Sequence record: LR746137 | Length of the DNA: 64,000 nt | DNA from: Escherichia phage vB_EcoM_UP17 | Direction: 5' to 3' (one strand) | Shown here: positions 1-64,000 of the stretch, piece after piece | Position numbering within the stretch: the stretch's first letter is position 1 | Layout: each line of letters opens with the position of its first letter | Made by a program: the position numbers and the translations under genes | Notes under the pieces: model-generated | Databases searched by the model: none | What the model was told of the DNA's origin: nothing | What the model saw: only the letters and a program-made list of their open reading frames with translations

Positions 1-762
1 CCTGTGGCACGAGTTTGAAGATTAACACCAATACCTGCGTTATTCAACGTATACTCATGAGCTAAGTAATTAGCAATGGCTAAAGACTCTGCCGTATCGT
101 CTGCACGGAACAAACAACAAGACGCACTTCCTTTGATTGGAGTTCGTAGAGTTGTCAGATACGGCGATGGCAGATTAATCTTAAGATCGCTAACATAAGT
201 ATAAAGTTTTTTAATATCTTCTATACGGCGTTCTTTTGGTTGGATCTCCATAACCTTCATTGCGATACCAATGAAAAGAAACTGTGGAGACTCATGCACC
301 ACATCGTTTACTGCATCTCGAATAAGATATTTATCTACCATCTGACGTAAAACAGAATAACCATAAGTTAGATTTTTATTATGCTTTACAATCTTACCGA
401 TTTCTTTGATCTCTTCATCAGTATAATCCATTTTAGCCCAATGTCCACGTTCTACCATATCATGATAAAAGGTATTCAGTGAAGGGATACTGTGGTATCC
501 CCCATGAGCCTGTTTGTAAATCATACCCAGAAGAAGTCTTCCTGCCATATCACTGTAAGCTTGTGTTTTCTTGTCAATACACGCTGCAATCATTGCTTTA
601 TGCAGATCACGTGTAGACACACCGTCATAACACCGCTTCACAGCTTCTAATTCAATTTCAGACCAGTTTAGTTTACCTGCTGCAAATTCAGACCACTTGC
701 GAAGTTTTTCTGGATTAAACTCCTCTGTCTTACCGTTAGATTTAGTTACAAAACGAATCAAC
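1..762 (-). CDS. nrdA: ribonucleotide reductase class Ia large subunit, N-terminal ~254 codons; C-terminus lies beyond window start
   Basis: Minus-strand frame opens at TTG 762-760 behind GGGAGGA; translation FVTKSNGKTEEFNPEKLRKW (ATP-cone) ... KINLPSPYLTTLRTPIKGSASCCLF ... AGIGVNLQTRA aligns with the E. coli NrdA N-terminal region from memory. Confidence 0.8.
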
Positions 763-777
763 TTCTCCTCCCTATTA

Positions 778-1032
778 TTAATGCATATTCAAAACATCTA
801 CATCATAACCGAACTTCATTTCATTAAAAAGTCCATTAGCATATAGAAAACCTTCAAAATGAGTTATGTCATCAAACCCTTTTGCTTTTGCTCGACGGTC
901 TGCTTCTTGTCTTTTAGGAGATAAACGTTTTGAAGTGTCTAGAATTACAGTTACATTACAACCAACAGTTTCATCAAAATAGACTTCGATTTCACAGCCT
1001 TCATATTTATTATCAGTCATTGTCCCTCTCAT
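778..1032 (-). CDS. hypothetical protein (84 aa)
   Basis: ORF from track between nrdA and thyX block; no motif recognised. Confidence 0.4.
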   Translation of the reverse strand: MRGTMTDNKYEGCEIEVYFDETVGCNVTVILDTSKRLSPKRQEADRRAKAKGFDDITHFEGFLYANGLFNEMKFGYDVDVLNMH

Positions 1033-1472
1033 TGATTAGTATCATCTGCTTTCGCAGGATCATAAGAGTTACCGAAATCATCCATCTTAATATGTGACGC
1101 ACCCCAACCTGTAAATTCTTCATCACCAAAATGAAAAATATCATTTTCTTGATAGATTCGTTTAAAACCACAATTAGGTGAAACAGGGAAAGTGAAAAGC
1201 GTTGTATTTGAAAACACTACTCGCTTATCGTTATTGCTTCGGATATTCACATTACGCTCAACAGAATAGTGTGAATCTTCAGCCATACCCAGCATTACAA
1301 GCGACGCTCTAATAACAGCATTTTGTTTCTCGTGTGGGATATTGCCATTGTGTTTATTTGATTCTAGTTTCCAGATAGGGGTAGACATTACAGTAGACAT
1401 GCTTACGGTAGCCCAAGTTGTAGTATTTACTAATGACATATTTTCTCCTTCATTTTGAATGGGAGGACTCAC
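1029..1472 (-). CDS. hypothetical protein (147 aa)
   Basis: ORF from track, start overlaps upstream stop; no motif recognised. Confidence 0.4.
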   Translation of the reverse strand: MSPPIQNEGENMSLVNTTTWATVSMSTVMSTPIWKLESNKHNGNIPHEKQNAVIRASLVMLGMAEDSHYSVERNVNIRSNNDKRVVFSNTTLFTFPVSPNCGFKRIYQENDIFHFGDEEFTGWGASHIKMDDFGNSYDPAKADDTNQ

Positions 1473-1537
1473 CTCCTCCCAGTATTGTGCTATATTATAC
1501 TAAAACTAATACTAAAGTCAATAACTATTTAAACAGA

Positions 1538-2536
1538 TCACCATTTAGTATGATTTGTTAAAAGTTGACGATGTTGAATCCAGCCTTTGAAATTGCCAGA
1601 CCAAAACTTACCATTACGATCTACATGGGTAATACCTGGTTCCCAAGAGTTAAAATCCCAAGGAGCATTGATAAACAAATCTTCAAAACAGTTCTCTCCA
1701 TATTGTTCGCATGTTTCTTGAATTGGAGTGGCTTGATGTTCAAACGGAGAAGCATGAACCTTGCGCCCAGTCAGCAAACGACCATAGATATCTAAAGCTT
1801 TATCTTTAGTTGCATTTAAACGACGATAGCTAACCTGTGCACAACATGAAGCTGAAATAGCTTTGGCTTCTTCCAAAGTAAGCACAACAACTTCTCCAGA
1901 TTCATCTTGAACGTAGTATCCACCAAAAACAAAATGATCGTCACCTTCTGTGCCAATATTATCGTAGAAATGGTCTACATAAGGTGTGTGCCATTGCCCT
2001 GGTTTCAGCACTTCTGGTGTAGATCCTTCATACTCTTTGTGCATCTCTTTAGCCAAAGCTTCGATAGTAGGATCGGCTTCTTTGTCATCACGTAGCCACC
2101 AGAAATTTTCATATTCTGTTGCTGTCAGAACTGTTTTAATTCGTTGGAAAGGTTCCAGAAGACGGTTTGCAACTTGTTTGTGGTACCCTGCCAAAGAGAA
2201 TTCTTCTGCAAAACGTGCTGCACTAAGCGCGGCAAGATCCCACCACTCTTGAGCAGTATAACCTGCATCAATAAGAGCGTCATGATCAACACCTTTATCC
2301 TGCATACCAGGTTGGTTAGCCCCAAAACGATAAGGACGAGCAGGTTGATTTCGCACCATTTCAATCAGTGTTTTAACAGGTATAGCACGGCTAGAAGCAG
2401 CATTACGACTGAACAGGCGGTGAGTCATCAATTCTGAATGAATAATACGTGGATATTCTAGTTCAAAAGTTACAATCTCTTTTCCGTCTTCAGTGATGGA
2501 ATGCGCAATAATACTAGCCGAAATCTGTTTTGTCAT
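1538..2536 (-). CDS. thyX: flavin-dependent thymidylate synthase
   Basis: Contains THRLFSRNAASSRAIP, matching the ThyX signature RHRxxSxxxxSxR; lies among nucleotide-metabolism genes. Confidence 0.7.
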   Translation of the reverse strand: MTKQISASIIAHSITEDGKEIVTFELEYPRIIHSELMTHRLFSRNAASSRAIPVKTLIEMVRNQPARPYRFGANQPGMQDKGVDHDALIDAGYTAQEWWDLAALSAARFAEEFSLAGYHKQVANRLLEPFQRIKTVLTATEYENFWWLRDDKEADPTIEALAKEMHKEYEGSTPEVLKPGQWHTPYVDHFYDNIGTEGDDHFVFGGYYVQDESGEVVVLTLEEAKAISASCCAQVSYRRLNATKDKALDIYGRLLTGRKVHASPFEHQATPIQETCEQYGENCFEDLFINAPWDFNSWEPGITHVDRNGKFWSGNFKGWIQHRQLLTNHTKW

Positions 2537-2545
2537 TTTTTCTCC

Positions 2546-3154
2546 TTAGTTTTTAAAATTGTTCAAAGTGTTAAAAACATCCAAACATGTTAGCCACTGA
2601 TCTTCTAAACCTGTGATCACAACATTTGGTTTTTTCTTTAGTTCTTCTAGATGATTATCTTTATAAGGCGTATTAAAATATATTTTAACCACTTCATCTG
2701 GAAAATATAGTAGGTTATCAGCCCTGTCATCTATTGCTATATCACAAGGCAATAAGTATTTTTCTTTCGTAGCAAAAAAGCCGTTACCAGATCCTTTGCT
2801 AAAATCAATCGTATCTAACGTTCTTAAAACATGCTTATGTTTAGAACTTAAGTGACCACCTTTTGTCACACTTGCGATCAAAAGATTGCTACCTTTCCTT
2901 GAAACATACTTTAAGAAATCTGGCATACCTGGAACAAAACCCATTGTATCATAGAGATGAGGATTATCCAGAAATCCGTAAGGATCTATATTGAACTCCT
3001 CCCTGAAACCAGGAAAGTAGTTGGTAAGATCATAGTCTGCATTTTTTGTGAATGTGTCTATCTTAACACCAAGTCCACTAATCTTATTCAACCATTCTAA
3101 CCAAGCAACATCTAATGGAGCCACAACTAAATCCCAATCACATACTATCTGCAT
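2546..3154 (-). CDS. HAD-superfamily nucleotidase-like protein (possible 5'-deoxynucleotidase)
   Basis: N-terminal CDWDLVV (DxD-type HAD motif I) and later IAIDDRADN (acidic motif); adjacent to thyX. Confidence 0.4.
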   Translation of the reverse strand: MQIVCDWDLVVAPLDVAWLEWLNKISGLGVKIDTFTKNADYDLTNYFPGFREEFNIDPYGFLDNPHLYDTMGFVPGMPDFLKYVSRKGSNLLIASVTKGGHLSSKHKHVLRTLDTIDFSKGSGNGFFATKEKYLLPCDIAIDDRADNLLYFPDEVVKIYFNTPYKDNHLEELKKKPNVVITGLEDQWLTCLDVFNTLNNFKN

Positions 3155-3190
3155 AAAACCTCCTCTCTCTTTTAGTATAGTTATCTTATA

Positions 3191-3766
3191 CTAACTTTCA
3201 ATTTCCTGCAATAGGATTTTGACTATTTGTTTGCGGCGTTTCGCTACTGTGCTTTCAGGTTCTATTTTACGCTTCTTCAACCAAGCTTTATCTTTCTTAG
3301 CTCTACACAAAGCTATTGCTTCTTTTTCAGCTTTCGCTTCTTCAAAAGATATACCTTGTTTATCTGCATAAGCAAGAATAGAGTTGCACAATTTACAAAC
3401 CATTCGCAAATCTTCTTCTTTCACATAGATCAAACGGAAAACAAAAAGGGGAATATCCTCAAAACATTGAAGTTGTTTTGCTGCGTGAATATGATCCACT
3501 TGGAAGTCTTTCATTCCTCCTCTGTGTCCACATATTTCGCACTCACAATTCCAAACTTGTTTTGGTTTTCCAGTTTTCTTGTCTATCATCACATTGCCGT
3601 CTTTATCTACACGATCAACTTTAAAACGCCTTGCATTGATAACCTTAATTTTATTAGGGTGTCTCATCCATGCTTTTCTAAAACATCCCCTAAGATAAGT
3701 ATAAAATTCAGCTTGTGTTTTCCAGGGTGTTCCTTCACCCCACATTATTTTTGGTTCATCTGCCAA
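3191..3766 (-). CDS. HNH endonuclease (free-standing homing-endonuclease-like)
   Basis: CECEICGHRGGMKDFQVDHIHAAK ... CKLCNSIL: Cys pairs flanking a His-rich HNH core. Confidence 0.6.
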   Translation of the reverse strand: MADEPKIMWGEGTPWKTQAEFYTYLRGCFRKAWMRHPNKIKVINARRFKVDRVDKDGNVMIDKKTGKPKQVWNCECEICGHRGGMKDFQVDHIHAAKQLQCFEDIPLFVFRLIYVKEEDLRMVCKLCNSILAYADKQGISFEEAKAEKEAIALCRAKKDKAWLKKRKIEPESTVAKRRKQIVKILLQEIES

Positions 3767-3933
3767 TATTGCTCACCTTTTTAGCTGTATATTCCCCTGG
3801 TGGGATATTGTGTTTAAAAAACAAAAGGCGGTCTAACCCCGCCTTGCACATTGTTTCTGGAATAGTCAAAGTTAGTAAAAGTTTATCACCTTTTCGGTTG
3901 AATATTTTATAAACTTCTCCTGCTCCATATTGT

Positions 3934-4335
3934 TTAGTATTGCTCGCCACTAATACGTTCCTTAAGTTGTTTAATAGCTTCGATTGCATCTACATAAGAA
4001 GAGTTATACATGTGTTTCAGTGCTACTCGTACTAAAGGATCTTTTGTGAAGAAATCAATAAGAAGCATAGCTTGATCATGTTTAGCTGCATTTGTCATAG
4101 ATGGATAATTTTCACGAACCATATACGTGTTATTTTGCATAAGGGTTCTTTCTAGTTCAATACAATGAATAGCTTTATCTAGGTTAATCTGACGTTCACC
4201 TTTAATACGTGTTGCGTATTTTGCCAATTTGCAAAAACAAGGTGTGCCACCAACCAAATAAGCTAGTTCAATAGGTTGCATTGCCATTTTTGTGTAGTGA
4301 TCACCGTCAACCTGATTATCAAAAGCATTAGACAT
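3934..4335 (-). CDS. hypothetical protein (133 aa)
   Basis: ORF from track; no motif recognised. Confidence 0.4.
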   Translation of the reverse strand: MSNAFDNQVDGDHYTKMAMQPIELAYLVGGTPCFCKLAKYATRIKGERQINLDKAIHCIELERTLMQNNTYMVRENYPSMTNAAKHDQAMLLIDFFTKDPLVRVALKHMYNSSYVDAIEAIKQLKERISGEQY

Positions 4336-4600
4336 AATTTTCCTCCTGAATTCCTACTGCGCCTTCTTCTGGGTAGTCTGTATAATAAGCTACCCTACCT
4401 TGATAGATAACATCACCATCATCATTGTAGATTGCTGTATCTTCTTGAATTGTTATTTCAACGTCAAGTAAATCTGGGTCTTTCTCGATGGTATAGTTTA
4501 GACCTAACATTTCAAACAGTTCGAAAATTTCGTTACCTGTTAATGTAATGCTCATATTTCCTCCTTTTATTGTGGTTAGCAGAGTATACACTAATATCAA
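4328..4600 (-). CDS. hypothetical acidic protein (90 aa)
   Basis: ORF from track overlapping the upstream stop by 8 nt. Confidence 0.35.
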   Translation of the reverse strand: MILVYTLLTTIKGGNMSITLTGNEIFELFEMLGLNYTIEKDPDLLDVEITIQEDTAIYNDDGDVIYQGRVAYYTDYPEEGAVGIQEENYV

Positions 4601-4611
4601 ATTTTTGTCAA

Positions 4612-4635
4612 TAAAAAAGGGAGCAATAAGCTCCC
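4612..4635 (-). terminator. putative rho-independent terminator (minus strand)
   Basis: GGGAGC-AATAA-GCTCCC hairpin; on the minus strand it is followed by TTTTTTATT, immediately downstream of the 4642 stop. Confidence 0.45.
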
Positions 4636-4641
4636 TGATTA

Positions 4642-5601
4642 TTAGATTCCAATAATAGTTGCTGCTCGTTTATCTTTGGATCTGGTGTTTGCTCTACTAC
4701 GTGACAAACCTCCACAAGATTCACAACGAATGATATCGAAAGAACTTACCGCAGTGTGGTATTGCTTACCAGTAACAACGTGAACATGATCACTGCCGCA
4801 ACGAGAACAACGGACTTTCTCATCTGGGTAATAAGCGGATAAGTTAGGATGCTGTGGAATCCACGGAAGGATTTTCATATACAAATCACGGAGTGAAACA
4901 ACATCGCCATCATTGTAAATCTGCATACGTTCAAAAGCATCACGATCACCTTCACAACATGCTTTCCATAAAGGGAACCCCTCGTTATCCAGTTTTTCAC
5001 TTTCTGTTTCGAAATATGCTCCCATTTCTTTAAGGGAGTTGGAAGGAAGTGCAAATTGTTTCTTAGCTGCCTTCAATGTATCAACAACTACATAATTAGA
5101 AGGAGGAGCCATATCGTGATATGCAAATCGTTGGTTAATGTATGCACGGTCAAACTTATACCCGTTGTGTGCCACAACTACATCTGCCTCATTCAGAAGG
5201 TTCCACAGATCTTGGCAAAGCTCCCAATCATCTGTATGATCAATATCAAAAAGAGGATAAGAAGACAAGTTCTTACCTTCCACTTCACCAGTATACAGGT
5301 CAGCAGAAGAGTAAGATAACAAATAACCCCTACGAATTACTTGATCTGGAGAAATGAAGGCTTTGAATCGACGGAAAGTATATGCAATCTCTGGTGCAGT
5401 TTCAACATCAATAATTTTAATAACGGGTTGTTTCTTTTTAACTGGCTCTTGTTTACTTGCTCCAAATCGTGCAAGGAAATCGTTCACTGTGCTTTTTCTT
5501 GTTGGACTACCTAAAACAATTGCTGCAATATTGCGAGAAGACATACCCTCTGCACTCATACTAAGGATATCTGCTTTCTGCTCTTCTGTTAATCTGCTCA
5601 C
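4642..5601 (-). CDS. DnaQ-like 3'-5' exonuclease with N-terminal HTH and C-terminal zinc ribbon
   Basis: IKIIDVETAPE (Exo I DxE) and VVAHNGYKFDRAY (Exo II HNxxFD); N-terminal SSRNIAAIVLGSPTRKSTVNDF HTH-like; C-terminal CSRCGSDH...CESCGG. Confidence 0.55.
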   Translation of the reverse strand: MSRLTEEQKADILSMSAEGMSSRNIAAIVLGSPTRKSTVNDFLARFGASKQEPVKKKQPVIKIIDVETAPEIAYTFRRFKAFISPDQVIRRGYLLSYSSADLYTGEVEGKNLSSYPLFDIDHTDDWELCQDLWNLLNEADVVVAHNGYKFDRAYINQRFAYHDMAPPSNYVVVDTLKAAKKQFALPSNSLKEMGAYFETESEKLDNEGFPLWKACCEGDRDAFERMQIYNDGDVVSLRDLYMKILPWIPQHPNLSAYYPDEKVRCSRCGSDHVHVVTGKQYHTAVSSFDIIRCESCGGLSRSRANTRSKDKRAATIIGI

Positions 5602-6287
5602 TCTGCCTCCTGTTGCGAGATGTATGACTGAAGCATACTCTCAAATGTTGTATCGTCATTATCCCAGCGTTTCATGTATACCAACTGGAAAATTGTTTCT
5701 ATCCATTCATCTGTTGTCATATGGACTTCTTCTCCATCCCAAGAAGTAAAATTAACACCATCTGGGAACCACGAGTAGTAAGTATCTTTAACTGTTTGGA
5801 AAAGCTCTGCTTGAGTTTTACAAGCTGAGAGAAGATTAAAACAAGTAATATCTCCAAACTTAATATCAAAATCTTGATAAGGTCGGATACTATCTGTTTT
5901 ATCTCCCATTAGCATCTGATAGGCTAACCAATAACTTCCCCAACCTTTAACTTCTTTCTTTTTACCTTTATCTACGATCCATATGTCGCCAATAGACTCG
6001 TCAATAAGAATTATATCTGGATTTTTAAATACTCCATCCTCTTTGTAGAAATTAAAAAGGATACTAGGAGTATGTAAACTATCTTTATCTATAGACACTA
6101 CAATATAAGAAAATTTACCCGTCCTTTTATAATCTTTATAACCTTGGAAACCATACTTCTCTAACTCATCGTCAGCCTCTATTACAGTAACAACATCGCC
6201 ATTGTGGAATTCCACAAGATAATCTTTGGTTTCTGAAAGCTGAAGTGGTTTGATATCTAATCGTTCAGACTTATATTCTACAGGCAT
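5598..6287 (-). CDS. hypothetical protein; ATG-initiated part of a longer open frame (see findings)
   Basis: 229-aa ORF from ATG 6287; same frame stays open with no ATG/GTG/TTG/CTG for 147 further codons up to the stop of the 6729-6938 ORF. Confidence 0.4.
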   Translation of the reverse strand: MPVEYKSERLDIKPLQLSETKDYLVEFHNGDVVTVIEADDELEKYGFQGYKDYKRTGKFSYIVVSIDKDSLHTPSILFNFYKEDGVFKNPDIILIDESIGDIWIVDKGKKKEVKGWGSYWLAYQMLMGDKTDSIRPYQDFDIKFGDITCFNLLSACKTQAELFQTVKDTYYSWFPDGVNFTSWDGEEVHMTTDEWIETIFQLVYMKRWDNDDTTFESMLQSYISQQEAE

Positions 6288-6728
6288 TTTGAAGGCGTGT
6301 CTGAAAGTTTTTCCTACGCCAATAACTCCGCAATATTTTTCTAAACGTAGATGTTTTAGAATACCTAAGACTTTTGTTTTAGCTGCTTGGAAGGTGTGTC
6401 CGATATCTTCTGGCGGGTATTGCTTATCAATGATTTCGAACTCTTCCTTTGTGAAGGGACGTTTGTTTTTGGAGGCTCTTTCTGCATTTGTATCTCCTAG
6501 CCAACCTCCAATCTTAGTCTTGCTTTTACCCCAAAACTCTGTCTTATTTTTAAATTCCTTTTGAGCACCTGAAGGGATGTGCTTTGCAATGATTGTTCTT
6601 TTCTCTAATGCAGACGCTGCTTGGAAAGCGATCTGATCATAATCAATTGCAGCTATTGTTTCTTCGTTGACATATAAATGAAGATCTTCAGGTTTAATTA
6701 AAATATAACCGCTAATATTTCCCCCTAA

Positions 6729-6938
6729 TTATTCATCGTCATCCTCTGTTGAGGATGTTTTAGTATACGGACATTGACGACTTTTCGGGATTGCTATAAC
6801 TTCATCTTGGTTAGCGTTAGAATAGTAGCAATATTTTGTATTGCCATTAACTTCAGAATCAGACAAGATTAAAGTAATTTGACCTGCTGCTACTGTGAAA
6901 CTAAAAGCTAAAAGAACGACTGTCAGAATCTTTTTCAT
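6729..6938 (-). CDS. small secreted protein or lipoprotein candidate (69 aa)
   Basis: N-terminal MKKILTVVLLAFSFTVAAGQ signal-peptide-like segment, acidic C-terminus EDDDE. Confidence 0.4.
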   Translation of the reverse strand: MKKILTVVLLAFSFTVAAGQITLILSDSEVNGNTKYCYYSNANQDEVIAIPKSRQCPYTKTSSTEDDDE

Positions 6939-7010
6939 AACGCCTCCTAAAAAGCCTACCTCATTAAGTAGGTAGGCATAATATCATAACTAATCCCGCA
7001 AGTCAAGAAC

Positions 7011-7889
7011 TTATTTAAGGATTGTTGCTTTGGTTAAATCTTCCATCAGACCTCGAATCTCATTGAAGCACAGAAGGACTGAAGCTTCAATACTACCTTC
7101 TTCGTCTGCAAAATATTTCGGAAAACGTAGTTTAGAAAGTTTAAACTCTTTATCCACTACAAAATCTACAACACCGTCATATTCAAGACCGATTGCAACC
7201 ACATCTTTACCATCTTCTTTTAGTTCGACAGCTTTAGACTCGTATAGGGATTCTTTACTCCAAACAACAACGCCCTCGCTATCCTCCATTTTGATATAAT
7301 TTCCGAGAGTAATACGATCTGCTTCGTGATTCTCCAGCAATTCACCAAAACCTTTTACAATAGCTTCTTCGTGCACACTAAAACCTACCGAAGGGAAAGT
7401 CCCCAGAACGGAACGGAGGAAAGAAGTAATCTCTTCTGCAACCTTTTTACTTCCATTAAGAACATAAAGAAGATTCGTAGTTTTATCCAAGACAACATAG
7501 TTAAAGAAATCTTCAGGTTCTGTTTCAGGCAATAGTGCAAATTCAATATCTTCCTTCATTGCTTTGACTACTTCTTTATCGACATAAAACTCTTTACCTT
7601 CGCTCTCCATGTCCTGACGCATTTCTTCTAGACGTTCATTCAGAATACGTTTAACTTTCTTTTTATCTACTTTCTTCACAGATTGACCTACATTAAGCAG
7701 TTCAAGATCTGAAAACTCTTTTACAAATTTAGAGTTATCTTCGAAACGAACAAGACCGATAGTGTGTGACTGGGAGCCTTCTGCTGTTACAAATTCCAGA
7801 GGAATATCTGTAATGCTGTTAAGGGATGCTACAGAAGCATTGTCACCAACAACCATAGGTAGAGCGGATTTAAAAGATTTTACAAACAT
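7011..7889 (-). CDS. RdgC-like recombination-associated protein
   Basis: TTNLLYVLNGSKKVAEEITSFLRSVLGTFPSVGFS resembles the RdgC core (VNGLIMVD...KAEDTLALLRKSLGSLPV) recalled from memory; size 292 aa fits. Confidence 0.5.
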   Translation of the reverse strand: MFVKSFKSALPMVVGDNASVASLNSITDIPLEFVTAEGSQSHTIGLVRFEDNSKFVKEFSDLELLNVGQSVKKVDKKKVKRILNERLEEMRQDMESEGKEFYVDKEVVKAMKEDIEFALLPETEPEDFFNYVVLDKTTNLLYVLNGSKKVAEEITSFLRSVLGTFPSVGFSVHEEAIVKGFGELLENHEADRITLGNYIKMEDSEGVVVWSKESLYESKAVELKEDGKDVVAIGLEYDGVVDFVVDKEFKLSKLRFPKYFADEEGSIEASVLLCFNEIRGLMEDLTKATILK

Positions 7890-7919
7890 GTTTCCTCCTA
7901 TTTAATACATCTCACATTA

Positions 7920-7936
7920 CCGCCCGTAAAGGGCGG
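7920..7936 (-). terminator. GC hairpin downstream of the 7946 stop (weak terminator or RNA-stability element)
   Basis: CCGCCC-GTAAA-GGGCGG perfect 6-bp stem; no clear U-tract. Confidence 0.25.
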
Positions 7937-7945
7937 CTTACAATA

Positions 7946-8671
7946 TTACTTGTTAATAATACCTGCAATATTAGGTTTGACAAAGGTTGATGGTTTCATG
8001 ATCTTACCTTTATCATCAAAGAACACATACACTTTCTGTTTTTCATTATAAACAGCATGAACACCAGTGTATGCCCCTTCTGGACGATTGGCATTTCGTT
8101 CTTCAATTGCAGCGCATTCTTGTGCAATGGCTGAATCGATATCCGAAGTTTTCCAAGTTTTCAGCAACTGTTGTTTAGTTGGATACTTGGAATCATTACT
8201 TTTCAATACCTCTTTAATAACTTTCTTTTCTGGATATTTTGAACGGATTAGGGTGTCACGAGACATACGCATAATACCAGCAGCCATTAGTGCCATTTGA
8301 ACTGGCTCTGTAAATGTTTGTTCCAAAGCATCAAAATCAGTATACACAGTTGGAGTAAAAACATCGCCTACAGCATAATCCAAGAAATTCATCGTATGTT
8401 CTTCACCAAAGAACATGTAAGTCAGATAACTTGATACTACAAAAATATCCGCCGCTGCATCCAAGAGTTCTACATGATCGTTTACTTTCGCGGCTGTTTC
8501 ATACTCTTTAAGCTCTTCACGAACGAACCCGATTTGGGACATAAATAGCTCTTGAGTGAATTCAGGTTGTTCACCACCTCGTGCTTTGGCATTCCAATCA
8601 ATTACGTGCTTTGCTGCATTTTTGAAAAATTCAGTATCGAATTTAATATCTTTAAAAAAATTCTCGATCAT
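7946..8671 (-). CDS. hypothetical protein, possible MazG-like NTP pyrophosphohydrolase
   Basis: REELKEYETAAKVNDHVELLDAAADIF gives an EExxE...DxxxD pattern like all-alpha NTP-PPases; weak. Confidence 0.3.
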   Translation of the reverse strand: MIENFFKDIKFDTEFFKNAAKHVIDWNAKARGGEQPEFTQELFMSQIGFVREELKEYETAAKVNDHVELLDAAADIFVVSSYLTYMFFGEEHTMNFLDYAVGDVFTPTVYTDFDALEQTFTEPVQMALMAAGIMRMSRDTLIRSKYPEKKVIKEVLKSNDSKYPTKQQLLKTWKTSDIDSAIAQECAAIEERNANRPEGAYTGVHAVYNEKQKVYVFFDDKGKIMKPSTFVKPNIAGIINK

Positions 8672-8680
8672 TATAACTCC

Positions 8681-8863
8681 TTATTTAAAATAGCTTTCTA
8701 GAAAGTTGCTAATATTTACTACAGACTCACCCATGTAAATCCCTGCGAAACCGAAAACAAGCATACGTGGAATATTGAAATACCATTTATCCGCCGGAAA
8801 AGATGCCAGAATTACAATAGCAATTGCTATCAACATCATAAGAATTGTTGCTAAAATTATCAT
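8681..8863 (-). CDS. small membrane protein (60 aa)
   Basis: Internal ATG at 8863 behind GGAGG; hydrophobic MIILATILMMLIAIAIVILASF; the longer track ORF lacks an RBS. Confidence 0.35.
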   Translation of the reverse strand: MIILATILMMLIAIAIVILASFPADKWYFNIPRMLVFGFAGIYMGESVVNISNFLESYFK

Positions 8864-9054
8864 AAAAATGCCTCCAGGTATTTTGCACAATGATAAGCTA
8901 AGAAACAAGAAACTACCGCATACCCAACTCCAGACATACATGAATCAATCGCAACACATACGGTTCTTTTCTTTGAGTTCTTAGGAAAGTTTTCCGAAGC
9001 ATTCATACAATAAAAAGAAAGCACACTGAAAACGATTAAAATGGCTAAGAACAT
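8860..9054 (-). CDS. small membrane protein (64 aa)
   Basis: Strong RBS TAAGGAGG before ATG; MFLAILIVFSVLSFY transmembrane segment; ATGA overlap with the next gene. Confidence 0.4.
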   Translation of the reverse strand: MFLAILIVFSVLSFYCMNASENFPKNSKKRTVCVAIDSCMSGVGYAVVSCFLAYHCAKYLEAFL

Positions 9055-9063
9055 TTTTCCTCC

Positions 9064-10191
9064 TTACTCTGCTGGTTCCCAAGTGCCTGGGATCATTTCT
9101 CGAATACGAACACCAACAGGTTTTGTTGGAATACCTTCATCTGAAAATTCTTCATACTCTATTTCAACGAACTGATTAATCAAGGTAGAGGCATTCTCTG
9201 CTTTACGATAATTGATAGTCTCATGAGCATCTTTACGCATTAAGAATTCGACTACTTTACCATTTTCCATCTCACCTGTCAACACTCCATCGCCATTTTT
9301 ATCACTTTTTGAATTTGTTACTTTAACTTCAAGCGTATGACGAGGCTTACGTTTAATAACATCATAAGAACGTTTATCAAATTCGTAAACTCCGTGAGCA
9401 TTACGATATACTACACCTTCAGCTTTCTCAAGTAAAGCTTTTTCATAGAAAGCGTCAAACTGTTCTTGGTTTTCAATATACTCTGTATGAACTACACAAA
9501 TAAGCTCGTCAAGACCATAATCTTCAACTACTGCCTTAAGAGCAGTAAGAGCATCAACACGTTTTTCAAACGGTAGACCTGGAACTGGAATATCGTATAC
9601 GTAATAATTCAGCAAAGGTGTATTTGCATTATGCTTCTTCCAGGCACTGTTAATTTGTTGCAGACTAAGGACACCTAACCCAGCAAACACTTCACCATCA
9701 AGAGGATGACCAACAACTTCACTAATAAAGTTTGGAATACCTTTCCAATGAGGTGGCAGGTTATACACTTCCCCAGCTTTTGATAAACACTCCCCTTTCA
9801 TGTTAATCATAGAACGTAACCCGTTCAGTTTGTATTGTGCATAACCAGGGAACACAACCCTTTCAGGATAATCTTTATAATCCTGGCATTTCATTGGTGT
9901 GGAAGGAACATGGTTTTCAGCTTCTTCTTTTGTTTTATAATAGCCATTCTTTAACTGTTTTGTCCATTTGGCAAAAGCTTCAAGTTCAGCTTGTTCTTCC
10001 GGTGTTGTTTCATTGGAACGACCAATGTTTTTTGCTTCTGCTGTATAAGATTTTTCTGTGATCTTTCCACCTACTCTTCCATGAGCTACAGTAACAACTG
10101 CACCATCTGTATATACTGTCCACTGTTTAAGTTTTCCTTTTGAATCTTTACCATACAGTGTTTGATTTGTTTGTTGCATTAGTCCTCCCAT
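9064..10191 (-). CDS. ATP-dependent DNA ligase-like nucleotidyltransferase
   Basis: Ordered motifs YKLNGLR (motif I, KxNG variant), LDGEVF (III), EGVVYR (IV), VIKRK (V) with ligase-like spacing plus C-terminal OB-sized region. Confidence 0.6.
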   Translation of the reverse strand: MGGLMQQTNQTLYGKDSKGKLKQWTVYTDGAVVTVAHGRVGGKITEKSYTAEAKNIGRSNETTPEEQAELEAFAKWTKQLKNGYYKTKEEAENHVPSTPMKCQDYKDYPERVVFPGYAQYKLNGLRSMINMKGECLSKAGEVYNLPPHWKGIPNFISEVVGHPLDGEVFAGLGVLSLQQINSAWKKHNANTPLLNYYVYDIPVPGLPFEKRVDALTALKAVVEDYGLDELICVVHTEYIENQEQFDAFYEKALLEKAEGVVYRNAHGVYEFDKRSYDVIKRKPRHTLEVKVTNSKSDKNGDGVLTGEMENGKVVEFLMRKDAHETINYRKAENASTLINQFVEIEYEEFSDEGIPTKPVGVRIREMIPGTWEPAE

Positions 10192-10400
10192 TTAAAAACT
10201 GAAATTTTCAATCTGTTACACACTTCATCCAAATCTGCGTCGAGTAACGTTGTAGATGTTGCCAACATATAATCAATGCTTGTGAAACCTTGCCCTTTGG
10301 CATAGTCAAGCATATCTTCATACATATCTTCAAGATCACCGTCATCAAAAGTAGCTAGAAAATCCTCGTCCCCGCTACGAACATAAAATGCAGTACTCAT
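10179..10400 (-). CDS. hypothetical acidic protein (73 aa)
   Basis: ORF from track, overlapping neighbours' start/stop. Confidence 0.35.
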   Translation of the reverse strand: MSTAFYVRSGDEDFLATFDDGDLEDMYEDMLDYAKGQGFTSIDYMLATSTTLLDADLDEVCNRLKISVFKWED

Positions 10401-10585
10401 TCATCTTCATCCCAAGATTCAAAAGCACAGCAGTCATCGGTTTCTATAGTACCAGTACGTCCACAAGAAAGGCAAGTGATTTTATCACCGTAGAATACAT
10501 AATTCTCGTCTCCGTTGGTATTCACGGAAATCTGATCACTGCCACAGGGACATTCCAACCAAGGCACAATGATATCTTTCTTCAT
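10397..10585 (-). CDS. zinc-ribbon protein (62 aa)
   Basis: CPCGSD ... CLSCGRTG four-Cys arrangement. Confidence 0.4.
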   Translation of the reverse strand: MKKDIIVPWLECPCGSDQISVNTNGDENYVFYGDKITCLSCGRTGTIETDDCCAFESWDEDE

Positions 10586-10594
10586 GTTTTCTCC

Positions 10595-10747
10595 TTAACC
10601 TTTAGGTGTGCAGAATCCACGATCAAATACATTCTTACGGATGCCTTCTGCTAAAGCCATCTCACAAGCCCCTTGCGATCCGAATTCTTGTGTATAATCA
10701 TTACTACCATGACTCCAAAGAGCAAACAAAATATAGATTGTTGCCAT
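10595..10747 (-). CDS. small ORF (50 aa), not in the >=60 aa track
   Basis: ATG behind GGAGGA; hand translation MATIYILFALWSHGSNDYTQEFGSQGACEMALAEGIRKNVFDRGFCTPKG. Confidence 0.3.
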   Translation of the reverse strand: MATIYILFALWSHGSNDYTQEFGSQGACEMALAEGIRKNVFDRGFCTPKG

Positions 10748-10756
10748 TTTTCCTCC

Positions 10757-11083
10757 TTAAGCATTCAGTTCGTTGTTGAGTTCGTAAATCTCTTCTTGAA
10801 GAGAATCGATCTCTTCCTCCAAACGGGAGATCTCTTCTTTTAGATATACCATTTCAGATTCTTTCTCTTCTAACTCATTTTCAAATTTTACTTTATTCGC
10901 CTCATTTTCATAATGGAGTTCAGCGTAATCATCGCGCATTTGTTCAATAAGATGAATCAGAGACAAGATGTAATTATCTCCCGTTTCATCACGCCACTCT
11001 TCACCGTGGCGGAGAACGGTAATTCGTCCAGTATCTTCATCTAAAATTGTCTCATATTTACGATCATCTGTATAAATCTGCAT
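10757..11083 (-). CDS. hypothetical protein with C-terminal coiled coil (108 aa)
   Basis: C-terminal EEISRLEEEIDSLQEEIYELNNEL heptad-like acidic repeats. Confidence 0.4.
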   Translation of the reverse strand: MQIYTDDRKYETILDEDTGRITVLRHGEEWRDETGDNYILSLIHLIEQMRDDYAELHYENEANKVKFENELEEKESEMVYLKEEISRLEEEIDSLQEEIYELNNELNA

Positions 11084-11092
11084 TATTTCTCC

Positions 11093-11497
11093 TTATTGAA
11101 GTTTAAGTGAACCACGAAGACGCTTCTCTTGCTGATCACGAATATATTGTGGAACCTCGTGAATTGAATCATTACCGTGCCTATTTTCAACAACTAAAGA
11201 GATAACTTGATAACCAAACTCTTCAGCAAGAGCTAGATAAGGTTTAAGTTCTTTCTCTGTGGTTGAAGTGTTAGAAACAATAATCTTGTTAAGATTAGAT
11301 GCCATAGCATCACGAACAATACTCTGACACCATGCGTGTGCTTTACCTACATTTTCTGGCTTCCAATCGTAAACACCACTTTCTGTGTAATGATATTGAT
11401 CTGCCTCACAGATAGGCCAATAACCTTCAGAAATAATTTCTGCTACTGTAGATTTACCAGCACCTGAAACGCCACGTAAAATGATAAGTTGTTTCAT
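11093..11497 (-). CDS. P-loop kinase, polynucleotide 5'-kinase-like
   Basis: ILRGVSGAGKSTVAE Walker A; small 134-aa kinase abutting the ligase-like gene (stop/start 11498/11497). Confidence 0.5.
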   Translation of the reverse strand: MKQLIILRGVSGAGKSTVAEIISEGYWPICEADQYHYTESGVYDWKPENVGKAHAWCQSIVRDAMASNLNKIIVSNTSTTEKELKPYLALAEEFGYQVISLVVENRHGNDSIHEVPQYIRDQQEKRLRGSLKLQ

Positions 11498-12430
11498 TTA
11501 TCCTCCAAAGAAGTTTTCGATTTTTTCACGTCGCTCTTGCTGATTTAAAGCAGCCCATTGAGTCTTCGTAAAATTATTTCGAATCCATTCTAACAAAGCG
11601 TAATATTCTTCGTCAACAATTTGTTTGGCATTTTTTGGATTATCCCAAATCAGATCCCACTTTTTATCTCCACCGCGCATAAGAAACTTCTTAGTAAGAT
11701 AGTATGGTGACTTAATCTTTAAGAGTAAGTTAAACGGATAGTTTGTTTCACGAACTACAAACCCTTCGTGTTTACAATCTTTAGACATTTCAACAACATC
11801 TGAAAACTTAACCATTGGATGAACTTCAGGACGCTTAAATTTGGTGACAGAAGCAATTCCATCAAGAGCACCTTCAGGTAACATAAAACTTGTCCCATCA
11901 GGGTTTTGAATTCTGGCACCAATTAAGTATGCACCTGGTTCTTCTTCGACAATATGCGGATCAGAAGGATCACAGATTTCAAAAAGGAAAGTTGCTTTTG
12001 CACTCTCTGTCCATTTGATGAAGTGTTCTATGTCATCACACTCTGAAACAATATGATTCTTTGCAATACTTGCAAAATCTGATTCAAGGCTTCCTGTTGT
12101 CGATACAATAAGTTGACCTTTATATACACCTACAGAGGCCATAAAACCATTTACTTTACGAACCACATCTACAAATTCATCCGCTGGTAGATCTGTGCCA
12201 TTCTCAAAACGATTAAAAATCTTAGTGAAAGGCCAAATAACAACATTATCATCAGCGTCAACAACGATTCCGCGACATTCTAGAAGACGAGAATCAATGT
12301 TCCATAAGTTATCCCAGAAAACTTTGTTCTTATACTTAAGAACAGATAGACCAGAATACTCTCCTTCTTTATATGTTTTCTTATGAACTAAACCTTTTTC
12401 AACCAAATCGTCGCAATTAAATTTAGCCAC
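11498..12430 (-). CDS. RNA ligase-like covalent nucleotidyltransferase
   Basis: RKVNGF (motif I, KxNG), FEICDP (III-like), EGFVVRE (IV), LLKIKSPYY (V) in order; flanked by a phosphoesterase and a kinase. Confidence 0.5.
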   Translation of the reverse strand: MAKFNCDDLVEKGLVHKKTYKEGEYSGLSVLKYKNKVFWDNLWNIDSRLLECRGIVVDADDNVVIWPFTKIFNRFENGTDLPADEFVDVVRKVNGFMASVGVYKGQLIVSTTGSLESDFASIAKNHIVSECDDIEHFIKWTESAKATFLFEICDPSDPHIVEEEPGAYLIGARIQNPDGTSFMLPEGALDGIASVTKFKRPEVHPMVKFSDVVEMSKDCKHEGFVVRETNYPFNLLLKIKSPYYLTKKFLMRGGDKKWDLIWDNPKNAKQIVDEEYYALLEWIRNNFTKTQWAALNQQERREKIENFFGG

Positions 12431-12431
12431 A

Positions 12432-12983
12432 TTACTCTCCTTTGATTATTTTGTGATGGTCTACAGTCACGATATCTCGTTTACTCATCATAGAAATTAT
12501 CTCATCAAAATGCAAGATTTTTCCGTGTGCATCCCAACCCACATCTAACATTTTGCCATAAGCTTCATCAGGGAAAGATCCGTGGGAATGCCCGTGTAGC
12601 ATGATTGATCCACGACCTTGTTTATTCCAGGAGGCCATAGGGTAATGACTTAAGACGAAGAACAGCTTCTGATATTTCACTTCATCATAATAAACCACTT
12701 CGCCATACTCTGCAAGCACTTCTCGGTGTTTGCTGTAATCATGGTTCCCAACACAGTAAGTAATATCTCCTTGGAGACGGGAAGCAATCTTACGGGTATC
12801 TTCTTCAGTCCCGAAACAGAAGTCGCCCAAATGCCACATCTTGACACCTGGACTCGTAGCGCATTTATTCCATGCTTCGATCAGTGCTTCTGTCATGTGG
12901 TCCATATCTTCCCACGGTCGATATTCAGGAGCAAACTCTCGTATACGTTTGTGCATAAAATGCAAATCACTTGTAATAAACAT
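12432..12983 (-). CDS. calcineurin-like metallophosphoesterase
   Basis: SDLHF (DxH), GDFCFG (GD), GNHDY (GNHD/E), HGHSH (GHxH) in canonical order. Confidence 0.6.
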   Translation of the reverse strand: MFITSDLHFMHKRIREFAPEYRPWEDMDHMTEALIEAWNKCATSPGVKMWHLGDFCFGTEEDTRKIASRLQGDITYCVGNHDYSKHREVLAEYGEVVYYDEVKYQKLFFVLSHYPMASWNKQGRGSIMLHGHSHGSFPDEAYGKMLDVGWDAHGKILHFDEIISMMSKRDIVTVDHHKIIKGE

Positions 12984-13339
12984 TAGTATAATCCCTCGCT
13001 AAATAGGTCACGATCATGACCATTACGTTCGTAGTCAATCTGGTCTGCGTGTTTTGCAATAATGTATGCATCTTCACGACTCCACCAATTGTAGTATTGA
13101 TCAATAAAACCTTGATTGTTTGGAAGACAATGCACTTTATCAAGCACACCTGCTTCTTTCAATATATTCAATTGTGCTGATAATACAGGATTTGCATGTC
13201 GAACACAAGGAATAATTAACTCTTCACCATTATTCAAAATATATTTATTCGCAGCACAGACGATAACACGTTGCGCATAATGACCCTCACCAATCCAGGC
13301 AAGAGGTTGGTAACAAATATTGTTTTCAATACCACTCAT
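12983..13339 (-). CDS. hypothetical protein (118 aa)
   Basis: ORF with GGAGG RBS, first gene of the phosphoesterase-ligase-kinase run; no motif recognised. Confidence 0.4.
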   Translation of the reverse strand: MSGIENNICYQPLAWIGEGHYAQRVIVCAANKYILNNGEELIIPCVRHANPVLSAQLNILKEAGVLDKVHCLPNNQGFIDQYYNWWSREDAYIIAKHADQIDYERNGHDRDLFSEGLY

Positions 13340-13359
13340 TGTTTCCTAATCCTCCTCTC

Positions 13360-13491
13360 TTAAGTTATCCTCGAAAAAAAACTAGTATCTGGAAGTAAAA
13401 GATCATTACTTGTGTCGGGCCAATCCTCTTCTTCTCGGTAGATAAAGTAACCTTCGTCCTCTTCTTGTTCCGACCAAACCGAATGATGCAT
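13360..13491 (-). CDS. small acidic ORF (43 aa), not in track
   Basis: ATG behind GGAGAG; hand translation MHHSVWSEQEEDEGYFIYREEEDWPDTSNDLLLPDTSFFSRIT. Confidence 0.25.
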   Translation of the reverse strand: MHHSVWSEQEEDEGYFIYREEEDWPDTSNDLLLPDTSFFSRIT

Positions 13492-13500
13492 GTTCTCTCC

Positions 13501-13857
13501 TTAATAGTGCACACGAATCATTTTAATACCATAACGCAGCATGGATTCTTTTGCAAGCATGAATTTATCCCCAGCGGAGGGATTAGAAGTATGCACGAAA
13601 ATGGTAGGTGAACCAAAGCAAGGTTTACCAAACGCCAGAAGTTCTTCCAGGCACAGGAAAACATCATACCCATCTTGGTCAGAATATTCACCCAAATCGT
13701 TGTCAAAATGCCACTCGTCTACAAAACGATAACCCTTCTGCACCTCATTCATGTAGCGAGAGGCAAGAAGTTCCTGTGATGTTTTAAACCAGATTGCATC
13801 TGGACAACCATAATCTTTTGGATCACGTAAATCATCAAGCCAAATAATAGTACCCAT
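13501..13857 (-). CDS. hypothetical protein with receiver-like pattern (118 aa)
   Basis: MGTIIWLDDLRDP ... DGYDVFLCLEEL ... PTIFVHTSNP loosely recalls a CheY-like alternation; unverified. Confidence 0.35.
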   Translation of the reverse strand: MGTIIWLDDLRDPKDYGCPDAIWFKTSQELLASRYMNEVQKGYRFVDEWHFDNDLGEYSDQDGYDVFLCLEELLAFGKPCFGSPTIFVHTSNPSAGDKFMLAKESMLRYGIKMIRVHY

Positions 13858-13867
13858 ATAACCTCCT

Positions 13868-14338
13868 CTAAGCTGGCATGATTAAAAAAGAACTCTCCAC
13901 TTCAAAATGCCAATCATCTACAAGCCCTGATTCCCAATCCTTCTCTTCATGGAAAGAGCAAATCCAACGGTACATACCTGGCGGTGTATTCTCCACATCT
14001 TCCGGCAACCCATAATCCAAGGCTGTCTTGCCATTCTCTGTAAAACCAGGGTGGAGATTAGGAGCTTTCAGTACAGAAACCATACCTCCAACATCCACAG
14101 CTACGATCCACTCTGTCATGTATGGGCTGTCATATTGAGGCTCATCAGAACCTACCTCAACAGCCTCTGTGCGTAAGATGATAATAGGCTGCTCTGTGAT
14201 TGGGGCTTTGACAATATAACCGTGGTCCTCAAAAAGATCGATAACCTCGAACTCATCGCCGTTTTCGACACCATAGCTCTTATTCAAAGAGATAAACTTC
14301 GGGTTATCATCGTAAGCTTTAGTTACTTTAATTCTCAT
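13868..14338 (-). CDS. hypothetical protein (156 aa)
   Basis: ORF from track; no motif recognised. Confidence 0.4.
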   Translation of the reverse strand: MRIKVTKAYDDNPKFISLNKSYGVENGDEFEVIDLFEDHGYIVKAPITEQPIIILRTEAVEVGSDEPQYDSPYMTEWIVAVDVGGMVSVLKAPNLHPGFTENGKTALDYGLPEDVENTPPGMYRWICSFHEEKDWESGLVDDWHFEVESSFLIMPA

Positions 14339-14559
14339 TTTCCCTCCTTCACTTTAACCTCAAATTCTACAGGCTTACCCTCAATGTAAAAACACTGATA
14401 CTCTGCCTTATCATCCTCATCACGAGGCCAAGTTACCAAGGAGTTATAGCAATCTTCTGGTGCTTTGAAGATGGTTTTAGTCTCCATAGTAACATTCCCA
14501 TTAAGTGTTGCCAATACCACCCACCCAGCTACAGGGATCATAGTGCCTCCACTTTCCAC
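14335..14559 (-). CDS. hypothetical protein (74 aa)
   Basis: ORF from track in a tightly packed early operon. Confidence 0.3.
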   Translation of the reverse strand: MESGGTMIPVAGWVVLATLNGNVTMETKTIFKAPEDCYNSLVTWPRDEDDKAEYQCFYIEGKPVEFEVKVKEGK

Positions 14560-14720
14560 GTTTTACCCTTATCAACCAAGGTCTTTGCTACAGCATACTC
14601 CTTCCCATTAACAATGAAATAATAAACTATAAAAGATTTTCCGATTGTTACTGTCTTAGTAACCTCTACGCGTTTAACACCTTGCATGTATTTTGCCTTA
14701 CCGGAATAGAGTAAAATCAT
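14538..14720 (-). CDS. hypothetical protein (60 aa)
   Basis: ORF from track. Confidence 0.3.
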   Translation of the reverse strand: MILLYSGKAKYMQGVKRVEVTKTVTIGKSFIVYYFIVNGKEYAVAKTLVDKGKTWKVEAL

Positions 14721-14998
14721 TTTGCATTCCTCTTGTTGTTGATAACATCCATAGCAGTATATGGTTTATTAGTGCCATGATACTCTAGAATCATTGGAGA
14801 GCCTTCTTGCACTACTTCAAAAATACCATAAACAGAACTTTCAGCAAATACCATTTGCTTCGTTCCTTCATCGTTTACAACAAGAGAAAACTTCTTGCCT
14901 GTTCCGTTGAGGATCTCGTATTTCTTGCCAACAGTGAATAATCCAGAGTACCACTCATTCTCTGTTGCTTTTACACACTTCAGGAAAGTCTTGATCAT
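14717..14998 (-). CDS. hypothetical protein (93 aa)
   Basis: ORF from track. Confidence 0.35.
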   Translation of the reverse strand: MIKTFLKCVKATENEWYSGLFTVGKKYEILNGTGKKFSLVVNDEGTKQMVFAESSVYGIFEVVQEGSPMILEYHGTNKPYTAMDVINNKRNAK

Positions 14999-15348
14999 TT
15001 CTTTTTGCTCCTCTTTTTAGATTTCTCATACAAACCTAACACAGCAGCTTCTTTTGCACAAGTAGGAACTGAAGTCATTCCTCTTCTTTTTGCTTCTGGT
15101 AGTTGCAAAGTCCATATTCCCCACCAATAAATTTGGTCTGCCGTGAGTGGTTCAGCCATTGGATCTGCCTCCTGCTCCTCAAGACGTTGCAACGCTTCTT
15201 CAATCTTCTCGATTGGTGTGTCAAAGACGAATGCCTCCGTATCAAACTTATTTTTCTTAGGAACTGATTTGGCTACTTTGAGAACCTCGTTTTTCGGTTT
15301 CTTAGTAACGTTCTTTGGCTTTGATAACTTCTTCGGTGTTTTCGCCAC
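14995..15348 (-). CDS. lysine-rich basic protein, possible nucleic-acid binder (117 aa)
   Basis: N-terminal MAKTPKKLSKPKNVTKKPKNEVLKVAKSVPKK and C-terminal KSKKRSKKK basic tracts. Confidence 0.35.
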   Translation of the reverse strand: MAKTPKKLSKPKNVTKKPKNEVLKVAKSVPKKNKFDTEAFVFDTPIEKIEEALQRLEEQEADPMAEPLTADQIYWWGIWTLQLPEAKRRGMTSVPTCAKEAAVLGLYEKSKKRSKKK

Positions 15349-15541
15349 TTACTACCTCCATACGATCTAAAAAGTCATTCACAAATCTCCAGTAACGTTG
15401 ACCTGTCCTAAGATCTTCATAAATAACTACAGGATCAAACACTTTAGATATTCCGGCAGGTTTTGGAAATTCCACTACCGTATATAAGCCACCTTTTGCT
15501 ACACAAGAATAGGTTACGCCTGTAATTGGATAGTTGCTCAT
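15302..15541 (-). CDS. hypothetical protein (79 aa)
   Basis: ORF from track; overlaps the downstream gene in another frame. Confidence 0.3.
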   Translation of the reverse strand: MSNYPITGVTYSCVAKGGLYTVVEFPKPAGISKVFDPVVIYEDLRTGQRYWRFVNDFLDRMEVVSGENTEEVIKAKERY

Positions 15542-15732
15542 TTCTTTACGTACTCCATGATTGGGGTATGGTCGCCAGTAAGCGTAACACGGCTGTAGGA
15601 CACATCTTGTGTCTTCAATGTATCAATCCACTCTAAGAAGTGTTCTTTCGCTTCTGTGTAGTTCTGCGTGCCTTTAACAACGTGTATACCATCTAGTGTT
15701 ACACGGAATACCATTTGAATAACGTCTTTCAT
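15538..15732 (-). CDS. hypothetical protein (64 aa)
   Basis: ORF from track. Confidence 0.3.
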   Translation of the reverse strand: MKDVIQMVFRVTLDGIHVVKGTQNYTEAKEHFLEWIDTLKTQDVSYSRVTLTGDHTPIMEYVKK

Positions 15733-15845
15733 TTCTTACCTCCTTTATTGTCAAAATAGCTTACCAGAACATCGTGAACCACACATATGGCAAAAATCAG
15801 AACAATTGTTGCCAGGACTGGATTCTCACTAATTAGTGCTATCAT
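15729..15845 (-). CDS. small membrane protein (38 aa; shortened from track ORF)
   Basis: Internal ATG behind GGAGGTGG; MIALISENPVLATIVLIFAICVV hydrophobic core. Confidence 0.3.
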   Translation of the reverse strand: MIALISENPVLATIVLIFAICVVHDVLVSYFDNKGGKK

Positions 15846-16152
15846 CTTTAACCACCTCCAATTGCCTTTCGAGTTTGACTCTGTTTGAGAACTGATAATG
15901 GCACAACTTACATTGCATGTCAACAATCTGATCGTGATTTAACCCTACAATTTTAACTTCCTTTGCACCATCCCACTCCAAATACTCAAAGCCATCCAAA
16001 TGATTACTCTTGTCCAACAGGAATGCTATCTGCTTCCATTCAATCTGAATGTCATTTAAATGATATGCTGCACAGAAGATATCCTCATAGTAAAAGACGA
16101 TCATTGTCATTGCTTCGTCCAGCACAACTACTTCTTGTCTTGTAAATCTCAT
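15829..16152 (-). CDS. hypothetical protein (107 aa), first gene of the minus-strand early unit
   Basis: ATG behind TAGGAGG, adjacent to the AT-rich control region. Confidence 0.4.
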   Translation of the reverse strand: MRFTRQEVVVLDEAMTMIVFYYEDIFCAAYHLNDIQIEWKQIAFLLDKSNHLDGFEYLEWDGAKEVKIVGLNHDQIVDMQCKLCHYQFSNRVKLERQLEVVKDDSTN

Positions 16153-16380
16153 TCTAGCCTCCTAAACGCGTCTCTGACGCACTTTTTATATATAAGATGA
16201 TAAATCACCTTACCTAGTAAGTAAGCTTGCTCTACGAGTCTCTTATGAAGCTTATGTTATAGGCTATACTATTGCTACCTGTTTAAGCAAGGTTTTTGCA
16301 CACAGAAAATAATTTTAATAAAACTCTTGACTTTTGTGTTCGAAGTATGCTACCCTAGAAATCTATTAACGAGCGCAGCG

Positions 16381-16405
16381 AGTTAAGGTTTAAGGTTTAA
16401 GGTTG
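16381..16405. repeat. short tandem repeat (TAAGGTT x3)
   Basis: GTTAAGGTTTAAGGTTTAAGGTTG read directly; followed by TGTACTC repeated three times (16419-16445). Confidence 0.6.
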
Positions 16406-16445
16406 TTGATGTAGTACTCTGTACTCAAGTACTGTACTCCGTACT

Positions 16446-16491
16446 AGATCTAATAATTATTAAATATTAATAATAAATAATTATTAGATCT
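16446..16491. repeat. perfect 16-bp inverted repeat with 14-bp AT spacer
   Basis: AGATCTAATAATTATT (16446-16461) and its exact reverse complement AATAATTATTAGATCT (16476-16491). Confidence 0.75.
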
Positions 16492-16640
16492 AACAGACAG
16501 GTACAGTGTATCAGAACTGGTACGTACAGATCAACTTCTATCAATTAAAAATAAAATAATAAATTATTATAAATAATACTTGATCTATAGATTAGTATGA
16601 AGTACAGTACGGAACATCTTAACAAGAATGGAGGTGTGCA

Positions 16641-16826
16641 ATGATTAGTGAGAATCCGTGCAAATGGCATCATGTGCCTATTAAAGATTGTATGTCTTGT
16701 AATCCACGTTCTATTTATAACATTGCATCTTATGACGATGACAATGTGTTAGACGATGATGAAGGCTGGGAGGATTTAGATTGGACTGGTTATGAAACCA
16801 AAAAGGATAAAATTATTCCTAGTTGA
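16641..16826 (+). CDS. small Cys-rich protein (61 aa)
   Basis: ATG behind GGAGGTG; PCKWHH...CMSCNP Cys/His cluster. Confidence 0.4.
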   Translation: MISENPCKWHHVPIKDCMSCNPRSIYNIASYDDDNVLDDDEGWEDLDWTGYETKKDKIIPS

Positions 16827-16863
16827 CTTAAGATATCCTTCGTGCTAAACTAGAAGTGAGGAG

Positions 16864-17115
16864 ATGCCGATCACTCCCCATTTGGGGTTCGAAGGATATA
16901 TGCAAAATAGTTTTTATTTTAGGTGCCGTGCTTGTAATAGGCATTTGACAAACCACTCCAGACGTGATAAAAATGGAGTCATCAAGGAATCAGACCTTTG
17001 TTCTATCTGCACAGGTTTGGCTTTTGATGATAGTCCCGAAAGGGTTTATCAGCATCAATATATAACAGACGTTCTCGTGTCAAACTTGGTAGAGGACGAA
17101 CAACTAACAGATTAG
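16864..17115 (+). CDS. small zinc-finger-like protein (83 aa)
   Basis: ATG behind GAGGAG; CRACNRH ... CSICTG. Confidence 0.4.
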   Translation: MPITPHLGFEGYMQNSFYFRCRACNRHLTNHSRRDKNGVIKESDLCSICTGLAFDDSPERVYQHQYITDVLVSNLVEDEQLTD

Positions 17116-17123
17116 GAGGAACA

Positions 17124-17372
17124 ATGTCTCTATTAGAAAAACACGTGTTTGAAGATGGTAACGGCAATGCAGTTTTTCTTTTCCATCCAGAAAAATACAC
17201 ATCTGAAAACAATGGTACAACTTCTATTGTAATCACTAAAGATGTTAAAGTTATTGATTTCTTGGCTCTGATGAGAGAAATGGATCTTGAAATTAATACT
17301 TTTAACGCAGAAGCTTTGGTTGTTGCTCTTCTGGAAAAGAAAGACAGTGAAGAAGTAGCAGAATATGCTTAA
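17124..17372 (+). CDS. hypothetical protein (82 aa)
   Basis: ATG behind TAGGAGGA. Confidence 0.4.
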   Translation: MSLLEKHVFEDGNGNAVFLFHPEKYTSENNGTTSIVITKDVKVIDFLALMREMDLEINTFNAEALVVALLEKKDSEEVAEYA

Positions 17373-17379
17373 ATAACTA

Positions 17380-17409
17380 TTGACAAACGTATCCTTCATA
17401 TGTTAGGAT
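17380..17409 (+). promoter_or_regulatory. sigma70-like promoter (TTGACA, TATGTTAGGAT)
   Basis: ACTATTGACAA followed 13 nt later by TATGTTAGGAT; same composite motif recurs upstream of other tRNA groups. Confidence 0.4.
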
Positions 17410-17619
17410 ACGTTCATCAAGTGTGGTAACAGGGTCGTTGACTTTTGTTAAGAGGGGCTTGCACTGCGGATAGTGTTAGAGACTACTTCTTCAGAGGTTA
17501 GCTACCAAAGAGGAAAAGGAATAGTCTCGGCTCAAGAACTTTTACGCTGAAAGTTGGGCTTGGTCTTAGAGAATGTAGCGGTTCTCTACAATCGTTAGCG
17601 TCTCTGTTACCACATTTAC

Positions 17620-17691
17620 GGCCCTGTAGCTCAATGGGAGAGCTGTCGGCTCATAACCGATAGGTAGCTGGATCGAAACCAGCCAGGGCCA
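17620..17691 (+). tRNA. tRNA-Met (anticodon CAT)
   Basis: Hand-folded cloverleaf: acceptor GGCCCTG/CAGGGCC, anticodon loop CTCATAA, T-arm GCTGG-ATCGAAA-CCAGC, encoded CCA. Confidence 0.7.
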
Positions 17692-17696
17692 CCAAC

Positions 17697-17768
17697 GTCT
17701 TTATGGTGTAATGGATAGCACAGGAGTCTTCTAAACTCTTAGTCAAGGTTCGATTCCTTGTAAAGACA
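17697..17768 (+). tRNA. tRNA-Arg (anticodon TCT)
   Basis: Acceptor GTCTTTA/TAAAGAC, anticodon stem GGAGT/ACTCT with loop CTTCTAA, T-arm CAAGG-TTCGATT-CCTTG, CCA encoded. Confidence 0.7.
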
Positions 17769-17967
17769 CCAGAACATTTTAACATGAATTAGCTCAAGTG
17801 ATTTGAACCCACTACTGATCATAGTGGCAGAGAATGAGGCAAGTATGTCAGACATTGTAAACAAAGGCCACGGTTACATTAGAAGATATAAATGCTCGAA
17901 GAGCACCGTTCGCTGAGAACGGGGGTTGGTGGAGTCACCATTCATGGTAAAATGTTTTAAAAAACTA

Positions 17968-17996
17968 TTGACAACTAACATTATTTTATGTTAGAT
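17968..17996 (+). promoter_or_regulatory. sigma70-like promoter (TTGACA, TATGTTAGAT)
   Basis: AAAACTATTGACAAC followed 13 nt later by TATGTTAGATTATAAG, 10 nt before tRNA-Ser. Confidence 0.45.
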
Positions 17997-18005
17997 TATA
18001 AGTAT

Positions 18006-18093
18006 GGAAGGGCAAATCGACGTGGTGACGAAAACGGTCTTGAAAACCGCCGAGCTTGAAAGAGCCTTGGGAGTTCGACTCTCCCTCCTTCCG
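18006..18093 (+). tRNA. tRNA-Ser (anticodon TGA), class II
   Basis: Acceptor GGAAGGG/TCCTTCC, anticodon loop CTTGAAA, long variable arm, T-arm GGGAG-TTCGACT-CTCCC, CCA encoded. Confidence 0.7.
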
Positions 18094-18101
18094 CCAGATT
18101 A

Positions 18102-18184
18102 GGTAGATTGGTGAAATGGTAGCCACGACAGTTTGCTAAACTGTAGTCGGAAACGGCGTGTAGGTTCGAGTCCTACATCTACCG
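18102..18184 (+). tRNA. tRNA-Ser (anticodon GCT), class II
   Basis: Acceptor GGTAGAT/ATCTACC, anticodon stem ACAGT/ACTGT with loop TTGCTAA, long variable arm, T-arm GTAGG-TTCGAGT-CCTAC. Confidence 0.7.
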
Positions 18185-18314
18185 CCAAGTTGTTTTTAAT
18201 GTAGCGTTGCGGCTACTTACTTTAGCAGAGTAAATCTTCGGCAAGTGGCGGTAACCACTTTACCGATACCGCATAGTCAGTAAGGCGAATACTGGCTACT
18301 TTAAAAACAATTTT

Positions 18315-18395
18315 GTGAGATTGGCAGAGTGGTCGATTGCGGGGGACTGTAAATCCCTTCTGAAAGGCGCGGTGGTTCGAATCCATCATCTCACA
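18315..18395 (+). tRNA. tRNA-Tyr (anticodon GTA), class II
   Basis: Acceptor GTGAGAT/ATCTCAC, anticodon stem GGGGA/TCCCT with loop CTGTAAA, long variable arm, T-arm GGTGG-TTCGAAT-CCATC. Confidence 0.7.
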
Positions 18396-18404
18396 CCAAA
18401 TTAA

Positions 18405-18487
18405 GATGAGTTGGCTGAATGGTTTAAGCGGCGGACTGTTAATCCGTGTTCGAAAGAACGATATAGGTTCAAATCCTATACTCATCG
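18405..18487 (+). tRNA. atypical class II tRNA, anticodon loop CTGTTAA (reads as GTT, Asn) with 15-nt variable arm
   Basis: Acceptor GATGAGT/ACTCATC, anticodon stem GCGGA/TCCGT, variable region GTTCGAAAGAACGAT, T-arm ATAGG-TTCAAAT-CCTAT; isotype assignment uncertain. Confidence 0.5.
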
Positions 18488-18497
18488 CCAGAATTAT

Positions 18498-18575
18498 GGA
18501 CTTGTAGAGTTAAGGTAAAACCTCCAGTCGCCAAGAGGCTTCTGGAATTGCAGGTATCGAATCCTGCCGAGTCCC
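18498..18575 (+). pseudogene. degenerate tRNA-like element
   Basis: Good 7-bp acceptor GGACTTG/CGAGTCC and T-arm GCAGG...CCTGC, but T-loop is 8 nt (TATCGAAT) and no canonical anticodon arm or CCA could be folded. Confidence 0.3.
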
Positions 18576-18581
18576 AGATTT

Positions 18582-18653
18582 GCTCCTATAGTATAATGGC
18601 TATTACAACGGTTTTGTAATCCGTGGATCTCTGTTCGATTCAGAGTGGGAGCA
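18582..18653 (+). tRNA. tRNA-Thr (anticodon TGT)
   Basis: Acceptor GCTCCTA/TGGGAGC, anticodon loop TTTGTAA, T-arm CTCTG-TTCGATT-CAGAG, CCA encoded. Confidence 0.7.
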
Positions 18654-18929
18654 CCAACACAACATTAAGAGCACTGTGATTGATCGTCGTATCCTGTGCA
18701 CAAGGTCTGTTCGAAAGACAGTGTTCTTAGTATTGTGTTGATCACACAAAGAGTCACCTGAAACTTGACCGGAGTAGGGTTGGATGGGGCAAAAGAAGAA
18801 GCGGCTCTCCCATCGACAGCAACGAAGAATAATATTTGACTTTAGTTTTGTATTATTTTAAGTTAGCTTACCGAACGTAGGGCTAGTCACCCAACGGGAT
18901 ACTCGTCACTGTCCCACTCAATAAAACTA

Positions 18930-18959
18930 TTGACAACCAATAGTAAAATGTAGTATAGT
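18930..18959 (+). promoter_or_regulatory. sigma70-like promoter with extended -10 (TTGACA, TGTAGTATAGT)
   Basis: AAAACTATTGACAACC followed 13 nt later by TGTAGTATAGT, 11 nt before tRNA-Gly. Confidence 0.45.
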
Positions 18960-18970
18960 AAAGATGTAGG

Positions 18971-19041
18971 GCGTTCTTGGTGTAGCGGTAGCATTCCGTC
19001 CTTCCAAGTCGGCGGCACGAGTTCGATCCTCGTAGGACGCT
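18971..19041 (+). tRNA. tRNA-Gly (anticodon TCC)
   Basis: Acceptor GCGTTCT/AGGACGC, anticodon loop CTTCCAA, T-arm ACGAG-TTCGATC-CTCGT, CCA encoded. Confidence 0.65.
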
Positions 19042-19142
19042 CCAAATTATTTAATAAAGGGTTGCCAGAAAACTTTCTCTTTTACTCATGGTTTTCTCCT
19101 TCTCTCACACCTCTTCTGGTTGCCCTTCATTAAATGATTTAT

Positions 19143-19215
19143 TGGTTTGTAGTGTAGTCAGGTAGCACACGACACTTTGACTGTCGTAGGTTTGGTTCAA
19201 ATCCAGACAGACCAG
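19143..19215 (+). tRNA. tRNA-Gln (anticodon TTG)
   Basis: U1-A72 acceptor TGGTTTG/CAGACCA (as in enterobacterial tRNA-Gln), anticodon stem CGACA/TGTCG with loop CTTTGAC, T-arm TTTGG-TTCAAAT-CCAGA, CCA encoded. Confidence 0.65.
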
Positions 19216-19223
19216 CCATATAA

Positions 19224-19297
19224 CGGAATTTAGCTCAGTTTGGTAGAGCATACGCTTTGGGAGCGTAGGGTCGCAGGTTCGAATCCTGCAATTCCGA
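19224..19297 (+). tRNA. tRNA-Pro (anticodon TGG)
   Basis: Acceptor CGGAATT/AATTCCG, anticodon stem TACGC/GCGTA with loop TTTGGGA, T-arm GCAGG-TTCGAAT-CCTGC, CCA encoded. Confidence 0.7.
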
Positions 19298-19306
19298 CCA
19301 ATTTAA

Positions 19307-19377
19307 TGTTTCGTAGTTCAATGGTAGAACCCACGACTGATAATCGTGAGACACAAGTTCGATTCTTGTCGAAACAA
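19307..19377 (+). tRNA. tRNA-Ile (anticodon GAT)
   Basis: Acceptor TGTTTCG/CGAAACA, D-stem GTTC/GAAC, anticodon stem CACGA/TCGTG with loop CTGATAA, T-arm ACAAG-TTCGATT-CTTGT, CCA encoded. Confidence 0.65.
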
Positions 19378-19382
19378 CCAGT

Positions 19383-19452
19383 TTCCCGTTAGACTTACAG
19401 GATAAGAGTTCCACAGCTTATTGTGATGCTGGTTCGAATCCAGCACGGGATA
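19383..19452 (+). pseudogene. degenerate tRNA-like element
   Basis: Canonical T-arm GCTGG-TTCGAAT-CCAGC and 6-bp acceptor, but the anticodon region folds as CACAG-CTTA-TTGTG (4-nt loop) and no CCA is encoded. Confidence 0.3.
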
Positions 19453-19458
19453 CATAAT

Positions 19459-19534
19459 AGCGGGATAGAGGAGTCTGGTCGTCCTCGCCAGTTTCATATG
19501 CTGGAGATCATTGGTTCAAATCCAATTCCCGCCT
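19459..19534 (+). tRNA. tRNA with anticodon CAT (Met or lysidine-type Ile2)
   Basis: Acceptor AGCGGGA/TCCCGCC with mismatched 1:72, D-stem GAGG/CCTC, anticodon stem CCAGT/GCTGG with loop TTCATAT, T-arm ATTGG-TTCAAAT-CCAAT, CCA encoded. Confidence 0.6.
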
Positions 19535-19652
19535 CCAAATATCGCTTGCCAGCGGTATCTTTGAAGAACTTGCCTGGTTCCTTCTAAGATGGAGGGGTGC
19601 GACTCCTTAACGCACAATCATAATAAAGCATTTCAAATTAACAGTATTTATT

Positions 19653-19676
19653 GGCCTCCTTATTGGAGGCTTTTTG
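19653..19676 (+). terminator. rho-independent terminator closing the tRNA cluster
   Basis: GGCCTCC-TTATT-GGAGGC hairpin followed by TTTTTGC. Confidence 0.5.
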
Positions 19677-19684
19677 CTATCTAT

Positions 19685-19713
19685 TGAATAAAACTTGACT
19701 TATTATTTTTTAT
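19685..19713 (+). promoter_or_regulatory. sigma70-like promoter (TTGACT, TATGTTAAGAT)
   Basis: CTTGACTTATTATTTTTTATATGTTAAGAT about 30 nt upstream of the 19745 ORF. Confidence 0.4.
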
Positions 19714-19744
19714 ATGTTAAGATAAAGTTTAGGAGGATTTTATT

Positions 19745-20041
19745 ATGCCTAAACTAAAACGTGGTCGTGGAAGACCAACAGCCGAAATGCAACAGATTTA
19801 CGCAATGGATGCGGCGCAAGCAAGTGTAAAAGAATTATTTGCAGAGCATTATTTAGAAGCTATGCGGTATATTGTTGAACTTGTTAATGATAAGGATGCA
19901 GCAAAACCTCTCCGCTTCCAAGCAGCTAAAGCTATTAAAGAGCAAGTAGAAGAATGGTTAGAAGAACATTATGAAGCTATGGAAGAAGAAACCCCTGCCG
20001 TGCAGAATACAGATGACGTTCCTAAAAAGATCGTAATCTAA
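19745..20041 (+). CDS. small DNA-binding protein; possible terminase small subunit (98 aa)
   Basis: ATG behind TAGGAGGA; N-terminal AT-hook-like KRGRGRP; position upstream of spanins and large terminase; function not established. Confidence 0.3.
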   Translation: MPKLKRGRGRPTAEMQQIYAMDAAQASVKELFAEHYLEAMRYIVELVNDKDAAKPLRFQAAKAIKEQVEEWLEEHYEAMEEETPAVQNTDDVPKKIVI

Positions 20042-20090
20042 TCCCTCTCCTCTCTTGGGGCTTTGCCCCTCCTCCTTGTTATTTTTAACA

Positions 20091-20125
20091 CCCCTCTCCG
20101 AAAGGTTAGGGGCTTTTTTATTTTT
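20091..20125 (+). terminator. putative terminator
   Basis: CCCCT...AGGGG stem with 12-nt loop followed by CTTTTTTATTTTT. Confidence 0.35.
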
Positions 20126-20181
20126 AATGCTTGCAATTGTATATCCTTTTGTGATAAGATCAGATATGAGGAGGATAAAAT

Positions 20182-20352
20182 ATGCGCAATTTTGTAGTTA
20201 AAAATGATTTTAACCGTTCTTCTTATCATAAAGATAAAAAGAATGATTACACACGGGTTTGGAACTTGGAGGAAGAACTTTATGATGACAGAGAAGACGT
20301 GGGAAGAGATCCTAGCGGAGGCTCAACCAATGGAAGTGAAGAAGATAGTTAA
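20182..20352 (+). CDS. small acidic ORF (56 aa), not in track
   Basis: ATG 6 nt after GAGGAGGA; competes with the 20204 and 20282 frames, so the real gene here is unresolved. Confidence 0.2.
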   Translation: MRNFVVKNDFNRSSYHKDKKNDYTRVWNLEEELYDDREDVGRDPSGGSTNGSEEDS

Positions 20353-20402
20353 TAATGCCCCTTCTCTTCCTAAAATAAAATTTTATGAGGAAGCAGAAGA
20401 TA

Positions 20403-20795
20403 ATGAATCTAAAGACTAAAACTGTATTAGGTTTTGTTTTAATTGTTGTTCTTATTCTTACCGGAATGTTTGCTTATAACAAGATACGTGAGTCTGGCTA
20501 CAAAGATGGTGTTGCCTATCAAACGCAATTATATCAAGCAGCCCAAGCAAAAGCAAAACAAGATTTTGATGTTCTTCAAAAAAGAGCAGATGAAGAAAGA
20601 GCATTATTAAATACTCAAATAAACAACTTGTCTAAAAACAATGCACAATTAAAAGCAGATTTAGAGAAGAAGAAACAAACGATCAATGAGGATACAACGA
20701 ATTATGCAAAAACTAATTCTGGCAGTATGTCTTGCTTTGCCCCTAATGATGACGGGTTGTTCATCATCAACAAAAGTTTCCCCAGTTCTTATTGA
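20403..20795 (+). CDS. i-spanin (Rz-like inner-membrane spanin)
   Basis: Start taken at the internal ATG behind GAGGA; N-terminal TM VLGFVLIVVLILTGMFAY then coiled-coil periplasmic region; the o-spanin frame is embedded at its 3' end. Confidence 0.55.
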   Translation: MNLKTKTVLGFVLIVVLILTGMFAYNKIRESGYKDGVAYQTQLYQAAQAKAKQDFDVLQKRADEERALLNTQINNLSKNNAQLKADLEKKKQTINEDTTNYAKTNSGSMSCFAPNDDGLFIINKSFPSSY

Positions 20796-21030
20796 TGAGT
20801 GTAAGGCTGTAGCCATAGAAAAGGTTAAAGGTCCAGATTCGGACTTGATGGATAAAGTATCGACACCTGTGCCATACACTAAAAATCAAATTGCAAAAGG
20901 GGTTAGTAGATCTGAAGTTGTTAACAACCAAACTCAAAACAATGCTCTTTGGGAGCAAGATAGACGGAAGGTTTTAGGTTTACAAACATATATTAAAACA
21001 CTGCAAGAAAAAGGTATTATTGCTGAATAA
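20704..21030 (+). CDS. o-spanin (Rz1-like outer-membrane lipoprotein)
   Basis: Signal peptide with lipobox LMMTGC; starts inside the i-spanin gene in a different frame and extends past its stop. Confidence 0.55.
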   Translation: MQKLILAVCLALPLMMTGCSSSTKVSPVLIDECKAVAIEKVKGPDSDLMDKVSTPVPYTKNQIAKGVSRSEVVNNQTQNNALWEQDRRKVLGLQTYIKTLQEKGIIAE

Positions 21031-21039
21031 GGAGGGAAT

Positions 21040-23115
21040 GTGGCAAAGAAAAAGGCAGCAGGTAGTTTAGCTGGAGTAGATATTGAAGTAAAGGCTCAAC
21101 CAGGTAAACAGACTCTTGCAATGGATTTAATGCCAGAAGTTATGATTTATGGTGGTGCCGCTGGATGTGTTTCTGCTGAAACGGAATATCTTACAAAAGA
21201 TGGTTGGAGACAGATTAGTGAATATTCGGGAGAGGATATTTACCAATACAACCCTAAGAATAAGCGTTTAGAATTGGTAACACCTTATTTTGTAGAATAC
21301 GATTTAAATGGAGATAACCTATACAGAATAACAAATGGTGTAGGATTGTTCCAAGAACTTAGTATGGAACACCGTTTTGTATTCTATAAGAAAAAGAAAT
21401 CAAAGAAACATTTCGAGATTCTTGTAGGAGATCTTATTGCATTACAGCAAATAGGAAAACCCCTTCAAGGTTATGTAGAAAATCCATTTGGTAAACGTGT
21501 TCCTTTTAACATACCTGGTAAAAAGAGCACTTACTTAAAAATACACGAGGTTATTTCAACAGATGATAAGAAATATTGTTTTGAGACTCCAAGCAGCTAT
21601 ATTGTCTTTAGACGTGGCGATCACTGCTTCGTTACTGGGAATAGCGGCAAGTCTCGTCTGCTATTGCTGAAAGCTTTAAAATACGCCTACAAAGACCCTT
21701 TGTTTGGTGGAATACTTTTCCGTAAGAACACCACTGCTCACCGTAAACCAGGTGGTCTGTTTACAGAAGCAAAACGTTTGTATCTTCCTTTACAACCGCA
21801 CGTAAAAGAAAGTACAATGGATATCATTTTTGAAGCCACTGGTGGTGGAACTCTCAAATTTGACCATTTGGAAAATGATAACGTAACAGCAGAAACAAAC
21901 CATCAGGGTACACAGTATTCAATGGTAGGCTTTGACGAGTTAACCCACTTCACGCAATATGAAATGCTCTATCTTCTGGGACGTATGCGTTCAGAATCAG
22001 AAACAAGTTTCATGTTGTGCACATGTAACCCCGATGCAGATAGTTGGGTTTTGAATTGGGTGTTACCTTATCTTGATGAGGGTGGTTATCCTAGGGAAGA
22101 TATGTGTGGTAAACAAAAATATTTCATCATTGTTAACGATGAACCTGTTTTTGCTGACACGCCTGAAGAACTGAAAGAAAAATATCCAGAAAACTGTTTC
22201 ATGGAAAACCCTAATACAGGGGAGACAGTTGTTATTGAACCACAGACTTTCGTATTTATTGGTGGGACAATATTTGATAACCCAGAACTCATTAGGCTTA
22301 ACCCTAATTACTTAGCACAGCTTAAATCACAAACAGCGATCAAAAGAGCACAGCTTCTGGACGGTTGTTGGTTTGCACGTATCCAGAAAGAATCTTTCTT
22401 TCAACGTGAATGGTTACATAAAATATCTTATAAAGATGTTCCTAATAATCTTAAACTAATGCGAGCATGGGATAAAGCTGTTTCAGTTCCTACAGAAACC
22501 TACCGTTATCCAGACTATACAACATCTGTCAAAATGGGTAAAGACCAAGATGGTAATATCTACATCTTTGGCGACTATGATTATGATGCTGTGGATGAGA
22601 AAAGTAAAATTTTCGGAAGGTTTAGAAGACTACCTGGAGAAAGGGATAATCTGATTCTTAACCAATGCAAGATTGATGGACCAGAAGTTACAGTAGTGCT
22701 TCCTAAAGACCCATCTGGTGCTGGGACAATAGAATACACAGAGTCTGCAAAGAAACTTATTCTAGAGGGTTTTGTTGTTAAACCAGATGCTATGCCAGGT
22801 AACAAGAAAAAGCTTCAGCGTTTTATGCCTTTTAGTAGTGCGTGTCAAAACGGTTTTGTTTATATTGTTGAAGATTCTTTCCCTAATGTGGAAACTTTAA
22901 CCCACTTTTATAAAGAATTGGAATCTTTCAATGGTGAAAGATCTACAGCCACTATTAAAGATGACATTCCCGATGCTGCTGCTTCTTGTTTTAATACTCT
23001 GTCAAAAGAAAATACTTTCAAGGCAGTAGCTATCCCTGCAACAACAAATGCTCCTACAGGATACAGTAGAATGAACAGTGGATTTCACCAACCGTATAGT
23101 GTCCGTAAAAGATAA
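21040..23115 (+). CDS. terminase large subunit, with mini-intein in the Walker A motif
   Basis: GTG start behind AAGGAGGG; Walker A split as YGGAAG / intein / SGKS; Walker B MVGFDELTHF; CTCNP motif. Confidence 0.8.
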   Translation: MAKKKAAGSLAGVDIEVKAQPGKQTLAMDLMPEVMIYGGAAGCVSAETEYLTKDGWRQISEYSGEDIYQYNPKNKRLELVTPYFVEYDLNGDNLYRITNGVGLFQELSMEHRFVFYKKKKSKKHFEILVGDLIALQQIGKPLQGYVENPFGKRVPFNIPGKKSTYLKIHEVISTDDKKYCFETPSSYIVFRRGDHCFVTGNSGKSRLLLLKALKYAYKDPLFGGILFRKNTTAHRKPGGLFTEAKRLYLPLQPHVKESTMDIIFEATGGGTLKFDHLENDNVTAETNHQGTQYSMVGFDELTHFTQYEMLYLLGRMRSESETSFMLCTCNPDADSWVLNWVLPYLDEGGYPREDMCGKQKYFIIVNDEPVFADTPEELKEKYPENCFMENPNTGETVVIEPQTFVFIGGTIFDNPELIRLNPNYLAQLKSQTAIKRAQLLDGCWFARIQKESFFQREWLHKISYKDVPNNLKLMRAWDKAVSVPTETYRYPDYTTSVKMGKDQDGNIYIFGDYDYDAVDEKSKIFGRFRRLPGERDNLILNQCKIDGPEVTVVLPKDPSGAGTIEYTESAKKLILEGFVVKPDAMPGNKKKLQRFMPFSSACQNGFVYIVEDSFPNVETLTHFYKELESFNGERSTATIKDDIPDAAASCFNTLSKENTFKAVAIPATTNAPTGYSRMNSGFHQPYSVRKR
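21166..21642 (+). mobile_element. mini-intein (159 aa, no endonuclease domain) inside the terminase P-loop
   Basis: Starts CVSAET (Cys1, block A-like), internal SMEH (TxxH-like), ends DHCFVTGN followed by Ser; removal restores GGAAGSGKS. Confidence 0.55.
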
Positions 23116-23117
23116 TT

Positions 23118-23148
23118 GTTGACAAAAGTCACTTTAAAGTGTATTATA
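23118..23148 (+). promoter_or_regulatory. sigma70-like promoter upstream of portal
   Basis: TTGACA, 17-bp spacer, GTGTATTAT (TG-extended TATTAT). Confidence 0.45.
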
Positions 23149-23216
23149 ACTAGATAGGTGAGGTTGTATATAATACAGCCTTGCCTTAACGATTTTATAC
23201 CTGACTGGAGGAACAA

Positions 23217-24782
23217 GTGTCAACAGGAAAAAGAACGTACACTAAAAAGTCAGAATACTGGGACAAAGGTGCTGCAAATAAAGCTGCTCTCTCTCCAACA
23301 AAAGAGGCAGAGAAAGAGAAAACGTTACTCCTGTCACCTGAAATAGGAACGATCGGATTAAACTCAATCAAAGCATTTACGAATTTCATGCAACCTTATG
23401 AGACTCGTTTCCCAGAATGTATTCGCACTTTTAAAGAGATGGGTGAAGACCCTGATGTAGCTACTGCTCTTGACGCTACATATATCTTTGTAGATAGAGC
23501 ATTCTTTGATTTCAAGATAAAATACAATGTAAACTCGGCAAAGTCAAGAAAAGCTGCCAAGTTTATTGATTACATGTTACGCAATATGCAAGCCCCTCTA
23601 CGTCAATATGTTAGATCACTTTTGACATATAAGCAATATGGTTTTGCATTCGCAGAGAAAGTTTATGAGTTGGATGAAGATCCTAAAAGTCCTTACTTTG
23701 GGTATTGGCGATTGACCAAATTGGCTTTTAGACCACAAGACACTCTTCACATAGCTCAACCTTTTACATATTCGGCAGACGGACGTTCTATTCTATCTGT
23801 TAACCAGAATATCACCAATACGATGTTAGCTCCAGGTAATACAACTTTAGAAACTGGTATCAAAGAAATTCCTTTCAGTAAAGTTTTATTTGTTGGTAGC
23901 AACATTACAGAGAATAACCCACTAGGAGTTAGTCCGCTTTTAGCTGTATATCGTAGCTGGCGTGAAAAATCTCTTATTCAGGAATTTGAGGTTATTGGGG
24001 TATCTAAAGATTTAGGCGGTATGCCAGTTCTCAAGGTTCCAAGTGACATTCTAAACAGGGCATCTTTAGATCCTGCTGGGGATGAAGCACAATCTCTTCG
24101 AGTTCTCCAAGCCAACATCGCTAACCTGCACTCTGGTGAGCAAGCCTACATGGTATTGCCTTCAGACGTTTATGAAGGTACAGTGATGCGTCAATACGAT
24201 CTTGTATTCCAAGGTGTTGATGGCACGGGTAAACAGTTTGACACTCAAGCACTAATCAAACAACGCAAACTGGATATTTATAACCGTTTTGGTGCGGGTG
24301 TGTTGATTATGGGTGATGGTGATGCAGGAAGTTTTGCGCTTTCTGACAACAAACAAACACTATTGTCTCATTTTATTGAGCGAGATGTAGATATTGTTGT
24401 AGAAGCTATAAACTCTCAACTGATCCCTCAAACACTACGACTAAACAATATCTTCCTCTCTGATGAAGATATGCCTAAGTTTGTCAGTGGTGAAATGGGT
24501 GATCCTGATATTGAAGTAAATGCTAAAGCTATTCAGCAGTTGGTAGCCTCTGGTGCAATACCTTTAACCCCAGAAGTTATTAACGAGTTCCTTGAAAAAA
24601 TTGGTTTTGAATATCGCATCCCTGATGATATTGTTGCCAACAAAGAGAAATTCTTTGAATTCATGGATAACTATATGCCTGACAAAACTTCACGATCAGG
24701 AGATGGTTTAGCTACAGCAGGAACTGGAACATCTGATAGCATTTCTGCTTTAGATCCTTCAGCACAAAACCTGTCGAATTAA
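23217..24782 (+). CDS. portal protein
   Basis: 521-aa ORF directly after the large terminase; GTG start behind CTGGAGG; size and position typical of portal. Confidence 0.65.
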   Translation: MSTGKRTYTKKSEYWDKGAANKAALSPTKEAEKEKTLLLSPEIGTIGLNSIKAFTNFMQPYETRFPECIRTFKEMGEDPDVATALDATYIFVDRAFFDFKIKYNVNSAKSRKAAKFIDYMLRNMQAPLRQYVRSLLTYKQYGFAFAEKVYELDEDPKSPYFGYWRLTKLAFRPQDTLHIAQPFTYSADGRSILSVNQNITNTMLAPGNTTLETGIKEIPFSKVLFVGSNITENNPLGVSPLLAVYRSWREKSLIQEFEVIGVSKDLGGMPVLKVPSDILNRASLDPAGDEAQSLRVLQANIANLHSGEQAYMVLPSDVYEGTVMRQYDLVFQGVDGTGKQFDTQALIKQRKLDIYNRFGAGVLIMGDGDAGSFALSDNKQTLLSHFIERDVDIVVEAINSQLIPQTLRLNNIFLSDEDMPKFVSGEMGDPDIEVNAKAIQQLVASGAIPLTPEVINEFLEKIGFEYRIPDDIVANKEKFFEFMDNYMPDKTSRSGDGLATAGTGTSDSISALDPSAQNLSN

Positions 24783-24810
24783 AAATATTTAATATTTTTT
24801 AATTTTTCTA

Positions 24811-24839
24811 TTGACAAAACAACAAATATCCTGTAGACT
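24811..24839 (+). promoter_or_regulatory. sigma70-like promoter with extended -10
   Basis: TCTATTGACAAAAC followed by CCTGTAGACTA, same architecture as the 18930 promoter. Confidence 0.4.
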
Positions 24840-24875
24840 AAGATTTATGGGATATCTGTTTTTAAGAGGTTTCAA

Positions 24876-25355
24876 ATGGAACTCAATAAAGATACACTGT
24901 GGGAACTCTTCAAAACCTTCGCTGGTTTTAAAGAGAATTCTGAATCCCAACAAGATTCTATACCATCTCAAAAACCTGAAACTCTAGTCAAACAAAATAA
25001 ATTTGATGAAGAAAAGATGCAGGTTATTGAGGTCTTGTATTGTCCACCTGAAGAAGACGATCTCCACGGAGAGCGCATGTCTGATTTGGAAATCAGGAAG
25101 ATGGTTGACAACTTCAATGAGAATATTACCAACATTAGTGGTAATCTTGGTCACATGAAGAACACCGATAAGTTTTCTCCAATTAAAGCTTGGGTAAATG
25201 AAGTCGATTGTTACATTGGTGACGAACTCGTTGTGGAAGGAACTCCCCTCGTTAAAATCCAATTCAACGACCCTGAATTATATCAAGCTCGTAAAGACGG
25301 CGTTCTTAAAGGTTTGAGTATAGGCGCAATGGGCGTTAAAGTCAAGAAGGACTAA
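24876..25355 (+). CDS. head morphogenesis protein, function unknown (159 aa)
   Basis: ATG behind AAGAGG; lies between portal and scaffold; no catalytic motif recognised. Confidence 0.35.
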   Translation: MELNKDTLWELFKTFAGFKENSESQQDSIPSQKPETLVKQNKFDEEKMQVIEVLYCPPEEDDLHGERMSDLEIRKMVDNFNENITNISGNLGHMKNTDKFSPIKAWVNEVDCYIGDELVVEGTPLVKIQFNDPELYQARKDGVLKGLSIGAMGVKVKKD

Positions 25356-25357
25356 TC

Positions 25358-26473
25358 GTGGCAAATACATATTTAACTAACGTAGACTTTTCAGGAAAAG
25401 CTACGGAAGAGTCACTAGGTGCTCATATTGCTTACACTTTTGATTTTCAAGGTGGAGCGGCATCTGGTTATAATACCCCCCTTTTATTTAAGTCAGACGG
25501 ATCTCCAGACATAACTTTTGAAAAGTTAGAAGCTCTCACTAAAATGGGAGAAGATGTTACAGAGTTACGTAAAAGCTATATTCAACAAGTGATGGATCGC
25601 ATTTCTGAAAAAGTGCGTGAAAAATTTGAAGCTGGTTGGGATTGGGTTTACGTTATTGATGCTGACTTCGATGCGAACGTTGCAATTTTCTGTTCAGATA
25701 ACGGTATGTTCTCTGTTGGCTTTAAAGTTGACGGACTGAATGTTGAAGTTGAAGAGGTTGCTAAACCTGTTGTTCGTGTTACTGATTATCAAGTTGTTGA
25801 TGGTGATGTAATGATCTCCATTGATTTCTTTGAGGACGTTTTAGACGATGCTTTGAGTAATCTCGTTAAGAGTTCCTTGAAACAAAGTCAAGTTAAAGAT
25901 TATTTAGTGAAAGCTCACGCTAAAGCTAATACAAACTCTGTGGATGCAGAGGCTAACCCCGCAGGTGATAAATCTGCAAACACAACTGGAATCAATAAAG
26001 GAGAAACCCCTTTGGAAAATATCAACAAAGAAGAATTCCTGAAATCTGCTGAATTCCAAGAACTGATGAAAGCACAGATCGCTGAAGCTGTAGAAAAAGC
26101 AGCCGCAGATGCACGTGCAGCCGCAGAACTTGAAGCACAGGAAAAAATCGCTAAGGCAGAACAGGAAGCAGAAGAACTTCGTAAAGCTGAACAAGCTCGT
26201 ATCGAAGAAGAATATACAACTGTTGTTAAATCCTATTCTTTCGTAGAAGAAGACAAAGTTGAAGCTCTCGTTAAATATCTGGTAGACAATAAAGATATCG
26301 CTGAAACTATCGTCAAAGCATTCGAAAAAGCACGTGCAGAAGTGGACGCAGTTAAGAAAGAATTTGGAACAGAACGTGGTGTTGACGTGATCAATACTCA
26401 ACCTGTAGCTAAATCTTCTTCTGAACTGATTAGTCAGAAAGCTGCTGAACTTAAAAAAGCCCAGAAACAATAA
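25358..26473 (+). CDS. scaffolding protein (possibly with an N-terminal domain of other function)
   Basis: GTG start; C-terminal half is an Ala/Glu/Lys-rich coiled coil (AAADARAAAELEAQEKIAKAEQEAEELRKAEQARIEEE). Confidence 0.5.
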   Translation: MANTYLTNVDFSGKATEESLGAHIAYTFDFQGGAASGYNTPLLFKSDGSPDITFEKLEALTKMGEDVTELRKSYIQQVMDRISEKVREKFEAGWDWVYVIDADFDANVAIFCSDNGMFSVGFKVDGLNVEVEEVAKPVVRVTDYQVVDGDVMISIDFFEDVLDDALSNLVKSSLKQSQVKDYLVKAHAKANTNSVDAEANPAGDKSANTTGINKGETPLENINKEEFLKSAEFQELMKAQIAEAVEKAAADARAAAELEAQEKIAKAEQEAEELRKAEQARIEEEYTTVVKSYSFVEEDKVEALVKYLVDNKDIAETIVKAFEKARAEVDAVKKEFGTERGVDVINTQPVAKSSSELISQKAAELKKAQKQ

Positions 26474-26492
26474 TCTTAGGAGATTAAATTAA

Positions 26493-26891
26493 ATGGCTAA
26501 AGGAATTACTTTATCTAACTCTCGCCAGGAATTCGGACACCTGGTTCTGGGTGGAGTGTTTAGCTCTGACCTTGGACACTGTGTACGTGAAGTTAACCTG
26601 GTTAAAACAGCAACCATGAAAATTGGTTCTATCCTGAAAGCTGACAACACTGAAGCTGCTAAAGCTGAAGCTGCCGATGCTGCTAAAGTTCTGATTTGGA
26701 CTGATGCTCTGTTCGGTATTGACGATGTAGCAGTAGGTGACACTTTCACCGCAGTTGTTGGCGTACGTGATCTTACTCTGAACCGCTTTGCAGTATACTA
26801 CAAAGATGGCTCCCTGGTAGATGACGCTGGCGTAGCAGCACTGGAAACACATGATCTGAAACTGACCGAAAAAGTCGTTTTCACTTCTTAA
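26493..26891 (+). CDS. head decoration or accessory capsid protein candidate (132 aa)
   Basis: Small gene between scaffold and major capsid (lambda D position); RBS TAGGAGATTAA nearly identical to the capsid gene RBS. Confidence 0.3.
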   Translation: MAKGITLSNSRQEFGHLVLGGVFSSDLGHCVREVNLVKTATMKIGSILKADNTEAAKAEAADAAKVLIWTDALFGIDDVAVGDTFTAVVGVRDLTLNRFAVYYKDGSLVDDAGVAALETHDLKLTEKVVFTS

Positions 26892-26912
26892 TTTTAATAG
26901 GAGATTAATATA

Positions 26913-27914
26913 ATGCCAGCAGTAATTTTAGATCAGGTTGTAGATTTCAGCCCTATGATCGAACTTCAGGATTCCCCTGATACACTGATTGCCAGCCTGA
27001 ATCTGTTCAGTGTTGACTATCATTCAACTACCGCTATTGAAATCGGTAAAGAAAAAGCTGAAGATGCTCTGATCTCCGCTCGTGAGCGTGGTGGTGAGCG
27101 TAACTTCCTGACCATGAAAAATCCAGAACTGAAAGCGTTCCGCATTCCGTTCTTCCCTCTGGATAAAAACATCAAAGCTCAAGATATTCAATCTTTCCGT
27201 AGCTTTGCGATGGCAGGAATCAATGACTCTCTGCGCACAGACGCTGAAGTTGTTAACCGCTATATGTCCCAGATTCTGCGTGACGTAGCAAAAACCAAAG
27301 AGAAAATCTTTGCAGAAGCAGTTATGGGTCGTGCCTATAACGGCGTAGGTGGTGCAGCTAACTCTGCATACAACTGGTATACCGAATGGGGTGCTACCCA
27401 GAAATCTGTTGCTGTAGACTTTGCTTCTACCACTGTTTCTCCAGCAGCCACTATCGAACAAGAAGCTCGTGCTTACATCATCGATACTAAACAAGATGGC
27501 TCTACCGCTACCCGTATCGTAGCTCTGTGTTCTCGTGAATTTTTCGCATCTCTGGTTAACTCTCCGTTTGTTCGCCAGGCGTATCAGTATTTCCAGGGAA
27601 CTCCTAACCTTCTGCGTGACCGCCTTAGCGGTAACATGGATGTTCAGGTGTTCGAATGGAATGGTGTAACTTACATTGAAGATATCCACGGTAACATCCC
27701 TGCTGGTGAAGCATATGTTCTGCCTATGGGTATCGAAGGTATGTTCCAGGCGCACTACGCTCCTGCGGATACTCCAGAACTGGCTAACACCCAGGCTCGT
27801 GAACTGTATACCTTCATGATCAGCCAGCACCGCACTATTCAGCTTCAGTCTGAATTCTCGCTGCTCGCAGTTAACACCCGTCCAGAACTGGTAGTTAAAC
27901 TGACTACGGCTTAA
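26913..27914 (+). CDS. major capsid protein, lambda gpE-like
   Basis: 333 aa; C-terminal ELANTQARELYTF resembles lambda E GNTQARGLRTYG; followed by a strong terminator. Confidence 0.7.
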   Translation: MPAVILDQVVDFSPMIELQDSPDTLIASLNLFSVDYHSTTAIEIGKEKAEDALISARERGGERNFLTMKNPELKAFRIPFFPLDKNIKAQDIQSFRSFAMAGINDSLRTDAEVVNRYMSQILRDVAKTKEKIFAEAVMGRAYNGVGGAANSAYNWYTEWGATQKSVAVDFASTTVSPAATIEQEARAYIIDTKQDGSTATRIVALCSREFFASLVNSPFVRQAYQYFQGTPNLLRDRLSGNMDVQVFEWNGVTYIEDIHGNIPAGEAYVLPMGIEGMFQAHYAPADTPELANTQARELYTFMISQHRTIQLQSEFSLLAVNTRPELVVKLTTA

Positions 27915-27935
27915 CAGAACTCTGTTAATATTAGA

Positions 27936-27968
27936 GGCTCGTCCGTGATGGGCGAGCCTTTTCTGTTT
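27936..27968 (+). terminator. rho-independent terminator after the capsid gene
   Basis: AGGCTCG...CGAGCCT hairpin followed by TTTTCTGTTT. Confidence 0.5.
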
Positions 27969-27998
27969 ACAATAAGAGTTTACAATGAGGAGATTGAT

Positions 27999-28343
27999 AT
28001 GTCAAACCCAGAATTGAAACGTTACTTTAGTTATCACGAAATGATTCGTGATTTCGAATCGCTTTCACCACTGATTGATGCTGATAAAACATTAGTATCT
28101 GCGCCACCAATGTCTTTCTATCTGAAAGATGGTCGTATTGCATTAGGTGGAAACTTCATTCACTTCCTCACGCGTTTGAGAGAAGAAACAGGTATTCTTG
28201 TGCATCCTTTTGCAAGTGAAGAACACATGGGTTACTATCTTGTAAGTTACGAAGACTATGCACCTGTAAAAATCAAAGAAGAAGTTTTAAAAGTAGAAGC
28301 GGTAGACACTCCAGCTAAAAAACGTTCCCTTCGTAAAAAATAA
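27999..28343 (+). CDS. head-tail connector/completion protein candidate (114 aa)
   Basis: Start moved to ATG 27999 behind GAGGAG, because the track start lies inside the terminator hairpin. Confidence 0.35.
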   Translation: MSNPELKRYFSYHEMIRDFESLSPLIDADKTLVSAPPMSFYLKDGRIALGGNFIHFLTRLREETGILVHPFASEEHMGYYLVSYEDYAPVKIKEEVLKVEAVDTPAKKRSLRKK

Positions 28344-28352
28344 GGTGGGCTT

Positions 28353-28901
28353 ATGCTGAATGCGGTAGAGTTGGCACCACTGATCCGAATTCTTGTTTAT
28401 AACCCTTCTCAAGAAGTATTGCCAGATGCAATGCTGATTCAGATCATCCAAACTTGGATTGATATTATAGGGAATGAAGATAAGGATAAGTGTGCAGTAT
28501 TGTGGAACAGCTTGATTTCTGTTTTAGAGTATTTATGGAACAACGATGTTCTTAACAACAGTACTCAAACAGGGGGAGCTATGTCCCGCAGAGAAAAGAT
28601 GGGTGAAGTCGAAGTTGAAGTTAAATTTAACAACGGTCAAGTCACTTATAAGTCTCCGTGGGAAGATATCTATCATAACTATTTAAATGGTCTTATGGTC
28701 ATTCCTGGGTGCACGGCAGGACGAGGAGCAACCAGTAAAGTTCTTATTGGTGGTGTTGATGCTCGTGAGATTGACCGAGTAAACAGCGATCCTAACTCTG
28801 TAAATGGCCTTGGTAATGTTGCAAGTGTTGATCGTAATACACGCAACGTTAATTATTTGCGAAATTACGGACCTGTTTCTTTTTATCGTAGGGACAAATA
28901 A
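28353..28901 (+). CDS. head/tail completion protein candidate (182 aa)
   Basis: ORF in the morphogenesis operon between capsid and sheath. Confidence 0.35.
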   Translation: MLNAVELAPLIRILVYNPSQEVLPDAMLIQIIQTWIDIIGNEDKDKCAVLWNSLISVLEYLWNNDVLNNSTQTGGAMSRREKMGEVEVEVKFNNGQVTYKSPWEDIYHNYLNGLMVIPGCTAGRGATSKVLIGGVDAREIDRVNSDPNSVNGLGNVASVDRNTRNVNYLRNYGPVSFYRRDK

Positions 28902-29389
28902 TGGAAAGTGAGATCTTACCAGGTGACGATACAGATTGGGAAACCATTATCAAAAAGATGATGGACCTTGAACAAGTTCAAATCGAAGCTGGTTTTTTAA
29001 CAAACAGAAGGCATCCTGAATCAGATCTCACTATTCCTGCAATAGCAGCTATTCAACAATATGGTAATGAAACAAATAACATACCTGCTCGCCCTTTTAT
29101 AACAGATGGTGCTGTTATCTCACAGAACAATATCGCTAAAAAGATGAAACAGGTGTTTGCAAATTACTTAATGAATAATGTTGGGTTAGCTGTTTTTGAG
29201 CCTATAGCGAGAGCCTCTAGAGAAGGAATAGCTCAAGCGATTGCAATGCAACGTTATCGTCCTTTATCTCCTGTGACAATTAAGATACGACAAGATAAAG
29301 GCAACTATTCTAATCATATCTTAATAGATACGGCACACATGATAAATGCAATCGAAACAAAAATCACAAAAAGCAAGTCTAAAAAATAA
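28901..29389 (+). CDS. head/tail completion protein candidate (162 aa)
   Basis: ATGA-overlapped with the upstream gene. Confidence 0.35.
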   Translation: MESEILPGDDTDWETIIKKMMDLEQVQIEAGFLTNRRHPESDLTIPAIAAIQQYGNETNNIPARPFITDGAVISQNNIAKKMKQVFANYLMNNVGLAVFEPIARASREGIAQAIAMQRYRPLSPVTIKIRQDKGNYSNHILIDTAHMINAIETKITKSKSKK

Positions 29390-29434
29390 CTTGCATAAAC
29401 TTTGTTTTTGATGTATACTAAAAAGGAGATACAA

Positions 29435-29851
29435 GTGTTACTAGATCAATTTACTCTCCTTGATCTAACTGAATACCAAGGTCGTAGACGAGTCTACAAA
29501 GAGGCCGTTGGTTCAGTTATTGCTAACTTAGAAAGTAGTGTAGAATATGAACCATTTACTATTGAAGCTGCAAGCTTACAACCGATATCTGGTAAAACAC
29601 TGAATGCACTACCTGAAGGTTACAGATCTAAGGCTCAATATAGTTTCTGGACTAAAACAGAAATGAAGGGGTTACAACAAGGAACAGAACAGTTATCAGA
29701 TCAGATATTGATAGATGGTAAATGGTATTCTGTTTATTCCCTTAAAGATTGGACCAGAACATCTTTCTTAGTCCATCATCACTGTGTTGCAATATTAGAT
29801 GATCAAAACAACTCCTGGTCTTATGGAACAGAAGGAGGAAATTTTGGCTAA
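29435..29851 (+). CDS. tail completion protein candidate (about 138 aa)
   Basis: Start moved to in-frame GTG 29435, 6 nt after AAAAGGAG; the track ATG at 29402 has no RBS. Confidence 0.35.
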   Translation: MLLDQFTLLDLTEYQGRRRVYKEAVGSVIANLESSVEYEPFTIEAASLQPISGKTLNALPEGYRSKAQYSFWTKTEMKGLQQGTEQLSDQILIDGKWYSVYSLKDWTRTSFLVHHHCVAILDDQNNSWSYGTEGGNFG

Positions 29852-30482
29852 TATTTACCAACAAATAGAAGCATACGAAAATGCCATCTACTTAAATATA
29901 GGTGGCTTCCTTCAAGAATTAGTGGGGTTGCCAGTCTATGTTATGGATAAGCCATTCATTAAACCGGATACTCCTTACCTAGCACTACGTATTATCACTT
30001 CCAGCGATTCTGGAGGTTGGTCTTACCGAAGCTCTATTCAAAATGATATGTATTCCTACGAGATGGATAATACCTACGAGATTGAACTTGTAGCCTATCG
30101 TGGAAGACCTACCACTTTGATGAGCTATGTTCTGGCTGCTCTCCGTGGTGCAGAGGAATTAAAATACAAACATCTCTATTCTAAAGGTCTTGGTTTTTTA
30201 GGAGCCTCTAATATAGCTCAAGCCAATACAATTGTAGACGGAGATAAGACTGAATTAAGAGCGCGTATGGTTATGACGTTCAACACTCGTATGAGTATTG
30301 AAGATATTGCTACTACACCAATAGAAGCAATCAACATGCACATCCGTTCATTCAGAGATAGTTACAATGATCCTATCCCTTTAGATTTAATTCTAAACAG
30401 GGTTTATGCAATTACTTTGGTTCCAGGCGAATACTCGTCAGTTAATCAAAATGGATCATTATTTAACAACCCTACCGAATAA
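29799..30482 (+). CDS. tail protein candidate (up to 227 aa)
   Basis: Overlaps the upstream gene; alternative starts ATG 29823 or TTG 29844 behind AAGGAGGA. Confidence 0.35.
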   Translation: MIKTTPGLMEQKEEILANIYQQIEAYENAIYLNIGGFLQELVGLPVYVMDKPFIKPDTPYLALRIITSSDSGGWSYRSSIQNDMYSYEMDNTYEIELVAYRGRPTTLMSYVLAALRGAEELKYKHLYSKGLGFLGASNIAQANTIVDGDKTELRARMVMTFNTRMSIEDIATTPIEAINMHIRSFRDSYNDPIPLDLILNRVYAITLVPGEYSSVNQNGSLFNNPTE

Positions 30483-30516
30483 ACTCATTGGAATTAAGTT
30501 TCTAACAGGAGCATAA

Positions 30517-31890
30517 ATGGCAACTTTTCGTGAAAAGGTAGCAACCGTAACTTTACTGTATGGTGCTACATCAATTCGTGAAACCCAGTTCGATATTCCC
30601 CTGATCCTTACAGGTCAGAACGTAACTGGCGAAGCGATTCAATATTACTCTTCTTCCGATGCACTTTTGGAAGCAGGTTATGGATTAAATGATCCAGCGT
30701 ATATTATGGCAGTCAAACTGTTTAACGGTTTGTTCCCACCAGATCAAGTCATGGTTGGTAAGCGTGAAGTTACAAACTTTACTCTAACTCCAATTGTAGA
30801 AGATAGTGCAACTTACACAATTACCATCAAAAATGGTACCAAGAAAAAAGAATTTAAATTCATTGCTGATGACACTGCAACTGCACAAGAGATTGTAGTT
30901 GGTCTGACTGAAATGATCAATGCAGATCTTGTTTATGGCCCACTGTTTACAGTAGCTAACAACGGCGCTGCAATGACTTTCACTCCAGTAGAAGGTAAGT
31001 TTGGTTCTATTGACAGCACAGGTTTCACTCAAGAAACTGTCTATGCTAATGCTATTACGGAAGATATTGCTGCTCTGCATGATATTGATAGTAGCTGGTT
31101 CTGGACCCTTTCAGATTCCCATGAAACAGAAGATGTTCTAGCTTTGGCTGCATGGGTAGAAGAGAATGATAAAGTTTACTTCTTCTCTAGCTCTGAACCT
31201 GGAATTAAAACGAAAGCAGAAGATAACGTTCTGGAACGACTGAATGACCTCGGTTATAATAACACTTGCTTTGCTTTGTGGATGACCGATGCAGATTCTG
31301 TATTCCCAGAAGCAGCAGTTGTTGGTGCAATCTGTTCTCGTCAACCTGGTTTAACTACTCTTCACGGTAAAACACTGGTAGGTGTAGAGATCGAGAAACT
31401 GGATCAGACTTCGGAAAACAATATTGTTCAACAGAACGGTAACATCTATCGTAAAGAGCATGGAACTCTGTTCTATCGTGATGGATTGATGGTTAGCGGT
31501 TTCTTTGTTGACTATGTTGTTCATGCTTTGTGGTTTAAAGCTCGCACAGAAGAATCACTGTTTACACTGTTTAAACAACAATCTATGCTGGGTGGTGGTG
31601 TTCGTGCTACTTCAAATGGTCTAGCTTTGATTCGACAAGCTGTTCTGGCTAACCCGATCCAAGTAGGTATCCTCAACGGTTCCATCGCTAATGAAGTTGT
31701 TACTTCTGAAGAGACTGGTTTGCGTGTCGATCTGAAACCTATTGTTTATATTCCTTCTCGTGCCGATATGACTGATGCGCAAATCAATGCTCGTCTGGTC
31801 GATGGGATGAAGATTGAATATGTTTACGCTGGCTTCTTCCATTACGTTAAAGTTCAGGTCAACGTCCTGACTAACCGTACTGCAAACTAA
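30517..31890 (+). CDS. tail sheath protein
   Basis: 457-aa gene immediately before a 159-aa tube-like gene, a frameshifted chaperone and the tape measure, the canonical contractile-tail order. Confidence 0.6.
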   Translation: MATFREKVATVTLLYGATSIRETQFDIPLILTGQNVTGEAIQYYSSSDALLEAGYGLNDPAYIMAVKLFNGLFPPDQVMVGKREVTNFTLTPIVEDSATYTITIKNGTKKKEFKFIADDTATAQEIVVGLTEMINADLVYGPLFTVANNGAAMTFTPVEGKFGSIDSTGFTQETVYANAITEDIAALHDIDSSWFWTLSDSHETEDVLALAAWVEENDKVYFFSSSEPGIKTKAEDNVLERLNDLGYNNTCFALWMTDADSVFPEAAVVGAICSRQPGLTTLHGKTLVGVEIEKLDQTSENNIVQQNGNIYRKEHGTLFYRDGLMVSGFFVDYVVHALWFKARTEESLFTLFKQQSMLGGGVRATSNGLALIRQAVLANPIQVGILNGSIANEVVTSEETGLRVDLKPIVYIPSRADMTDAQINARLVDGMKIEYVYAGFFHYVKVQVNVLTNRTAN

Positions 31891-31936
31891 TACGGCGGGG
31901 GTTAAGCCCCCGTTATCAAAATAAAGAGGATCTATA

Positions 31937-32416
31937 ATGGATAAAATGCTTACTGGCGTAATGGCCTACGACCCATCTCAAGTTATCCTTTCATTAGGTG
32001 GTTGGGAACCGTGGGGTTTTGCGGCTGATACTAAAATCGTTATTGCTAAATCTAACGATATTATCAACCCTTATTCAGGGACTGATGGCGACGTTTCACT
32101 AGCTTTGAGTCGTAACCGTTTGGGAACACTCACAATGTCTTTGCAACGTACATCTCCAGCTAACGAAGTACTTGCAACATATGCACAAACAATGTATTCT
32201 ACTCGTCAAGTAGCGTTCAGTGTTTATTTAGAAGACCCACGTGGCTATTACATTAGCACGATTGGATGGATTCAAAGTCAGCCTGAAGATACTATTGGCG
32301 AAATGATTACAGAGAACCAATGGGTTATTGGTCTTAAAGATGCAAGCCTTCTGCGTAATGAAGTTGGTGTAGGTTTGAGCACCCTTAACTCAATCTCTGC
32401 TCTGACAATTCAATAA
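31937..32416 (+). CDS. tail tube protein
   Basis: 159-aa gene between sheath and chaperone; followed by a terminator. Confidence 0.55.
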   Translation: MDKMLTGVMAYDPSQVILSLGGWEPWGFAADTKIVIAKSNDIINPYSGTDGDVSLALSRNRLGTLTMSLQRTSPANEVLATYAQTMYSTRQVAFSVYLEDPRGYYISTIGWIQSQPEDTIGEMITENQWVIGLKDASLLRNEVGVGLSTLNSISALTIQ

Positions 32417-32422
32417 TAAATA

Positions 32423-32445
32423 AAGGGCAGAAATGCCCTTTTTAT
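32423..32445 (+). terminator. rho-independent terminator after the tube gene
   Basis: AGGGCA-GAAA-TGCCCT followed by TTTTTATCATT. Confidence 0.5.
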
Positions 32446-32461
32446 CATTAGAGAGGAAAAT

Positions 32462-32944
32462 ATGTCACAAGAACAAGATAACACAATTCAAAAATATGCT
32501 CGACCAGAAGAAGTAGTTGAGATTCCGTTAGATGGAAACAGATCTGTTACTTTCCGTATTATGAAGTGGAGTCCATCTAAAGTGTTTGACAGGATTCCAG
32601 AATTAGGTAGTGTTCTGGTTGTTCCTATGACTATGTATAGCACAGCAACAATGTCCGCAGACGAAGACCTTGAGTCACGTATTGCTATGGCACTGATCCA
32701 ACTTTTTGCAGGTTTGGAAGAAAAGAATTTAACTGTCTTTTTGCGTAAAATTTTAGATGAGGTTTATACTCAAGACGGTTATAACGTTGCAGAAAATTTT
32801 GATGAATTATTTATGGCTCACCCAGAACTAGTGTTAGATCTTACTGCTAAAGTTCTGGAGGTAAACTACGGCCCTTTTTTCAAACGAGGTTTCGGAAAAC
32901 TGTTCACACAGCTTCAGGCGATGACGAGTTTAGCAGCAAATTAA
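32462..32944 (+). CDS. tail assembly chaperone, in-frame product
   Basis: 160-aa ORF between tube and tape measure; contains the slippery heptamer T_TTT_TTC at 32875-32881. Confidence 0.5.
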   Translation: MSQEQDNTIQKYARPEEVVEIPLDGNRSVTFRIMKWSPSKVFDRIPELGSVLVVPMTMYSTATMSADEDLESRIAMALIQLFAGLEEKNLTVFLRKILDEVYTQDGYNVAENFDELFMAHPELVLDLTAKVLEVNYGPFFKRGFGKLFTQLQAMTSLAAN

Positions 32945-33210
32945 CACCTGCGATTGAACATGCTATCGACATAGCAACGAAAACCCTTACTTTGAAGTGG
33001 TATGAGGTTATTCTTTGCAAAGTCGTTAAAGATACCTCGGAAACACTGAAAACATTGGATAACTACGGTGTAGATTATCTTTTAAAACTATATGAGTATT
33101 TAACATACGAAGAGTATGTTGAAGCCATGTATGTTAAAGACACTTCAATAAAGAGAAAACATCAAAACCAGACAAATAAAATGTCAGATTTGTTTAAGAA
33201 ACTTGTTTAA
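32462..33210 (+). CDS. tail assembly chaperone, predicted -1 frameshift fusion product
   Basis: -1 frame opens 7 codons before the slippery site (after TAA 32848-32850) and runs to 33210, covering the 32992-33210 track ORF. Confidence 0.45.
32875..32881 (+). other. -1 programmed ribosomal frameshift slippery site (T TTT TTC)
   Basis: Zero-frame codons CCT TTT TTC give the X_XXY_YYZ heptamer; position and frame geometry match lambda G/GT-type chaperones. Confidence 0.5.
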
Positions 33211-33230
33211 TCCAACACGAGGAACATACT

Positions 33231-35219
33231 TTGTTAGAAATTAACGCCTCCAAAATTAGTAACGTGGTTACGTTTAAGGTGGACAAGAACAGTCTCAAGG
33301 AAGCAAAAGATGCCGTGTTGAGTGTTCAGAAGTTTGCAAATAAAATGCAACCCACTATGAACATGACCAAGTTTAGACAACAAATGAAAGAGATTGAGCG
33401 TGAACTTAAGAAAGCTCAAACTCAAAGTCAAAAACCTATGCGAGCACCTACTCCCGCTGGAGCGGGTGCTCCTGTAGGAGGATCTGGTAGACCTAGAACT
33501 CCTAAAACCCCGCAAGGAAGAGAAGAAGAAAAAGCTCGTAAAGCTGCTGAACGCGAAGCTAAAGCAGCAGCACGTAGGGAAGATTTAGGTAATCTTCGTT
33601 TGCAGAACTTTAACTACAGAGCAAGAGCATTTAGTAAAGCCAGTCCAGGCGCTATGCAAGAAGCTAGGGACGTTATGGGTAAAGCTGTAGAGCAATACAA
33701 AAAGGGTGAAATAACTCTTCAACGTATGAACCAAGCTCTTGCTCACCAGTTAGATGCCTTACGCAGATCTCATCGTGAAAAGAATGCTGAAATAGAAGAC
33801 GAGGTTCGCGGTCGTCGCCGTATTCGTAGAGAGCTAGAAGCAGAAGCTAAAATGCGTATACGTATGCGAAATCGTGAACTTAGAGATATAGAACGCAACC
33901 GTAAGCGTGAATTAGCTCAACAAAAACGTGATCGTGATCGTCGATATGGACAATTAAAAGAAGGTGCGGCAGGTCTTAATCCACGCATGATTGCATCCTC
34001 TTTGATAGGTGCTGGGCTGTTTGCAGGTGGTTCTGTAGTTGGTAACACGTTGATGAATACTAATGAAAGAATTAAACTTGTAAGTCGTGGTGCTGAAAAC
34101 GTTCAGACAAACGCCAACGCTATTTTGGCAATGACAGCTTGGGGTGAACAGAACGGTGTGGACTCTGCAAATATTATTAAATCAATAGATAATATTAAAG
34201 ACGTTCGTGAACGTCTTGGTAATACAGTTTTAGCTGCAAAGTGGAATGAGAAAGAAGGGAAGTGGAAAGGCGGTGATAATGGCATAACTGACATTATGAA
34301 CTTGTTTGGATGGAATCCAGAACAGCTTAAACCTTTACAGAACGATCCTTTAGCTTTTATTCAGGCTACTGTTAATGAAGGTGAGCGTCGAGGTATGAAC
34401 TCTGCTCAAATCGGGCGACTTCTTGAAAACCTTGGTGATGACCTTATGCACTACCAACGTATGTTTAGTAAAAACGGCGAAGGGTATAATGAAGTATTGA
34501 AAATGCTTCAAAGAACAGGTGCAACATTAACTCAAGAACAAATAGATGCTTCTAAAGAGTTTACTCGTTTTGCTGCAACAGTTCAGCTTGTAGGTCAAGG
34601 TATGCAGAACCATTTCTTAGAGGGTTTTGTAAAAGCTTTACCTAAAGATGATTCTTGGTTGGATAACGTTAAAGTGCTAGATCAGTTCGCCAAAGATTTA
34701 GGTGAAGAACTTGGTAAAACAACAGTTCAACTTGGTGGTTTTGCTAAAGAATTAGGAGATGGTTTCGGATCTTTTACCAATTGGCTTAAAGAAACATTCC
34801 CAGATACCTTCGGAGACAACACAGATCCTAATAAATCTTTGGCACAAAAAGCATACGAGGCAACGCAAAGTGGAGACAGCAATCCTGTAGCAGATTGGTT
34901 GTACAATTTAACAGGTATTGATACACAAGATATTGGTCGTATGTGGAGAGGAGAACAAACAAGGACACGTGCTTTTGGATTTGGTAATCCTCTTGAAGAT
35001 TTACGTGAATCAGCCTATACACCTAACGTAAGTTTGGCTCGTAATCAACCTGTTGTTGAGAATACGGTAGCAATACCAAGTGATCTTATCAAAGTTACGA
35101 TCAGCCCTTCTTCCGAGTTTGGAAATATTCTTGATGCAAGAATTCAAAATAGCGGAAATAGTATTTTCCAACGTTTGTCTCTTTCAACTCTAAGTGGACA
35201 ATCTAACACTGGTGGTTAA
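33231..35219 (+). CDS. tail tape measure protein
   Basis: 662 aa; TTG start behind GAGGA; Arg/Glu-rich coiled-coil N-terminal half; lies after the frameshifted chaperone. Confidence 0.6.
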   Translation: MLEINASKISNVVTFKVDKNSLKEAKDAVLSVQKFANKMQPTMNMTKFRQQMKEIERELKKAQTQSQKPMRAPTPAGAGAPVGGSGRPRTPKTPQGREEEKARKAAEREAKAAARREDLGNLRLQNFNYRARAFSKASPGAMQEARDVMGKAVEQYKKGEITLQRMNQALAHQLDALRRSHREKNAEIEDEVRGRRRIRRELEAEAKMRIRMRNRELRDIERNRKRELAQQKRDRDRRYGQLKEGAAGLNPRMIASSLIGAGLFAGGSVVGNTLMNTNERIKLVSRGAENVQTNANAILAMTAWGEQNGVDSANIIKSIDNIKDVRERLGNTVLAAKWNEKEGKWKGGDNGITDIMNLFGWNPEQLKPLQNDPLAFIQATVNEGERRGMNSAQIGRLLENLGDDLMHYQRMFSKNGEGYNEVLKMLQRTGATLTQEQIDASKEFTRFAATVQLVGQGMQNHFLEGFVKALPKDDSWLDNVKVLDQFAKDLGEELGKTTVQLGGFAKELGDGFGSFTNWLKETFPDTFGDNTDPNKSLAQKAYEATQSGDSNPVADWLYNLTGIDTQDIGRMWRGEQTRTRAFGFGNPLEDLRESAYTPNVSLARNQPVVENTVAIPSDLIKVTISPSSEFGNILDARIQNSGNSIFQRLSLSTLSGQSNTGG

Positions 35220-35226
35220 TAAAATA

Positions 35227-35248
35227 CCTCGCTTCGGCGGGGTTTTTT
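35227..35248 (+). terminator. rho-independent terminator after the tape measure gene
   Basis: CCTCGC-TTCG-GCGGGG hairpin followed by TTTTTTCGTTT. Confidence 0.5.
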
Positions 35249-35345
35249 CGTTTCCCTTGACACGAAGTTTCTATATGTGTTACAATAATCAATATGGGAA
35301 GATCTTGCATCTTCCTTTTGGCATTATCATTACTACGAGGTTATC

Positions 35346-36047
35346 ATGGCAGCAATGACTCCACAACAGTCGGTGAGAGCCGTCTATAAGGCAGAACAGG
35401 AAATCAACTCTACCGAGAATAAAAATACCTCGGCATCTACTGTAAAGGGTGATAATGGTTTCTGCATTTTAGCAAGTGTTTATAATAGTTCAAGTGATCA
35501 ATACATTCAAAACTTTAAAGCAATTACTTTCGATTCGGTCCCTGAAGTAGGTGTAACTCGTGAGGCAGATGTTACAAGTTTTCCAGTAGAATCAGGATCG
35601 GATGTAAGTGACCACGTTCAAATAAAAAACAACAGATTTAAACTTTCAGGTATAATTACCGAAACACCAATTCGGCTTATGCGGGATCAATTATACAGTG
35701 CAGGTGTAAATGGGGCAAGGATTTCTCAAGCAATAGAATATCTAGATCAAATATTTGAGTCAAGACAACCAATAGTTCTTTTGACAGAACACAGGACTTT
35801 TGAAAATGTTATTCTCAAAGGCTACTCTTATGATTATAAATCTGAATTTGCTATGCAATTTGATTTAGAGTTTGAACAAATCCGTCTCGTTTCTAAGGCC
35901 ACTACTAATGCTATTGCTGTAAAAACAGCACCAAATAAATCGACTGGTGGTGATGTGAAAGGTCAAGTTGCTTCGAATGGTCCTAAGTCAGATATTACAG
36001 TAAGAACTGCTGAAGCTACTAATACCCCAACAAACAACGGAGGTTAA
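35346..36047 (+). CDS. baseplate/tail protein candidate (233 aa)
   Basis: First gene after the tape measure; no motif recognised. Confidence 0.35.
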   Translation: MAAMTPQQSVRAVYKAEQEINSTENKNTSASTVKGDNGFCILASVYNSSSDQYIQNFKAITFDSVPEVGVTREADVTSFPVESGSDVSDHVQIKNNRFKLSGIITETPIRLMRDQLYSAGVNGARISQAIEYLDQIFESRQPIVLLTEHRTFENVILKGYSYDYKSEFAMQFDLEFEQIRLVSKATTNAIAVKTAPNKSTGGDVKGQVASNGPKSDITVRTAEATNTPTNNGG

Positions 36048-36049
36048 TA

Positions 36050-36463
36050 GTGACAACTTATTCTAAAACAACAAGGTCTACAAGTAATACAGGCTACAGT
36101 GCAGTTTATCTAGAGGACCATTCTACTTATTTTGCATGGTATCTGAAAACTGAAGAGTATCCTGATCAAACATATACAGTTACATTGGATGGAGTTGATT
36201 ATGACATTCGTTTAAGGTGGAACACTAGGGACGAGTCTTGGCAATGTCAGATTGGATTATCTGGAGATGATCCAAGTATAAGTTTCAAAGTTACAAATGG
36301 TTTAGATCTTCTTAAACCTTATAAATATCTTGAAAGTGTGCCAGATGGTCAATTGTATATAGTAGATACAGTTAAGATTAATGGTCGTCCTGGGTATACA
36401 ACTACAGGTCGAGATAAACGTTTTGTATTGGTTTATATTGATAACAAACCTAATCAGGCGTAA
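36050..36463 (+). CDS. baseplate/tail protein candidate (137 aa)
   Basis: Operon context. Confidence 0.35.
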   Translation: MTTYSKTTRSTSNTGYSAVYLEDHSTYFAWYLKTEEYPDQTYTVTLDGVDYDIRLRWNTRDESWQCQIGLSGDDPSISFKVTNGLDLLKPYKYLESVPDGQLYIVDTVKINGRPGYTTTGRDKRFVLVYIDNKPNQA

Positions 36464-36472
36464 GGAGATAAT

Positions 36473-37483
36473 ATGGCAGAAAGAGAGTATACAAAAGCTC
36501 CTGCCCCTAATTTAAACAGGGCATACAAATTATTAATTGGTTCTGCCACAAACACAATACAGAAGAGAACTAAGAACTCGGCATTTAAATCTACAGTAGA
36601 TTTGGATACCAAGTTAGGAACAACAGAAAAATCCTCTTCTAATTTGTATTTGTTGCAAGACCATCAAATAACCTTCAGTATTAAGAAAGATAATAACAAA
36701 GATCCTAACCAAGCAGAGATTGTAGTTTATAACCTTTCGGATGATACTGTTAACTATATAAACCGTGGTATCCGAAATAACTTGGCTGTTGCTTTAGCGG
36801 TAGGATACGAAGGTGAAGAGTTGGTTATGGTCTTCAAAGGAACTATCCAGTGGGTTAGTGATACTTTTGACTCGGTAGACAGGAAAACCACTTTACACTG
36901 TTTGGATGGCGGTATTAACATTGCAGAAGCAAGAACAAGCCGCAGTTATCCAAAAGGAACTAAAATCAAACGTGTTGTGACAGATTTGGTAAAGGATTTA
37001 GGAACTACAGAAGGTAATATACACGTAGATAATGATCAAACCTTATCCTCAGCAACAGCTATGTGTGGAAACACTTCACATTACCTAGAACATATTTGTA
37101 AAAGTATTGATCACAATGTGTCAATACAAGATGGATCTGTTTATGTCACTCCTCGTTCACAAATGTCTAGTGCACGTAGCGCCTACATTAGCCCTGAAAC
37201 TGGTCTGATAGGAAGTCCAGAACCATTCCACAACGATATAAAACCTACTAAAAAAGTTACCAAGTCATCTAAGAAGGCAAAGAAACCTACAGATGGTGTT
37301 AAATTCAAATGCCAAATGAATGGTGCAATATTACCAGAAAAAACAATCTGGTTAAAAAGCCGAGATTATGATGGTCCATTTAAAGTTGTTTCTGTTTCTC
37401 ACAATGGTGATAAAGAGGGTAAAGAGTGGGTTACTGAAGTGGAGTGTGTATCCGTGTCTGAAATAATGACTAAGGAGAAATAA
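36473..37483 (+). CDS. baseplate protein candidate (336 aa)
   Basis: Operon context; Lys-rich linker KKVTKSSKKAKKP. Confidence 0.35.
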   Translation: MAEREYTKAPAPNLNRAYKLLIGSATNTIQKRTKNSAFKSTVDLDTKLGTTEKSSSNLYLLQDHQITFSIKKDNNKDPNQAEIVVYNLSDDTVNYINRGIRNNLAVALAVGYEGEELVMVFKGTIQWVSDTFDSVDRKTTLHCLDGGINIAEARTSRSYPKGTKIKRVVTDLVKDLGTTEGNIHVDNDQTLSSATAMCGNTSHYLEHICKSIDHNVSIQDGSVYVTPRSQMSSARSAYISPETGLIGSPEPFHNDIKPTKKVTKSSKKAKKPTDGVKFKCQMNGAILPEKTIWLKSRDYDGPFKVVSVSHNGDKEGKEWVTEVECVSVSEIMTKEK

Positions 37484-38217
37484 TGGATGCATTAAATTTT
37501 GTCACAGCAATGCGTGGCTTAATGACAGAACAATTAGCAGAAGTCCATACAGCCCTGCCAGTCCGTGTGACTGGCGTTAATTATGGTGCTAAAACTGTCA
37601 CTTTAGAATCTATTGTTAAAAACACACGATCTAGTGAAGATGAAATAGATTACCCTACTTTTGAAGATGTTCCTTTTATGGTTAATGGAGGTGGGACAGG
37701 AAGAATCTCATTCCCTATTAAAGCTGGCGATTTAGGAACTGTTATATTTTCTGAAAGAGATCCTTCTAATGCACTGCAAACTAGTGGAGAAACCTCTTCA
37801 TCATCCACTTTTATGCAGCCTTGTGGATTATACCCTATTTGTTTTATTCCCAAAATAGCTACAGGAACAGATTCAACAGAAGCTGTAGATTCTGAAAAGG
37901 TAGTTATTTCTAATAACAAAAACACGTACGCTTCTTTCGACCCTACAGGTAATATTTCAATATGGAATAGTCAAGGGATGAAAATAGATATTACTACCTC
38001 CGGTATTACTATTACAGATGGCACAGGAACTTTGGATCTAAAAGGTGGTAATTTAACTTTCAAAGGCGGCGTGGCAGATATCAATGGTCTTAAAATAGAC
38101 CAGAACGGTTTGATGACAGATGGTAATGGCATCGGATTCCATACTCACACGCACACGGTTCGTAACATTCAGAGCGGTAACTCAAGTGCCGAGTCCTTAA
38201 AACCAACAGGAGCCTAA
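37483..38217 (+). CDS. baseplate spike/assembly protein candidate (gpV-like position)
   Basis: 244-aa gene immediately before the gpW/gp25-like gene; Gly-rich repeats. Confidence 0.35.
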   Translation: MDALNFVTAMRGLMTEQLAEVHTALPVRVTGVNYGAKTVTLESIVKNTRSSEDEIDYPTFEDVPFMVNGGGTGRISFPIKAGDLGTVIFSERDPSNALQTSGETSSSSTFMQPCGLYPICFIPKIATGTDSTEAVDSEKVVISNNKNTYASFDPTGNISIWNSQGMKIDITTSGITITDGTGTLDLKGGNLTFKGGVADINGLKIDQNGLMTDGNGIGFHTHTHTVRNIQSGNSSAESLKPTGA

Positions 38218-38218
38218 C

Positions 38219-38842
38219 ATGGGAATCCCTTTTGACTTAAAACTTGGGCCAAACAACGACCTCATCATGGATGATGGGGATTTGGTCCTCACTACAACCA
38301 GAACAGAAATTGCAGCACAAACTCTTGGGATAACTCTGAACACGTATCGTGGGGAGTGGTTTTTAAATACTAACTTCGGTGTTCCTTACTTACAAGAGAT
38401 TATTGGTGTTGCTAGAAAGAAAGATATTGTAGACAGAATATTTTTAGCAGAGATTGCCAAAAACGTTTACATAGATACAATAAACAGTTATAAATCTGCT
38501 TATGATATGGATCAACGTTATTACTCAATGACAGTTATGGTCACAGTTGGAGCAGATACAGTAACATCTATATTCAATACTCAACCTTCTGAAGAGTTTA
38601 TTTACCCTGAAGCTGGTGAAGACAATGCAGCGATCATTTGTGAAGCTTACAGTATTGTTGAGAATTCGAATAGACTTTATCGCTTTATCAACTTTGTTGG
38701 TTTGCCACGTGATACCTACTCTACTTGGTGGAATGAATGGTCTACAGAGTCAGCAGGGGAAAGAATCATGGTTAACGAAAAAGGTGATGCATTAGCTACA
38801 AACAATAATTTCGGTATAACAGCTATGACAGGAGTAGAATAA
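38219..38842 (+). CDS. baseplate wedge protein, gpW/gp25-like
   Basis: LNTYRGEWFLNTNFGVPY matches the GpW/gp25 family pattern (GE.F..P.FG) recalled from memory. Confidence 0.5.
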   Translation: MGIPFDLKLGPNNDLIMDDGDLVLTTTRTEIAAQTLGITLNTYRGEWFLNTNFGVPYLQEIIGVARKKDIVDRIFLAEIAKNVYIDTINSYKSAYDMDQRYYSMTVMVTVGADTVTSIFNTQPSEEFIYPEAGEDNAAIICEAYSIVENSNRLYRFINFVGLPRDTYSTWWNEWSTESAGERIMVNEKGDALATNNNFGITAMTGVE

Positions 38843-39315
38843 TGGCAGATTTAACTACGATCAAAGTTTCTGATCTTACACAAACAACCTCTGTATCTGA
38901 TACAGATTTCTTTGTAACAGATCAGGCTGGAATAACAAAGAAGACTTCTTTGAAAGTGCTGTTGAGTGGTGCAGGGGTAACTAGAAACCGTTTAAATGCA
39001 CGTGGAACAGTAACTAGCACCTTGGCATTAGATATTAGTTCAGCAGAATATTTTTCGGCAACTTTATCTTCTGCAACATGCACAATTAGTTTTACTAATA
39101 TTCCAGTAGCAACGAATGCAGTTTTAAACTTTACTTTAGCTTTGCGTCAAGGAAGTGGCGCAAATAAAGTCGTATGGCCTTCTTCTGTAAAATGGAGTTT
39201 TGGTCGTTCCCCAGTTTTGAGTTATCGTCAAGGTGCAACAGACACTTTTGAGTTTATCAGTTATGATAATGGTGCAACTTGGACAGGTAGCTTAGTTTTA
39301 GCAGGAGTTATTTAA
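38842..39315 (+). CDS. tail/baseplate protein candidate (157 aa)
   Basis: ATGA-overlapped; Ser/Thr-rich. Confidence 0.3.
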   Translation: MADLTTIKVSDLTQTTSVSDTDFFVTDQAGITKKTSLKVLLSGAGVTRNRLNARGTVTSTLALDISSAEYFSATLSSATCTISFTNIPVATNAVLNFTLALRQGSGANKVVWPSSVKWSFGRSPVLSYRQGATDTFEFISYDNGATWTGSLVLAGVI

Positions 39316-42191
39316 TGTCAAGAGTTAAGCACAATATTGACAACACGTTTCAGTTGATTGAAGGGTTGGTTCAGTTTTTGGAAAGAAATACTGGGCTTAC
39401 CATAGATCCTACGGTTCAGCATTACATTATCAACCCACAAAACGTATTGGCGAACAACAGACACTTTATTAACTGGACAGCGCAGGAAGGGCAACCAAAC
39501 GGTGACGCTACTACCGAAGGTCAATCTGTGCTTATCACTGGTTTTGCTTATGCATATTTGGCTACAGGGGATAAAAAATATCTTGAATCTGCCGAGAAGT
39601 ATTGGCAAGCCTATATAGATCACTTCTTCGGGGGCCAACCTATTCCTGATCCTCCGGCTAAGTATCGTCCCAACTGGATCATCAATGGTAAAGAACCACG
39701 TTTAGCACATTACCCTCTCACAGATGATGGGTATCCTACGCACGGTGGGTTCAAAGGTAGCATGATGACTTGGATTAACGGAAGGACTGTTATTCCTAAA
39801 GGTGCACCGCATTGGGGGGAATACTTAGATAAAGCTTGGTTTGCTTTCAATGGCAATCTTGGTTGGAACTCCGTTAACGCAACAGTTTATGCAACTAATC
39901 CAGATGGTTCAACCAACTGGAAAGAATATGGAGATCAGTGGGACGTTGAATGGATTATAGATCGTCTAGGACGTAAAGTTGATTGGGATGGTAACATTTT
40001 ATCTACAGGTCACAGCTTCGCAGAATATGGAACAGTGCAACTTAAAAATGCTTCTGTGAACGGTGATTATAAATTCAACTACGCTACATGCAACCCTGTA
40101 GAACACGGTGGATATCTGCTTAAGCGTAATGAGATGTGGCATAACCGTCCTGTAAACGTTCCGGTAGAGTTAGGTTATCAAGATAATGCTTCCGATGCTG
40201 AAACGTGGTGGTGTGATGCAAACTACTTGATGTATCAGATCACAGGAGAGAGAAAATACTGGCTTTGCTGGCAATCTTCTTTATTGTTGTGTCAAGACTA
40301 CTCAAACATCGATATGTTTGATAAATTCTTCCGTAGATCTACGACAGCAATAATTCCTTTTACAGATGGTATCTCGTATGATTACTCATACCCATCTACA
40401 GCAATACCTAAATATTCTCGTGACGAATTAGGATACACAGTAATTCGCCAAGATGTTTCAGCACAAACAACTCTAGAACAACAGGCAGTTTGGTTCAGAG
40501 TAGATCAGAATTCAAAACTGCGTATTGAGTTTCAAGGTGTAGATGATGCAGGGGAAGGTGTTCTTTTCCGTCCAGAGCTAGAATTAAGCAAAACTAAGAG
40601 TGAAACAGACACAGTGACATATCGTTGTGGCTTACCTCTTGGTGCAGCTAATATGACTAAGATGGATATACCTTTATCTAGTTTTATGCGCACCGAACCT
40701 CCTGGAGGTGGTGTATATATTATTGCTGAACCCAGAATTATTGTTGACTGGGGAAGCAATACTGTGATACAATATAAATATGCAACTGGTATTGCTGGGA
40801 CAAATAGTGATCAGATAGTTTCTGCTAATATGGATTCAGATGGTGGTTTTACTGTTGGGTTTTGGTTAACACCAACTAAAACAGCCAATTTAAAATCTAT
40901 TACATATCGTTCATACGCAGATGATTTTAACATCACTATTACGGATTCCGCAGGTTGGAGATGGTGGGCCATGTTAGAAAAAACAAATTCTGCATGGGTT
41001 ACTAAAGCTTTAAGTCCTGCTGATTTCAAATTAAGCACTTGGCAACCCAATCATAACGACACAGAGACAAAACCTTCGTCAATAAACCTGACTGCTGTTG
41101 ATCAGATCAGCATTGCATTGGATTCTGAACCTGCAAATGGCTTGACAGGGGCAATCGATTTTTATTGTGTTAACGATATCCCATCTTTGTATTCTTCAGC
41201 CGCTGGTGATGATTACACAATGTATTTCAGGGTTACAGTTTCATCTGAAAATCCTTATACAGCAAAACTTGGAGATTGTACAATACTGGACTATAAACTT
41301 GACAGTTTGAATTATACTCCAGGAATCATTCCATTTTCCAATATTAGTGATCCTAACACAGCATTATATGACGGTTGGCGTGGTATTCCTTACCCAGGTT
41401 ATCAATACCCATCCTTATATTGTTTTAAAGGGAGAGATATTGACTGGGTTCGTATGAACAACAGTATAGACTTTTTATATGATTCACAAATGTGGTTTTA
41501 TAATAAGTTTGCCCCTGTGATGCCTGGGCCAATGGCACAAGCTTATGTTTGGGATCGTTGGGATGCTCATAAATATGGAAACAAGAATGAGTTCACAATG
41601 TATCATTGGAACGATAAAGCTTGGGATGGTTATGAAGCACGAGCATTCTTCTGTGCGTGTCATACAGTATACGAACTGAAACAACGAGGAGCAGAAGTTC
41701 CTGAAAAACTTTTAACAGTTTGTAAAAACTGGATCAATTATCTGAAGTGGTTCCAAGATAACAACGAAGGAAGAACACCAACAATATTTTATCCCAACGG
41801 AGAAGTGGCTGCGCCTGTAGATGACTTTACAAGTCACATGTCTGCGCTCTTTATGGCGGGATGTGCTATAATGGGGATGGCTGGATATGATTCAGAAATT
41901 CCTAACATTAAAATAGTAGCAGATCGCTGTTTTGAACTTATTCAGGAAAATTATATTGTTCTTGGTCCTAATCACGTTATGAATGGTTGTTGGAGTGCTG
42001 CCCCTAGACCAGACAGTGATAACGGAGTCTTCTTTGGCTTCCACGCCGGAGAGTTGTTACGTGGTTTTGGGTTGTATGCCTTATACAAAAAACTTAATCC
42101 CCAAAATGCATTACCTGTTTTGGATTCGAGCAATATTCCTGCACTTACTGTTTTGACAATGGCAAACATTAGTGTGGACGTTACCGAGTAA
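39315..42191 (+). CDS. large virion structural protein (958 aa)
   Basis: Large Trp/Tyr-rich ORF inserted between the gpW-like and gpJ-like genes. Confidence 0.4.
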   Translation: MSRVKHNIDNTFQLIEGLVQFLERNTGLTIDPTVQHYIINPQNVLANNRHFINWTAQEGQPNGDATTEGQSVLITGFAYAYLATGDKKYLESAEKYWQAYIDHFFGGQPIPDPPAKYRPNWIINGKEPRLAHYPLTDDGYPTHGGFKGSMMTWINGRTVIPKGAPHWGEYLDKAWFAFNGNLGWNSVNATVYATNPDGSTNWKEYGDQWDVEWIIDRLGRKVDWDGNILSTGHSFAEYGTVQLKNASVNGDYKFNYATCNPVEHGGYLLKRNEMWHNRPVNVPVELGYQDNASDAETWWCDANYLMYQITGERKYWLCWQSSLLLCQDYSNIDMFDKFFRRSTTAIIPFTDGISYDYSYPSTAIPKYSRDELGYTVIRQDVSAQTTLEQQAVWFRVDQNSKLRIEFQGVDDAGEGVLFRPELELSKTKSETDTVTYRCGLPLGAANMTKMDIPLSSFMRTEPPGGGVYIIAEPRIIVDWGSNTVIQYKYATGIAGTNSDQIVSANMDSDGGFTVGFWLTPTKTANLKSITYRSYADDFNITITDSAGWRWWAMLEKTNSAWVTKALSPADFKLSTWQPNHNDTETKPSSINLTAVDQISIALDSEPANGLTGAIDFYCVNDIPSLYSSAAGDDYTMYFRVTVSSENPYTAKLGDCTILDYKLDSLNYTPGIIPFSNISDPNTALYDGWRGIPYPGYQYPSLYCFKGRDIDWVRMNNSIDFLYDSQMWFYNKFAPVMPGPMAQAYVWDRWDAHKYGNKNEFTMYHWNDKAWDGYEARAFFCACHTVYELKQRGAEVPEKLLTVCKNWINYLKWFQDNNEGRTPTIFYPNGEVAAPVDDFTSHMSALFMAGCAIMGMAGYDSEIPNIKIVADRCFELIQENYIVLGPNHVMNGCWSAAPRPDSDNGVFFGFHAGELLRGFGLYALYKKLNPQNALPVLDSSNIPALTVLTMANISVDVTE

Positions 42192-42199
42192 GGGGTAAA

Positions 42200-44353
42200 A
42201 TGAAACAAGCTATATTTACTGTCACGCGAGACAAGAGAGTAAATGCGAGTTCATTTAACTACACGACTGTTGATGGAACAGCAGTCGCTGGTAGAGATTA
42301 TATTGCAAAATCGGGAACACTTGTGTTCCCTGATGATGCTGATTCTGCTACCATTGTGGTTGAAGTATTTGAACGACCAAAGAACTCAATAGATCTTAAC
42401 TTCTCCCTCCAAGTTTCAGGGATTAGTCAAAATAATATGATGGTTGAAACAACCATCAATTGTATTATAACTACTATCCAAGAAAATACCACTCCAATAA
42501 CTTGGACTACAAAAGACGTTAAAATGTTCTCTCCTATGTATTGGACAATAGATTCTCAAGCAACGGAAAGTTGTTCTATTGTATCTCATGGAGACTCTTT
42601 TACTGCAAGATTTGTAAACAGAACAACAGCAGGTTTGGCAGGGGTTATCTGGAGCACAGTTGACAAATATGACCATAAAGGTGTTGGGTATTTACCCCAC
42701 ACAGATTTAAGTTCAGAGAAACTTTGGTTTAAAATGGAAATTAGTCAAAACATGCCAGGTTTTAAAGAAGAACCTTTGGTGCCGACTTTGACTGTAACTC
42801 TCCTGGATAAAAGTGTTCATTATGTCAGTTTAGGATTCTACGCTTCAGATATTTCAGAAGATGGTAAAACAGCTACAATCAAGTTAGATTTTGGTAATAT
42901 CTTTTCTGGCCCTAATAATGATATTCCTTTGGATATGAGTGCTGTAGATAATATTTTCTTCTCTTTGATTACAGCAAGGTATGAAGAAATAGAAGAGGTT
43001 GTACCTATTGACAGTCAAGAGGCTTGGTTTACTTTCACTCTTCTTGAACCTACTTCTGGTTACAGTATGATGAAAGTCAGCAACCTTGTCCAGCCTGAAC
43101 ATGATATTCGCATGTGCACATCTTATGATGATATGTATAACCTGACTCCAGAGAGAGTTATTTATAATACATATGCACTAGGTTATCGTGGAATGATTAA
43201 CCATTACAACGGAATGTCTCACTATTATGAGTTCTCATGGAACGGAACATCTTGGGCTTTAAATAGATCTGTTTTCCTGAATCCGGCTACAGAAGCTTGG
43301 CTTAACAGTTTCCATTCTATAGCTAATGAAAATGGCTACACAATAATGAACTCTTTGAGTTTTGAGTTGATGAGCACAGTTTGTCCTGTAGAATGGGTTC
43401 AACATGATTGGAACGATGCTCTTGCAGCAACAGGTTATGAGCCGCCTAGTTATGTGTTATCTCCAACTATTGACGAAGGTATGGAATATTTGCAAAATGT
43501 TATTAATAAAATAGCATCTATTTCGCAAGCTAATAATATTCCAGTTGTCATTCAAATTGGTGAGCCTTGGTGGTGGTATAATACAGCAAGTAAAATGCCT
43601 TGCATATATGATTACACTACCAAACTGGCATTCAACACAGAAACAGGTTTATTTGCACAAGATGCAGGAACAATAGATAATTATAAAACAGGAACGCCGT
43701 TTGACGAATACTATGCATTTTTGTCTCGTAAACTAGGATTAAGAGTTACAAAGTTTGCAACAGATACTAGAGCAACTTACCCAGGAGCCAAGGTAACATT
43801 GCTTCCGTTCTTGCCATCAATTATCGGCAACGGTTTGATGGAGAAAGTTAACTTCCCGTCTGATTACTACATTCCTGAAGCTTTTGATTTTTATTGTTCA
43901 GAGTGTTACGACTGGCTTCTGGAAGGTAAAATGATGAAAGCATTCGATGCAATTACCATACCACATGAAAAATTAGGTTTTGAATATTCTGATATTCACT
44001 ATCTTTCGGGTTTTGTTCCAGATGCTACTCTTGCACCTTTGTATGGCTTCGATCCTGAATCAAACTACCGCACGTATCTTTGGAAAATGATTATAGGTAA
44101 TATAGTGTTGAACGCCAATAAGTTCAATGGGCTTACACAATATATATGGGCCTATCCTCAAATAATGCATGATTCCATCACGGTAGTTAATTCTCAATCC
44201 CAAGTTTTCTATATGGGTAATGTGCCTTTGAATTGTTATTTGCAAGATATCACTCTTAAACAGGTAAATGTTGAGATTGCCACTATAAGTGGAATTACAT
44301 TAGCCACTAAATCTGGAGAAGATTTAGTAACAACACAAAAATTTTATATATAG
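42200..44353 (+). CDS. tail fibre/baseplate protein with N-terminal Calx-beta-like segment (717 aa)
   Basis: N-terminal AVAGRDYIAKSGTLVFPDDADSATIVVEVF resembles the Calx-beta motif. Confidence 0.4.
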   Translation: MKQAIFTVTRDKRVNASSFNYTTVDGTAVAGRDYIAKSGTLVFPDDADSATIVVEVFERPKNSIDLNFSLQVSGISQNNMMVETTINCIITTIQENTTPITWTTKDVKMFSPMYWTIDSQATESCSIVSHGDSFTARFVNRTTAGLAGVIWSTVDKYDHKGVGYLPHTDLSSEKLWFKMEISQNMPGFKEEPLVPTLTVTLLDKSVHYVSLGFYASDISEDGKTATIKLDFGNIFSGPNNDIPLDMSAVDNIFFSLITARYEEIEEVVPIDSQEAWFTFTLLEPTSGYSMMKVSNLVQPEHDIRMCTSYDDMYNLTPERVIYNTYALGYRGMINHYNGMSHYYEFSWNGTSWALNRSVFLNPATEAWLNSFHSIANENGYTIMNSLSFELMSTVCPVEWVQHDWNDALAATGYEPPSYVLSPTIDEGMEYLQNVINKIASISQANNIPVVIQIGEPWWWYNTASKMPCIYDYTTKLAFNTETGLFAQDAGTIDNYKTGTPFDEYYAFLSRKLGLRVTKFATDTRATYPGAKVTLLPFLPSIIGNGLMEKVNFPSDYYIPEAFDFYCSECYDWLLEGKMMKAFDAITIPHEKLGFEYSDIHYLSGFVPDATLAPLYGFDPESNYRTYLWKMIIGNIVLNANKFNGLTQYIWAYPQIMHDSITVVNSQSQVFYMGNVPLNCYLQDITLKQVNVEIATISGITLATKSGEDLVTTQKFYI

Positions 44354-44361
44354 GAGTAAAA

Positions 44362-46428
44362 ATGTCAACTACAATTACTAATTTACCCGAAACATCAAAA
44401 GTTAATGGTTCTGATTACCTGGTTTTAGATCAACCTGATAAGACTGTTAAAAGCACAGTTTCCAACTTTCTTACTGATACTGGGGTGGTTTTAGCCACCC
44501 AGTTGAAAGATACAAATGGAGCAGATTTAATACAATCCTCAAATGGTAATACTGTTCAGGAAGAGTTGAATAACAATCTTCTTAATGATCGTGAACAGTG
44601 GCGGCGTAGTCTTGCCGAGGCTGGGTTAACTCTTGTTGATGGTAGTTTTGAAGAAGGGGCTACAGTGGGCAGTGTAACTGATGCTGTTTGGCACATTGCT
44701 GGTGGACAGTGTTATACATGGGACGGTGCTCTCCCTAAAACTGTTCCTGCTGACTCAACCCCTGAATCATCTGGTGGGGTTGGTGGCAGGAAGTGGGTTA
44801 GTGTTGGTGATGCGTCTTTAAAGACCATGCTTTATGGGTGGCAGGGCTATTCATTCATTGACGGTGGCAACTTATCATTATACAAAAAGAAAGGTATCTT
44901 TGGTGATTCAGGAGCAATTCAAGATAAATACGAAGTAATTAAATATTCTGATGGGTTCTGGTATAAATATAACAACTCATTGCCATTCTCTTATGGTTCA
45001 GCCCCTGATTCCACTTGGACTAACGTAGGTAAGCTGAATGGTTTTGACGAGAATACCCCAGAGAATTTCGGGGCGGTTGTAAATAACAGTACGTATGACT
45101 GCCTGGATGCCATCAACAAGGCAATGGCGACTGGATTTTTACGACTCACTGCTGGTGCTACTTATTTTGTTAGCGATGAAGTTGTTATCCCATCGAATTT
45201 AGTGATGGAAACAAACGGCGCAACCATTAAAGCGATGAGTGGATATTCATGGGGCGGAAAGGCTGTAGTTCGAGCCAGCAAAAAACCAGTAGGAACATCC
45301 CCGGATCTTTCATTGCCTGAACAACAAGTTCGTGGAATTAGGCACATTGGTACATTAAATATTGATGCTAACAATGTTGCGCCTTACGGTTTTTATGGTT
45401 TTGGTGTAGTTGCAGAATCTACCACAGACATTATATATGCTTATAATGCCACAGAAGTTGGAATTGTACTTCTTGGGAGTTGGTATCATAAAGTAAATCA
45501 ATATATGGCAATTGATTGTGCACGAGGTGTATCTTTGGCACATGGTTTCTCCGGTGAAACCGGAGACGTAAACGTTAATGGTGTTGAATTTGGTGTCGTC
45601 GCTGCGTATAACACATCAAAATCTTTGTCCTATGGGTATGATCCGTATTCATCATCTTTAACCCCACAGCTCATAGGTGCCGGTGTCACTCTCGGACAAG
45701 GATTGGCATCAAGAATAGGAACATTAATAGCTGAAACCACAGCAGGCGCTGGTTTAGCTACTGTTAACGCCGTTAGTTGGTCTGTTGGTTCTATGTACTT
45801 CGGAAAATGCAGTGAAGCGCTTGAAGATAGTGCAGAGCCTGATATTGCGATATTATCAACTACAGGAAATGTTGAGGACCACGTATTTGACGTCGGTAAT
45901 ATCCATTTTGGCATAGGGACTGGTATACTGCAAAGAGCAACGGCAAGTGAGTTTCTCAACATCCAATCCATATACCGTATAGACAATAAAAAAACATGGC
46001 ATAGTTCTTCAAAAGCGTCTTCAAGTTTTGTAAATTTCGTAAACTATTACGTTCTCAATCCTTATGATTACGTTAAACCTGCCCAACTGACTACTGACGT
46101 TGGCAAAGAGGTTGTCAGTTCATCGTCAATGCTTAACTTTAAGGATTTTTCAAATACACCAAGTATACCTTTTGTATACACTGGAGGTGAGATAGCGATT
46201 CACGTTTCCATCTCTTCCGGTAGTGTAGTATCTACTGAATTCCAGGTGACTTCTGATTCAGGAATAGAATACATCACATGCACTGGCTCGCCTTTTCAGT
46301 TTAACCTTACGCAGCCGAGGACGGTAGGTAATACCTATACCGTGACGCTAGCAACTGCGCAATCGGCAGCTTCCGGTCAAGGGGCGATACATATACTGAA
46401 ACAAAAACCAAGCCAATGGCTTAGGTAA
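44362..46428 (+). CDS. tailspike with pectate-lyase-like (beta-helix) domain
   Basis: NTPENFGAVVNNSTYDCLDAINKAMA resembles the tailspike Pectate_lyase_3 entry motif; N-terminal region shares the anchor motif YxWxGxxPKxVPAxSTP with two other fibre genes. Confidence 0.45.
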   Translation: MSTTITNLPETSKVNGSDYLVLDQPDKTVKSTVSNFLTDTGVVLATQLKDTNGADLIQSSNGNTVQEELNNNLLNDREQWRRSLAEAGLTLVDGSFEEGATVGSVTDAVWHIAGGQCYTWDGALPKTVPADSTPESSGGVGGRKWVSVGDASLKTMLYGWQGYSFIDGGNLSLYKKKGIFGDSGAIQDKYEVIKYSDGFWYKYNNSLPFSYGSAPDSTWTNVGKLNGFDENTPENFGAVVNNSTYDCLDAINKAMATGFLRLTAGATYFVSDEVVIPSNLVMETNGATIKAMSGYSWGGKAVVRASKKPVGTSPDLSLPEQQVRGIRHIGTLNIDANNVAPYGFYGFGVVAESTTDIIYAYNATEVGIVLLGSWYHKVNQYMAIDCARGVSLAHGFSGETGDVNVNGVEFGVVAAYNTSKSLSYGYDPYSSSLTPQLIGAGVTLGQGLASRIGTLIAETTAGAGLATVNAVSWSVGSMYFGKCSEALEDSAEPDIAILSTTGNVEDHVFDVGNIHFGIGTGILQRATASEFLNIQSIYRIDNKKTWHSSSKASSSFVNFVNYYVLNPYDYVKPAQLTTDVGKEVVSSSSMLNFKDFSNTPSIPFVYTGGEIAIHVSISSGSVVSTEFQVTSDSGIEYITCTGSPFQFNLTQPRTVGNTYTVTLATAQSAASGQGAIHILKQKPSQWLR

Positions 46429-46661
46429 AACAAAACCCCGCTTCGGCGGGGAAATTATAAAGGTACGATCAGGGACTTCATTACGATTCACACAAACTAT
46501 GTCCTGCAAGCGCATGTCATCGCCATGTGATAAAATGATGAAAACATATCGTAGCAGGGTTAATCTTGTCTTTAGTTACTATCGTACTAACTCAAAGTGT
46601 TGTCACTACCACTGCAAGCCCCTCCAAAGAGGGGCTTACTTAGAAAAACAAAGAGGTTGTT

Positions 46662-46811
46662 ATGAATGAAATGTTCTCCCAAGGCGGTATTGCCCCAGGT
46701 ATTACTGCCATTAGTTTTAGTGCTGCTGTACTTGTGCATTCAGCGGGTTCTGTAGACCTTGGGGAATTAACTGTATCTCGTGATTTAAAAAGTAATGAGA
46801 ACGCACTATGA
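46662..46811 (+). CDS. small ORF (49 aa), not in track
   Basis: ATG behind AAAGAGG; ATGA-coupled to the next ORF; mildly hydrophobic core GIAPGITAISFSAAVLV. Confidence 0.25.
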   Translation: MNEMFSQGGIAPGITAISFSAAVLVHSAGSVDLGELTVSRDLKSNENAL

Positions 46812-47050
46812 GAAAGTTTTTAATCGGAATGTTTTGTACTTATCCAAACAACAAAATCAGTTCTACTAAAGTGTGGAACGCACTGGGAATGCTAACCATG
46901 ACAGGCATGTTTATCTTTTTAGGAATAGAAAAAGAAATTCCTGAATGGATGGGTTGGGCTTTTGTTTTCATGATAACTCCTTCTCGCCTCATGAAAAATC
47001 TTATTGATTTACGCTGGGGCAGATCACAATCTACCAAAGAGGATGACTAA
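46808..47050 (+). CDS. small two-TM membrane protein (80 aa)
   Basis: Hydrophobic segments FLIGMFCTY and MTGMFIFLGI...WMGWAFVFMI; stop overlaps the start of the gpJ-like gene. Confidence 0.35.
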   Translation: MRKFLIGMFCTYPNNKISSTKVWNALGMLTMTGMFIFLGIEKEIPEWMGWAFVFMITPSRLMKNLIDLRWGRSQSTKEDD

Positions 47051-48537
47051 TGGACGAATATGGTTTGACAGATGCGGGATTTGTAATCCCGACTTTTGAC
47101 GATGTTTTAAACAATTATATGACAGCAGTAAAAAACACATTTGGTGCAGATGCAGCCACTTCGGAAGATACTGTGATCGGACAACTGTTTAGAATAATTG
47201 CATACACAGATTACACATTGTGGGAAGGTATGCAAGGTGTTTATAATACTCAAACACTGGATGGTGCAGAAGGTATTTATCTTGACGAAATCTTTTCTAA
47301 ACGCGGTTTCTATCGAGCAGGGGCAGCAGCAAGTACAGGTTATGCCTATGTTAAGAGTAATAACAAAGCAGCTTGGACTTATGAGCTAGGCACGGATATT
47401 TACTTCAACTCTGACAGTGATATGAACTACTATGTTAGCACACCAACTATGTTGAATGCTAAGATTGCAGCTTATCAAATCTCTCGTGCTAATGCAACTG
47501 CTACAGGTGTTCCAAATATTACTTTTTATGCACAAAGTGCGGTGGATGGAGGACTAAACAGTAAAACACTTGCACCTGGTTCTTCTACATTTATAACAGA
47601 TCTTGAAACTTTTATCAAGGCAAATTTAACAGAAGCTGATCGTAGTCTTGTATTTTCTGATTCAGGTAACTTATCAATTGGTTTTACTTCTTTAACCAGT
47701 GATACTCCAGTGGGACTAGTAACTCCTATCAAATTTTATGCCAGTGTTCCAGTTGGAACCAAATGGAGTGAAATTCCAGTAGTTGCAGCAGAGAAAGGAT
47801 ACAATCCTGTTGGTGTGGAGTCTATTACAGGGATATCTTCTACCTTTACAGGTTATCTTGACAGTGGTAACTTTTATTCATTTTCTCCTGGTCGGGATGT
47901 TGAGACAGACGCAGAATTCCGCTCTCGTTTCAATGACAACGTTGATGAAGCTAACGCAGGGACACGAGCAGCTATTGTGAAAGCTCTGCTACTTACAGAT
48001 GGTGTTACTAAGGTGAAGATTTATGATAACCCTACATTACATGATCAAGAACATGCTCCAGCTATGACTTTCCAGACTATAGTTTATGGTGGCAGTGCAG
48101 AAGAAATTGCAAATGTTATCTATAAAACCAAACCAATCAACACTTTGACGCACGGAACAACTAACATAACAGTTACAACAGAAGATGGAGGACAAGAAAT
48201 TATTCGCTTCTCTCCTGGTGCTTCTGCTATGTATTCCGTAAAACTTGTTTATCAAACTGTCAACGGAACAACTTTAAGTGGAACAGAAAAACAAAACATC
48301 GTAGAAGCTTTACAAAACCTGCAAGCTTACTTTGAGTTAGGTTCTTCAGTAACGAACGATCAAATCAAAGGTGTTATTTATGCAGCACTTGCTTTTGGAC
48401 GCTTGACTTCTCTTCGTGTTTATGTTAAACTTAATACTGAGGATGACAGTAAATACACAGAGAATAATATAGTTCCTGCTTATAATGTTGTCCCTTCTTT
48501 TGACCTTGATAACATTTCTTACGAGTATGGAGTGTAA
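47050..48537 (+). CDS. baseplate J-like protein
   Basis: GRDVETDAEFRSRF matches the conserved Baseplate_J G.D.E.D...R.R pattern; followed by gpI/H/G-like genes. Confidence 0.5.
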   Translation: MDEYGLTDAGFVIPTFDDVLNNYMTAVKNTFGADAATSEDTVIGQLFRIIAYTDYTLWEGMQGVYNTQTLDGAEGIYLDEIFSKRGFYRAGAAASTGYAYVKSNNKAAWTYELGTDIYFNSDSDMNYYVSTPTMLNAKIAAYQISRANATATGVPNITFYAQSAVDGGLNSKTLAPGSSTFITDLETFIKANLTEADRSLVFSDSGNLSIGFTSLTSDTPVGLVTPIKFYASVPVGTKWSEIPVVAAEKGYNPVGVESITGISSTFTGYLDSGNFYSFSPGRDVETDAEFRSRFNDNVDEANAGTRAAIVKALLLTDGVTKVKIYDNPTLHDQEHAPAMTFQTIVYGGSAEEIANVIYKTKPINTLTHGTTNITVTTEDGGQEIIRFSPGASAMYSVKLVYQTVNGTTLSGTEKQNIVEALQNLQAYFELGSSVTNDQIKGVIYAALAFGRLTSLRVYVKLNTEDDSKYTENNIVPAYNVVPSFDLDNISYEYGV

Positions 48538-48539
48538 AA

Positions 48540-49169
48540 ATGGCAGTGAGTGTTGACCATGTAACAACTTGGGCCAGTATCAATGAAGATGTTAAAAACC
48601 TTCTGATTGAAGATTTTAAATCTTCTCCTAACATTGTCAAGCTCCTCTACATCGTATCCAGTGAAAAGCAAAAGATAGATCAGGCAATGATCTATCTTGC
48701 TAAACACCGCTTGATCTCCACAGCCACAGGCAAATACCTAGATATCTTAGGAGAAGAAATGGGGATCGAACGTAATGGCTCTGATGATGAAGAGTATAGA
48801 ACAATATTAAAAATCAGGGCTTACCGCGTAGCCTCATCGGGGACTCGTGGTGACATAATTGATATCTTCGCCCGTTTCACAGGAACAGAGCGTGAAACGC
48901 TTAATACTTACGTAGGTTTGAATAAAACCTTTGATGTGTTTTTCTACAACCTGTGTCTTCAATCTGATCAAGCTTTAGAGCAGTTGCTAAGTGTTTTCCC
49001 TATTATTAGTAGCTACCGTCTTGGAGCAAAAGCAGGATCAGCTTTTGGTTTTAGTTCTTATTATGCTACCAAACCGCCTCATGGTATTGGTGGTTTAGGT
49101 TCCCTGTACATGGAATCTACTGGGGATGAAACAGGACGCATGTGTACGCTTCTCAAGCAAATAGATTAA
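48540..49169 (+). CDS. baseplate protein, gpI-like position (209 aa)
   Basis: Immediately downstream of the J-like gene. Confidence 0.35.
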   Translation: MAVSVDHVTTWASINEDVKNLLIEDFKSSPNIVKLLYIVSSEKQKIDQAMIYLAKHRLISTATGKYLDILGEEMGIERNGSDDEEYRTILKIRAYRVASSGTRGDIIDIFARFTGTERETLNTYVGLNKTFDVFFYNLCLQSDQALEQLLSVFPIISSYRLGAKAGSAFGFSSYYATKPPHGIGGLGSLYMESTGDETGRMCTLLKQID

Positions 49170-49178
49170 GGAGTTTAA

Positions 49179-50240
49179 ATGGCGAAGCCAATATATTATC
49201 CTGACTGGGCTACACAAACTGTAACGCTCCCAGGAACTTTAAACACAAACAAAATTAGACCTAAAGAAACCATCCGCACAGTTGGTATGGATTATGGTCA
49301 AATCATGACTTGCGAAGAAATGAACTGGATTCTTAATAATATCGGTTTATGGATTCGCTATTTGGTGGATGATTTTCTTCCAACTTTACCTAATACCTAC
49401 TTGCCTTTAGTGGGAACTAAGATTACAATGGCAGGTGATGCTACTGGTGAGGCCACTTGGAACGGTAACAAAGAAGTTACTTTATCTATCCAAGTTCAAG
49501 ATAACAGTCATAATCACTTGTCAGCAAACATTACAGATGCTACTAGTTCAACAGTAACACCAAACGTGTTGGTAAAACGTGATGCGGGTGGTGCTATTTA
49601 TGGTGGCGATGTTTATGTTAACGGTACTTCCACAACAGATCCTGCAACACTGTTCTTCAAAAACTTTGCAGGACAAACAAATGGTGAGATTTCTGCCGAG
49701 TATCAAAGCGGAGGTCAGCTTTACATCTATCGTAGAAATCCTAGCACAGGTAGTGTATCGGCAGGTGTTCGTTTATATGATGCAGGTTATGTTCTAATAG
49801 ATAATCCAAGATCGAACAGTGGACAAGATACTTCTAACGGAAATGCTTTAGTTCGTTTAGATTATCTGAACTCTCGTTTGACTTCCCTTCAGAACACATT
49901 GCAGACGAATATTAACACTGTTCAAAACAACTTGAATAATGTTAACAACAACCTCTCTTCTCGTATAAACAATGTAGAAAGTAATCATCAAAGCCAGATT
50001 ACAAATAACTACAACTATGCTAACGGAACCTTTGTAAGAGATATTCGTTATACTAGCCAAGGTGTGTATTATCCACCAGGGAACGAGGTTTCTTGGACTT
50101 ATATCTGTTCTTCTGGTTATGTTCTTTCTGGTATTATCGTACAGGAAACAGGACGTAGCTCTGCGGATAACATCGGTGGGGTTTACTTCAAACGCCTCCA
50201 GCGCAACGTTAACGGAAACTGGTACGATATTGGAGGCTAA
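49179..50240 (+). CDS. tail fibre protein, gpH-like position (353 aa)
   Basis: Asn/Gln/Thr-rich repetitive shaft (NSRLTSLQNTLQTNINTVQNNLNNVNNNL). Confidence 0.45.
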   Translation: MAKPIYYPDWATQTVTLPGTLNTNKIRPKETIRTVGMDYGQIMTCEEMNWILNNIGLWIRYLVDDFLPTLPNTYLPLVGTKITMAGDATGEATWNGNKEVTLSIQVQDNSHNHLSANITDATSSTVTPNVLVKRDAGGAIYGGDVYVNGTSTTDPATLFFKNFAGQTNGEISAEYQSGGQLYIYRRNPSTGSVSAGVRLYDAGYVLIDNPRSNSGQDTSNGNALVRLDYLNSRLTSLQNTLQTNINTVQNNLNNVNNNLSSRINNVESNHQSQITNNYNYANGTFVRDIRYTSQGVYYPPGNEVSWTYICSSGYVLSGIIVQETGRSSADNIGGVYFKRLQRNVNGNWYDIGG

Positions 50241-50786
50241 ATGATATTTACAAACTTTAAAAAATATATTCCTGAAGACCCTGAACTAAAAGAATTGGTA
50301 GAAGCAGAGAACATTCTTTTTCTTCGTTGCGATCAAGGTTACGATTGGTATGATTTACGTAGCACAGAATTCAATAACGATAAAATGAAAGTCGTTTTTG
50401 ATGATCAAAATCGTATTGTGTTTTGGAATACTGATCCTACACTACTTTGCCCTGAAGATCTTTCTATAGCACAAGTAGACTTTAATATAGATACTTTTGA
50501 GGATATTAGGAACAAGGTTCTGGATTTAGAAACCTTAACTCTTAAGGATAAAGAGTATTCCTGTGAAGAGTTGATGACACAAGCTAGTGCAAAAATTCGC
50601 TCTTTACAAGAAACAGCGGTAGCACTTATAACACCTTTACAGTATGCTAAAGATTTAGAAATGGCTACTGAAGACGAATTAGCTTATCTTAAAAATCTTC
50701 AAGTTTATGTAGTTAAACTAAATCGTGTTCCGCTTCAAAAAGACTATCCTTACGCTATAGATTGGCCTACATTACCGACAGAATAA
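50241..50786 (+). CDS. tail fibre assembly protein candidate (181 aa)
   Basis: Follows the fibre gene as gpG does in P2-like modules. Confidence 0.3.
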   Translation: MIFTNFKKYIPEDPELKELVEAENILFLRCDQGYDWYDLRSTEFNNDKMKVVFDDQNRIVFWNTDPTLLCPEDLSIAQVDFNIDTFEDIRNKVLDLETLTLKDKEYSCEELMTQASAKIRSLQETAVALITPLQYAKDLEMATEDELAYLKNLQVYVVKLNRVPLQKDYPYAIDWPTLPTE

Positions 50787-50795
50787 GGGATCACT

Positions 50796-51131
50796 ATGGA
50801 ATTTCAAGAAGCATGGGGACTTGCAAAGGATGCAATAATCCCTTTAATCGGAGTCATCTGGTTCTTTTTCAAACAAAAAATGGATAAATTCGGCTCTGAT
50901 CTTGAGGAAATGGAGGAGAAAAGTCGAGAGCTAGAGAAGAAGTTGGTCTTTGTTGAATCAACTTATGCAACTAAAGCCGAACTTACCCAGATGCTAAATC
51001 AAATTAACTCTACATTAATGGCAAATAATAACACTCTTGAGCAAAAAATTGAAAAGATTATGGACCTCAAGAATGCGACTATCCAAATGATGCTAGATGA
51101 CATAGTTAAACGTACACAGAATAAGGGGTAA
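50796..51131 (+). CDS. small membrane-anchored coiled-coil protein (111 aa)
   Basis: One N-terminal TM (AIIPLIGVIWFFF) then a charged coiled coil. Confidence 0.3.
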   Translation: MEFQEAWGLAKDAIIPLIGVIWFFFKQKMDKFGSDLEEMEEKSRELEKKLVFVESTYATKAELTQMLNQINSTLMANNNTLEQKIEKIMDLKNATIQMMLDDIVKRTQNKG

Positions 51132-51134
51132 TTA

Positions 51135-54100
51135 ATGGCAACATTCCCAACGTATCCAGCAACGTCTCTTGAACAGGGCGTAGATCTGGTTATTTTCTCG
51201 TCCAATCAACTTCATGATGTTATTAATGGAAGTGCGACAGAAAGTATTGAGACAGAATCAGGGTTGATACCAACCCTGAGAAAAGCCCTTGTTGATAACT
51301 TTTTCTTTAAAAGCCCATTGGATTGGGCGCAAGGCACAAATGAAACGGTTTTTAACCAACTACGTTATTTTCAGAATGGGGTATTGAGCGGTTATTATTA
51401 TGCTCCTAATGCTACATTGGTAAACCCAATCCCTATGCAAGGTACTCCAGTAGGAGATAACAACTGGGTATTGTGGGGATTGAAGACAGAACAATTGGCA
51501 ACAGAAGTCACACCTTGGGTATATTCTGGTGCAACTGGTTATGAAACAGTAATCAGTCCTCCTTACATCTTTGATAGTGCTATTGTTACGATCAATGGTG
51601 TTATTCAGGTTCTGGGGGAAGCTTTCCGTATAGAAGATAGTAAGATCATCTTATCTGAACCTTTGGGACACGATCCTGCAACAGGACTGCCAAACAAGCT
51701 TTTCGCTTATATTGGTAAAATCGTAGCTTCAGCAGATACAGATCCTAATCTAGAGAACCGTCTTGTTAGTTTAGAAACAAAAACGGAAGAACTAACAGAA
51801 AGCATGGATAAAGTCCCTCTGCAAACTATTGCTCGTAAATATGGTTTGTTAGATGGTGAGGTGGCTTACGCAACAGCAGGTCAATCGTTAACAGGGATTA
51901 AAGCTCTGTATGATCCGGTAGCACAGTCTTCCTACACATTACCTCCTAACATCACAGGAACTTTAACATCTTTGTCTGTTTCTGGAGTAATGACTTATTC
52001 TGGAGGGTCTGTAGATCTTTCTGCACTAGCTGTTGAACGTGGACAGTTTGTCCATTTGCCTACAAGCTTTGGTAATAATGTAACTCTGACAGCTAAAAAT
52101 CAGACGATTGGACGTGGTGCTGGTCGTTATCGTTGGGCTGGAAGTTTACCAAAAAGTATTTTGGCCTCTGACACATTAGAGACAAGCGGTGGATTAGGTC
52201 CAAACGCATGGGTTCTAACTAATACGGAAGGACTGTTAACCCCTCGTGGTGGAACATACAACGATTTATTCGATGTTGTCTACTTGTCAGAATTTGCTAA
52301 CAATACAACTACCTATACCACACCAGAAGCAGCTTTCCAGGCGGCACTGTTAGCAGCAAAAGCTTCGAAAAGTAAGATTCTCGATGCTTACGGTTGCGAT
52401 ATGACTTTCACGACAAGCTCTTTTGATATTCAAGGTATCACTTTGCGTGGTGGTGTGTTCCGTGGTCAACGCGACTATCGTGTGCAGAATGCTACAGTAG
52501 AAGGCACAACTTTCCGTAACTCTCGTGTTATGTATTGGGGTGGTGCTGTGCGCATGTTCGATTGTTTGTGGGACGGTGCTCCTCGCGCAGGTCAAGTTGG
52601 TAGCTTGGTATTCCAAGGCAACCCAATATCAGGTACTTTTGAAATTGATAATTGTACTTTTAAAAACGGGTTATATGGCATCCTTCAACAAGGGACAGGA
52701 GAACCAGTAACACGCGGTGTCTTCCGTAACCTTACCTTCATGGACATGCAAGGTGATGCGATAGAACTGAACGTCATCAATAAACATTATGATGATGGTT
52801 GTGTGATTGAGAATATTTACCTGTCTAATATCGATGGGACTAACGCTCCTATTCCTCTGTCCAACTGGGGTATCGGTATCGGTGTAGCTGGTAAAGGACC
52901 ATATGGTTACGGAATCCCTGATGATCAATATTGCAAGAATATTACAATTCGTAACGTTTTTGCAAAACGTTGCCGTCAGATTGTCCACGTAGAAGTTGGT
53001 CGTAATATTTCTATCGAAAACATTCATGGCGATCCAGATCAAACCGTATCTGTTGGGACAGGTTTGGCAACTGGCGCAGTTGTAATGTATGGAAGTAAAG
53101 ATTTTACGATTGACGGTGTTTATGGAGAGCCTAAAACAGACGGTAGCACACTTGCAAGTAATATCCGTATGATTTATTTGGAGTGGGGAACTAACGCAGT
53201 TCTGGACGAAGAGGGTAATCCGGTAGTTCCGGCACAGGGTAGACCTTCAAACCCATGCTTTAACTATTCTGTTCGTAACATTCACACCAAAACTGGGCGT
53301 GTTTTTGCGGGAGTTTCCGCTGGGCCAGGTTATGAAAACAGAGTTAGCTTTGAAAATATTCGTTGCGCTGCATTGCAGTTGTTCGGTATAGCTTCTTGGC
53401 TTTCAATGTCTAACATCACCTGTAATATCTTCGATTGTGTTGGTCAACCTGAATCTGGTCCAGGGACATTTTATGATGGATTCTTCCGTAGAGAAAAATC
53501 TGTTCTTGAAATGGTTAACGTAAACTGTTACCCAGATGGCAAGACGATGGTTACTGGTCGTCCACAGTGGAGCCGTTGCCGTTACTCGGATATTCATCGT
53601 GTCAACTGTAATGTTGAAGCTAATATGTATACCAATATCGCAGGTGGTATTGGAGCTATTGTAGGGACAACGGGCAAAGTTTATTACTTAGAGCCTAATC
53701 CTAGTCGAAACATTGATGGAATGCATTTCCCAACAGGGAAAGAGTTTGACAAAGGTGATATGATAGTCAAGGCGGATAATACGTTCTTCCTTGTAACAAC
53801 AAGTGGGGCATATATTCCAGATATCCCAGCTTTCGGTATTCGAGCTACACAAGCAGGAGATACCTTCCTGACACAGAACTTGACTCCTAACGGGACAGCA
53901 ACAAATGCTTCTTGGTTGTATCATTACCCTCTGTCAGCAGGGACACGTATCCGTATTCCTGGTGCTGGCGTAGGTGGAGCAGATTTGGACACAGTTATTA
54001 CTCGTGCACCTTATCAAGATAATGATACGTGGACTAACCCAGTTAAAATAGACATTGCAGATCCAATTGTAACGCCTACAAGTGCTGGAGTTAGAATTAA

Positions 54101-54188
54101 AACCATACCTAATGATTCCAGTAATGTTTCTGTAGGTAATACTGCGGTTATTCGCCCAACGCCAGTAGTAGATGTGCCAACAACCTAA
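51135..54188 (+). CDS. tailspike with parallel beta-helix-like repeats (1017 aa)
   Basis: Short Asn/Gly-rich repeats (NCTFKNG, FRNLTFMDMQGDAIELN, IENIYLSNIDG); internal anchor motif YRWAGSLPKSILASDTLETSGG. Confidence 0.45.
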   Translation: MATFPTYPATSLEQGVDLVIFSSNQLHDVINGSATESIETESGLIPTLRKALVDNFFFKSPLDWAQGTNETVFNQLRYFQNGVLSGYYYAPNATLVNPIPMQGTPVGDNNWVLWGLKTEQLATEVTPWVYSGATGYETVISPPYIFDSAIVTINGVIQVLGEAFRIEDSKIILSEPLGHDPATGLPNKLFAYIGKIVASADTDPNLENRLVSLETKTEELTESMDKVPLQTIARKYGLLDGEVAYATAGQSLTGIKALYDPVAQSSYTLPPNITGTLTSLSVSGVMTYSGGSVDLSALAVERGQFVHLPTSFGNNVTLTAKNQTIGRGAGRYRWAGSLPKSILASDTLETSGGLGPNAWVLTNTEGLLTPRGGTYNDLFDVVYLSEFANNTTTYTTPEAAFQAALLAAKASKSKILDAYGCDMTFTTSSFDIQGITLRGGVFRGQRDYRVQNATVEGTTFRNSRVMYWGGAVRMFDCLWDGAPRAGQVGSLVFQGNPISGTFEIDNCTFKNGLYGILQQGTGEPVTRGVFRNLTFMDMQGDAIELNVINKHYDDGCVIENIYLSNIDGTNAPIPLSNWGIGIGVAGKGPYGYGIPDDQYCKNITIRNVFAKRCRQIVHVEVGRNISIENIHGDPDQTVSVGTGLATGAVVMYGSKDFTIDGVYGEPKTDGSTLASNIRMIYLEWGTNAVLDEEGNPVVPAQGRPSNPCFNYSVRNIHTKTGRVFAGVSAGPGYENRVSFENIRCAALQLFGIASWLSMSNITCNIFDCVGQPESGPGTFYDGFFRREKSVLEMVNVNCYPDGKTMVTGRPQWSRCRYSDIHRVNCNVEANMYTNIAGGIGAIVGTTGKVYYLEPNPSRNIDGMHFPTGKEFDKGDMIVKADNTFFLVTTSGAYIPDIPAFGIRATQAGDTFLTQNLTPNGTATNASWLYHYPLSAGTRIRIPGAGVGGADLDTVITRAPYQDNDTWTNPVKIDIADPIVTPTSAGVRIKTIPNDSSNVSVGNTAVIRPTPVVDVPTT

Positions 54189-54193
54189 TGGAA

Positions 54194-54212
54194 TAGAGGG
54201 GGAATCCCCCTC
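54194..54212 (+). terminator. hairpin terminator after the tailspike gene
   Basis: AGAGGGGG-AAT-CCCCCTCT followed by a T-rich tract. Confidence 0.4.
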
Positions 54213-54249
54213 TTCTTCCAATAGAATGGTCTAATGATAGGAGAGATAA

Positions 54250-56274
54250 ATGAATTTAACAAGACCTAATAGTGCGATAGCCGATCTGGTAGAAGCTACT
54301 TATCGAAAACGTCGCAGCTTTGAGGCAGGTTTTACATTACGTAATTCCCGTGAAGTTTTGCTGTTAGCAGCAGAAGGGAATTATTACCAATGGAAAGGAA
54401 CTTTTCCTAAAGTAGTTCCAGCAAACTCTACGCCAGCCACCACAGGTGGTATTTCTTCCCTTGCATGGCAAAGTGTTGGGACCGCTGATGATATAGCAAT
54501 TATCAATGCCAAGTTTACGGCAATGCAGCAACAAATTGATGATCTGTCGGAAACAATACCTGAAGCTGGTAAATCGGCTTATCAGATCGCACTTGATAAT
54601 GGTTTTGTTGGAACAGAAGCACAATGGCTTGCCTCTTTGAAAGGGGATACTGGTGCTCAACTTAATATTAAAGGATCGTTAGCAAGCACTAGTGAACTAC
54701 CATCCACAGGTAACGTTGCAGGGGATGGTTATATCGTAGGTGATGTAATCTACGCTTGGGATGGTTCTGTTTGGAAACTTATTTCTTCTCTTGGGCCAGA
54801 AGGTAAATCAGCTTACGAGGTATGGTTGGCAGATGGTAATACAGGATCTGTTTATGATTTTCTTACCTCTATAAAAGGTGATAAAGGTGATGTTGGTCCT
54901 ACAGGGCCACAGGGAGCACCTGGTGTTAACGCCAACGGTTTTGATTATCGTGGGGATTTGCCTTCTACAAGTAACTTACCACAACCTAACTCTGAAAACG
55001 TAAGCCAAGCTTATTCTATCAATGGTAATCTTTATGTCTCTAACGGGACAGCTTGGGTCAACATGGGTAATATTGTTGGTCCTCAAGGTCCACAAGGTGA
55101 GGCAGGTAAAGACGGTCTTGATGGAACAGATGGAGATGAAGGGAAATCTGCATATCAAAGTTGGCTGGATGCTGGTAATGAAGGGACAGAAGTGGATTTT
55201 ATTGCCTCACTTAAAGGTCCAAAAGGAGACAAGGGTGATCAAGGAGAGCGAGGTCCACAAGGTGAACTAGGTCCACAAGGACCAGTGGGTGCAACAGGAT
55301 CAGGCTTAGAGATTATCGGGGTTCTGAACAGTGAAGCTGAACTTCCTCCTACTGGAGAAGTAGGTGATGCATATAAAATTAATAATGATTTGTATGTTTG
55401 GGTTCAAGATGCTACGGAATGGATGAATGTTGGCAGTCTTGGAGGAACATCAATTACAGCTAAAGGTCATGTTCCGAACAGTGAAGCTCTCCCTGTTTAT
55501 AATAACTATGGCGATGCCTACTTAACTGAAGACACCAGTAATCTTTACATCTATACCTACGATCAAGACACCAATTCCGCATCTTTTGTTGACATGGGAA
55601 GTATTAAAGGCGACAAAGGTGAAAAAGGGGATAAAGGGGATAAGGGTGATCCTGGAACAAATGGAACCAACGGTACTGATGGGACCAACGGTAAGGACGG
55701 CGCACAGTGGTTTGTAGCAACAACTAATCCAGTCGCAGGAGACGGTGTTATCAATGATTACGCCTTCAATACTACCACTGGAGCAGTGTTTAAGAAAACA
55801 GATTCTTCTACGTGGACACTTATAGGAACTCTTCCTAGTATACCAGAAGCCCCTCAAGACGGCTTGACGTATGGTCGTTCTGATGGAAACTGGATCGAAA
55901 TATCAGGATCAGATCCTACAGAAGCTATAACACCAACTAGAGTTACAGCAGGTTTCATGGAACTTGAAACAACTACTGCCAACTCTGGAGCATCTTGGAC
56001 TCCTTCTGGAACTTCCAATATGTATGTTGTTACAGTAACTGATGCTCTGACAGTTGGAGCATGGCCTGGTGTCACTGGCTCTACAAAACCTAAAGCGTTT
56101 TCAGCAATGATTTATTTGATTCAAGATACAACGGGACACACGGTTACACTAGATGCGTCTTATGGAGCACTAAATGATACAGAAATAGCAACTACTGCTA
56201 ACGCAGTAACAATTTTGCAATTAACGTATCCTGGTGTGGGTGATATCGTGGACATGGTTGTTGTAACACGATAA
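54250..56274 (+). CDS. collagen-like tail fibre protein (674 aa)
   Basis: Gly-X-Y tracts (GDKGDVGPTGPQGAPG, GPQGPQGEAGKDGLDGTDGDEG, GERGPQGELGPQGPVG); three tandem GKSAYxxWLxxGNxGT modules; N-terminal anchor motif YYQWKGTFPKVVPANSTPATTGG. Confidence 0.55.
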   Translation: MNLTRPNSAIADLVEATYRKRRSFEAGFTLRNSREVLLLAAEGNYYQWKGTFPKVVPANSTPATTGGISSLAWQSVGTADDIAIINAKFTAMQQQIDDLSETIPEAGKSAYQIALDNGFVGTEAQWLASLKGDTGAQLNIKGSLASTSELPSTGNVAGDGYIVGDVIYAWDGSVWKLISSLGPEGKSAYEVWLADGNTGSVYDFLTSIKGDKGDVGPTGPQGAPGVNANGFDYRGDLPSTSNLPQPNSENVSQAYSINGNLYVSNGTAWVNMGNIVGPQGPQGEAGKDGLDGTDGDEGKSAYQSWLDAGNEGTEVDFIASLKGPKGDKGDQGERGPQGELGPQGPVGATGSGLEIIGVLNSEAELPPTGEVGDAYKINNDLYVWVQDATEWMNVGSLGGTSITAKGHVPNSEALPVYNNYGDAYLTEDTSNLYIYTYDQDTNSASFVDMGSIKGDKGEKGDKGDKGDPGTNGTNGTDGTNGKDGAQWFVATTNPVAGDGVINDYAFNTTTGAVFKKTDSSTWTLIGTLPSIPEAPQDGLTYGRSDGNWIEISGSDPTEAITPTRVTAGFMELETTTANSGASWTPSGTSNMYVVTVTDALTVGAWPGVTGSTKPKAFSAMIYLIQDTTGHTVTLDASYGALNDTEIATTANAVTILQLTYPGVGDIVDMVVVTR

Positions 56275-56278
56275 CAGA

Positions 56279-56303
56279 AGCCCCGAAAGGGGCTTTCTTT
56301 TTA
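56279..56303 (+). terminator. rho-independent terminator
   Basis: AGCCCC-GAAA-GGGGCT followed by TTCTTTTTAT. Confidence 0.5.
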
Positions 56304-56315
56304 TGGAGGGTTTAA

Positions 56316-58991
56316 ATGTTTCCAATTCCAATATTTACTATTATGACCAGCACTGGTGTCGTTCCTCTGCCAGCAGGTATTGTTAAAAAAGTAATCACTT
56401 TAGATTACCCAGATAATGCTGGTAATTCTAACAGCAGTTTAGCAATTTTGCTTAATGATGGTAGATTGTTTACTCAAGGCGCAAACCTTTTTGGTGAGAT
56501 TGCAGATGGAACTCGTAGTGCACGATTCAATAATTTCCACTTAGCTTCTACTGTAGTAGCGGATGTGTTTACCGCAGATCGTTGTTTTGTTATTAAAACT
56601 AACAGTGGGGGATGGCAATATTCAGGATTGACAGCAGGATTGGTAGGATCTATAGCAGCAGGTGGTACGGACGCATGTGTAACTACTTGGACCAGCTTTC
56701 CATCTGTAATAACAGGGACTATCTCTTTAGCCAATCTTAAAGAGGTTAAGGGAGGATATAACAACACTCTCTGGTTAATGAATAGTGGTGTTCTTTACGG
56801 ATCTGGTCAAAACACAGTAGGCAGTTTAGGTGCAAGTACTACTAACGAAGTTTCTACTCCTCGTCAGATAACAAGTGCAGCAGTTGCTTTTGATGCAGGT
56901 TACAACCAATGCTCTTATGTCAACAATGTGGGAACCTTGCGTGTTTGTGGAGCTAGTAAAGGTTTAGCAGGTAATAATAACACAACAACAGCTTTTGTCA
57001 ATGCCAAGATATCCGCTACTGAAACAGTGTATGTCAAAGATTACATCAATACAGTTTCCCAGACAATAGTTGTAGGAGATACCTCCGGTGGCACGGGTGC
57101 AGTAAACTACTTATATGTTAGATCTAATACAGAAACAACCTACACTAAACTGGATACCTTTGCAGCAGGTTTCTCAACATGGAAATTTCCACCAAGCCGC
57201 CACTCTTTTTTCGTTGGGATCAATAATTCCTTGTGGGCTATTGGTAAGAACTACACTGCAAACTTAGGTTTGGGGTATGATTCTGCGAGCGGAGATCCAC
57301 TTCAAGTGGGAAAACCAGTTAAACCTGAAGGAGTGGGTTCCTGGGATATAAACAAGCTCACAAGCGTTCATACGCTGAATATGGATGTTACTAACCAATT
57401 AGGTTATCAAGGAACCTTTTTCGTTTATAATGGAGATATGTATTATTCCGGTATTTGGAAAGATGGAAAAGCCTCGTATCTGTTCAATAGTGGTCTAAAC
57501 TATAATAAATTCACACCAATAGCAAGCTCCGTGATTACGGGTGATATTCTGGCAACTGGCTTAACTACGGATTCTTTAGGAATTTGTATTGTAGGTGGAA
57601 CTAAACAGTTGACACATTCTGTTAGCCCAGAAGGAGGTAAACTTTTCAATATTAAATATACTTCTTCTGCCCCTGCAAACATGACAATATCGTCTACTGG
57701 TTTAATGACTTTCCATGCAGAAGGTGGTTTTGATGCAGGTATGACAGCCTTAAACGCTGAAGGAACAACTTTATCAGATACCTCTGGAGGATATGCTTCA
57801 ACATTGAGTGTTTACACCCCTAGCTTATCTGCGATGGATGTAGGAACAACACAAACAATGGTAGCAGAAATAACGCCAACAGGAGCAGCAAGCTTACCTG
57901 GCATGGTTGTTGAGTATTTCTCTAATGACCCTACGGTAGCAACAGTTGACCCCGTTACAGGCGTTATTACAGCGGTTGCTGATGGAGGTTGTCGTATCGG
58001 TTGTAGAGCAACTTATCAAGGTGTGGTAACTGCCGAAGATAGTTCTTATCTCACAGTGAATGCTGTGGTGATTGTGATGGATTATGATTTGACGCAAGAA
58101 ACTATTCCGGCGGATGTAAAGGTCAACAGGAGTAACCGTTATGCCAGGGCTTCTGGAGATATCCTTGTACCTACAGAGAGTTCTGCTCCCGTAGCACCTT
58201 TAGAATATGTTGGTACAACTCCACAAGGTAGACGTGTTGTAGCAGCCAACCGTACACATATCTTTATCAACAATAACTTGACAACAGCTTCCCCGTGGTT
58301 GAAGACGAACTTGACAGTCACAGCATCAACAATCAACTCTCCGGTTGGAACTACGGCTAACACTTACAAGTTAACACCTTCTACAACTTCAGGACAACAT
58401 ATTTTATCAGCAGTGAATACAGCTTCTGATATTACAGCAGGTAAGCACTGGGCGGCATCCGTATTCTTGAAGCCAGATGGGATCACTAAAGTGAAACTCA
58501 AATTGACTTCAGGAGATGAGATTAACGAAGGGACTTATGATCTTGTAGCTGGAACATTTACAGGTGCAGATGCAAACATAATCGATATGGGGAATGGTTG
58601 GTATCGTGTAATTCTACACAAAGTGACAGTTGCCAAACAAGCATCTATAACCTATGAGATTATAGCTTTGAATGCAAGTGGATCAGACACTTTCGCAGGA
58701 GATGGTACGGCAGGTCTTATTGCTTGGGTTCCACAGCTTGAGATGGGGGATATGACAAATCCAGTTTGGGCGGGGACACCATTTGTTTGTTCTTATGCAC
58801 GAGACACTACCAGTGCTGTTACCTTCACTATTCCTAAGAATGGACATACTGGCGTGGACATTTACCACACTGATGGTACTGTGCAACGAGAGGTCTTCAC
58901 TGGTACAGCTACAACTTGGATGTTGACGTTCACCGCCGCAAGTGCGGATTGGGGATCGAAGTTCATTACAGGTTTGAAATATTACGACTAA
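56316..58991 (+). CDS. tail fibre/adhesin with Ig-like (Big_2-type) domain (891 aa)
   Basis: TQTMVAEITPTGAASLPGMVVEYFSNDPTVATVDPVTGVITAVADGG resembles bacterial Ig-like domain group 2; last gene of the plus-strand structural block. Confidence 0.45.
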   Translation: MFPIPIFTIMTSTGVVPLPAGIVKKVITLDYPDNAGNSNSSLAILLNDGRLFTQGANLFGEIADGTRSARFNNFHLASTVVADVFTADRCFVIKTNSGGWQYSGLTAGLVGSIAAGGTDACVTTWTSFPSVITGTISLANLKEVKGGYNNTLWLMNSGVLYGSGQNTVGSLGASTTNEVSTPRQITSAAVAFDAGYNQCSYVNNVGTLRVCGASKGLAGNNNTTTAFVNAKISATETVYVKDYINTVSQTIVVGDTSGGTGAVNYLYVRSNTETTYTKLDTFAAGFSTWKFPPSRHSFFVGINNSLWAIGKNYTANLGLGYDSASGDPLQVGKPVKPEGVGSWDINKLTSVHTLNMDVTNQLGYQGTFFVYNGDMYYSGIWKDGKASYLFNSGLNYNKFTPIASSVITGDILATGLTTDSLGICIVGGTKQLTHSVSPEGGKLFNIKYTSSAPANMTISSTGLMTFHAEGGFDAGMTALNAEGTTLSDTSGGYASTLSVYTPSLSAMDVGTTQTMVAEITPTGAASLPGMVVEYFSNDPTVATVDPVTGVITAVADGGCRIGCRATYQGVVTAEDSSYLTVNAVVIVMDYDLTQETIPADVKVNRSNRYARASGDILVPTESSAPVAPLEYVGTTPQGRRVVAANRTHIFINNNLTTASPWLKTNLTVTASTINSPVGTTANTYKLTPSTTSGQHILSAVNTASDITAGKHWAASVFLKPDGITKVKLKLTSGDEINEGTYDLVAGTFTGADANIIDMGNGWYRVILHKVTVAKQASITYEIIALNASGSDTFAGDGTAGLIAWVPQLEMGDMTNPVWAGTPFVCSYARDTTSAVTFTIPKNGHTGVDIYHTDGTVQREVFTGTATTWMLTFTAASADWGSKFITGLKYYD

Positions 58992-58998
58992 TAAAAAA

Positions 58999-59026
58999 GG
59001 GAACCCGCAAAGGTTCCCTTTTCTTT
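58999..59026. terminator. bidirectional terminator between convergent fibre and ssb genes
   Basis: GGGAACC-CGCAAA-GGTTCCC hairpin flanked by AAAAAA and TTTTCTTTT. Confidence 0.55.
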
Positions 59027-59054
59027 TATAAAAACTCTTTATAAATCAATAAGA

Positions 59055-59942
59055 TTAGAATGGGATATCATCGTCGAAGTCCATTGGAGGTTCTTCTTGA
59101 TTGCTTGGAGTTGGTTCTGGTTGTGGTTCAGGTTTCTTCTCTTCTTTCTTCTCTTCTTTCTTAGGTTGTTCTGCGGAACCACGAATGGCAGCAGCAACTT
59201 TATCAGACAGAGCCAGAACTTTACGAGCAGAGTCAATCAGATCTTCTACAGATACAGTCTTAATGGTATGGTCTTTACAAGCATTGAGAATAGCGTGACC
59301 AACAGATGCCCCAAGATCATAATCATTAATATCAACGCCACGAGATTCAGCAATTTCAGATTTCAGCGTGACAGTTGCAGATTGAACAACCCCAGCGATA
59401 TCGAAAGCATCGCCTTTAACACCATTACGAATCAGTTCCAGTGCACCATTTACTGCGTGACCAGTTTCCAGACCTACAGTATCACGTTTTTTATAGGACT
59501 GCTTAGGAGCAGCATCGTTGGAACCTTTATTGCCAGAAGATTTGTTAGACTTCTGAACACCATCGGTAGACAATACTGTAATACGAGATTTTTTAGTATT
59601 GTAGTAAGTCTTACCGCCTTTATTATCAACGCGATCAATATCAATACTTACTTCTACACCTTTTTCAATAGTGATCCAATTATCACCTTCTTTGACTTGC
59701 AGGTTTTCATAACCTTCTTTCAGTTCAATGTCACCAAGAGAAATCCAAACACCTTTCTCATCTGGTTTAGCACCTTTCTCTTTCAGAACAAGAGAAGCTC
59801 GGTGAGTTGAAACAATCGTTTTCCCTTCCCAATGAAAAGTTTTAGGTTCAGCGAATTTATCCAGTTTAACGTAGTCTACGATACCAGTTGCATAAGTTAC
59901 GGTTTTGCCTTTACGATCAGTTTCAGTATTAATTACGGACAT
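59055..59942 (-). CDS. ssb: single-stranded DNA-binding protein
   Basis: C-terminus PPMDFDDDIPF is the canonical bacterial-type SSB acidic tip; Gly/Lys/Pro-rich linker precedes it. Confidence 0.75.
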   Translation of the reverse strand: MSVINTETDRKGKTVTYATGIVDYVKLDKFAEPKTFHWEGKTIVSTHRASLVLKEKGAKPDEKGVWISLGDIELKEGYENLQVKEGDNWITIEKGVEVSIDIDRVDNKGGKTYYNTKKSRITVLSTDGVQKSNKSSGNKGSNDAAPKQSYKKRDTVGLETGHAVNGALELIRNGVKGDAFDIAGVVQSATVTLKSEIAESRGVDINDYDLGASVGHAILNACKDHTIKTVSVEDLIDSARKVLALSDKVAAAIRGSAEQPKKEEKKEEKKPEPQPEPTPSNQEEPPMDFDDDIPF

Positions 59943-59958
59943 TATTATCTCCTCTACA

Positions 59959-60351
59959 TTACATTAATTTTGCACAGAAAGAGCGGAGTCTTTCCATATC
60001 ATCTTGCTCTAACAGGTATTTACCTTTACCTATTCCAACTCCAATTTCACCATTAGGAAAATGAACTATTTGCACTGGGAAACCTCCGAGTTTAATTGTG
60101 GCAGCTTTGCCTTCTTCGTCTATAACGTTTCGGATTGTATCTTGCAGTGAAATGAATTCTTTGTTTGTAACAGTGGTTTCAATTATTTCAGATGTTTCGA
60201 CACGAGCAGTTAGCTTCTTGTTTCCACCTTGAATAACCAAAATTTGAAAATAAAAAGAGTTGTCAAGACCTACAACATTTTTCTCAACTAGTGTCAAACT
60301 GGTATAGTTTCCATAAACAGTTTCAACAGCTATCTTAGAACGTTCAGTCAT
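59959..60351 (-). CDS. hypothetical protein (130 aa)
   Basis: ORF from track between ssb and the nucleotidyltransferase. Confidence 0.35.
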   Translation of the reverse strand: MTERSKIAVETVYGNYTSLTLVEKNVVGLDNSFYFQILVIQGGNKKLTARVETSEIIETTVTNKEFISLQDTIRNVIDEEGKAATIKLGGFPVQIVHFPNGEIGVGIGKGKYLLEQDDMERLRSFCAKLM

Positions 60352-60396
60352 TGAATGCTATCCTATCATAAAATGTTTAATATTGTCAAGCTTTAA

Positions 60397-60990
60397 TTAC
60401 CAAGGAATATCATCTTCTTCCAATCTGGTATCTACTTGAGGTGGACGTGGAACCTTAACCTCTTTCACAAAACGAAGATATGGGAAACGTGTAGCAATTT
60501 TAATAACATGTTTGGCATCTTCTCTAACATCTTTGTGCAAGAAGCAGATCCCTGTTTCCAAGGTTGTTTCAAAATCTTTAGAATAATAACAGTCCTTCCC
60601 ATCAAATGCAGCCTGGCAGATGGAAAGATCAAACTCATTTAGAAAGGTTGTCATTACATTTGGGTCCATGATCATAAGGTTGCAAAGCTGACCGTCACGT
60701 TCAAACTCAAAAACGTGTTTAAGACCAGTGCCACCTTCATAACTATCAGAAGCCTCTTTGTTTCCTAGTTTACGAATATTGGTTCCCATTAAAGCAGATG
60801 CAATTAATCCTTGTATTTGTTCTTCAGTCCGATGTGCAGGAAGGGATGTATAGAAATCCAGATCACGTCCAGCAATATCAAGAATACGCCAATCACGAAC
60901 AGCACCGCCAGCCAAGACAGAATTAGGATCAGCGATCTTTAATACGGTAAGAATTTCTTTGGCAATATTGATTTGTTTTGATTTAGTCAT
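60397..60990 (-). CDS. minimal nucleotidyltransferase with CCA-adding/poly(A) polymerase head-domain signature
   Basis: VLAGGAVRDWRILDIAGRDLDFY matches GGxVRD...D.D of class II CCA-adding enzymes; only 197 aa; C-terminus EEDDIPW. Confidence 0.5.
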   Translation of the reverse strand: MTKSKQINIAKEILTVLKIADPNSVLAGGAVRDWRILDIAGRDLDFYTSLPAHRTEEQIQGLIASALMGTNIRKLGNKEASDSYEGGTGLKHVFEFERDGQLCNLMIMDPNVMTTFLNEFDLSICQAAFDGKDCYYSKDFETTLETGICFLHKDVREDAKHVIKIATRFPYLRFVKEVKVPRPPQVDTRLEEDDIPW

Positions 60991-61201
60991 TGATACGCTC
61001 CACAGTTACTTTTACAACATCGTCCATATTAATCTCATCCCCCAAGACCTCAATAACACCTTCCTCATAAAGTCGAGCACATTCTTCCCACACTTCAGCT
61101 TCCGTCATTCCACCTGCAATCTTATTTGCAAGACCTTTAATAACATCTTCATTTTGTTCATCAACAAGAATTGAAACATTAAAGCTCACTAATTTACGCA
61201 T
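60983..61201 (-). CDS. hypothetical acidic protein (72 aa)
   Basis: ATG behind AAGGAGAAAACA. Confidence 0.35.
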   Translation of the reverse strand: MRKLVSFNVSILVDEQNEDVIKGLANKIAGGMTEAEVWEECARLYEEGVIEVLGDEINMDDVVKVTVERIND

Positions 61202-61211
61202 TGTTTTCTCC

Positions 61212-61379
61212 TTATACTTCTAAACGGAAAGTTTCTTTAGATACAAAATCGTATCCACCTTTTTCAAGCCAGTCATTATAAACCTCATCGGCTTGAGACT
61301 CTATCATAAAATACCGAGTGGTAATTTCGTCTCCGACAATACGCACAATTTTATAGCAAATCATGATACCATTTCCCAT
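61212..61379 (-). CDS. small ORF (55 aa), not in track
   Basis: ATG overlaps the upstream stop (TAATG) behind GGAGGA; hand translation MGNGIMICYKIVRIVGDEITTRYFMIESQADEVYNDWLEKGGYDFVSKETFRLEV. Confidence 0.3.
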   Translation of the reverse strand: MGNGIMICYKIVRIVGDEITTRYFMIESQADEVYNDWLEKGGYDFVSKETFRLEV

Positions 61380-61591
61380 TAATCTTCCTCCAGATCAATT
61401 TCATTATAACAATGTATGCAGAAACCATCATTGTGCATATGTTGTTCATAAGACATATCTTTACCACAAGACCAACAACGGATATCCCCATCGTCCCATT
61501 CACGTTCTTCTTCGCCTTCAAATTCATCTGGTAGGTAAGGCATACCAAAGTAGTCTAAATCGTAACTCATATCTTCTCCTACCGAGTCCAC
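61379..61591 (-). CDS. small zinc-ribbon protein (70 aa)
   Basis: CWSCGKD ... CIHCYNE four-Cys pattern. Confidence 0.4.
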   Translation of the reverse strand: MDSVGEDMSYDLDYFGMPYLPDEFEGEEEREWDDGDIRCWSCGKDMSYEQHMHNDGFCIHCYNEIDLEED

Positions 61592-62157
61592 TCCTTACGT
61601 TGTTCAATATGTTCGAGCATATCGTTATACAATGTTTTAAGATGTGGAACAACTCTTTGATCTTCTGTTTCAAAAAACTTTGTAAGCTGTTCTGCTTTAG
61701 CTTTCAACCAACAAAGATGTGCTTGGAGTTCCGTATCGAAACGACCGAGTGTTATGATACGTCCTCCGATTTTAATATGGGCCTTATACTTCTTACGATC
61801 CTTCTCATAATTACATCCTACCATTTGACCTGACTTTTTTCTGTAGGCTAAAAACTTATTAAGATTTCCAGAAATCATTAAGCAAGTATCAGGGGAGTAG
61901 ACTCCCCCTCCCATAAGATCCTTATCAAGTTCCGAGTTTTCCCAGTCGTCCCAAGTTTCCAACCAAGAGTAGAAGTTGGAAAACAGCTTCCACTCTTCAC
62001 AAACCGTCACTCCATGGTAAACGACATCTCTTGCCTGTTGGCAAGATGAATAACACCTTCCCAACATTGCCATCCATTTCATATAAGCAGGGTGCATAAC
62101 CCCTTCAGGAGATCTTGCAGTAATGCTCCCATCAAAAACACCGTGACCATAAACCAT
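61579..62157 (-). CDS. AP2-domain protein, homing-endonuclease-like
   Basis: N-terminal HPAYMKWMAMLGRCY and KYKAHIKIGGRIITLGRFDTELQAHLCW resemble the AP2 DNA-binding motif seen in phage HNH-AP2 endonuclease genes; sits next to the DNA polymerase gene. Confidence 0.4.
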   Translation of the reverse strand: MVYGHGVFDGSITARSPEGVMHPAYMKWMAMLGRCYSSCQQARDVVYHGVTVCEEWKLFSNFYSWLETWDDWENSELDKDLMGGGVYSPDTCLMISGNLNKFLAYRKKSGQMVGCNYEKDRKKYKAHIKIGGRIITLGRFDTELQAHLCWLKAKAEQLTKFFETEDQRVVPHLKTLYNDMLEHIEQRKEWTR

Positions 62158-62186
62158 AAAAACTCCTTAATAAGTAATAGGTTAGA

Positions 62187-64000
62187 CTAATGGCAACTCG
62201 CCCAGGAATTACCCACATCATATCCAGCAGTAAGCTGAACATTAAGATTGTAAAATTCTCCAGCCTTAGTAACAGCTAAGGCAGCAAGTTCACCTGCCCG
62301 ACTATAGGCTGTAAACCATCCACCTTTGGGAGATTCATGAATGTTAGCCCAAATTTGTCCCGTCTCTTTTTCCTTATTATGCTTCCATTCTTCAACTTTA
62401 GCAAGGCATTCTTTATCAATTTTCTTTTGTTCTTCAGGATCGTCTACTTTCTTCCAACCTAATGATTCAGGTGAAAACCATTTGAATTCTACAAGGTTAC
62501 GAGAAACTTCAAGCTGGGCTTCATCGTGATATGCAATCATTTGTTGCACGAAGTCTTTATTCTTCCAGTCATCTTTAAAGAAGTCAACACTTAGCCCTTC
62601 TTCTTCGATCATGTCATCATAAATAACCATTGCACGTTTAGCACAGATAACCCCACCACTTTGGAACAGAGAGTTAAGAATCGCGTGAGCAGAACGAGTA
62701 GGAACCTTACGACCGTCAATACCCAAAACATATTGTTTACCAGTCTTAACCCAAAAATCGTTTAAACGTTCTTTAAGACGCGCCAATGGGAATGCAGCTT
62801 CCCAGAAAGCATCGAACACCAATTGACCTGTAAACTTGTCGCTACCAATTGTTTTAGCAACCTTGTCGGCTTGTGCACCATAGGTAATACCATACTTAAC
62901 AGATTTAGCAGGACTACGTTCAAATTTACGTCCAATAGTTTCAGTGATACGTTTTGCCATCATTGTGTGAACATCGTTAGGTTTCTCTAACAACAGAGCG
63001 TTACAATATTCGTGTGGCTCCGGCTCGTACCGCCAACAGTAGTGTGATTCAATTTTTGCTTCCAAAGAGTCGAAGTCGTAGCCGATCTGGAAGTATTTAG
63101 GAACCTCTACACCAAACAAGTTACGCATCTCCCACCCAAACAAAGATGTGACACGAGGAATATTAGCTACAGATCTATGCTTCATACGAGAGGTTGCAGC
63201 ATCACATGTAGCGGCTGGGGTAGGAATACGCCCATCCGCCCTTACTGCGGCTAAGAAACCTTTATCGTATTCTTGATCTTCTTCATCTTCTTCCCAATCA
63301 GCACCGCCACCTAAAATAGAGTTCCTACGATGCTTATACGTTAAGTATTCTACAATCTGTGTAGCATAAGGGAATTTCTCACCTAAAGCTTGCAGGTTAG
63401 GACAGATTTCTTTTTCCTGACCTTTGGTAAAACATGGGTTAGTCAATACTTTAAGACCGCGACCTTTACCTTTTGCTATACGCTCTTGAATCTTCCTTTC
63501 CAGGGTTTCCGGTGTGCACTCCAGATGATCACAACGATCCTGACAAAAATTAGAAGATAGGGTTTGCTCAACGTAAGCTCGAATACCTTTCTGAAGTTCT
63601 TCCTCGCTCTTTTTAATCTTGGTGCCAGATTTAAGAGTCAAGTCTTTATCTTTATATTCAGACGGTACCCAACCTAATCCTACAAGCCAGTTTTTAATAT
63701 GGGTTGTATCGTTCAATGTTGCAGGAATGTTAGGATCACATAGAGGCTCATCTGCTGCAACTGGCAGTTTCCACTCTTTCCCCAACATAACTAACCACCA
63801 ATCGCCATCCCTCTCTTCCAAATGACCATCATGTTTCTTAGCAAAATTGATCATATGGTTAGTTGGCTCTAAGTTCTTTTTAATTTGCAACTTAGGTGGA
63901 ATAAAAGCCTTAAGATAACCTTTTGTTGCTGGTTTAGGTGGCAAAATAGGCTCAACAAGTAAACGAAGACGCTCCATTTCTGCATCCAAAAAAGCAAGGT
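62187..64000 (-). CDS. DNA polymerase family A, C-terminal polymerase domain; N-terminus beyond window end
   Basis: Motif A-like IGYDFDSLEAKI, motif B RSPAKSVKYGITYGAQ (RxxxKxxxYGxxYG), motif C IAYHDEAQLEV; frame is open to the window edge. Confidence 0.75.
   Translation of the reverse strand, partial: LAFLDAEMERLRLLVEPILPPKPATKGYLKAFIPPKLQIKKNLEPTNHMINFAKKHDGHLEERDGDWWLVMLGKEWKLPVAADEPLCDPNIPATLNDTTHIKNWLVGLGWVPSEYKDKDLTLKSGTKIKKSEEELQKGIRAYVEQTLSSNFCQDRCDHLECTPETLERKIQERIAKGKGRGLKVLTNPCFTKGQEKEICPNLQALGEKFPYATQIVEYLTYKHRRNSILGGGADWEEDEEDQEYDKGFLAAVRADGRIPTPAATCDAATSRMKHRSVANIPRVTSLFGWEMRNLFGVEVPKYFQIGYDFDSLEAKIESHYCWRYEPEPHEYCNALLLEKPNDVHTMMAKRITETIGRKFERSPAKSVKYGITYGAQADKVAKTIGSDKFTGQLVFDAFWEAAFPLARLKERLNDFWVKTGKQYVLGIDGRKVPTRSAHAILNSLFQSGGVICAKRAMVIYDDMIEEEGLSVDFFKDDWKNKDFVQQMIAYHDEAQLEVSRNLVEFKWFSPESLGWKKVDDPEEQKKIDKECLAKVEEWKHNKEKETGQIWANIHESPKGGWFTAYSRAGELAALAVTKAGEFYNLNVQLTAGYDVGNSWASCH

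What the first reader, a model, noticed from the sequence alone, without database searches (positions are those of the whole stretch)
21166..21642. Mini-intein inserted exactly in the Walker A P-loop of the large terminase
The terminase reads IYGGAAG, then a 159-aa insert beginning CVSAET and ending DHCFVTGN, then SGKSRLLLL. Removing the insert recreates an uninterrupted P-loop GGAAGSGKS. The insert begins with Cys, ends with Asn and is followed by Ser, as required for protein splicing, and is too short to hold a homing endonuclease. The penultimate residue is Gly rather than the usual His.
Basis: partly seen in the sequence, partly recalled or inferred. Interest (0 to 1): 0.65.

Follow-up and report, generated by a model that had tools for sequence, protein, structure and literature searches.

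The report
Self-splicing mini-intein in phage terminase P-loop
The DNA-packaging motor gene of this E. coli phage is interrupted, in the middle of its ATP-binding loop, by a 159-residue self-excising protein element (a mini-intein). It belongs to a large phage intein family that Pfam and NCBIfam miss, so it is a real but fairly ordinary kind of element that no checked record for this well-studied phage group annotates.

Summary
The window is a phAPEC8-like coliphage (Phapecoctavirus). Its terL ORF (21040-23115) carries an in-frame 159-aa insert (21166-21642), GGAAG|C...TGN|SGKS. More than 60 insert-free TerL homologs read GGAAGSGKS without interruption.

Pfam and NCBIfam see nothing in the insert. 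However:
- A family profile also finds that intein by sequence (E 1.4e-9).
- Relatives at the same site are 146, 246 or about 325 aa. The largest fold as HINT plus LAGLIDADG homing endonuclease.
- Presence is sporadic among Vibrio-phage-like and metagenomic TerLs but fixed in Stephanstirmvirinae.
- In that clade the insert's dN/dS (0.05-0.08) is close to that of the extein.

The penultimate Gly is a family trait (179/185). It is shared with AceL NrdHF, where changing it to His abolishes activity.

New here: the family keeps both Cys1 (186/186) and the class-3 block F Cys (C138; 183/185) plus Thr G:5. Whether splicing follows class 1, class 3 or a relay is therefore open. Splicing itself was not tested.

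Verdict: a new member of a known kind, of moderate interest.

The parts
21040..23115 (+). terL precursor ORF. It is 691 aa (78.7 kDa), has a GTG start, and the coordinates include the stop codon.
   Evidence: ORF list. PHROG 979 terminase large subunit, E 1.5e-216. Pfam Terminase_6N. 98.8% DNA identity to the phAPEC8 terL region.
21040..21165 (+). N-extein, 42 aa, ending ...MIYGGAAG. This is the first half of the Walker A motif.
21166..21642 (+). Mini-intein: 159 aa, 18.6 kDa, a HINT domain without an endonuclease.
21166..21216 (+). Block A (N1), CVSAETEYLTKDGWRQI. Cys1 is at 21166-21168.
   Evidence: C1, T6, G13 and W14 are invariant in alignment A1. Cys1 is present in 186/186 family members.
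21343..21384 (+). Block B (N3), GLFQELSMEHRFVF. S66 is B:7, H69 is B:10 (21370-21372), R70 is B:11 and F71 is B:12.
   Evidence: Family counts: His 186/186, S/T 176/186, Arg 100/186, and B:12 is never Trp. The same S..HR. pattern occurs in AceL NrdHF (PMC7891396).
21385..21543 (+). Central linker, residues 74-126, including a Lys-rich loop (YKKKKSKKHF) and one helix. It occupies the position where larger relatives carry the LAGLIDADG endonuclease.
   Evidence: Alignment A3. Secondary structure of the model. pLDDT is lowest here, 71-86.
21568..21612 (+). Block F (C2), KKYCFETPSSYIVFR. C138 is F:4 (TGT at 21577-21579). The aromatic F148 falls at the F:15 position by spacing.
   Evidence: K136, Y137 and C138 are invariant. 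Cys is present in 183/185 family members. The Cys-to-Asn spacing is 21 residues, the same as in MP-Be DnaB (C320-N341, PMC2807308).
21622..21645 (+). Block G (C1) plus the +1 residue, HCFVTGN|S. T157 is G:5, G158 is G:6, N159 is G:7 and Ser+1 is at 21643-21645.
   Evidence: Family counts: G:5 is T/S in 174/185, Gly in 179/185, Asn in 185/185. The +1 residue is S 96, C 54, T 25.
21643..23112 (+). C-extein, 490 aa, starting SGKSRLLLL. It holds the second half of Walker A, the rest of the ATPase domain, and the nuclease domain.
   Evidence: Pfam Terminase_6N and Terminase_6C on the spliced sequence.

Best explanation
The 159-residue insert is a functional, endonuclease-less intein (a HINT domain). 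It is translated as part of a 78.7-kDa TerL precursor and removes itself after translation. The flanks GGAAG and SGKS are joined by a peptide bond, giving a 60.1-kDa terminase with an intact Walker A loop.

Shown:
- the sequence anatomy and the fold prediction;
- homology to a characterised intein;
- the empty-site alleles;
- endonuclease-bearing relatives at the same site;
- purifying selection on the insert.

Inferred:
- Splicing occurs and is needed for packaging, because 159 residues inside the P-loop would prevent ATP binding.

Proposed chemistry (inferred). His69, helped by Ser66 and held by Thr157, strains the Gly(-1)-Cys1 bond. The N-extein is moved onto a thiol, then to the Ser+1 hydroxyl. 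Asn159 cyclises, with Arg70 (B:11) standing in for the missing penultimate His. An O-to-N shift then finishes the peptide bond.

Both Cys1 and Cys138 (block F:4) are invariant. My best guess, at about 0.4, is that both take part: Cys1 thioester, then Cys138 thioester, then the Ser+1 ester. Pure class 1 and pure class 3 each get about 0.3.

Evolutionary reading (inferred). The element descends from a mobile LAGLIDADG-containing intein that homed into this P-loop site. It lost its endonuclease and became fixed and vertically inherited in the Stephanstirmvirinae.
For: Excision and insertion site
- Precise excision restores the exact P-loop of insert-free homologs.
- In a sample of the family's closest representatives, the commonest insertion point is this Walker A position, just before [S/T/C]GK[S/T]: 94 of 173.

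Fold and homology
- The profile of 23 inserts hits the AceL NrdHF intein sequence at E 1.4e-9.
- The catalytic constellation is identical to AceL NrdHF except residue 1: S-x-x-H-R, Cys F:4, T-G-N, Ser+1 (PMC7891396).

Relatives and mobility
- Inserts at the same site are 146, 158-159, 246 and 323-328 aa.
- The 246-aa form has lost the first LAGLIDADG motif.
- Distribution is sporadic. The extein of P0076 (with intein) is 86% identical to intein-less P0047, and P0083 is 87% identical to intein-less P0046.
- The same family occurs in RtcB, PolA, PhoH, helicases, clamp loader and RNR.

Selection and alternatives excluded
- dN/dS of the intein is 0.048-0.084 against 0.041-0.064 for the extein, with saturated dS.
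- No RNA intron signature is found.
Against: - No experiment shows splicing for this protein, and no proteomic data were found.
- Pfam and NCBIfam intein/Hint models give no hit at E<=1, so recognition rests on structure prediction and a custom profile.
- Two canonical helpers are absent: the penultimate His (here Gly) and the block F His (here Ile146).
- In this clade the element is present in all members. Within the clade there is therefore no empty-site allele to prove mobility or dispensability.
- The assignment of C138 to F:4 rests on spacing, conservation, the model's strand positions and whole-domain structural matches, not on a printed residue-level superposition.
Confidence: 0.9

Rival explanations
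1. Pure class 3 mechanism. Cys138 (F:4) attacks the Gly(-1)-Cys1 peptide bond directly, as in AceL NrdHF and MP-Be DnaB. Cys1 is not the nucleophile and is conserved for another reason, for example packing or redox control.
For: - The closest characterised relative is a proven class 3 intein in which C124 (F:4) is essential (PMC7891396).
- The Cys-His-Thr triad is intact (C138, H69, T157) and conserved family-wide.
- The +1 residue is Ser, as is typical for class 3 (PMC2807308).
- Tori et al. list three WCT inteins that start with Ser or Cys.
- From memory, not verified here: the Ser1-bearing Dra Snf2 intein forms the block F branched intermediate (Brace 2010).
Against: - Cys1 is invariant in 186/186 family members. 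A class 3 intein does not need a nucleophile at position 1 (PMC5222942) and usually lacks one: 34 of 37 in PMC2807308.
- B:12 is never Trp in this family.
- By the operational definition of Hoffmann et al. (no Cys at position 1), the family is excluded.
Confidence: 0.3
2. Ordinary class 1 mechanism. Cys1 performs the N-S shift and Ser+1 attacks the Cys1 thioester directly. Cys138 only replaces the usual Asp F:4 as a non-covalent helper.
For: - Cys1, S/T-x-x-H, Asn and Ser+1 are all present.
- Class 1 inteins with Cys at F:4 are known and polyphyletic (Tori & Perler 2011, as cited in PMC3196547).
- B:12 is hydrophobic, as in class 1. AceL NrdHF also 'behaved more like class 1' at that position.
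Against: - The near-invariance of Cys at F:4 (183/185), together with T/S at G:5 (174/185), is the class 3 signature and is not expected for a mere helper.
- The nearest solved homolog uses that Cys covalently.
Confidence: 0.3
3. Conditional (redox-gated) splicing. Cys1 and Cys138 lie next to each other in the active site and can form a disulfide. This would hold TerL as an inactive precursor until conditions are reducing, and so time or throttle DNA packaging.
For: - In 6zgq the modelled F:4 thiol is 3.0 A from the N-scissile carbonyl, so it is next to residue 1.
- The class 3 P-loop mini-intein Msm DnaBi1 is switched off by a disulfide involving its F:4 Cys (PMC6195587).
- The two cysteines are invariant.
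Against: - There are no data for this protein.
- The E. coli cytoplasm is reducing.
- Conservation of both Cys is equally explained by catalysis.
- Model coordinates could not be inspected, so the Cys1-Cys138 distance in this intein was not measured.
Confidence: 0.15
4. The insert is a retained, non-excised domain, or a dead intein. TerL either works with it in place or is complemented by another terminase.
For: - All members of the clade carry it.
- Pfam does not call it an intein.
Against: - It splits GxxxxGK[ST] between x3 and x4.
- All splice-junction and catalytic residues are invariant, while the linker region varies.
- The family occurs at catalytic sites of many unrelated enzymes.
- No second family copy and no second TerL-like ORF were seen in the parts of the window examined. 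The rest of the phage genome lies outside the window and was not examined.
- The phages are viable lytic isolates.
Confidence: 0.03

Closest known systems
AceL NrdHF-1-1 intein (PDB 6ZGQ; Hoffmann et al. 2020, PMC7891396), a naturally split class 3 intein from a phage-like Ace Lake metagenome contig
   Same: - The residues line up as Ser B:7, His B:10, Arg B:11, non-Trp B:12, Cys F:4, no His at F:13, Thr G:5, Gly G:6, Asn G:7 and Ser+1.
- Size is similar: 146 aa against 159 aa.
   Different: - AceL NrdHF starts with Ala1; the window intein and all 186 close relatives examined start with Cys1.
- AceL NrdHF is split into two genes with a GIY-YIG gene between them; this one is contiguous.
- The hosts differ: the RNR beta-like NrdHF against TerL.
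- Sequence identity is only about 21%.
Mycobacteriophage TerL inteins (Kelley et al. 2016, PMC5050341; Gosselin et al. 2025 bioRxiv)
   Same: - They are inteins in the ATPase domain of phage large terminases, several of them in the Walker A loop.
- They were shown to splice, and some carry active LAGLIDADG endonucleases.
- The paper makes the same argument, that the precursor cannot assemble or bind ATP.
   Different: - Their P-loop sites (TerL1-a between Lys and Thr; TerL1-b one residue away) lie in Terminase_1-type TerL. Here the site is two residues upstream of the Lys, in a Terminase_6-type TerL; their TerL6 intein sits in the C-motif.
- The intein lineage appears different. The mycobacteriophage class 3 inteins are described with a WCT motif, whereas this family never has Trp at B:12; their penultimate residue was not examined here.
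Class 3 inteins (MP-Be DnaB prototype, Tori et al. 2010, PMC2807308; Msm DnaBi1, PDB 6BS8)
   Same: - Cys at F:4 with the same 21-residue spacing to the terminal Asn.
- Thr at G:5.
- Ser/Thr at +1.
- Phage association and P-loop insertion.
   Different: - Cys1 is retained.
- Trp B:12 is replaced by Phe (by V/I/M/L in relatives).
- The penultimate His is replaced by Gly.
- The structural match to 6BS8 is weak (Foldseek E 2.6e-3).
Sce VMA1 intein (PI-SceI) and other P-loop inteins at G|CGKT
   Same: - From memory, not verified here: the insertion position within Walker A is the same, immediately before the S/T/C that precedes GK[ST].
   Different: - PI-SceI is a canonical class 1 intein.
- From memory, not verified here: it has Asp at F:4 and a His-Asn end.
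- It was not recovered by the family profile in the PDB sequence search.

Membership tests
Intein (HINT-domain protein-splicing element) | HINT fold | tested here: met
   [not shown]
Intein (HINT-domain protein-splicing element) | In-frame insertion whose precise removal restores a conserved host motif, with insert-free alleles existing | tested here: met
   GGAAG|...|SGKS becomes GGAAGSGKS, identical to more than 60 insert-free homologs.
Intein (HINT-domain protein-splicing element) | Splice-junction residues: a nucleophile or equivalent at the N junction, a C-terminal Asn, and Ser/Thr/Cys at +1 | tested here: met
   Cys1, Asn159 and Ser+1 are invariant in the family.
Intein (HINT-domain protein-splicing element) | Block B His (B:10) with Thr/Ser at B:7 | tested here: met
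   S66-x-x-H69. His is present in 186/186 and S/T in 176/186.
Intein (HINT-domain protein-splicing element) | Penultimate His (G:6). This is common but not obligatory. | tested here: not met
   Gly158, and Gly in 179/185 relatives. The same holds in the active AceL NrdHF intein, where G145H is inactive.
Intein (HINT-domain protein-splicing element) | Match to curated intein/Hint profiles (Pfam PF14890, PF01079, PF13403, PF07591; NCBIfam TIGR01445 and TIGR01443) | tested here: not met
   No hit at E<=1. Relatives in other hosts are equally invisible. PROSITE, SMART and CDD models could not be run.
Intein (HINT-domain protein-splicing element) | Actual protein splicing (a ligated extein plus a free intein) | not testable with these tools
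   This needs expression followed by western blot or MS. The predicted masses are 78.7 kDa going to 60.1 kDa plus 18.6 kDa.
Mini-intein (no homing endonuclease) | A single HINT domain with no endonuclease domain between blocks B and F | tested here: met
   The insert is 159 aa, and the model shows only a short helix and loops in residues 74-126. Large relatives have about 180 extra residues there that fold as LAGLIDADG.
Class 1 intein | Cys/Ser/Thr at position 1 | tested here: met
   Cys1 is present in 186/186.
Class 1 intein | Asp (or a non-nucleophile) at F:4. The linear thioester at residue 1 is the only intermediate before the block G branch. | tested here: inconclusive
   F:4 is Cys. Class 1 inteins with Cys at F:4 are reported (PMC3196547). 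The nature of the intermediate cannot be tested here.
Class 3 intein | Cys at block F position 4 | tested here: met
   C138 is invariant (183/185). Its spacing to Asn is 21 residues, the same as MP-Be C320-N341.
Class 3 intein | Thr at block G position 5 | tested here: met
   T157, and T/S in 174/185.
Class 3 intein | Trp at block B position 12 | tested here: not met
   F71 here, and V/I/M/L/F in the family, never Trp. AceL NrdHF also deviates, with Met.
Class 3 intein | No Cys/Ser/Thr nucleophile at position 1. This is the criterion of Hoffmann et al. and the usual, though not universal, criterion of Tori et al. | tested here: not met
   Cys1 is invariant.
Class 3 intein | A block F branched thioester intermediate, with the F:4 Cys essential | not testable with these tools
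   This needs C138A/S, C1A, N159A and S+1A mutants and thiol-lability assays.

The most novel reading that the evidence does not exclude
This intein, and the large phage family it represents, may be a mechanistic and evolutionary bridge between class 1 and class 3 inteins. It keeps the ancestral Cys1 nucleophile and also has the complete class 3 Cys(F:4)-His(B:10)-Thr(G:5) triad.

On this reading it splices through an obligate relay of two thioesters, Cys1 then Cys138, before the Ser+1 ester forms. It would correspond to the phage-borne progenitor state that Tori and Perler postulated for class 3 inteins. As an option, the Cys pair could also double as a redox gate on DNA packaging.
Probability: 0.3. 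Interest if true: 0.7.

Novelty: new member of a known kind. Interest (0 to 1): 0.42.

Why it matters
Practical points
- More than 130 deposited genomes of phAPEC8-like and phi92-like coliphages carry this insert. Many were characterised for phage therapy or biocontrol. The annotations listed under the matches name only 'terminase large subunit' or 'hypothetical protein' and never an intein.
- The BASEL collection's intein count missed it. EmilieFrey is listed with 0 inteins but has the insert.
- A 2024 paper states that no inteins are reported in E. coli or coliphages (PMC11162368).
- The predicted mature TerL is 60 kDa, not 79 kDa.

Annotation gap
- The underlying family is large: 8,125 representatives of 50%-identity clusters at E<=1e-3.
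- Its closest representatives sit in the P-loops of many phage ATPases, yet Pfam and NCBIfam did not detect the family in the members tested. Annotation pipelines that rely on those two libraries will miss it.

Scientific point
- The intein is native to E. coli phages, sits in an essential gene, and carries both candidate nucleophiles. It is therefore a convenient genetic system for asking how class 3 splicing arose from class 1, and whether splicing gates DNA packaging.

Tried and rejected
1. Pfam, NCBIfam and a direct PDB sequence search with the single insert gave nothing meaningful. Recognition needed a family profile and a predicted structure.

2. The word-indexed protein search with the insert alone returned only 5 close fragments. 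The useful relatives came from the extein search and the exhaustive profile search.

3. A profile of the C-terminal 45 residues against PDB sequences, meant to print a residue-level alignment of block F/G to 6ZGQ, returned only chance beta-hairpin matches to toxin A cell-wall repeats. The F:4 assignment therefore rests on spacing, conservation and the whole-domain structural matches.

4. P0001 and P0022, on one 7.1-kb contig, looked like a possible split intein. The two ORFs overlap by about 20 nt on a 5.7x-coverage assembly, just after an intact intein. This is most likely a frameshift artefact.

5. A group I intron or other RNA element was rejected as the explanation. No Rfam hit was found, and the insert evolves under codon-level purifying selection.

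6. A second copy of the family elsewhere in the window was looked for and none was found. Pfam shows no other intein in the large ORFs.

7. Tori & Perler 2011 (PMC3133030) is not held in the library. Its conclusions are cited only through later papers.

Full report
**1. What is in the sequence**

The window is a phAPEC8-like Escherichia coli myovirus (genus Phapecoctavirus, subfamily Stephanstirmvirinae). The terL region is 98.8% identical to phAPEC8 and 95-99% identical to 64 deposited phage records.

The ORF 21040..23115 (+ strand, GTG start, 691 aa) is the large terminase. It matches PHROG 979 at E 1.5e-216 and Pfam Terminase_6N. It lies between the spanin genes and the portal gene, as in annotated relatives.

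The coordinates, the reading frame, the Cys start, the Gly-Asn end and the following Ser are all exactly as stated.

**2. The empty site exists**

A search with the conceptually spliced protein found 1,974 TerL homologs.
- Among the best 120, those of about 505-530 aa read GGAAGSGKS or GGSAGSGKS without interruption. The closest are P0023, P0024 and P0025 at 62-64% identity.
- Every full-length homolog at 69% identity or more carries a 158-159-aa insert at the same point.
- More distant TerLs of Vibrio phages and unnamed metagenome contigs carry inserts of 146, 246 or 323-328 aa at the identical position. All begin with Cys, end in [T/S]-G-N and are followed by SGKS.
- Pfam aligns the spliced product to Terminase_6N from profile position 1 and scores it better than the precursor.

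**3. It is a HINT domain related to a characterised intein**

Pfam and NCBIfam intein/Hint models do not match at E<=1, and a single-sequence PDB search is empty.

An AlphaFold2 model built on 23 inserts is confident (pLDDT 89, pTM 0.82).
- Foldseek returns 38 intein, Hedgehog-Hog and BIL structures at E<=1e-3.
- An HMM of the 23 inserts finds that same chain by sequence alone (E 1.4e-9).

**4. It behaves like a mobile intein family**

The roughly 325-aa inserts align with the mini forms at both ends. They carry about 180 extra residues between blocks B and F, with LAGLIDADG-like motifs (LRLQVAVMADGR, HWDGS).
- Pfam LAGLIDADG_3 is only marginal (E about 0.01).
- The 246-aa form has lost the first LAGLIDADG motif. 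The 146-aa and 159-aa forms have lost the whole domain.
- Presence is sporadic among close relatives. The intein-bearing P0076 has an extein 86% identical to intein-less P0047. P0083 is 87% identical to intein-less P0046.

The same family interrupts unrelated proteins:
- Corynebacterium phage Lederberg RtcB (DIG|C...ITGN|CGM);
- Acinetobacter phage ME3 DNA polymerase A;
- the TerL of the E. coli phage 19-1-2 (Avunavirus), with a 329-aa form at the same P-loop site.

An exhaustive profile search of 1.84 billion representatives gives 8,125 hits at E<=1e-3 and 1,539 at E<=1e-10. Among the best 146 proteins:
- there are 173 inteins of this family;
- 94 sit in a Walker A loop immediately before [S/T/C]GK[S/T], and 13 sit in RtcB;
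- 144 are 280 aa or longer and 14 are shorter than 200 aa;
- 25 proteins hold two or more.

Hosts identified by Pfam include TerL, RtcB, a RecD-like helicase, a clamp loader, PhoH, ResIII/DEAD helicases, a DnaB-primase and ribonucleotide reductase. Pfam detects none of these inteins.

**5. In this phage clade it is fixed and under selection**

All Phapecoctavirus, Justusliebigvirus (phi92), Klebsiella and Citrobacter relatives have it. The nearest insert-free TerL is only 64% identical.

Nei-Gojobori dN/dS values:

| Comparison | Insert | Extein |
|---|---|---|
| window vs phi92 | 0.065 | 0.064 |
| window vs Citrobacter phage Tr1 | 0.084 | 0.041 |
| phi92 vs Tr1 | 0.048 | 0.043 |

Synonymous sites are saturated in all three comparisons. 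The insert is therefore translated and its protein function is maintained about as stringently as that of the essential terminase. No RNA intron family matches the region. The insert's GC content is 34.2% against 38.8% for the extein.

**6. How it most likely works**

A 159-residue domain between the fourth and fifth residues of GxxxxGK[ST] is incompatible with nucleotide binding. The phages are viable, so the domain must be removed. This is an inference. The same argument is made for mycobacteriophage TerL inteins, which were shown to splice (PMC5050341).

The catalytic residues map as follows:

| Residue | Block position | Family count |
|---|---|---|
| Cys1 | A:1 | 186/186 |
| Ser66 | B:7 | S/T in 176/186 |
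| His69 | B:10 | 186/186 |
| Arg70 | B:11 | 100/186 (Lys in 27) |
| Phe71 | B:12 | always hydrophobic, never Trp |
| Cys138 | F:4 | 183/185 |
| Thr157 | G:5 | T/S in 174/185 |
| Gly158 | G:6 | 179/185 |
| Asn159 | G:7 | 185/185 |
| Ser | +1 | S 96, C 54, T 25 |

Except for residue 1, this is the constellation of AceL NrdHF: A1, S65, H68, R69, M70, C124, T144, G145, N146, S+1. For that intein, Hoffmann et al. showed the following (PMC7891396):
- C124 is the essential class 3 nucleophile.
- T144 anchors His68.
- G145H abolishes activity.
- R69 contacts the C-scissile carbonyl and partly replaces the missing penultimate His.

The spacing from Cys138 to Asn159 is 21 residues. That equals the spacing from C320 to N341 in the class 3 prototype MP-Be DnaB. 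The aromatic F148 and T157 fall on that intein's F330 and T339 (PMC2807308).

**7. What remains open**

The family keeps both a class 1 nucleophile (Cys1, invariant) and the class 3 triad.
- A class 3 intein does not need a nucleophile at position 1 (PMC5222942) and usually lacks one: 34 of 37 in PMC2807308. Hoffmann et al. even define the class by the absence of Cys1.
- Class 1 inteins usually have Asp at F:4, although class 1 inteins with Cys there are known (PMC3196547).

I estimate about 0.4 for a relay or dual-nucleophile mechanism, 0.3 for pure class 1 and 0.3 for pure class 3.

In 6ZGQ the F:4 thiol lies 3.0 A from the N-scissile carbonyl, so a Cys1-Cys138 disulfide is sterically plausible. 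A redox switch through the F:4 Cys is documented for the P-loop class 3 mini-intein Msm DnaBi1 (PMC6195587). This is speculation for the present protein.

**8. Comparison with what is known, and novelty**

Inteins in phage terminases, including in the P-loop, are well known. Kelley et al. 2016 described them, and a 2025 survey counted 293 TerL inteins among actinobacteriophages. From memory, and not verified here, insertion just before the S/T/C that precedes GK[ST] is also the position of the yeast VMA1 intein. The kind of element is therefore not new.

What is new is more modest.

(i) No record checked annotates this intein.
- The feature tables of phi92, JohannJBalmer, EmilieFrey, PaulScherrer, Citrobacter phage Tr1 and Klebsiella phage FKP3 show only CDS entries for terL.
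- The annotations listed under the matches never name an intein.
- The BASEL table lists 0 inteins for EmilieFrey, whose TerL has the insert.
- A 2024 paper says no coliphage inteins have been reported.

(ii) It belongs to a large family that Pfam and NCBIfam do not detect in the members tested.

(iii) That family combines Cys1 with the class 3 triad and a Gly-Asn end.

I file it as a new member of a known kind, with moderate interest.

**9. Limits**

- Splicing, the nucleophile order and any regulation are untested.
- The top-150 sample is biased toward sequences resembling the query profile. Deeper members, such as the Ala1-bearing AceL NrdHF, may differ.
- Model coordinates could not be inspected.
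- PROSITE, SMART and CDD intein models were not available.

Noticed in passing
window 17620-19537: There is an array of 11 tRNA genes just upstream of the lysis and packaging genes: Met, Arg, Ser, Tyr, Asn, Thr, Gly, Gln, Pro, Ile, Met. The tRNA-Asn(GTT) call at 18405-18490 is 86 nt, which is unusually long for an Asn tRNA and may be a mis-assigned type II tRNA.
   Followed up: no
window 20385-20795 and 20686-21030: Two overlapping ORFs lie immediately upstream of terL. By position they correspond to the i-spanin and o-spanin annotated in BASEL relatives. The second has a lipobox-like LMMTGC.
   Followed up: partly
L008 (Klebsiella phage FKP3) 2938-4343: In this relative the terL gene carries the same intein. 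It is also broken downstream by a roughly 1.4-kb segment that encodes an HNH endonuclease, which is probably a group I intron or a free-standing homing endonuclease gene. terL is annotated there as two CDS.
   Followed up: no
L004 (Escherichia phage 19-1-2, Avunavirus) 2411-5156: This is another coliphage lineage (Vequintavirinae). Its TerL carries a 329-aa, endonuclease-sized member of the same intein family at the same P-loop site (GGAAG|CLSKDH...VVTGN|SGKS). Its terL is also annotated in two pieces, followed by an HNH homing endonuclease gene.
   Followed up: partly
P0131 (855-aa metagenomic TerL), residues 38-362 and 470-787: This terminase has two inteins. A member of the Pfam-invisible family sits in the P-loop. 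A second, different intein is weakly detected by Pfam Intein_splicing and LAGLIDADG_3. 25 of the 146 top representative proteins hold two or more inteins of the family.
   Followed up: partly
BASEL phages PaulScherrer (MZ501100) and JohannJBalmer (MZ501084), elsewhere in their genomes: The BASEL S5 table lists 2 and 1 inteins and one intron each for these phi92-like phages, but 0 for EmilieFrey. Additional, variable inteins therefore exist in this phage group outside terL. None was found in this window by the family HMM or by Pfam on the large ORFs.
   Followed up: partly
window 21388-21411 (intein residues 75-82): The Lys-rich loop YKKKKSKKHF in the intein's central linker is almost invariant across the whole Stephanstirmvirinae-like clade, although it lies outside the splicing blocks. 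It sits where relatives have the DNA-binding endonuclease. Its function is unknown.
   Followed up: no
window 39315-58991: There is a run of large ORFs with Tail_spike_N, collagen, RCC1-like, Big_2 and non-contractile tail sheath TIM-barrel domains. This looks like the multivalent receptor-binding apparatus typical of phi92-like phages.
   Followed up: no
L005 (ENA contig NODE_751, 7110 bp) 4001-6089: In this metagenomic relative terL is called as two overlapping ORFs of 245 and 457 aa, with the break just after an intact intein. At 5.7x coverage this is most likely an assembly frameshift rather than a split gene.
   Followed up: partly

What the first reader, a model, noticed from the sequence alone, without database searches (positions are those of the whole stretch)
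32848..33210. Programmed -1 frameshift in the tail assembly chaperone
The gene between tube and tape measure contains the slippery heptamer T TTT TTC at 32875-32881 in the zero frame. The -1 frame opens only 7 codons upstream of it and stays open for 111 codons to 33210. This is the G/GT-type geometry conserved in tailed phages; the track lists the extension as a separate 72-aa ORF.
Basis: partly seen in the sequence, partly recalled or inferred. Interest (0 to 1): 0.55.

Follow-up and report, generated by a model that had tools for sequence, protein, structure and literature searches.

The report
Unannotated tail-chaperone −1 frameshift (G/GT type)
The tail assembly chaperone gene of this phAPEC8-like E. 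coli phage has a conserved ribosome-slippage site that should yield a longer second protein, a well-known phage trick that public annotations of this lineage miss.

Summary
The window is a Phapecoctavirus (phAPEC8-like myophage). Gene 32462-32944, between tube and tape measure, is a tail assembly chaperone (Pfam PF21822). T TTT TTC (32875-32881) lies in its zero frame and overlaps a second in-frame heptamer, C CCT TTT (32872-32878). The -1 frame is open from 32851 to 33210. A slip at either heptamer gives the same 249-aa fusion.

In 64 loci from the two subfamilies, related metagenomic contigs and two outgroup phages, the -1 ORF always continues past the G stop (197-278 nt). In 60 of 62 surveyed loci the site is T TTT TTC, although the preceding amino acid varies. 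Three loci (L050, L052, phage KLEP7) keep only C CCT TTT. Barbavirus has G GGA AAG a few codons downstream.

The stretch upstream of the "72-aa ORF" start evolves as coding sequence in the -1 frame. It has no start codon of its own and no Shine-Dalgarno (SD) motif.

No conserved downstream RNA structure was found. An upstream GGAGG at stimulatory spacing is common but not universal.

None of 20 public records inspected annotates the fusion.

This is a new member of a known kind. It is not surprising, but it is a real annotation correction. There is no experimental proof in this lineage.

The parts
31937..32416 (+). Tail tube gene (upstream neighbour, context)
   Evidence: phrog_280 E 3e-35 and PF11681. 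Annotated as tail tube or virion structural protein in relatives. phi92 gp131 is called the tube protein in PMC13450770.
32422..32449 (+). Intrinsic-terminator-like hairpin plus T tract between the tube and chaperone genes (context; may lower chaperone and tape-measure expression)
   Evidence: Terminator scan. The same site is annotated as a terminator in phAPEC8 JX561091.
32462..32944 (+). G: tail assembly chaperone, zero-frame product, 160 aa, 18.2 kDa
32857..32862 (+). SD-like GGAGGT, candidate upstream stimulator of the -1 shift
   Evidence: Pairing to the anti-SD is -10.7 kcal/mol, in the top 0.6% of 9-mers in the gene. 42 of 47 unique homologues reach -6 kcal/mol or stronger in the upstream zone. 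It lies 10 nt before C CCT TTT and 13 nt before T TTT TTC, inside the 9-14 nt stimulatory range (PMC5009743). The Glu codon here is GAG in 20 of 23 unique contexts although overall usage is 73% GAA. It is absent in some lineages, so it is optional at best.
32872..32878 (+). Slippery heptamer 1: C CCT TTT, in the zero frame
   Evidence: It is the only heptamer retained in L050, L052 and phage KLEP7. C_CC.U_UU.U is among the efficient motifs in E. coli (PMC4066793).
32875..32881 (+).
   Evidence: Present in 60 of 62 surveyed loci. The preceding codon is always NNT although its amino acid is Pro, Cys or Ser, and Phe-Phe is always TTT TTC. U_UU.U_UU.C is efficient in E. coli and is used by IS elements.
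32851..33210 (+). Open -1 reading frame, from the first sense codon after TAA 32848-32850 to TAA 33208-33210
   Evidence: The equivalent -1 ORF extends 242-278 nt past the G stop in all complete related loci, whereas the +1 frame extends only 4-61 nt.
32881..33207 (+). T extension (109 aa) read after the slip. GT = codons 32462-32881 followed by 32881-33207 = 249 aa, 28.8 kDa
   Evidence: Conserved blocks in the -1-frame alignment. AF2 gives pLDDT 71: residues 1-11 are disordered and the rest is helical.
32887..32895 (+). -1-frame Arg-Phe-Arg motif (AGG TTT CGG), invariant 'RF' just after the slip site
   Evidence: Present in all 43 unique T sequences and in KLEP7. Barbavirus has VFR. The overlapping zero-frame residues vary: GF, GL, GS or SF.
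32945..32991 (+). Stretch between the G stop and the first possible start codon of the '72-aa ORF'; coding in the -1 frame without a start codon of its own
   Evidence: Third-position excess of substitutions is 0.64 against 0.44 and 0.41. The annotated ORF shows the same pattern: 0.635 against 0.44 and 0.38. The stretch contains the conserved block ..A...K..SL.W[YF].
32992..33210 (+). Mis-called separate 72-aa ORF (TTG start); actually the C-terminal two thirds of the T extension
   Evidence: phrog_16039, unknown function. Annotated starts of the equivalent ORF scatter from T residue 28 to 83 in relatives, or the ORF is not called at all. No SD motif precedes the TTG.
33231..35219 (+). Tape measure protein gene (downstream neighbour, context)
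   Evidence: phrog_16051, 1246 bits over the full length. Annotated as tape measure in relatives.

Best explanation
This is a programmed -1 ribosomal frameshift of the lambda G/GT type in the tail assembly chaperone gene of a phAPEC8-like myophage.

Most ribosomes read 32462-32944 and make the 160-aa chaperone G.

A minority slip back one nucleotide on the tandem slippery run C CCU UUU UUC. This needs either tRNA-Pro and tRNA-Phe on CCU UUU, or two tRNA-Phe on UUU UUC. These ribosomes continue in the -1 frame to 33210 and make the 249-aa GT protein. Both slip positions give the same protein, with the junction ...VNYGPFF|QTRFRK...

GT is the folded G domain, then a short Arg-Phe-Arg motif, a flexible linker, and a helical domain of about 75-90 residues.

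By analogy with lambda, the shared G part binds the tape measure protein, and the T part recruits the tube protein so that the tube (and then the sheath) polymerises around the tape measure. Neither protein stays in the virion.

The fixed slip frequency sets the G:GT ratio. An upstream GGAGG, 10 and 13 nt before the two heptamers, probably raises the slip frequency by pairing with 16S rRNA. No downstream structure seems to be involved.

What is shown: sequence geometry, family assignment, conservation, coding signature, lack of an independent start.

What is inferred: that the fusion is made, its ratio to G, its role in assembly, and the SD effect.
For: 1. Geometry verified.

3. Conservation across 62 surveyed loci, which cover Stephanstirmvirinae, Vequintavirinae and metagenomic relatives:
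- 60 loci have in-frame T TTT TTC.
- In all 62 the -1 ORF runs on past the G stop. It extends 242-278 nt in the 60 complete loci, and in the two cut by a contig end it is still open 197 and 206 nt past the stop.
- The +1 frame closes within 61 nt.

4. Nucleotide-level selection. In 30 unique contexts the codon before Phe-Phe encodes Pro, Cys or Ser but always ends in T, and Phe-Phe is always TTT TTC. Neighbouring synonymous sites vary. Background codon usage does not predict this.

5. Replacement heptamers. L050, L052 and Pseudaeromonas phage KLEP7 keep only C CCT TTT. Rheinheimera Barbavirus lost the T run and has G GGA AAG in frame three codons downstream, still feeding the homologous -1 ORF.

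6. The -1 frame is coding upstream of any start codon. The codon-position substitution pattern and the conserved blocks show this. Annotated starts of the small ORF scatter or are missing. No SD motif precedes TTG 32992.

7. Both heptamers belong to H_HH.U_UU.Y, one of the most efficient classes measured in E. coli (PMC4066793).

8. The SD-like GGAGG lies within the 9-14 nt stimulatory range.

9. The slip site sits at the end of the folded G domain. G residues 141-160 are predicted disordered.

10. The same unannotated arrangement, with a conserved GTTTTT, was argued for the related Vandenendeviridae and Andersonviridae (PMC12846349).
Against: - No experiment in this lineage shows the fusion protein. 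The literature search found none.
- No significant or conserved downstream stimulatory structure was found, so efficiency cannot be predicted. The tools used cannot detect pseudoknots.
- The SD-like element overlaps conserved Leu-Glu-Val codons. It is missing or displaced in some lineages, for example Mydovirus, KP13-16 and ChuuTotoro.
- The T extension has no detectable sequence or fold similarity to a characterised T domain.
- The IMG/VR survey used one search pattern that contained the 'FF' peptide. This biases the sample toward that amino-acid pair, though not toward codon choice or the -1 ORF.
Confidence: 0.88

Rival explanations
1. The 72-aa ORF (32992-33210) is an independent small gene, translated from its own TTG start or by re-initiation after the G stop. 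The heptamer is incidental.
For: Gene callers and several GenBank records list a separate small ORF here. It has its own PHROG families. The large protein database holds only short T-type proteins of 64-85 aa.
Against: - No SD motif precedes TTG 32992. The phi92 annotators marked ribosome binding sites for gp132 and gp134 but not for gp133.
- Annotated starts scatter from T residue 28 to 83, or the ORF is not called at all.
- Conserved residues and a coding-type substitution pattern extend upstream of every possible start, back to the slip site.
- This reading does not explain the invariant heptamer, or its replacement by other canonical heptamers.
Confidence: 0.04
2. The frame change is made by RNA polymerase, not the ribosome. 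Transcriptional slippage on the T6 run adds one U to a fraction of mRNAs, and these are then translated normally into GT.
For: The site is a homopolymeric T run. Transcriptional slippage is a known route to -1-frame products, and U7/A7 runs are avoided in E. coli genes partly for that reason (PMC4066793; PMC5009743).
Against: - The run is exactly 6 T in 60 of 62 loci and is never longer. By my own knowledge, not tested here, efficient bacterial RNA polymerase slippage generally needs longer runs.
- L050 and L052 have only 4 T and KLEP7 has 5 T.
- Barbavirus has G GGA AAG, with no homopolymer longer than 4 in the overlap zone, yet keeps the same two-frame architecture.
- In every case the common feature is a canonical X XXY YYZ heptamer in the zero-frame register. 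That register matters to ribosomes and not to polymerases.
Confidence: 0.04
3. There is nothing functional. It is a chance heptamer plus a chance open frame, or a sequencing or assembly indel that splits a single gene.
For: For one genome alone, about 0.13 in-frame heptamers are expected in the overlap zone. T-rich runs are error-prone in sequencing.
Against: - The same frame arrangement appears in 127 near-identical or related records found by DNA search, and in every one of the loci examined from independent isolates and metagenomes.
- The stop-free -1 run has P of 0.003 or less.
- There is purifying selection in the -1 frame and nucleotide-level conservation of the heptamer.
- No relative has G and T in one continuous frame.
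Confidence: 0.01

Closest known systems
Bacteriophage lambda gpG/gpGT tail assembly chaperones (Levin 1993; Xu, Hendrix and Duda 2004, 2013, 2014, as summarised in PMC5009743)
   Same: - Gene lies between the major tail (tube) gene and the tape measure gene.
- Canonical heptamer near the 3' end of G.
- -1 ORF without its own start, ending just before the tape measure gene.
- The short product is the standard one and the long product is frameshift-dependent.
- No strong downstream structure is evident.
- Barbavirus relatives even use lambda's G GGA AAG.
   Different: - The heptamers here are C CCU UUU and U UUU UUC, overlapping in tandem.
- The phage is a contractile-tailed myophage of about 150 kb.
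- G belongs to another Pfam chaperone family (PF21822).
- The T extension has no detectable similarity to a characterised T domain.
- An upstream SD-like element at dnaX-like spacing may contribute.
Proposed -1 frameshift in the tail assembly chaperone locus of Vandenendeviridae (Pakpunavirus, phage Adele) and Andersonviridae (PMC12846349, 2025)
   Same: - These are related myophage families, which the authors link to Vequintavirinae.
- The downstream ORF is routinely annotated as a hypothetical protein.
- There is an uninterrupted -1 frame of more than 200 bp in all genomes.
[quoted passage not shown]
- The Vequintavirinae form found here, TGT TTT TTC, contains that motif.
   Different: - That paper does not report the site for Stephanstirmvirinae or Vequintavirinae.
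- The window's form is CCC TTT TTT C, a double heptamer.
- Direct homology of the two sites was not tested here.
E. coli dnaX and IS-element -1 frameshift signals
   Same: - A canonical heptamer with an upstream SD-like sequence 9-14 nt away (PMC5009743).
- U_UU.U_UU.C is one of the heptamers used by IS elements (PMC4066793).
   Different: - dnaX and many IS elements also use a downstream hairpin or pseudoknot. None was found here.
- The biological purpose differs: a fixed ratio of two assembly chaperones.
T4-like phage tail assembly chaperones (Vladimirov, Gautam and Davidson 2022, as described in PMC10274946)
   Same: Short and long chaperone forms sharing an N-terminal part are needed for a contractile tail.
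   Different: - T4-like phages are reported to encode the short and long forms as separate genes instead of frameshifting.
- Here no single-frame long form exists in any relative, and a slippery site is conserved.

Membership tests
G/GT-type programmed -1 frameshift of tailed-phage tail assembly chaperones | The gene pair lies between the major tail/tube gene and the tape measure gene | tested here: met
   Order is sheath 30517-31890, tube 31937-32416, G 32462-32944, T to 33210, tape measure 33231-35219. Relatives have the same order.
G/GT-type programmed -1 frameshift of tailed-phage tail assembly chaperones | The upstream ORF encodes a tail assembly chaperone | tested here: met
   [not shown]
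G/GT-type programmed -1 frameshift of tailed-phage tail assembly chaperones | A canonical X XXY YYZ slippery heptamer in the zero frame, inside the overlap of the two frames and near the 3' end of G | tested here: met
   C CCT TTT (32872-32878) and T TTT TTC (32875-32881) both lie inside the -1 open zone that starts at 32851. Both are efficient in E. coli (PMC4066793).
G/GT-type programmed -1 frameshift of tailed-phage tail assembly chaperones | The second ORF is in the -1 frame, lacks its own initiation signals, and extends to just before the tape measure gene | tested here: met
   There is no ATG, GTG or TTG in the first 37 codons after the slip, and no SD motif before TTG 32992. The ORF ends 20 nt before the tape measure start. 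There is a coding signature upstream of the TTG.
G/GT-type programmed -1 frameshift of tailed-phage tail assembly chaperones | Evolutionary conservation of the slip site and two-frame geometry among relatives | tested here: met
   60 of 62 surveyed loci have T TTT TTC. All loci, including two outgroups, have a canonical in-frame heptamer and the long -1 ORF.
G/GT-type programmed -1 frameshift of tailed-phage tail assembly chaperones | A fusion protein GT is made at a low, fixed ratio to G and is required for tail assembly | not testable with these tools
   This needs mass spectrometry, western blots, reporter assays and genetics. No such data for phAPEC8, phi92 or rV5 were found in the literature searched.
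G/GT-type programmed -1 frameshift of tailed-phage tail assembly chaperones | The T domain binds the major tail/tube protein, and G binds the tape measure protein | not testable with these tools
   This is inferred from lambda (PMC5009743). The T model is helical with pLDDT 71 and has no informative structural neighbours.
dnaX/IS-type stimulated -1 frameshift (upstream SD plus downstream structure) | An SD-like sequence 9-14 nt upstream of the shift site | tested here: inconclusive
   GGAGG at 32857-32861 is 10 and 13 nt upstream of the two heptamers and pairs at -10.7 kcal/mol. It is common in relatives and shows a GAG codon bias. It is confounded with conserved residues and is absent in some lineages.
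dnaX/IS-type stimulated -1 frameshift (upstream SD plus downstream structure) | A stable downstream hairpin or pseudoknot 5-9 nt after the heptamer | tested here: not met
   MFE z-scores range from -1.7 to +1.8 across 9 sequences. RNAalifold found 0 conserved pairs in both subgroups. There was no Rfam match. Pseudoknots are not formally excluded.

The most novel reading that the evidence does not exclude
The site may be more than a plain lambda-type slip. It could be a tandem, overlapping double slippery site (C CCU UUU UUC) that gives ribosomes two consecutive chances to shift into the same frame and yields one identical product. In this reading it is boosted by an upstream anti-SD interaction rather than by any downstream structure. 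The invariant RF (GGUU) element 2-4 codons downstream could act as an additional signal, at the nascent-peptide or mRNA level. Heptamer turnover across the clade (U UUU UUC, C CCU UUU, G GGA AAG) would then be a natural series for studying how frameshift efficiency, and so the G:GT ratio, is tuned in contractile-tailed phages.
Probability: 0.2. Interest if true: 0.45.

Novelty: new member of a known kind. Interest (0 to 1): 0.27.

Why it matters
1. It corrects the annotation of a whole group of therapeutically used E. coli, Klebsiella and Salmonella myophages (phAPEC8-like, phi92-like and rV5-like). In these records the region is currently a "hypothetical protein" with inconsistent starts, or an unexplained gap of about 290 nt. 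It should be annotated as a joined CDS with ribosomal slippage.

2. It extends the conserved tail-chaperone frameshift to two large myophage subfamilies. The heptamer turnover across the clade argues for ribosomal rather than transcriptional slippage.

3. For phage engineering, synonymous recoding of this gene must preserve the heptamers, the -1 frame and possibly the upstream GGAGG. Otherwise tail assembly is likely to fail.

It does not change current understanding of frameshifting or of tail assembly.

Tried and rejected
- Downstream stimulatory structure. Single-sequence folds of 9 homologous regions gave z-scores from -1.7 to +1.8. RNAalifold on two subgroups gave 0 pairs. An Rfam scan gave only a sub-threshold chance hit on the other strand. 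A possible 4-5 bp hairpin at GGUUU..AAACU was seen by eye, but it lies in the dual-coding RF/GF motif and was not supported.
- Single-frame fusion search. Searches of the 5.8-billion-protein database with GT and with T found no single-frame G-T fusion.
- Structure of T. The AF2 model (pLDDT 71) searched against BFVD gave only one 73-aa relative and non-specific helical hits.
- Structure of GT.
- Sequence search of GT against the PDB gave no hits.
- A literature search for the literal strings TTTTTTC and UUUUUUC returned only primer noise.
- The Vladimirov 2022 paper is not held in the library, so it is cited only through other papers.
- Three records that list "tail assembly chaperone" under the T-only match looked like possible joined CDSs. 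The two inspected turned out to be a 1-nt overlap with the G stop codon.

Full report
**1. What is in the sequence**

The window is a phAPEC8-like myophage (genus Phapecoctavirus, subfamily Stephanstirmvirinae). Positions 31900-33300 are 99.8% identical to Escherichia phage Mt1B1_P17 and 99.6% identical to phAPEC8.

The local gene order is as follows:

| Feature | Coordinates | Evidence |
|---|---|---|
| Tail sheath | 30517-31890 | phrog_205 |
| Tail tube | 31937-32416 | phrog_280 |
| 160-aa gene | 32462-32944 | tail assembly chaperone, see below |
| Mechanically listed 72-aa ORF | 32992-33210 | see below |
| Tape measure protein | 33231-35219 | phrog_16051, 1246 bits |

The 160-aa gene matches the Pfam family Phage_TAC_15 (PF21822) at 84.3 bits against a curated cut-off of 22. 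It also matches phrog_3840, "tail assembly chaperone", at E 2.8e-55. In phAPEC8 these genes are phAPEC8_00160, _00161 and _00162, all labelled hypothetical.

**2. Check of the observation**

TTTTTTC is at 32875-32881. The zero-frame codons are GGC CCT TTT TTC AAA, so the heptamer is in X XXY YYZ register.

The -1 frame has a TAA at 32848-32850 and is then open to the TAA at 33208-33210. Reading on from the C at 32881 gives 109 residues, and the last 72 are the "separate" ORF. A slip gives a 249-aa, 28.8-kDa fusion beside the 160-aa, 18.2-kDa G protein.

A second canonical in-frame heptamer, C CCT TTT (32872-32878), overlaps the first. A shift on either gives the same protein, ...VNYGPFF|QTRFRK...

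For this genome alone the arrangement is already unlikely:
- About 0.13 in-frame heptamers are expected in the 31-codon overlap zone.
- P is 0.003 or less for the stop-free run after the G stop.
- Of 68 gene proxies in the window, this is the only one that combines both features.

**3. Comparative evidence**

I fetched 12 annotated relatives at decreasing similarity: ESCO5, phi92, phiWec179, KP13-16, slur16, BIS47, Av-05, SSE121, P7_Pc, ChuuTotoro, pEp_SNUABM_01 and LTH01. Their G-protein identity to the window falls to about 25%.

All 12 have T TTT TTC in the zero frame near the 3' end of G. In all 12 the -1 ORF runs 242-278 nt past the G stop and ends just before the tape measure gene. The +1 frame closes within 61 nt.

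Adding three further GenBank or RefSeq records (Mydo, VLCpiM5b, SKA64) and 46 IMG/VR loci gave 62 loci in all. Of these, 60 have T TTT TTC, and in all 62 the -1 ORF runs on past the G stop. Two are cut by a contig end with the frame still open 197 and 206 nt past the stop.

In 30 unique 75-nt contexts:
- The codon before Phe-Phe encodes Pro, Cys or Ser (CCT, TGT, AGT), but its third base is always T.
- Phe-Phe is always TTT TTC.
- Neighbouring synonymous sites vary freely.

Background codon usage does not predict this pattern. That is selection on the nucleotides of the heptamer, not on the protein.

**4. Heptamer turnover**

The two exceptions in the survey (L050, L052) read C CCT TTT ATC and C CCT TTT ACC. 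They keep only the first heptamer, with a run of four T.

Searching outward from them found two outgroups:
- Pseudaeromonas phage KLEP7 has C CCT TTT TCC.
- The Rheinheimera Barbavirus group has lost the T run (…HYGCLT…) and carries G GGA AAG, the lambda heptamer, in frame three codons further on. The -1 frame then reads VFR… into a homologous T domain.

So across the clade the constant features are a canonical heptamer in zero-frame register and the long -1 ORF, not one particular sequence. This argues strongly for ribosomal slippage. It argues against RNA-polymerase slippage on a homopolymer, because in Barbavirus no homopolymer in the overlap zone is longer than 4.

**5. The downstream ORF is not an independent gene**

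- The -1-frame translations align from the slip site onward. There is an invariant RF motif 2-4 codons after the slip, then a variable Gly/Ser/Asp-rich linker, then a conserved block ..A...K..SL.W[YF] and a helical domain.
- In the window the first possible start codon (TTG 32992) lies inside that conserved block, and no SD motif precedes it.
- Annotated starts of the equivalent small ORF in relatives scatter from T residue 28 to 83, and several records do not call it at all.
- The stretch between the G stop and the TTG shows the same third-position excess of substitutions in the -1 frame as the annotated ORF: 0.64 against 0.44/0.41, compared with 0.635 against 0.44/0.38. In the overlap with G, the zero frame dominates the pattern.
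- In the 5.8-billion-protein database, G homologues are mostly about 160 aa (158-175). T homologues are 64-85-aa "hypothetical proteins" that cover only 56-76% of the extension. No relative has G and T in one frame.

**6. Stimulators**

No downstream structure was found:
- MFE z-scores of 9 homologous regions lie between -1.7 and +1.8.
- RNAalifold finds no conserved pair in either subgroup.
- No Rfam family matches.
- Pseudoknots cannot be formally excluded with these tools.

Upstream, GGAGG (32857-32861) pairs with the anti-SD at -10.7 kcal/mol, in the top 0.6% of 9-mers in the gene. It lies 10 nt before C CCT TTT and 13 nt before T TTT TTC. SD-like stimulators of -1 shifts act at 9-14 nt, as in dnaX and about 56% of IS elements (PMC5009743).

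42 of 47 unique homologues have pairing of -6 kcal/mol or stronger in the upstream zone. The Glu codon there is GAG in 20 of 23 unique contexts, although these phages use GAA 73% of the time. However, the element overlaps conserved Leu-Glu-Val residues and is missing or displaced in some lineages. I treat it as a plausible, optional enhancer.

Both heptamers fall in the H_HH.U_UU.Y class, among the most efficient in E. coli. Both exceed 0.1% frameshifting without any stimulator (PMC4066793).

**7. Structure**

- The AF2 model of G (pLDDT 74, pTM 0.67) has a folded domain that ends at about residue 140, which is at the Phe-Phe slip site. Residues 141-160 are disordered. The frameshift therefore swaps a floppy tail for the T extension at a domain boundary.
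- Foldseek found nothing significant.
- The T model (pLDDT 71) is a disordered linker followed by long helices, and it has no informative neighbours.

**8. Comparison with what is known**

The lambda G/GT frameshift and its conservation in tailed phages are textbook (Levin 1993; Xu et al. 2004, 2013, 2014, via PMC5009743; PMC8785237).

A December 2025 paper argues for the same unannotated frameshift, with a conserved GTTTTT, in Vandenendeviridae and Andersonviridae. Its authors relate these families to Vequintavirinae (PMC12846349). T4-like phages are reported to use separate short and long genes instead (PMC10274946).

I found no paper that names the frameshift for phAPEC8, phi92 or rV5-like phages. 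None of the 20 GenBank or RefSeq records I inspected has a joined CDS.

**9. Verdict**

This is a new, currently unannotated member of a well-known kind of recoding signal.

It has some modestly interesting particulars: a tandem double heptamer, a likely upstream SD stimulator, no downstream structure, heptamer turnover in outgroups, and an unexplained invariant RF element. Production and function of GT remain inferred until tested.

Interest is low to moderate (0.27). My confidence in the mechanism is 0.88.

Noticed in passing
window 32422-32449 (+): An intrinsic-terminator-like hairpin (AAAGGGCAGAAATGCCCTTT plus a T tract) lies between the tube gene and the chaperone gene. The same site is annotated as a terminator in phAPEC8. 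It may attenuate chaperone and tape-measure expression relative to sheath and tube.
   Followed up: partly
window 35226-35286 (+): A terminator-like hairpin lies directly after the tape-measure stop (35226-35243). It is followed by a near-consensus sigma-70-type promoter, TTGACA-18-TACAAT with an upstream TG (35257-35286), ahead of gene 35346-36047.
   Followed up: no
window 32887-32895 and homologous positions in L001-L066: The -1-frame 'RF' (nucleotides GGTT) 2-4 codons after the slip site is invariant in every relative, including KLEP7. Barbavirus has VFR. The overlapping zero-frame residues vary (GF, GL, GS, SF). It could be a key motif of the T extension or an mRNA-level signal. This is unexplained.
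   Followed up: partly
window 13868-14338 (-): A 156-aa gene proxy has an in-frame T TTT TTA heptamer near its 3' end and a 119-nt -1-frame extension past its stop. It may be chance and was not examined.
   Followed up: no
GenBank records (e.g. MG065650 'Campylobacter phage B15', OP562383 'Acinetobacter phage vB_AbaM_ABPW7'; OR584014 'Pseudomonas phage PsgM04F'): The Campylobacter- and Acinetobacter-named records are 99.5-99.8% identical to E. coli Phapecoctavirus over this 1.4-kb region. The Pseudomonas-named record encodes a Stephanstirmvirinae-type T region (69% identity). Host labels are probably wrong, or the preparations were contaminated.
   Followed up: no
MZ501084.1 and MZ501063.1 (BASEL phages JohannJBalmer, EmilieFrey): The feature under the chaperone match is labelled 'tail tube protein' in these records. 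This looks like a mislabelled tail assembly chaperone gene.
   Followed up: no
L002 464-556 (phi92 FR775895.2 66790-66882): The phi92 record annotates a 'hypothetical tRNA' inside the tail sheath coding sequence. This is probably an annotation artefact.
   Followed up: no
L066 1805-2443 (Rheinheimera phage Barba17S): In Barbavirus a reverse-strand 'putative DNA binding protein' gene is inserted between the end of the T ORF and the tape measure gene. This interrupts the otherwise tight chaperone/tape-measure arrangement.
   Followed up: no
[not shown]
   Followed up: no

What the first reader, a model, noticed from the sequence alone, without database searches (positions are those of the whole stretch)
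44680..54460. Shared anchor motif YxWxGxxPKxxxAxSTxxxxGG in three different fibre proteins
CYTWDGALPKTVPADSTPESSGGVG (44362 gene, near aa 110), YRWAGSLPKSILASDTLETSGGLG (51135 gene, near aa 335) and YYQWKGTFPKVVPANSTPATTGGIS (54250 gene, near aa 50) are clearly related at the protein level although the rest of each protein differs. This suggests a common docking module by which interchangeable receptor-binding domains attach to the baseplate.
Basis: seen in the sequence. Interest (0 to 1): 0.45.

Follow-up and report, generated by a model that had tools for sequence, protein, structure and literature searches.

The report
Known tailspike head domain, shared thrice
The motif shared by three tail proteins of this phi92-like E. 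coli phage is the core of an already catalogued small "head" domain of phage tailspikes (Pfam PF18668, domain D2 of the CBA120 tailspikes); it sits at the joint between each protein's own attachment region and its swappable receptor-binding part, and is not itself the baseplate dock in at least two of the three.

Summary
The motif [YFW]xWxGxxPKxxxAxxTxxxxGG occurs exactly three times in the six-frame translation (44713-44778, 52128-52193, 54385-54450) and never in 100 shuffles. It is the core of a ~65-residue domain. All three copies pass Pfam PF18668 (Tail_spike_N) and match solved structures: domain D2 of CBA120 TSP1/3/4 and G7C gp63.1.

The docking interpretation holds only loosely.
- **Gene A (44362):** same-slot proteins in related phages share only aa 1-54 and lack the domain.
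- **Gene B (51135):** aa 11-127 match the phiTE long-tail-fibre N-terminus, which is seen in situ on the baseplate wedge. Nineteen homologues of this anchor lack the motif.
- **Gene C (54250):** only here is the domain N-terminal, so only here could it dock.

The domain occurs in more than 1000 phage genomes with unrelated tails, at variable distances from the N-terminus and often in tandem.

Exchange breakpoints fall at its edges. Gene A's body is about 96% identical to a spike carrying a siphophage-type (Kagunavirus-like) N-terminus, with the crossover at the end of D2. Gil et al. 2023 already proposed this region as a recombination hotspot.

Verdict: a known domain, best read as a junction module. 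Low interest.

The parts
44362..46428 (+). Gene A, 688-aa tailspike in the variable spike slot upstream of the wedge genes
   Evidence: ORF; PF18668 at 63.9 bits; 99% identical to Dompiswa phage TSP7_1.
44362..44523 (+). Gene A aa 1-54: lineage-specific slot anchor (inferred attachment element)
   Evidence: 94-96% identical to the first 54 aa of the endosialidase-type proteins in the same slot of phages nepoznato and SF1-1. Those proteins then diverge completely and lack PF18668.
44632..44823 (+). Gene A aa 91-154: D2-type head domain (PF18668); motif core at 44713-44778
   Evidence: Pfam match at 93-150. PDB matches: 8x8m E 1.7e-22, 5w6h, and 4oj5 residues 99-168. DNA identity to Ro121c4YLVW falls from 97-100% to 63-80% at codon ~111 and to random after codon ~152.
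44800..46425 (+). Gene A aa ~147-688: exchangeable receptor-binding body
   Evidence: The BLASTP alignment to P0059 (661 aa) spans aa 95-688 at 92% identity and is nearly identical from aa ~147 on. P0059's first 130 aa are those of Kagunavirus-like siphophage spikes. The body is unrelated to the Ro121c4YLVW spike in the same slot.
46662..46811 (+). 49-aa ORF: decayed stub of a D1 head domain (scar of an earlier spike cassette)
   Evidence: The full 102-aa version in Ro121c4YLVW matches CBA120 TSP1 aa 1-94 at E 3.6e-49 and ends at the D1/D2 boundary. The window copy has an internal deletion.
51135..54188 (+). Gene B, 1017-aa colanic-acid-degrading tailspike (phi92 gp150 homologue)
   Evidence: PDB 6e0v E 1.4e-79 over aa 426-1000; phrog_6117.
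51135..51488 (+). Gene B aa 1-118: baseplate anchor of the phiTE long-tail-fibre type
   Evidence: phmmer against 9cuy_g residues 14-132, E 2.7e-19. Foldseek against 9CUY, E 4e-10. The family appears as PF26208 Phage_phiTE_241_N in precomputed annotations of the homologues. This region of the phiTE fibre is modelled in situ on wedge 2A and the sheath initiator (PMC11972413). tblastn finds aa 10-114 in 416 phage records, including rV5, PVP-SE1, CR3 and phiTE.
51498..51725 (+). Gene B aa 122-197: beta domain shared with podophage fibre/adaptor proteins; candidate branch point
   Evidence: AF2 pLDDT 73-93. A profile of this domain hits 9k4a E 3.7e-13, 23sh_r, 8vbx_R, 8es4_G (HRP29 gp44) and 7y22_e 'tail adaptor'. 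The whole-model Foldseek search also returns CBA120 TSP4-N (7rej, E 2.5e-3), but the aligned residues are not given. The domain's presence co-occurs with extra downstream RBP genes, 4/4 versus 0/3 loci.
51810..52037 (+). Gene B aa ~226-301: D1 head domain
   Evidence: phmmer against 4qnl residues 20-172, 5w6f, 4oj5 residues 20-190 and 5w6h, E 1e-29 to 1e-25, spanning aa 226-372.
52038..52229 (+). Gene B aa 302-365: D2 head domain (PF18668); motif core at 52128-52193
   Evidence: Pfam 37.6 bits at aa 302-361; alignment to G7C gp63.1 including YRWAGGLPKS.
54250..56274 (+). Gene C, 674-aa collagen-repeat tail fibre (phi92 gp151 position)
   Evidence: phrog_15437; Pfam Collagen.
54271..54486 (+). 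Gene C aa 8-79: D2 head domain at the very N-terminus; motif core at 54385-54450
55924..56262 (+). Gene C aa 559-671: distal tip homologous to the C-terminus of the phiTE long tail fibre
   Evidence: phmmer against 9cuy_g residues 679-790, E 4.2e-8; phrog_4549 positions 751-868.

Best explanation
The shared motif is the conserved core of the D2 'head' subdomain of CBA120/G7C-type tailspikes (Pfam PF18668). D2 is a ~60-residue unit: one helix followed by a small antiparallel beta-sandwich. It lies on the trimer axis immediately before the alpha-helical neck and the receptor-binding body.

In this Phapecoctavirus-like phage, three receptor-binding proteins each carry one copy behind a different N-terminal region. 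In gene A that region is a 54-residue slot anchor plus a linker. In gene B it is a phiTE-type baseplate anchor, an adaptor-like beta domain and a D1 domain. In gene C it is almost nothing.

The domain most likely works as a generic trimeric coupling. It stacks onto whatever trimeric element precedes it and caps the neck of whatever body follows. Because it is conserved across many phage groups, it also supplies the patch of homology in which recombination resolves when receptor-binding bodies are exchanged. Attachment to the virion is done by the lineage-specific sequences N-terminal of it.

**Shown:** homology, fold, variable position, dispensability in slots A and B, and breakpoints at its edges.
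**Inferred:** the coupling role and the recombination-junction role.

For: **Not slot-specific.**
- 2338 cluster representatives carry the domain. Among the best 150, its start position ranges from residue 1 to about 400 in several discrete classes, and 57 of 150 have 2-4 tandem copies.
- tblastn finds it in more than 1000 phage records, including T7-like podophages, Ackermannviridae, Kagunavirus/Jersey-like siphophages and N4-like phages.

**Dispensable for attachment.**
- Slot-A proteins of nepoznato and SF1-1 share aa 1-54 with gene A and have no PF18668.
- Nineteen homologues of gene B's anchor have no motif.
- In solved virions the contacts lie N-terminal of D2.

**Breakpoints at its edges.**
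- Window versus Ro121c4YLVW: identity drops at codon ~111 and is lost at ~152.
- Gene A versus P0059: different anchors and D2 alleles, near-identical bodies from 'WVSVGDASLK' onward.
- The D1 stub next to gene A is truncated at the D1/D2 boundary.

Against: - No experiment or in-situ structure shows what D2 does in this phage. The phi92 cryo-EM study could not place gp150 or gp151.
- In CBA120 the whole D1-D2 head is required for TSP1 and TSP3 binding, so a contribution of D2 to docking is not excluded.
- In gene C the domain is N-terminal and may itself be the docking surface.
- The three copies within this genome share only 50-62% nucleotide identity. They cannot drive homologous exchange with each other, and the junction role rests on a few natural chimeras rather than on measured recombination rates.
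- The trimeric state was not modelled.
Confidence: 0.75

Rival explanations
1. One reading: the motif domain is a common docking module through which all three proteins plug into the baseplate.
For: The domain lies in the virion-proximal part of all three proteins. The TSP1 paper calls D1-D2 the putative virion-binding head. The CBA120 heads are required for assembly of TSP1 and TSP3 into the complex.
Against: - Gene A and gene B have separate N-terminal anchors that are conserved without the domain.
- Gene B's anchor is homologous to a segment seen bound to the wedge in phiTE.
- In CBA120 the contact assigned experimentally is D1 to XD3. TSP2 lacks D2, and TSP4's internal head is not needed for partner binding.
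- Sf11 gp13 docks through aa 4-59, ahead of its D2.
- The same domain occurs on phages with unrelated tails, and in tandem arrays.
Confidence: 0.08
2. A partial version: only in gene C does the D2 domain dock, and it docks in trans onto the adaptor-like domain (aa 122-197) of the neighbouring tailspike B. This would give a branched B-C fibre, analogous to TSP1 on TSP4 or gp63.1 on gp66.
For: - D2 begins at residue ~8 of gene C and is conserved at that position in relatives.
- Gene B has a domain shared with podophage adaptor proteins that carry second spikes. The Foldseek search with the whole aa 1-430 model also returns TSP4-N, residues unassigned.
- Loci whose B-like protein keeps this domain have further RBP genes downstream (4/4). 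Those lacking it have none (0/3).
- The downstream RBPs in three of those loci start with a D1-type head.
- Gene B's N-terminus and gene C's C-terminus match the two ends of one phiTE/phrog_4549 fibre.
- The B-type and C-type N-termini occur in similar numbers of phage records, 136 versus 140.
Against: - There is no direct interaction evidence.
- The co-occurrence sample is small and phylogenetically non-independent.
- In known branched complexes the docking face is D1, not D2.
- The 891-aa protein downstream (56316) or other tail proteins could be the partner instead.
- Complex prediction was not possible with these tools.
Confidence: 0.3
3. The domain is a carbohydrate-binding module (CBM5/12-like) that helps the spikes hold on to surface glycans. 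This is suggested by the Pfam name ('receptor binding') and by the published fold similarity to a chitin-binding domain.
Against: - No Pfam CBM_5_12 signal appears, even at E<=10.
- The domain sits at the virion-proximal end, far from the catalytic or binding body.
- The authors state that sugar binding by tailspike heads has never been reported.
- Sugars soaked into TSP1 crystals bound elsewhere, in D3 and at the D3-D4 region next to D4.
Confidence: 0.07
4. The resemblance is a chance or compositional coincidence.
For: None beyond the shortness of the B-C alignment (28 aa).
Against: There were 0 matches in 100 shuffles. Pfam scores are well above the cutoff. PDB homologues reach E values as low as 1e-22.
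Confidence: 0

Closest known systems
D2 head subdomain of Kuttervirus CBA120 tailspikes TSP1, TSP3 and TSP4 (PDB 4OJ5, 5W6F/6NW9, 5W6H); Pfam PF18668 Tail_spike_N
   Same: The same sequence family and fold: a helix plus a small antiparallel beta-sandwich followed by an alpha-helical neck and then the receptor-binding body. The same conserved residues (F, G, Y-x-W-x-G-x-x-P-K, S-T-P, G-G, W). Gene B has the full D1-D2 head placed internally, as in TSP4.
   Different: The host phage belongs to a different subfamily (Stephanstirmvirinae) with a different baseplate. Genes A and C have D2 without D1. Gene C carries it at the extreme N-terminus and follows it with a collagen-repeat fibre rather than a beta-helix enzyme.
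G7C gp63.1 / gp66 and Shigella phage B2 gp48, Moo19 gp82 (N4-like podophages; PDB 4QNL, 9D80-9D84)
   Same: These carry a D1-D2 head of the same family. G7C gp63.1 aligns with gene B aa 230-372, including YRWAGGLPKS. As described in the CBA120 TSP4-N paper, G7C gp63.1 binds the XD3 domain of the virion-anchored spike gp66, giving a branched arrangement (PMC8825819).
   Different: These are podophage tails. The docking partner is a T4 gp10-like XD3 domain, whereas here the candidate partner domain (gene B aa 122-197) is related to the domain that follows the gp17-like N-terminus in podophage fibre/adaptor proteins and has not been shown to bind anything.
[quoted passage not shown]
   Same: The same position (end of the N-terminal region, just before the exchangeable RBD) and a phyletic pattern that fits D2: Kaguna-, Kayfuna-, Justusliebig-, Nouzilly-, Gamaleya-RBP2 and Kuttervirus, but not CBA120 RBP2. 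The natural chimeras found here (gene A versus P0059 and versus Ro121c4YLVW) fit their proposal.
   Different: I could not see their sequence logo, so identity of their motif with this one is inferred from position and distribution. They did not treat Phapecoctavirus or the collagen-type fibre.
Long tail fibre of Pectobacterium phage phiTE (PDB 9CUY chain g) and Pfam PF26208
   Same: Gene B aa 11-127 is homologous to its wedge- and sheath-initiator-binding N-terminus. Gene C aa 559-671 is homologous to its C-terminus.
   Different: phiTE has one continuous fibre with no detected D2 domain. Here the two ends lie in two genes, separated by a tailspike cassette.

Membership tests
Pfam PF18668 Tail_spike_N (D2 head subdomain of CBA120-type tailspikes) | HMM score above the curated gathering threshold (25 bits) | tested here: met
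   63.9, 37.6 and 70.5 bits for genes A, B and C; 68.5, 43.1 and 74.2 bits for the isolated segments.
Pfam PF18668 Tail_spike_N (D2 head subdomain of CBA120-type tailspikes) | Sequence homology to the structurally defined D2 (TSP1 residues 97-154) | tested here: met
   phmmer aligns A 91-162, B 230-399 and C 22-80 with 4oj5 residues 99-168, 20-190 and 102-158 respectively. It also aligns them with 5w6f, 5w6h and 4qnl.
Pfam PF18668 Tail_spike_N (D2 head subdomain of CBA120-type tailspikes) | Fold: helix plus small antiparallel beta-sandwich, followed by an alpha-helical neck | tested here: met
Pfam PF18668 Tail_spike_N (D2 head subdomain of CBA120-type tailspikes) | Homotrimeric assembly on the spike axis | not testable with these tools
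   Only monomer prediction was available.
Virion/baseplate anchor (docking) domain of a receptor-binding protein | Conserved within the phage lineage for a given slot, whatever the receptor-binding body | tested here: not met
   Gene A: nepoznato and SF1-1 keep aa 1-54 only and have no PF18668. Gene B: 19 anchor homologues have no motif. Gene C: met, since the N-terminal D2 is conserved at 63-100% identity in relatives.
Virion/baseplate anchor (docking) domain of a receptor-binding protein | Specific to one tail architecture | tested here: not met
   The same domain occurs in T7-like podophages, N4-like podophages, Ackermannviridae and Kagunavirus/Jersey-like siphophages.
Virion/baseplate anchor (docking) domain of a receptor-binding protein | Direct contact with baseplate or adaptor proteins in situ | not testable with these tools
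   The phi92 cryo-EM study left gp150 and gp151 unplaced. In other phages the resolved contacts lie N-terminal of D2.
CBM5/12 chitin-binding-type carbohydrate-binding module | Match to the CBM_5_12 sequence profile | tested here: not met
   No Pfam family other than PF18668 appears at E<=10 for any of the three segments.
CBM5/12 chitin-binding-type carbohydrate-binding module | Fold similarity to solved CBM5/12 domains | tested here: inconclusive
CBM5/12 chitin-binding-type carbohydrate-binding module | Binds polysaccharide | not testable with these tools
   This needs a binding assay.
Branching (T4 gp10 XD-like / podophage adaptor-type) domain, considered for gene B aa 122-197 | Homology to domains that carry a second trimeric RBP | tested here: inconclusive
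   A profile of this domain hits 9k4a (E 3.7e-13), 8es4_G HRP29 gp44 (E 4e-6) and 7y22_e tail adaptor (E 3e-5). The Foldseek search used the whole aa 1-430 model and returns CBA120 TSP4-N at E 2.5e-3, probability 1.0. Which TSP4-N domain and which query residues are aligned was not reported. T4 gp10 itself (5iv5) is only a marginal hit.

The most novel reading that the evidence does not exclude
In phi92/phAPEC8-like phages the collagen-type fibre (gene C, the phi92 gp151 position) may be attached not to the baseplate but to the colanic-acid tailspike (gene B, the phi92 gp150 position). Its D1-less, N-terminal D2 head would seat in trans on gene B's adaptor-like domain (aa 122-197). This would rejoin the two halves of an ancestral phiTE-type long fibre that was split by insertion of a tailspike cassette. 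The resulting branched B-C assembly would be a candidate for the still unassigned 'fiber II' of phi92.
Probability: 0.25. Interest if true: 0.45.

Novelty: already known. Interest (0 to 1): 0.2.

Why it matters
The domain is useful as a landmark. It marks where the lineage-specific attachment part of a tailspike ends and the portable receptor-binding cassette begins, and natural chimeras show that fusions made at its edges are viable. That is directly usable for host-range engineering of phi92/phAPEC8-like therapeutic phages. The domain map produced here also gives a testable proposal for how the unplaced gp150/gp151-type appendages of phi92-like phages are mounted: gene A is anchor, linker, D2 and body; gene B is a phiTE-type anchor, an adaptor-like domain, D1-D2 and the colanidase; gene C is a D2 head on a collagen fibre. 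The motif itself is already catalogued, crystallised and discussed in the literature.

Tried and rejected
- **Chance similarity:** rejected by shuffles and Pfam/PDB statistics.
- **Recent intragenomic duplication or gene conversion among the three copies:** rejected. The cores share 50-62% nucleotide identity and give no blastn hits.
- **More copies in the window:** none in any frame.
- **Word-indexed homologue search with gene C aa 1-105:** returned nothing. With gene B aa 1-430 it returned only 19 proteins, none covering D1-D2. As a result the AF2 model of gene B is unreliable beyond aa 197 and was used only for aa 1-197.
- **Schwarzer et al. 2012 (phi92 adsorption apparatus, PMC3457257):** not held, so what that paper says about gp150/gp151 attachment could not be checked.
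- **Literature search by PDB code:** mostly noise. Only 9OCC (Sf11) and 9CUY (phiTE) were traced. The entries 8X8M, 9VVR and 9LNA remain unidentified.
- **Pfam CBM_5_12 relationship:** no signal.
- **Protein-protein complex prediction (B with C, A with its neighbours):** not possible with the single-chain predictor.
- **Promoter/terminator scan of 44000-59100:** nothing beyond chance overall.

Full report
**What the window is.** Region 44000-57000 is 97.8% identical to Dompiswa phage TSP7_1. It is about 98% identical, except for one gene, to many Phapecoctavirus genomes (Stephanstirmvirinae, the phi92/phAPEC8 group of E. coli myophages). The gene order matches the annotated tail module of phage Ro121c4YLVW: tail protein, 'non-contractile tail sheath'-like protein, tail spike, wedge proteins, short fibre and chaperone, colanic-acid-degrading spike, collagen-type fibre, large tail protein.

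**The observation.** The three quoted peptides are present in frame in the ORFs at 44362-46428 (gene A), 51135-54188 (gene B) and 54250-56274 (gene C). A regular expression for the motif finds exactly three sites in all six frames (44713-44778, 52128-52193, 54385-54450) and none in 100 shuffles. BLASTP shows the similarity extending to 57 aa (A-C, 44% identity, E 5e-10), 42 aa (A-B, E 8e-6) and 28 aa (B-C, E 7e-4), with nothing else shared. At the nucleotide level the cores are only 50-62% identical, so these are old, diverged copies.

**Domain maps of the three proteins.**
- Gene A: aa 1-54 conserved slot anchor, 55-90 linker, 91-154 D2, 155-688 body.
- Gene B: aa 1-118 anchor, 122-197 beta domain, ~226-301 D1, 302-365 D2, neck, then 426-1000 the phi92 gp150 colanidase body (6E0V, E 1.4e-79).
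- Gene C: D2 from residue ~8, a helical neck, a collagen-repeat shaft, and a distal tip (aa 559-671).

**Is D2 the baseplate dock? Gene A.** In the same-genus phage nepoznato and in phage SF1-1, the protein in the same slot shares aa 1-54 with gene A almost perfectly. It then continues into an endosialidase or pectate-lyase-type body with no PF18668 domain. The slot-specific element is therefore aa 1-54, and D2 is optional in this slot.

**Is D2 the baseplate dock? Gene B.**
- aa 11-127 are homologous to residues 14-132 of the phiTE long tail fibre (phmmer E 2.7e-19; Foldseek E 4e-10 on a confident AF2 model).
- That part of the phiTE fibre is modelled in situ, bound to wedge protein 2A. [quoted passage not shown]
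- Nineteen homologues share gene B's first 118-196 residues (annotated PF26208, Phage_phiTE_241_N). None contains the motif.
- tblastn finds the anchor alone (aa 10-114) in 416 phage records, including rV5, PVP-SE1, CR3 and phiTE.

**What other systems show.** In CBA120 the contact assigned by ultracentrifugation is TSP1 D1 onto TSP4 XD3. TSP2 has no D2, and TSP4's internal D1-D2 is not needed for partner binding (PMC8825819). In siphophage Sf11 the spike docks through N-terminal helices (aa 4-59), and its D2-like domain (61-131) lies behind them (PMC12724387).

**Distribution.**
- A profile of the three window segments finds 2338 cluster representatives (1388 at E<=1e-10).
- Among the best 150, the domain starts anywhere from residue 1 to about 400, in discrete classes: about 60, 88, 140-150, 237 and 395.
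- 57 of those 150 carry two to four tandem copies.
- tblastn finds the domain in more than 1000 phage genomes of very different tail types.

A domain used behind many unrelated anchors, and also repeated in tandem, is not a lock-and-key dock for one baseplate.

**Exchange junctions.**
- Against Ro121c4YLVW, gene A is 97-100% identical at the DNA level for codons 1-110. Identity is 63-80% for codons 111-150, which include the motif core, and unrelated after about codon 152. It resumes about 50 nt after the stop codon.
- Representative P0059 (661 aa) has a body nearly identical to gene A from 'WVSVGDASLK' onward (92% over the whole alignment, aa 95-688). Its D2 allele is different, and its N-terminus is 80-88% identical to spikes of ~47-kb Kagunavirus-like siphophages.
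- Crossovers thus lie at both edges of the motif core, and the same receptor-binding body has moved between a siphophage-type and a myophage spike.
- Gil et al. [quoted passage not shown] They proposed it as a recombination hotspot (PMC10408124). That phyletic pattern is the pattern of D2.

**Best explanation.** D2 is a generic trimeric coupling between a lineage-specific attachment region and a portable neck-plus-body cassette. Its conservation makes it the preferred place for cassette exchange. The fold, family, variable context, dispensability in two slots and breakpoints are shown. The mechanical role and the hotspot role are inferred.

**Gene C and a possible branched fibre (speculative).** In gene C, D2 is the first folded element, so it is the only candidate attachment domain. 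Several observations point to gene B as its partner.
- A profile of gene B aa 122-197 matches the domain that follows the gp17-like N-terminus in podophage fibre/adaptor proteins: 9K4A E 3.7e-13, HRP29 gp44, and the 7Y22 'tail adaptor'. The Foldseek search with the whole aa 1-430 model also returns CBA120 TSP4-N at E 2.5e-3, but the output does not say which residues align.
- Four loci whose B-like protein keeps this domain have one or two further large RBP genes downstream. Three loci where it is missing or truncated have none.
- In three of the former loci, a downstream RBP begins with a D1-type head.
- Gene B's N-terminus and gene C's C-terminus match the two ends of a single phiTE/phrog_4549 fibre.
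- The B-type and C-type N-termini occur in nearly equal numbers of phage records, 136 and 140.

This suggests that gene C rides on gene B. The sample is small and no interaction was tested. The phi92 cryo-EM study could not place gp150 or gp151, and 'fiber II' remains unassigned (PMC13450770).

**Verdict.** The domain is real and lies in the virion-proximal, conserved part of modular receptor-binding proteins. It is already known as a Pfam family, as a crystallographic subdomain and as a proposed recombination motif. It is not the baseplate-docking element of at least two of the three proteins.

Noticed in passing
window 46662-46811 (+); L001:8901-9209; L002:6015-6227: A 49-aa ORF just downstream of gene A is an internally deleted copy of a stand-alone D1 head domain. 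The intact 102-aa version in Ro121c4YLVW matches the first 94 residues of CBA120 TSP1 at E 3.6e-49 (and G7C gp63.1) and stops at the D1/D2 boundary. SF1-1 has a 70-aa truncation. It looks like a decaying scar of a Kuttervirus/Gamaleyavirus-type spike cassette, although a small D1-only 'cap' protein is not excluded.
   Followed up: partly
window 51135-51515 and 55924-56262: The N-terminus of gene B and the C-terminus of gene C match the two ends of one protein, the phiTE long tail fibre (9CUY chain g), and of one PHROG family (phrog_4549). This suggests that an ancestral single fibre gene was split by insertion of a tailspike cassette.
   Followed up: partly
window 42200-44353 (+): This 717-aa protein has a Calx-beta domain plus the N-terminal and TIM-barrel domains of the N4 gp65-type 'non-contractile tail sheath' protein (PF23844, PF23845, E 4e-79). 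It is encoded in a contractile-tailed phage, directly upstream of the variable spike.
   Followed up: no
window 56316-58991 (+): This 891-aa tail protein has an RCC1-like beta-propeller and Big_2 Ig-like domains. It is the last gene of the tail module and has no PF18668 domain.
   Followed up: no
window 46436-46451: A GC-rich hairpin (CCCCGCTTCGGCGGGG) sits 8 nt after the stop codon of gene A. DNA identity to Ro121c4YLVW resumes about 25 nt beyond it. It may correspond to the conserved downstream terminator ('motif three') that Gil et al. proposed as the second recombination boundary.
   Followed up: no
P0004, P0008 and 55 other representatives: Many tailspike proteins carry two to four tandem copies of the D2-type domain. 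For example, P0004 has copies at about 98-142, 152-215, 228-295 and 306-357. P0001, with three exact repeats of a whole N-terminal region, looks like an assembly artefact.
   Followed up: partly
L004 (Klebsiella phage 05F01), L008, L009: In relatives whose B-like protein lacks D1-D2, a downstream RBP begins MQLTQPKG.VSKETNKEAIARV.GLKK, which is a D1-type head without D2. The head type (D1 only, D2 only, or D1-D2) therefore varies among otherwise similar tail modules.
   Followed up: partly
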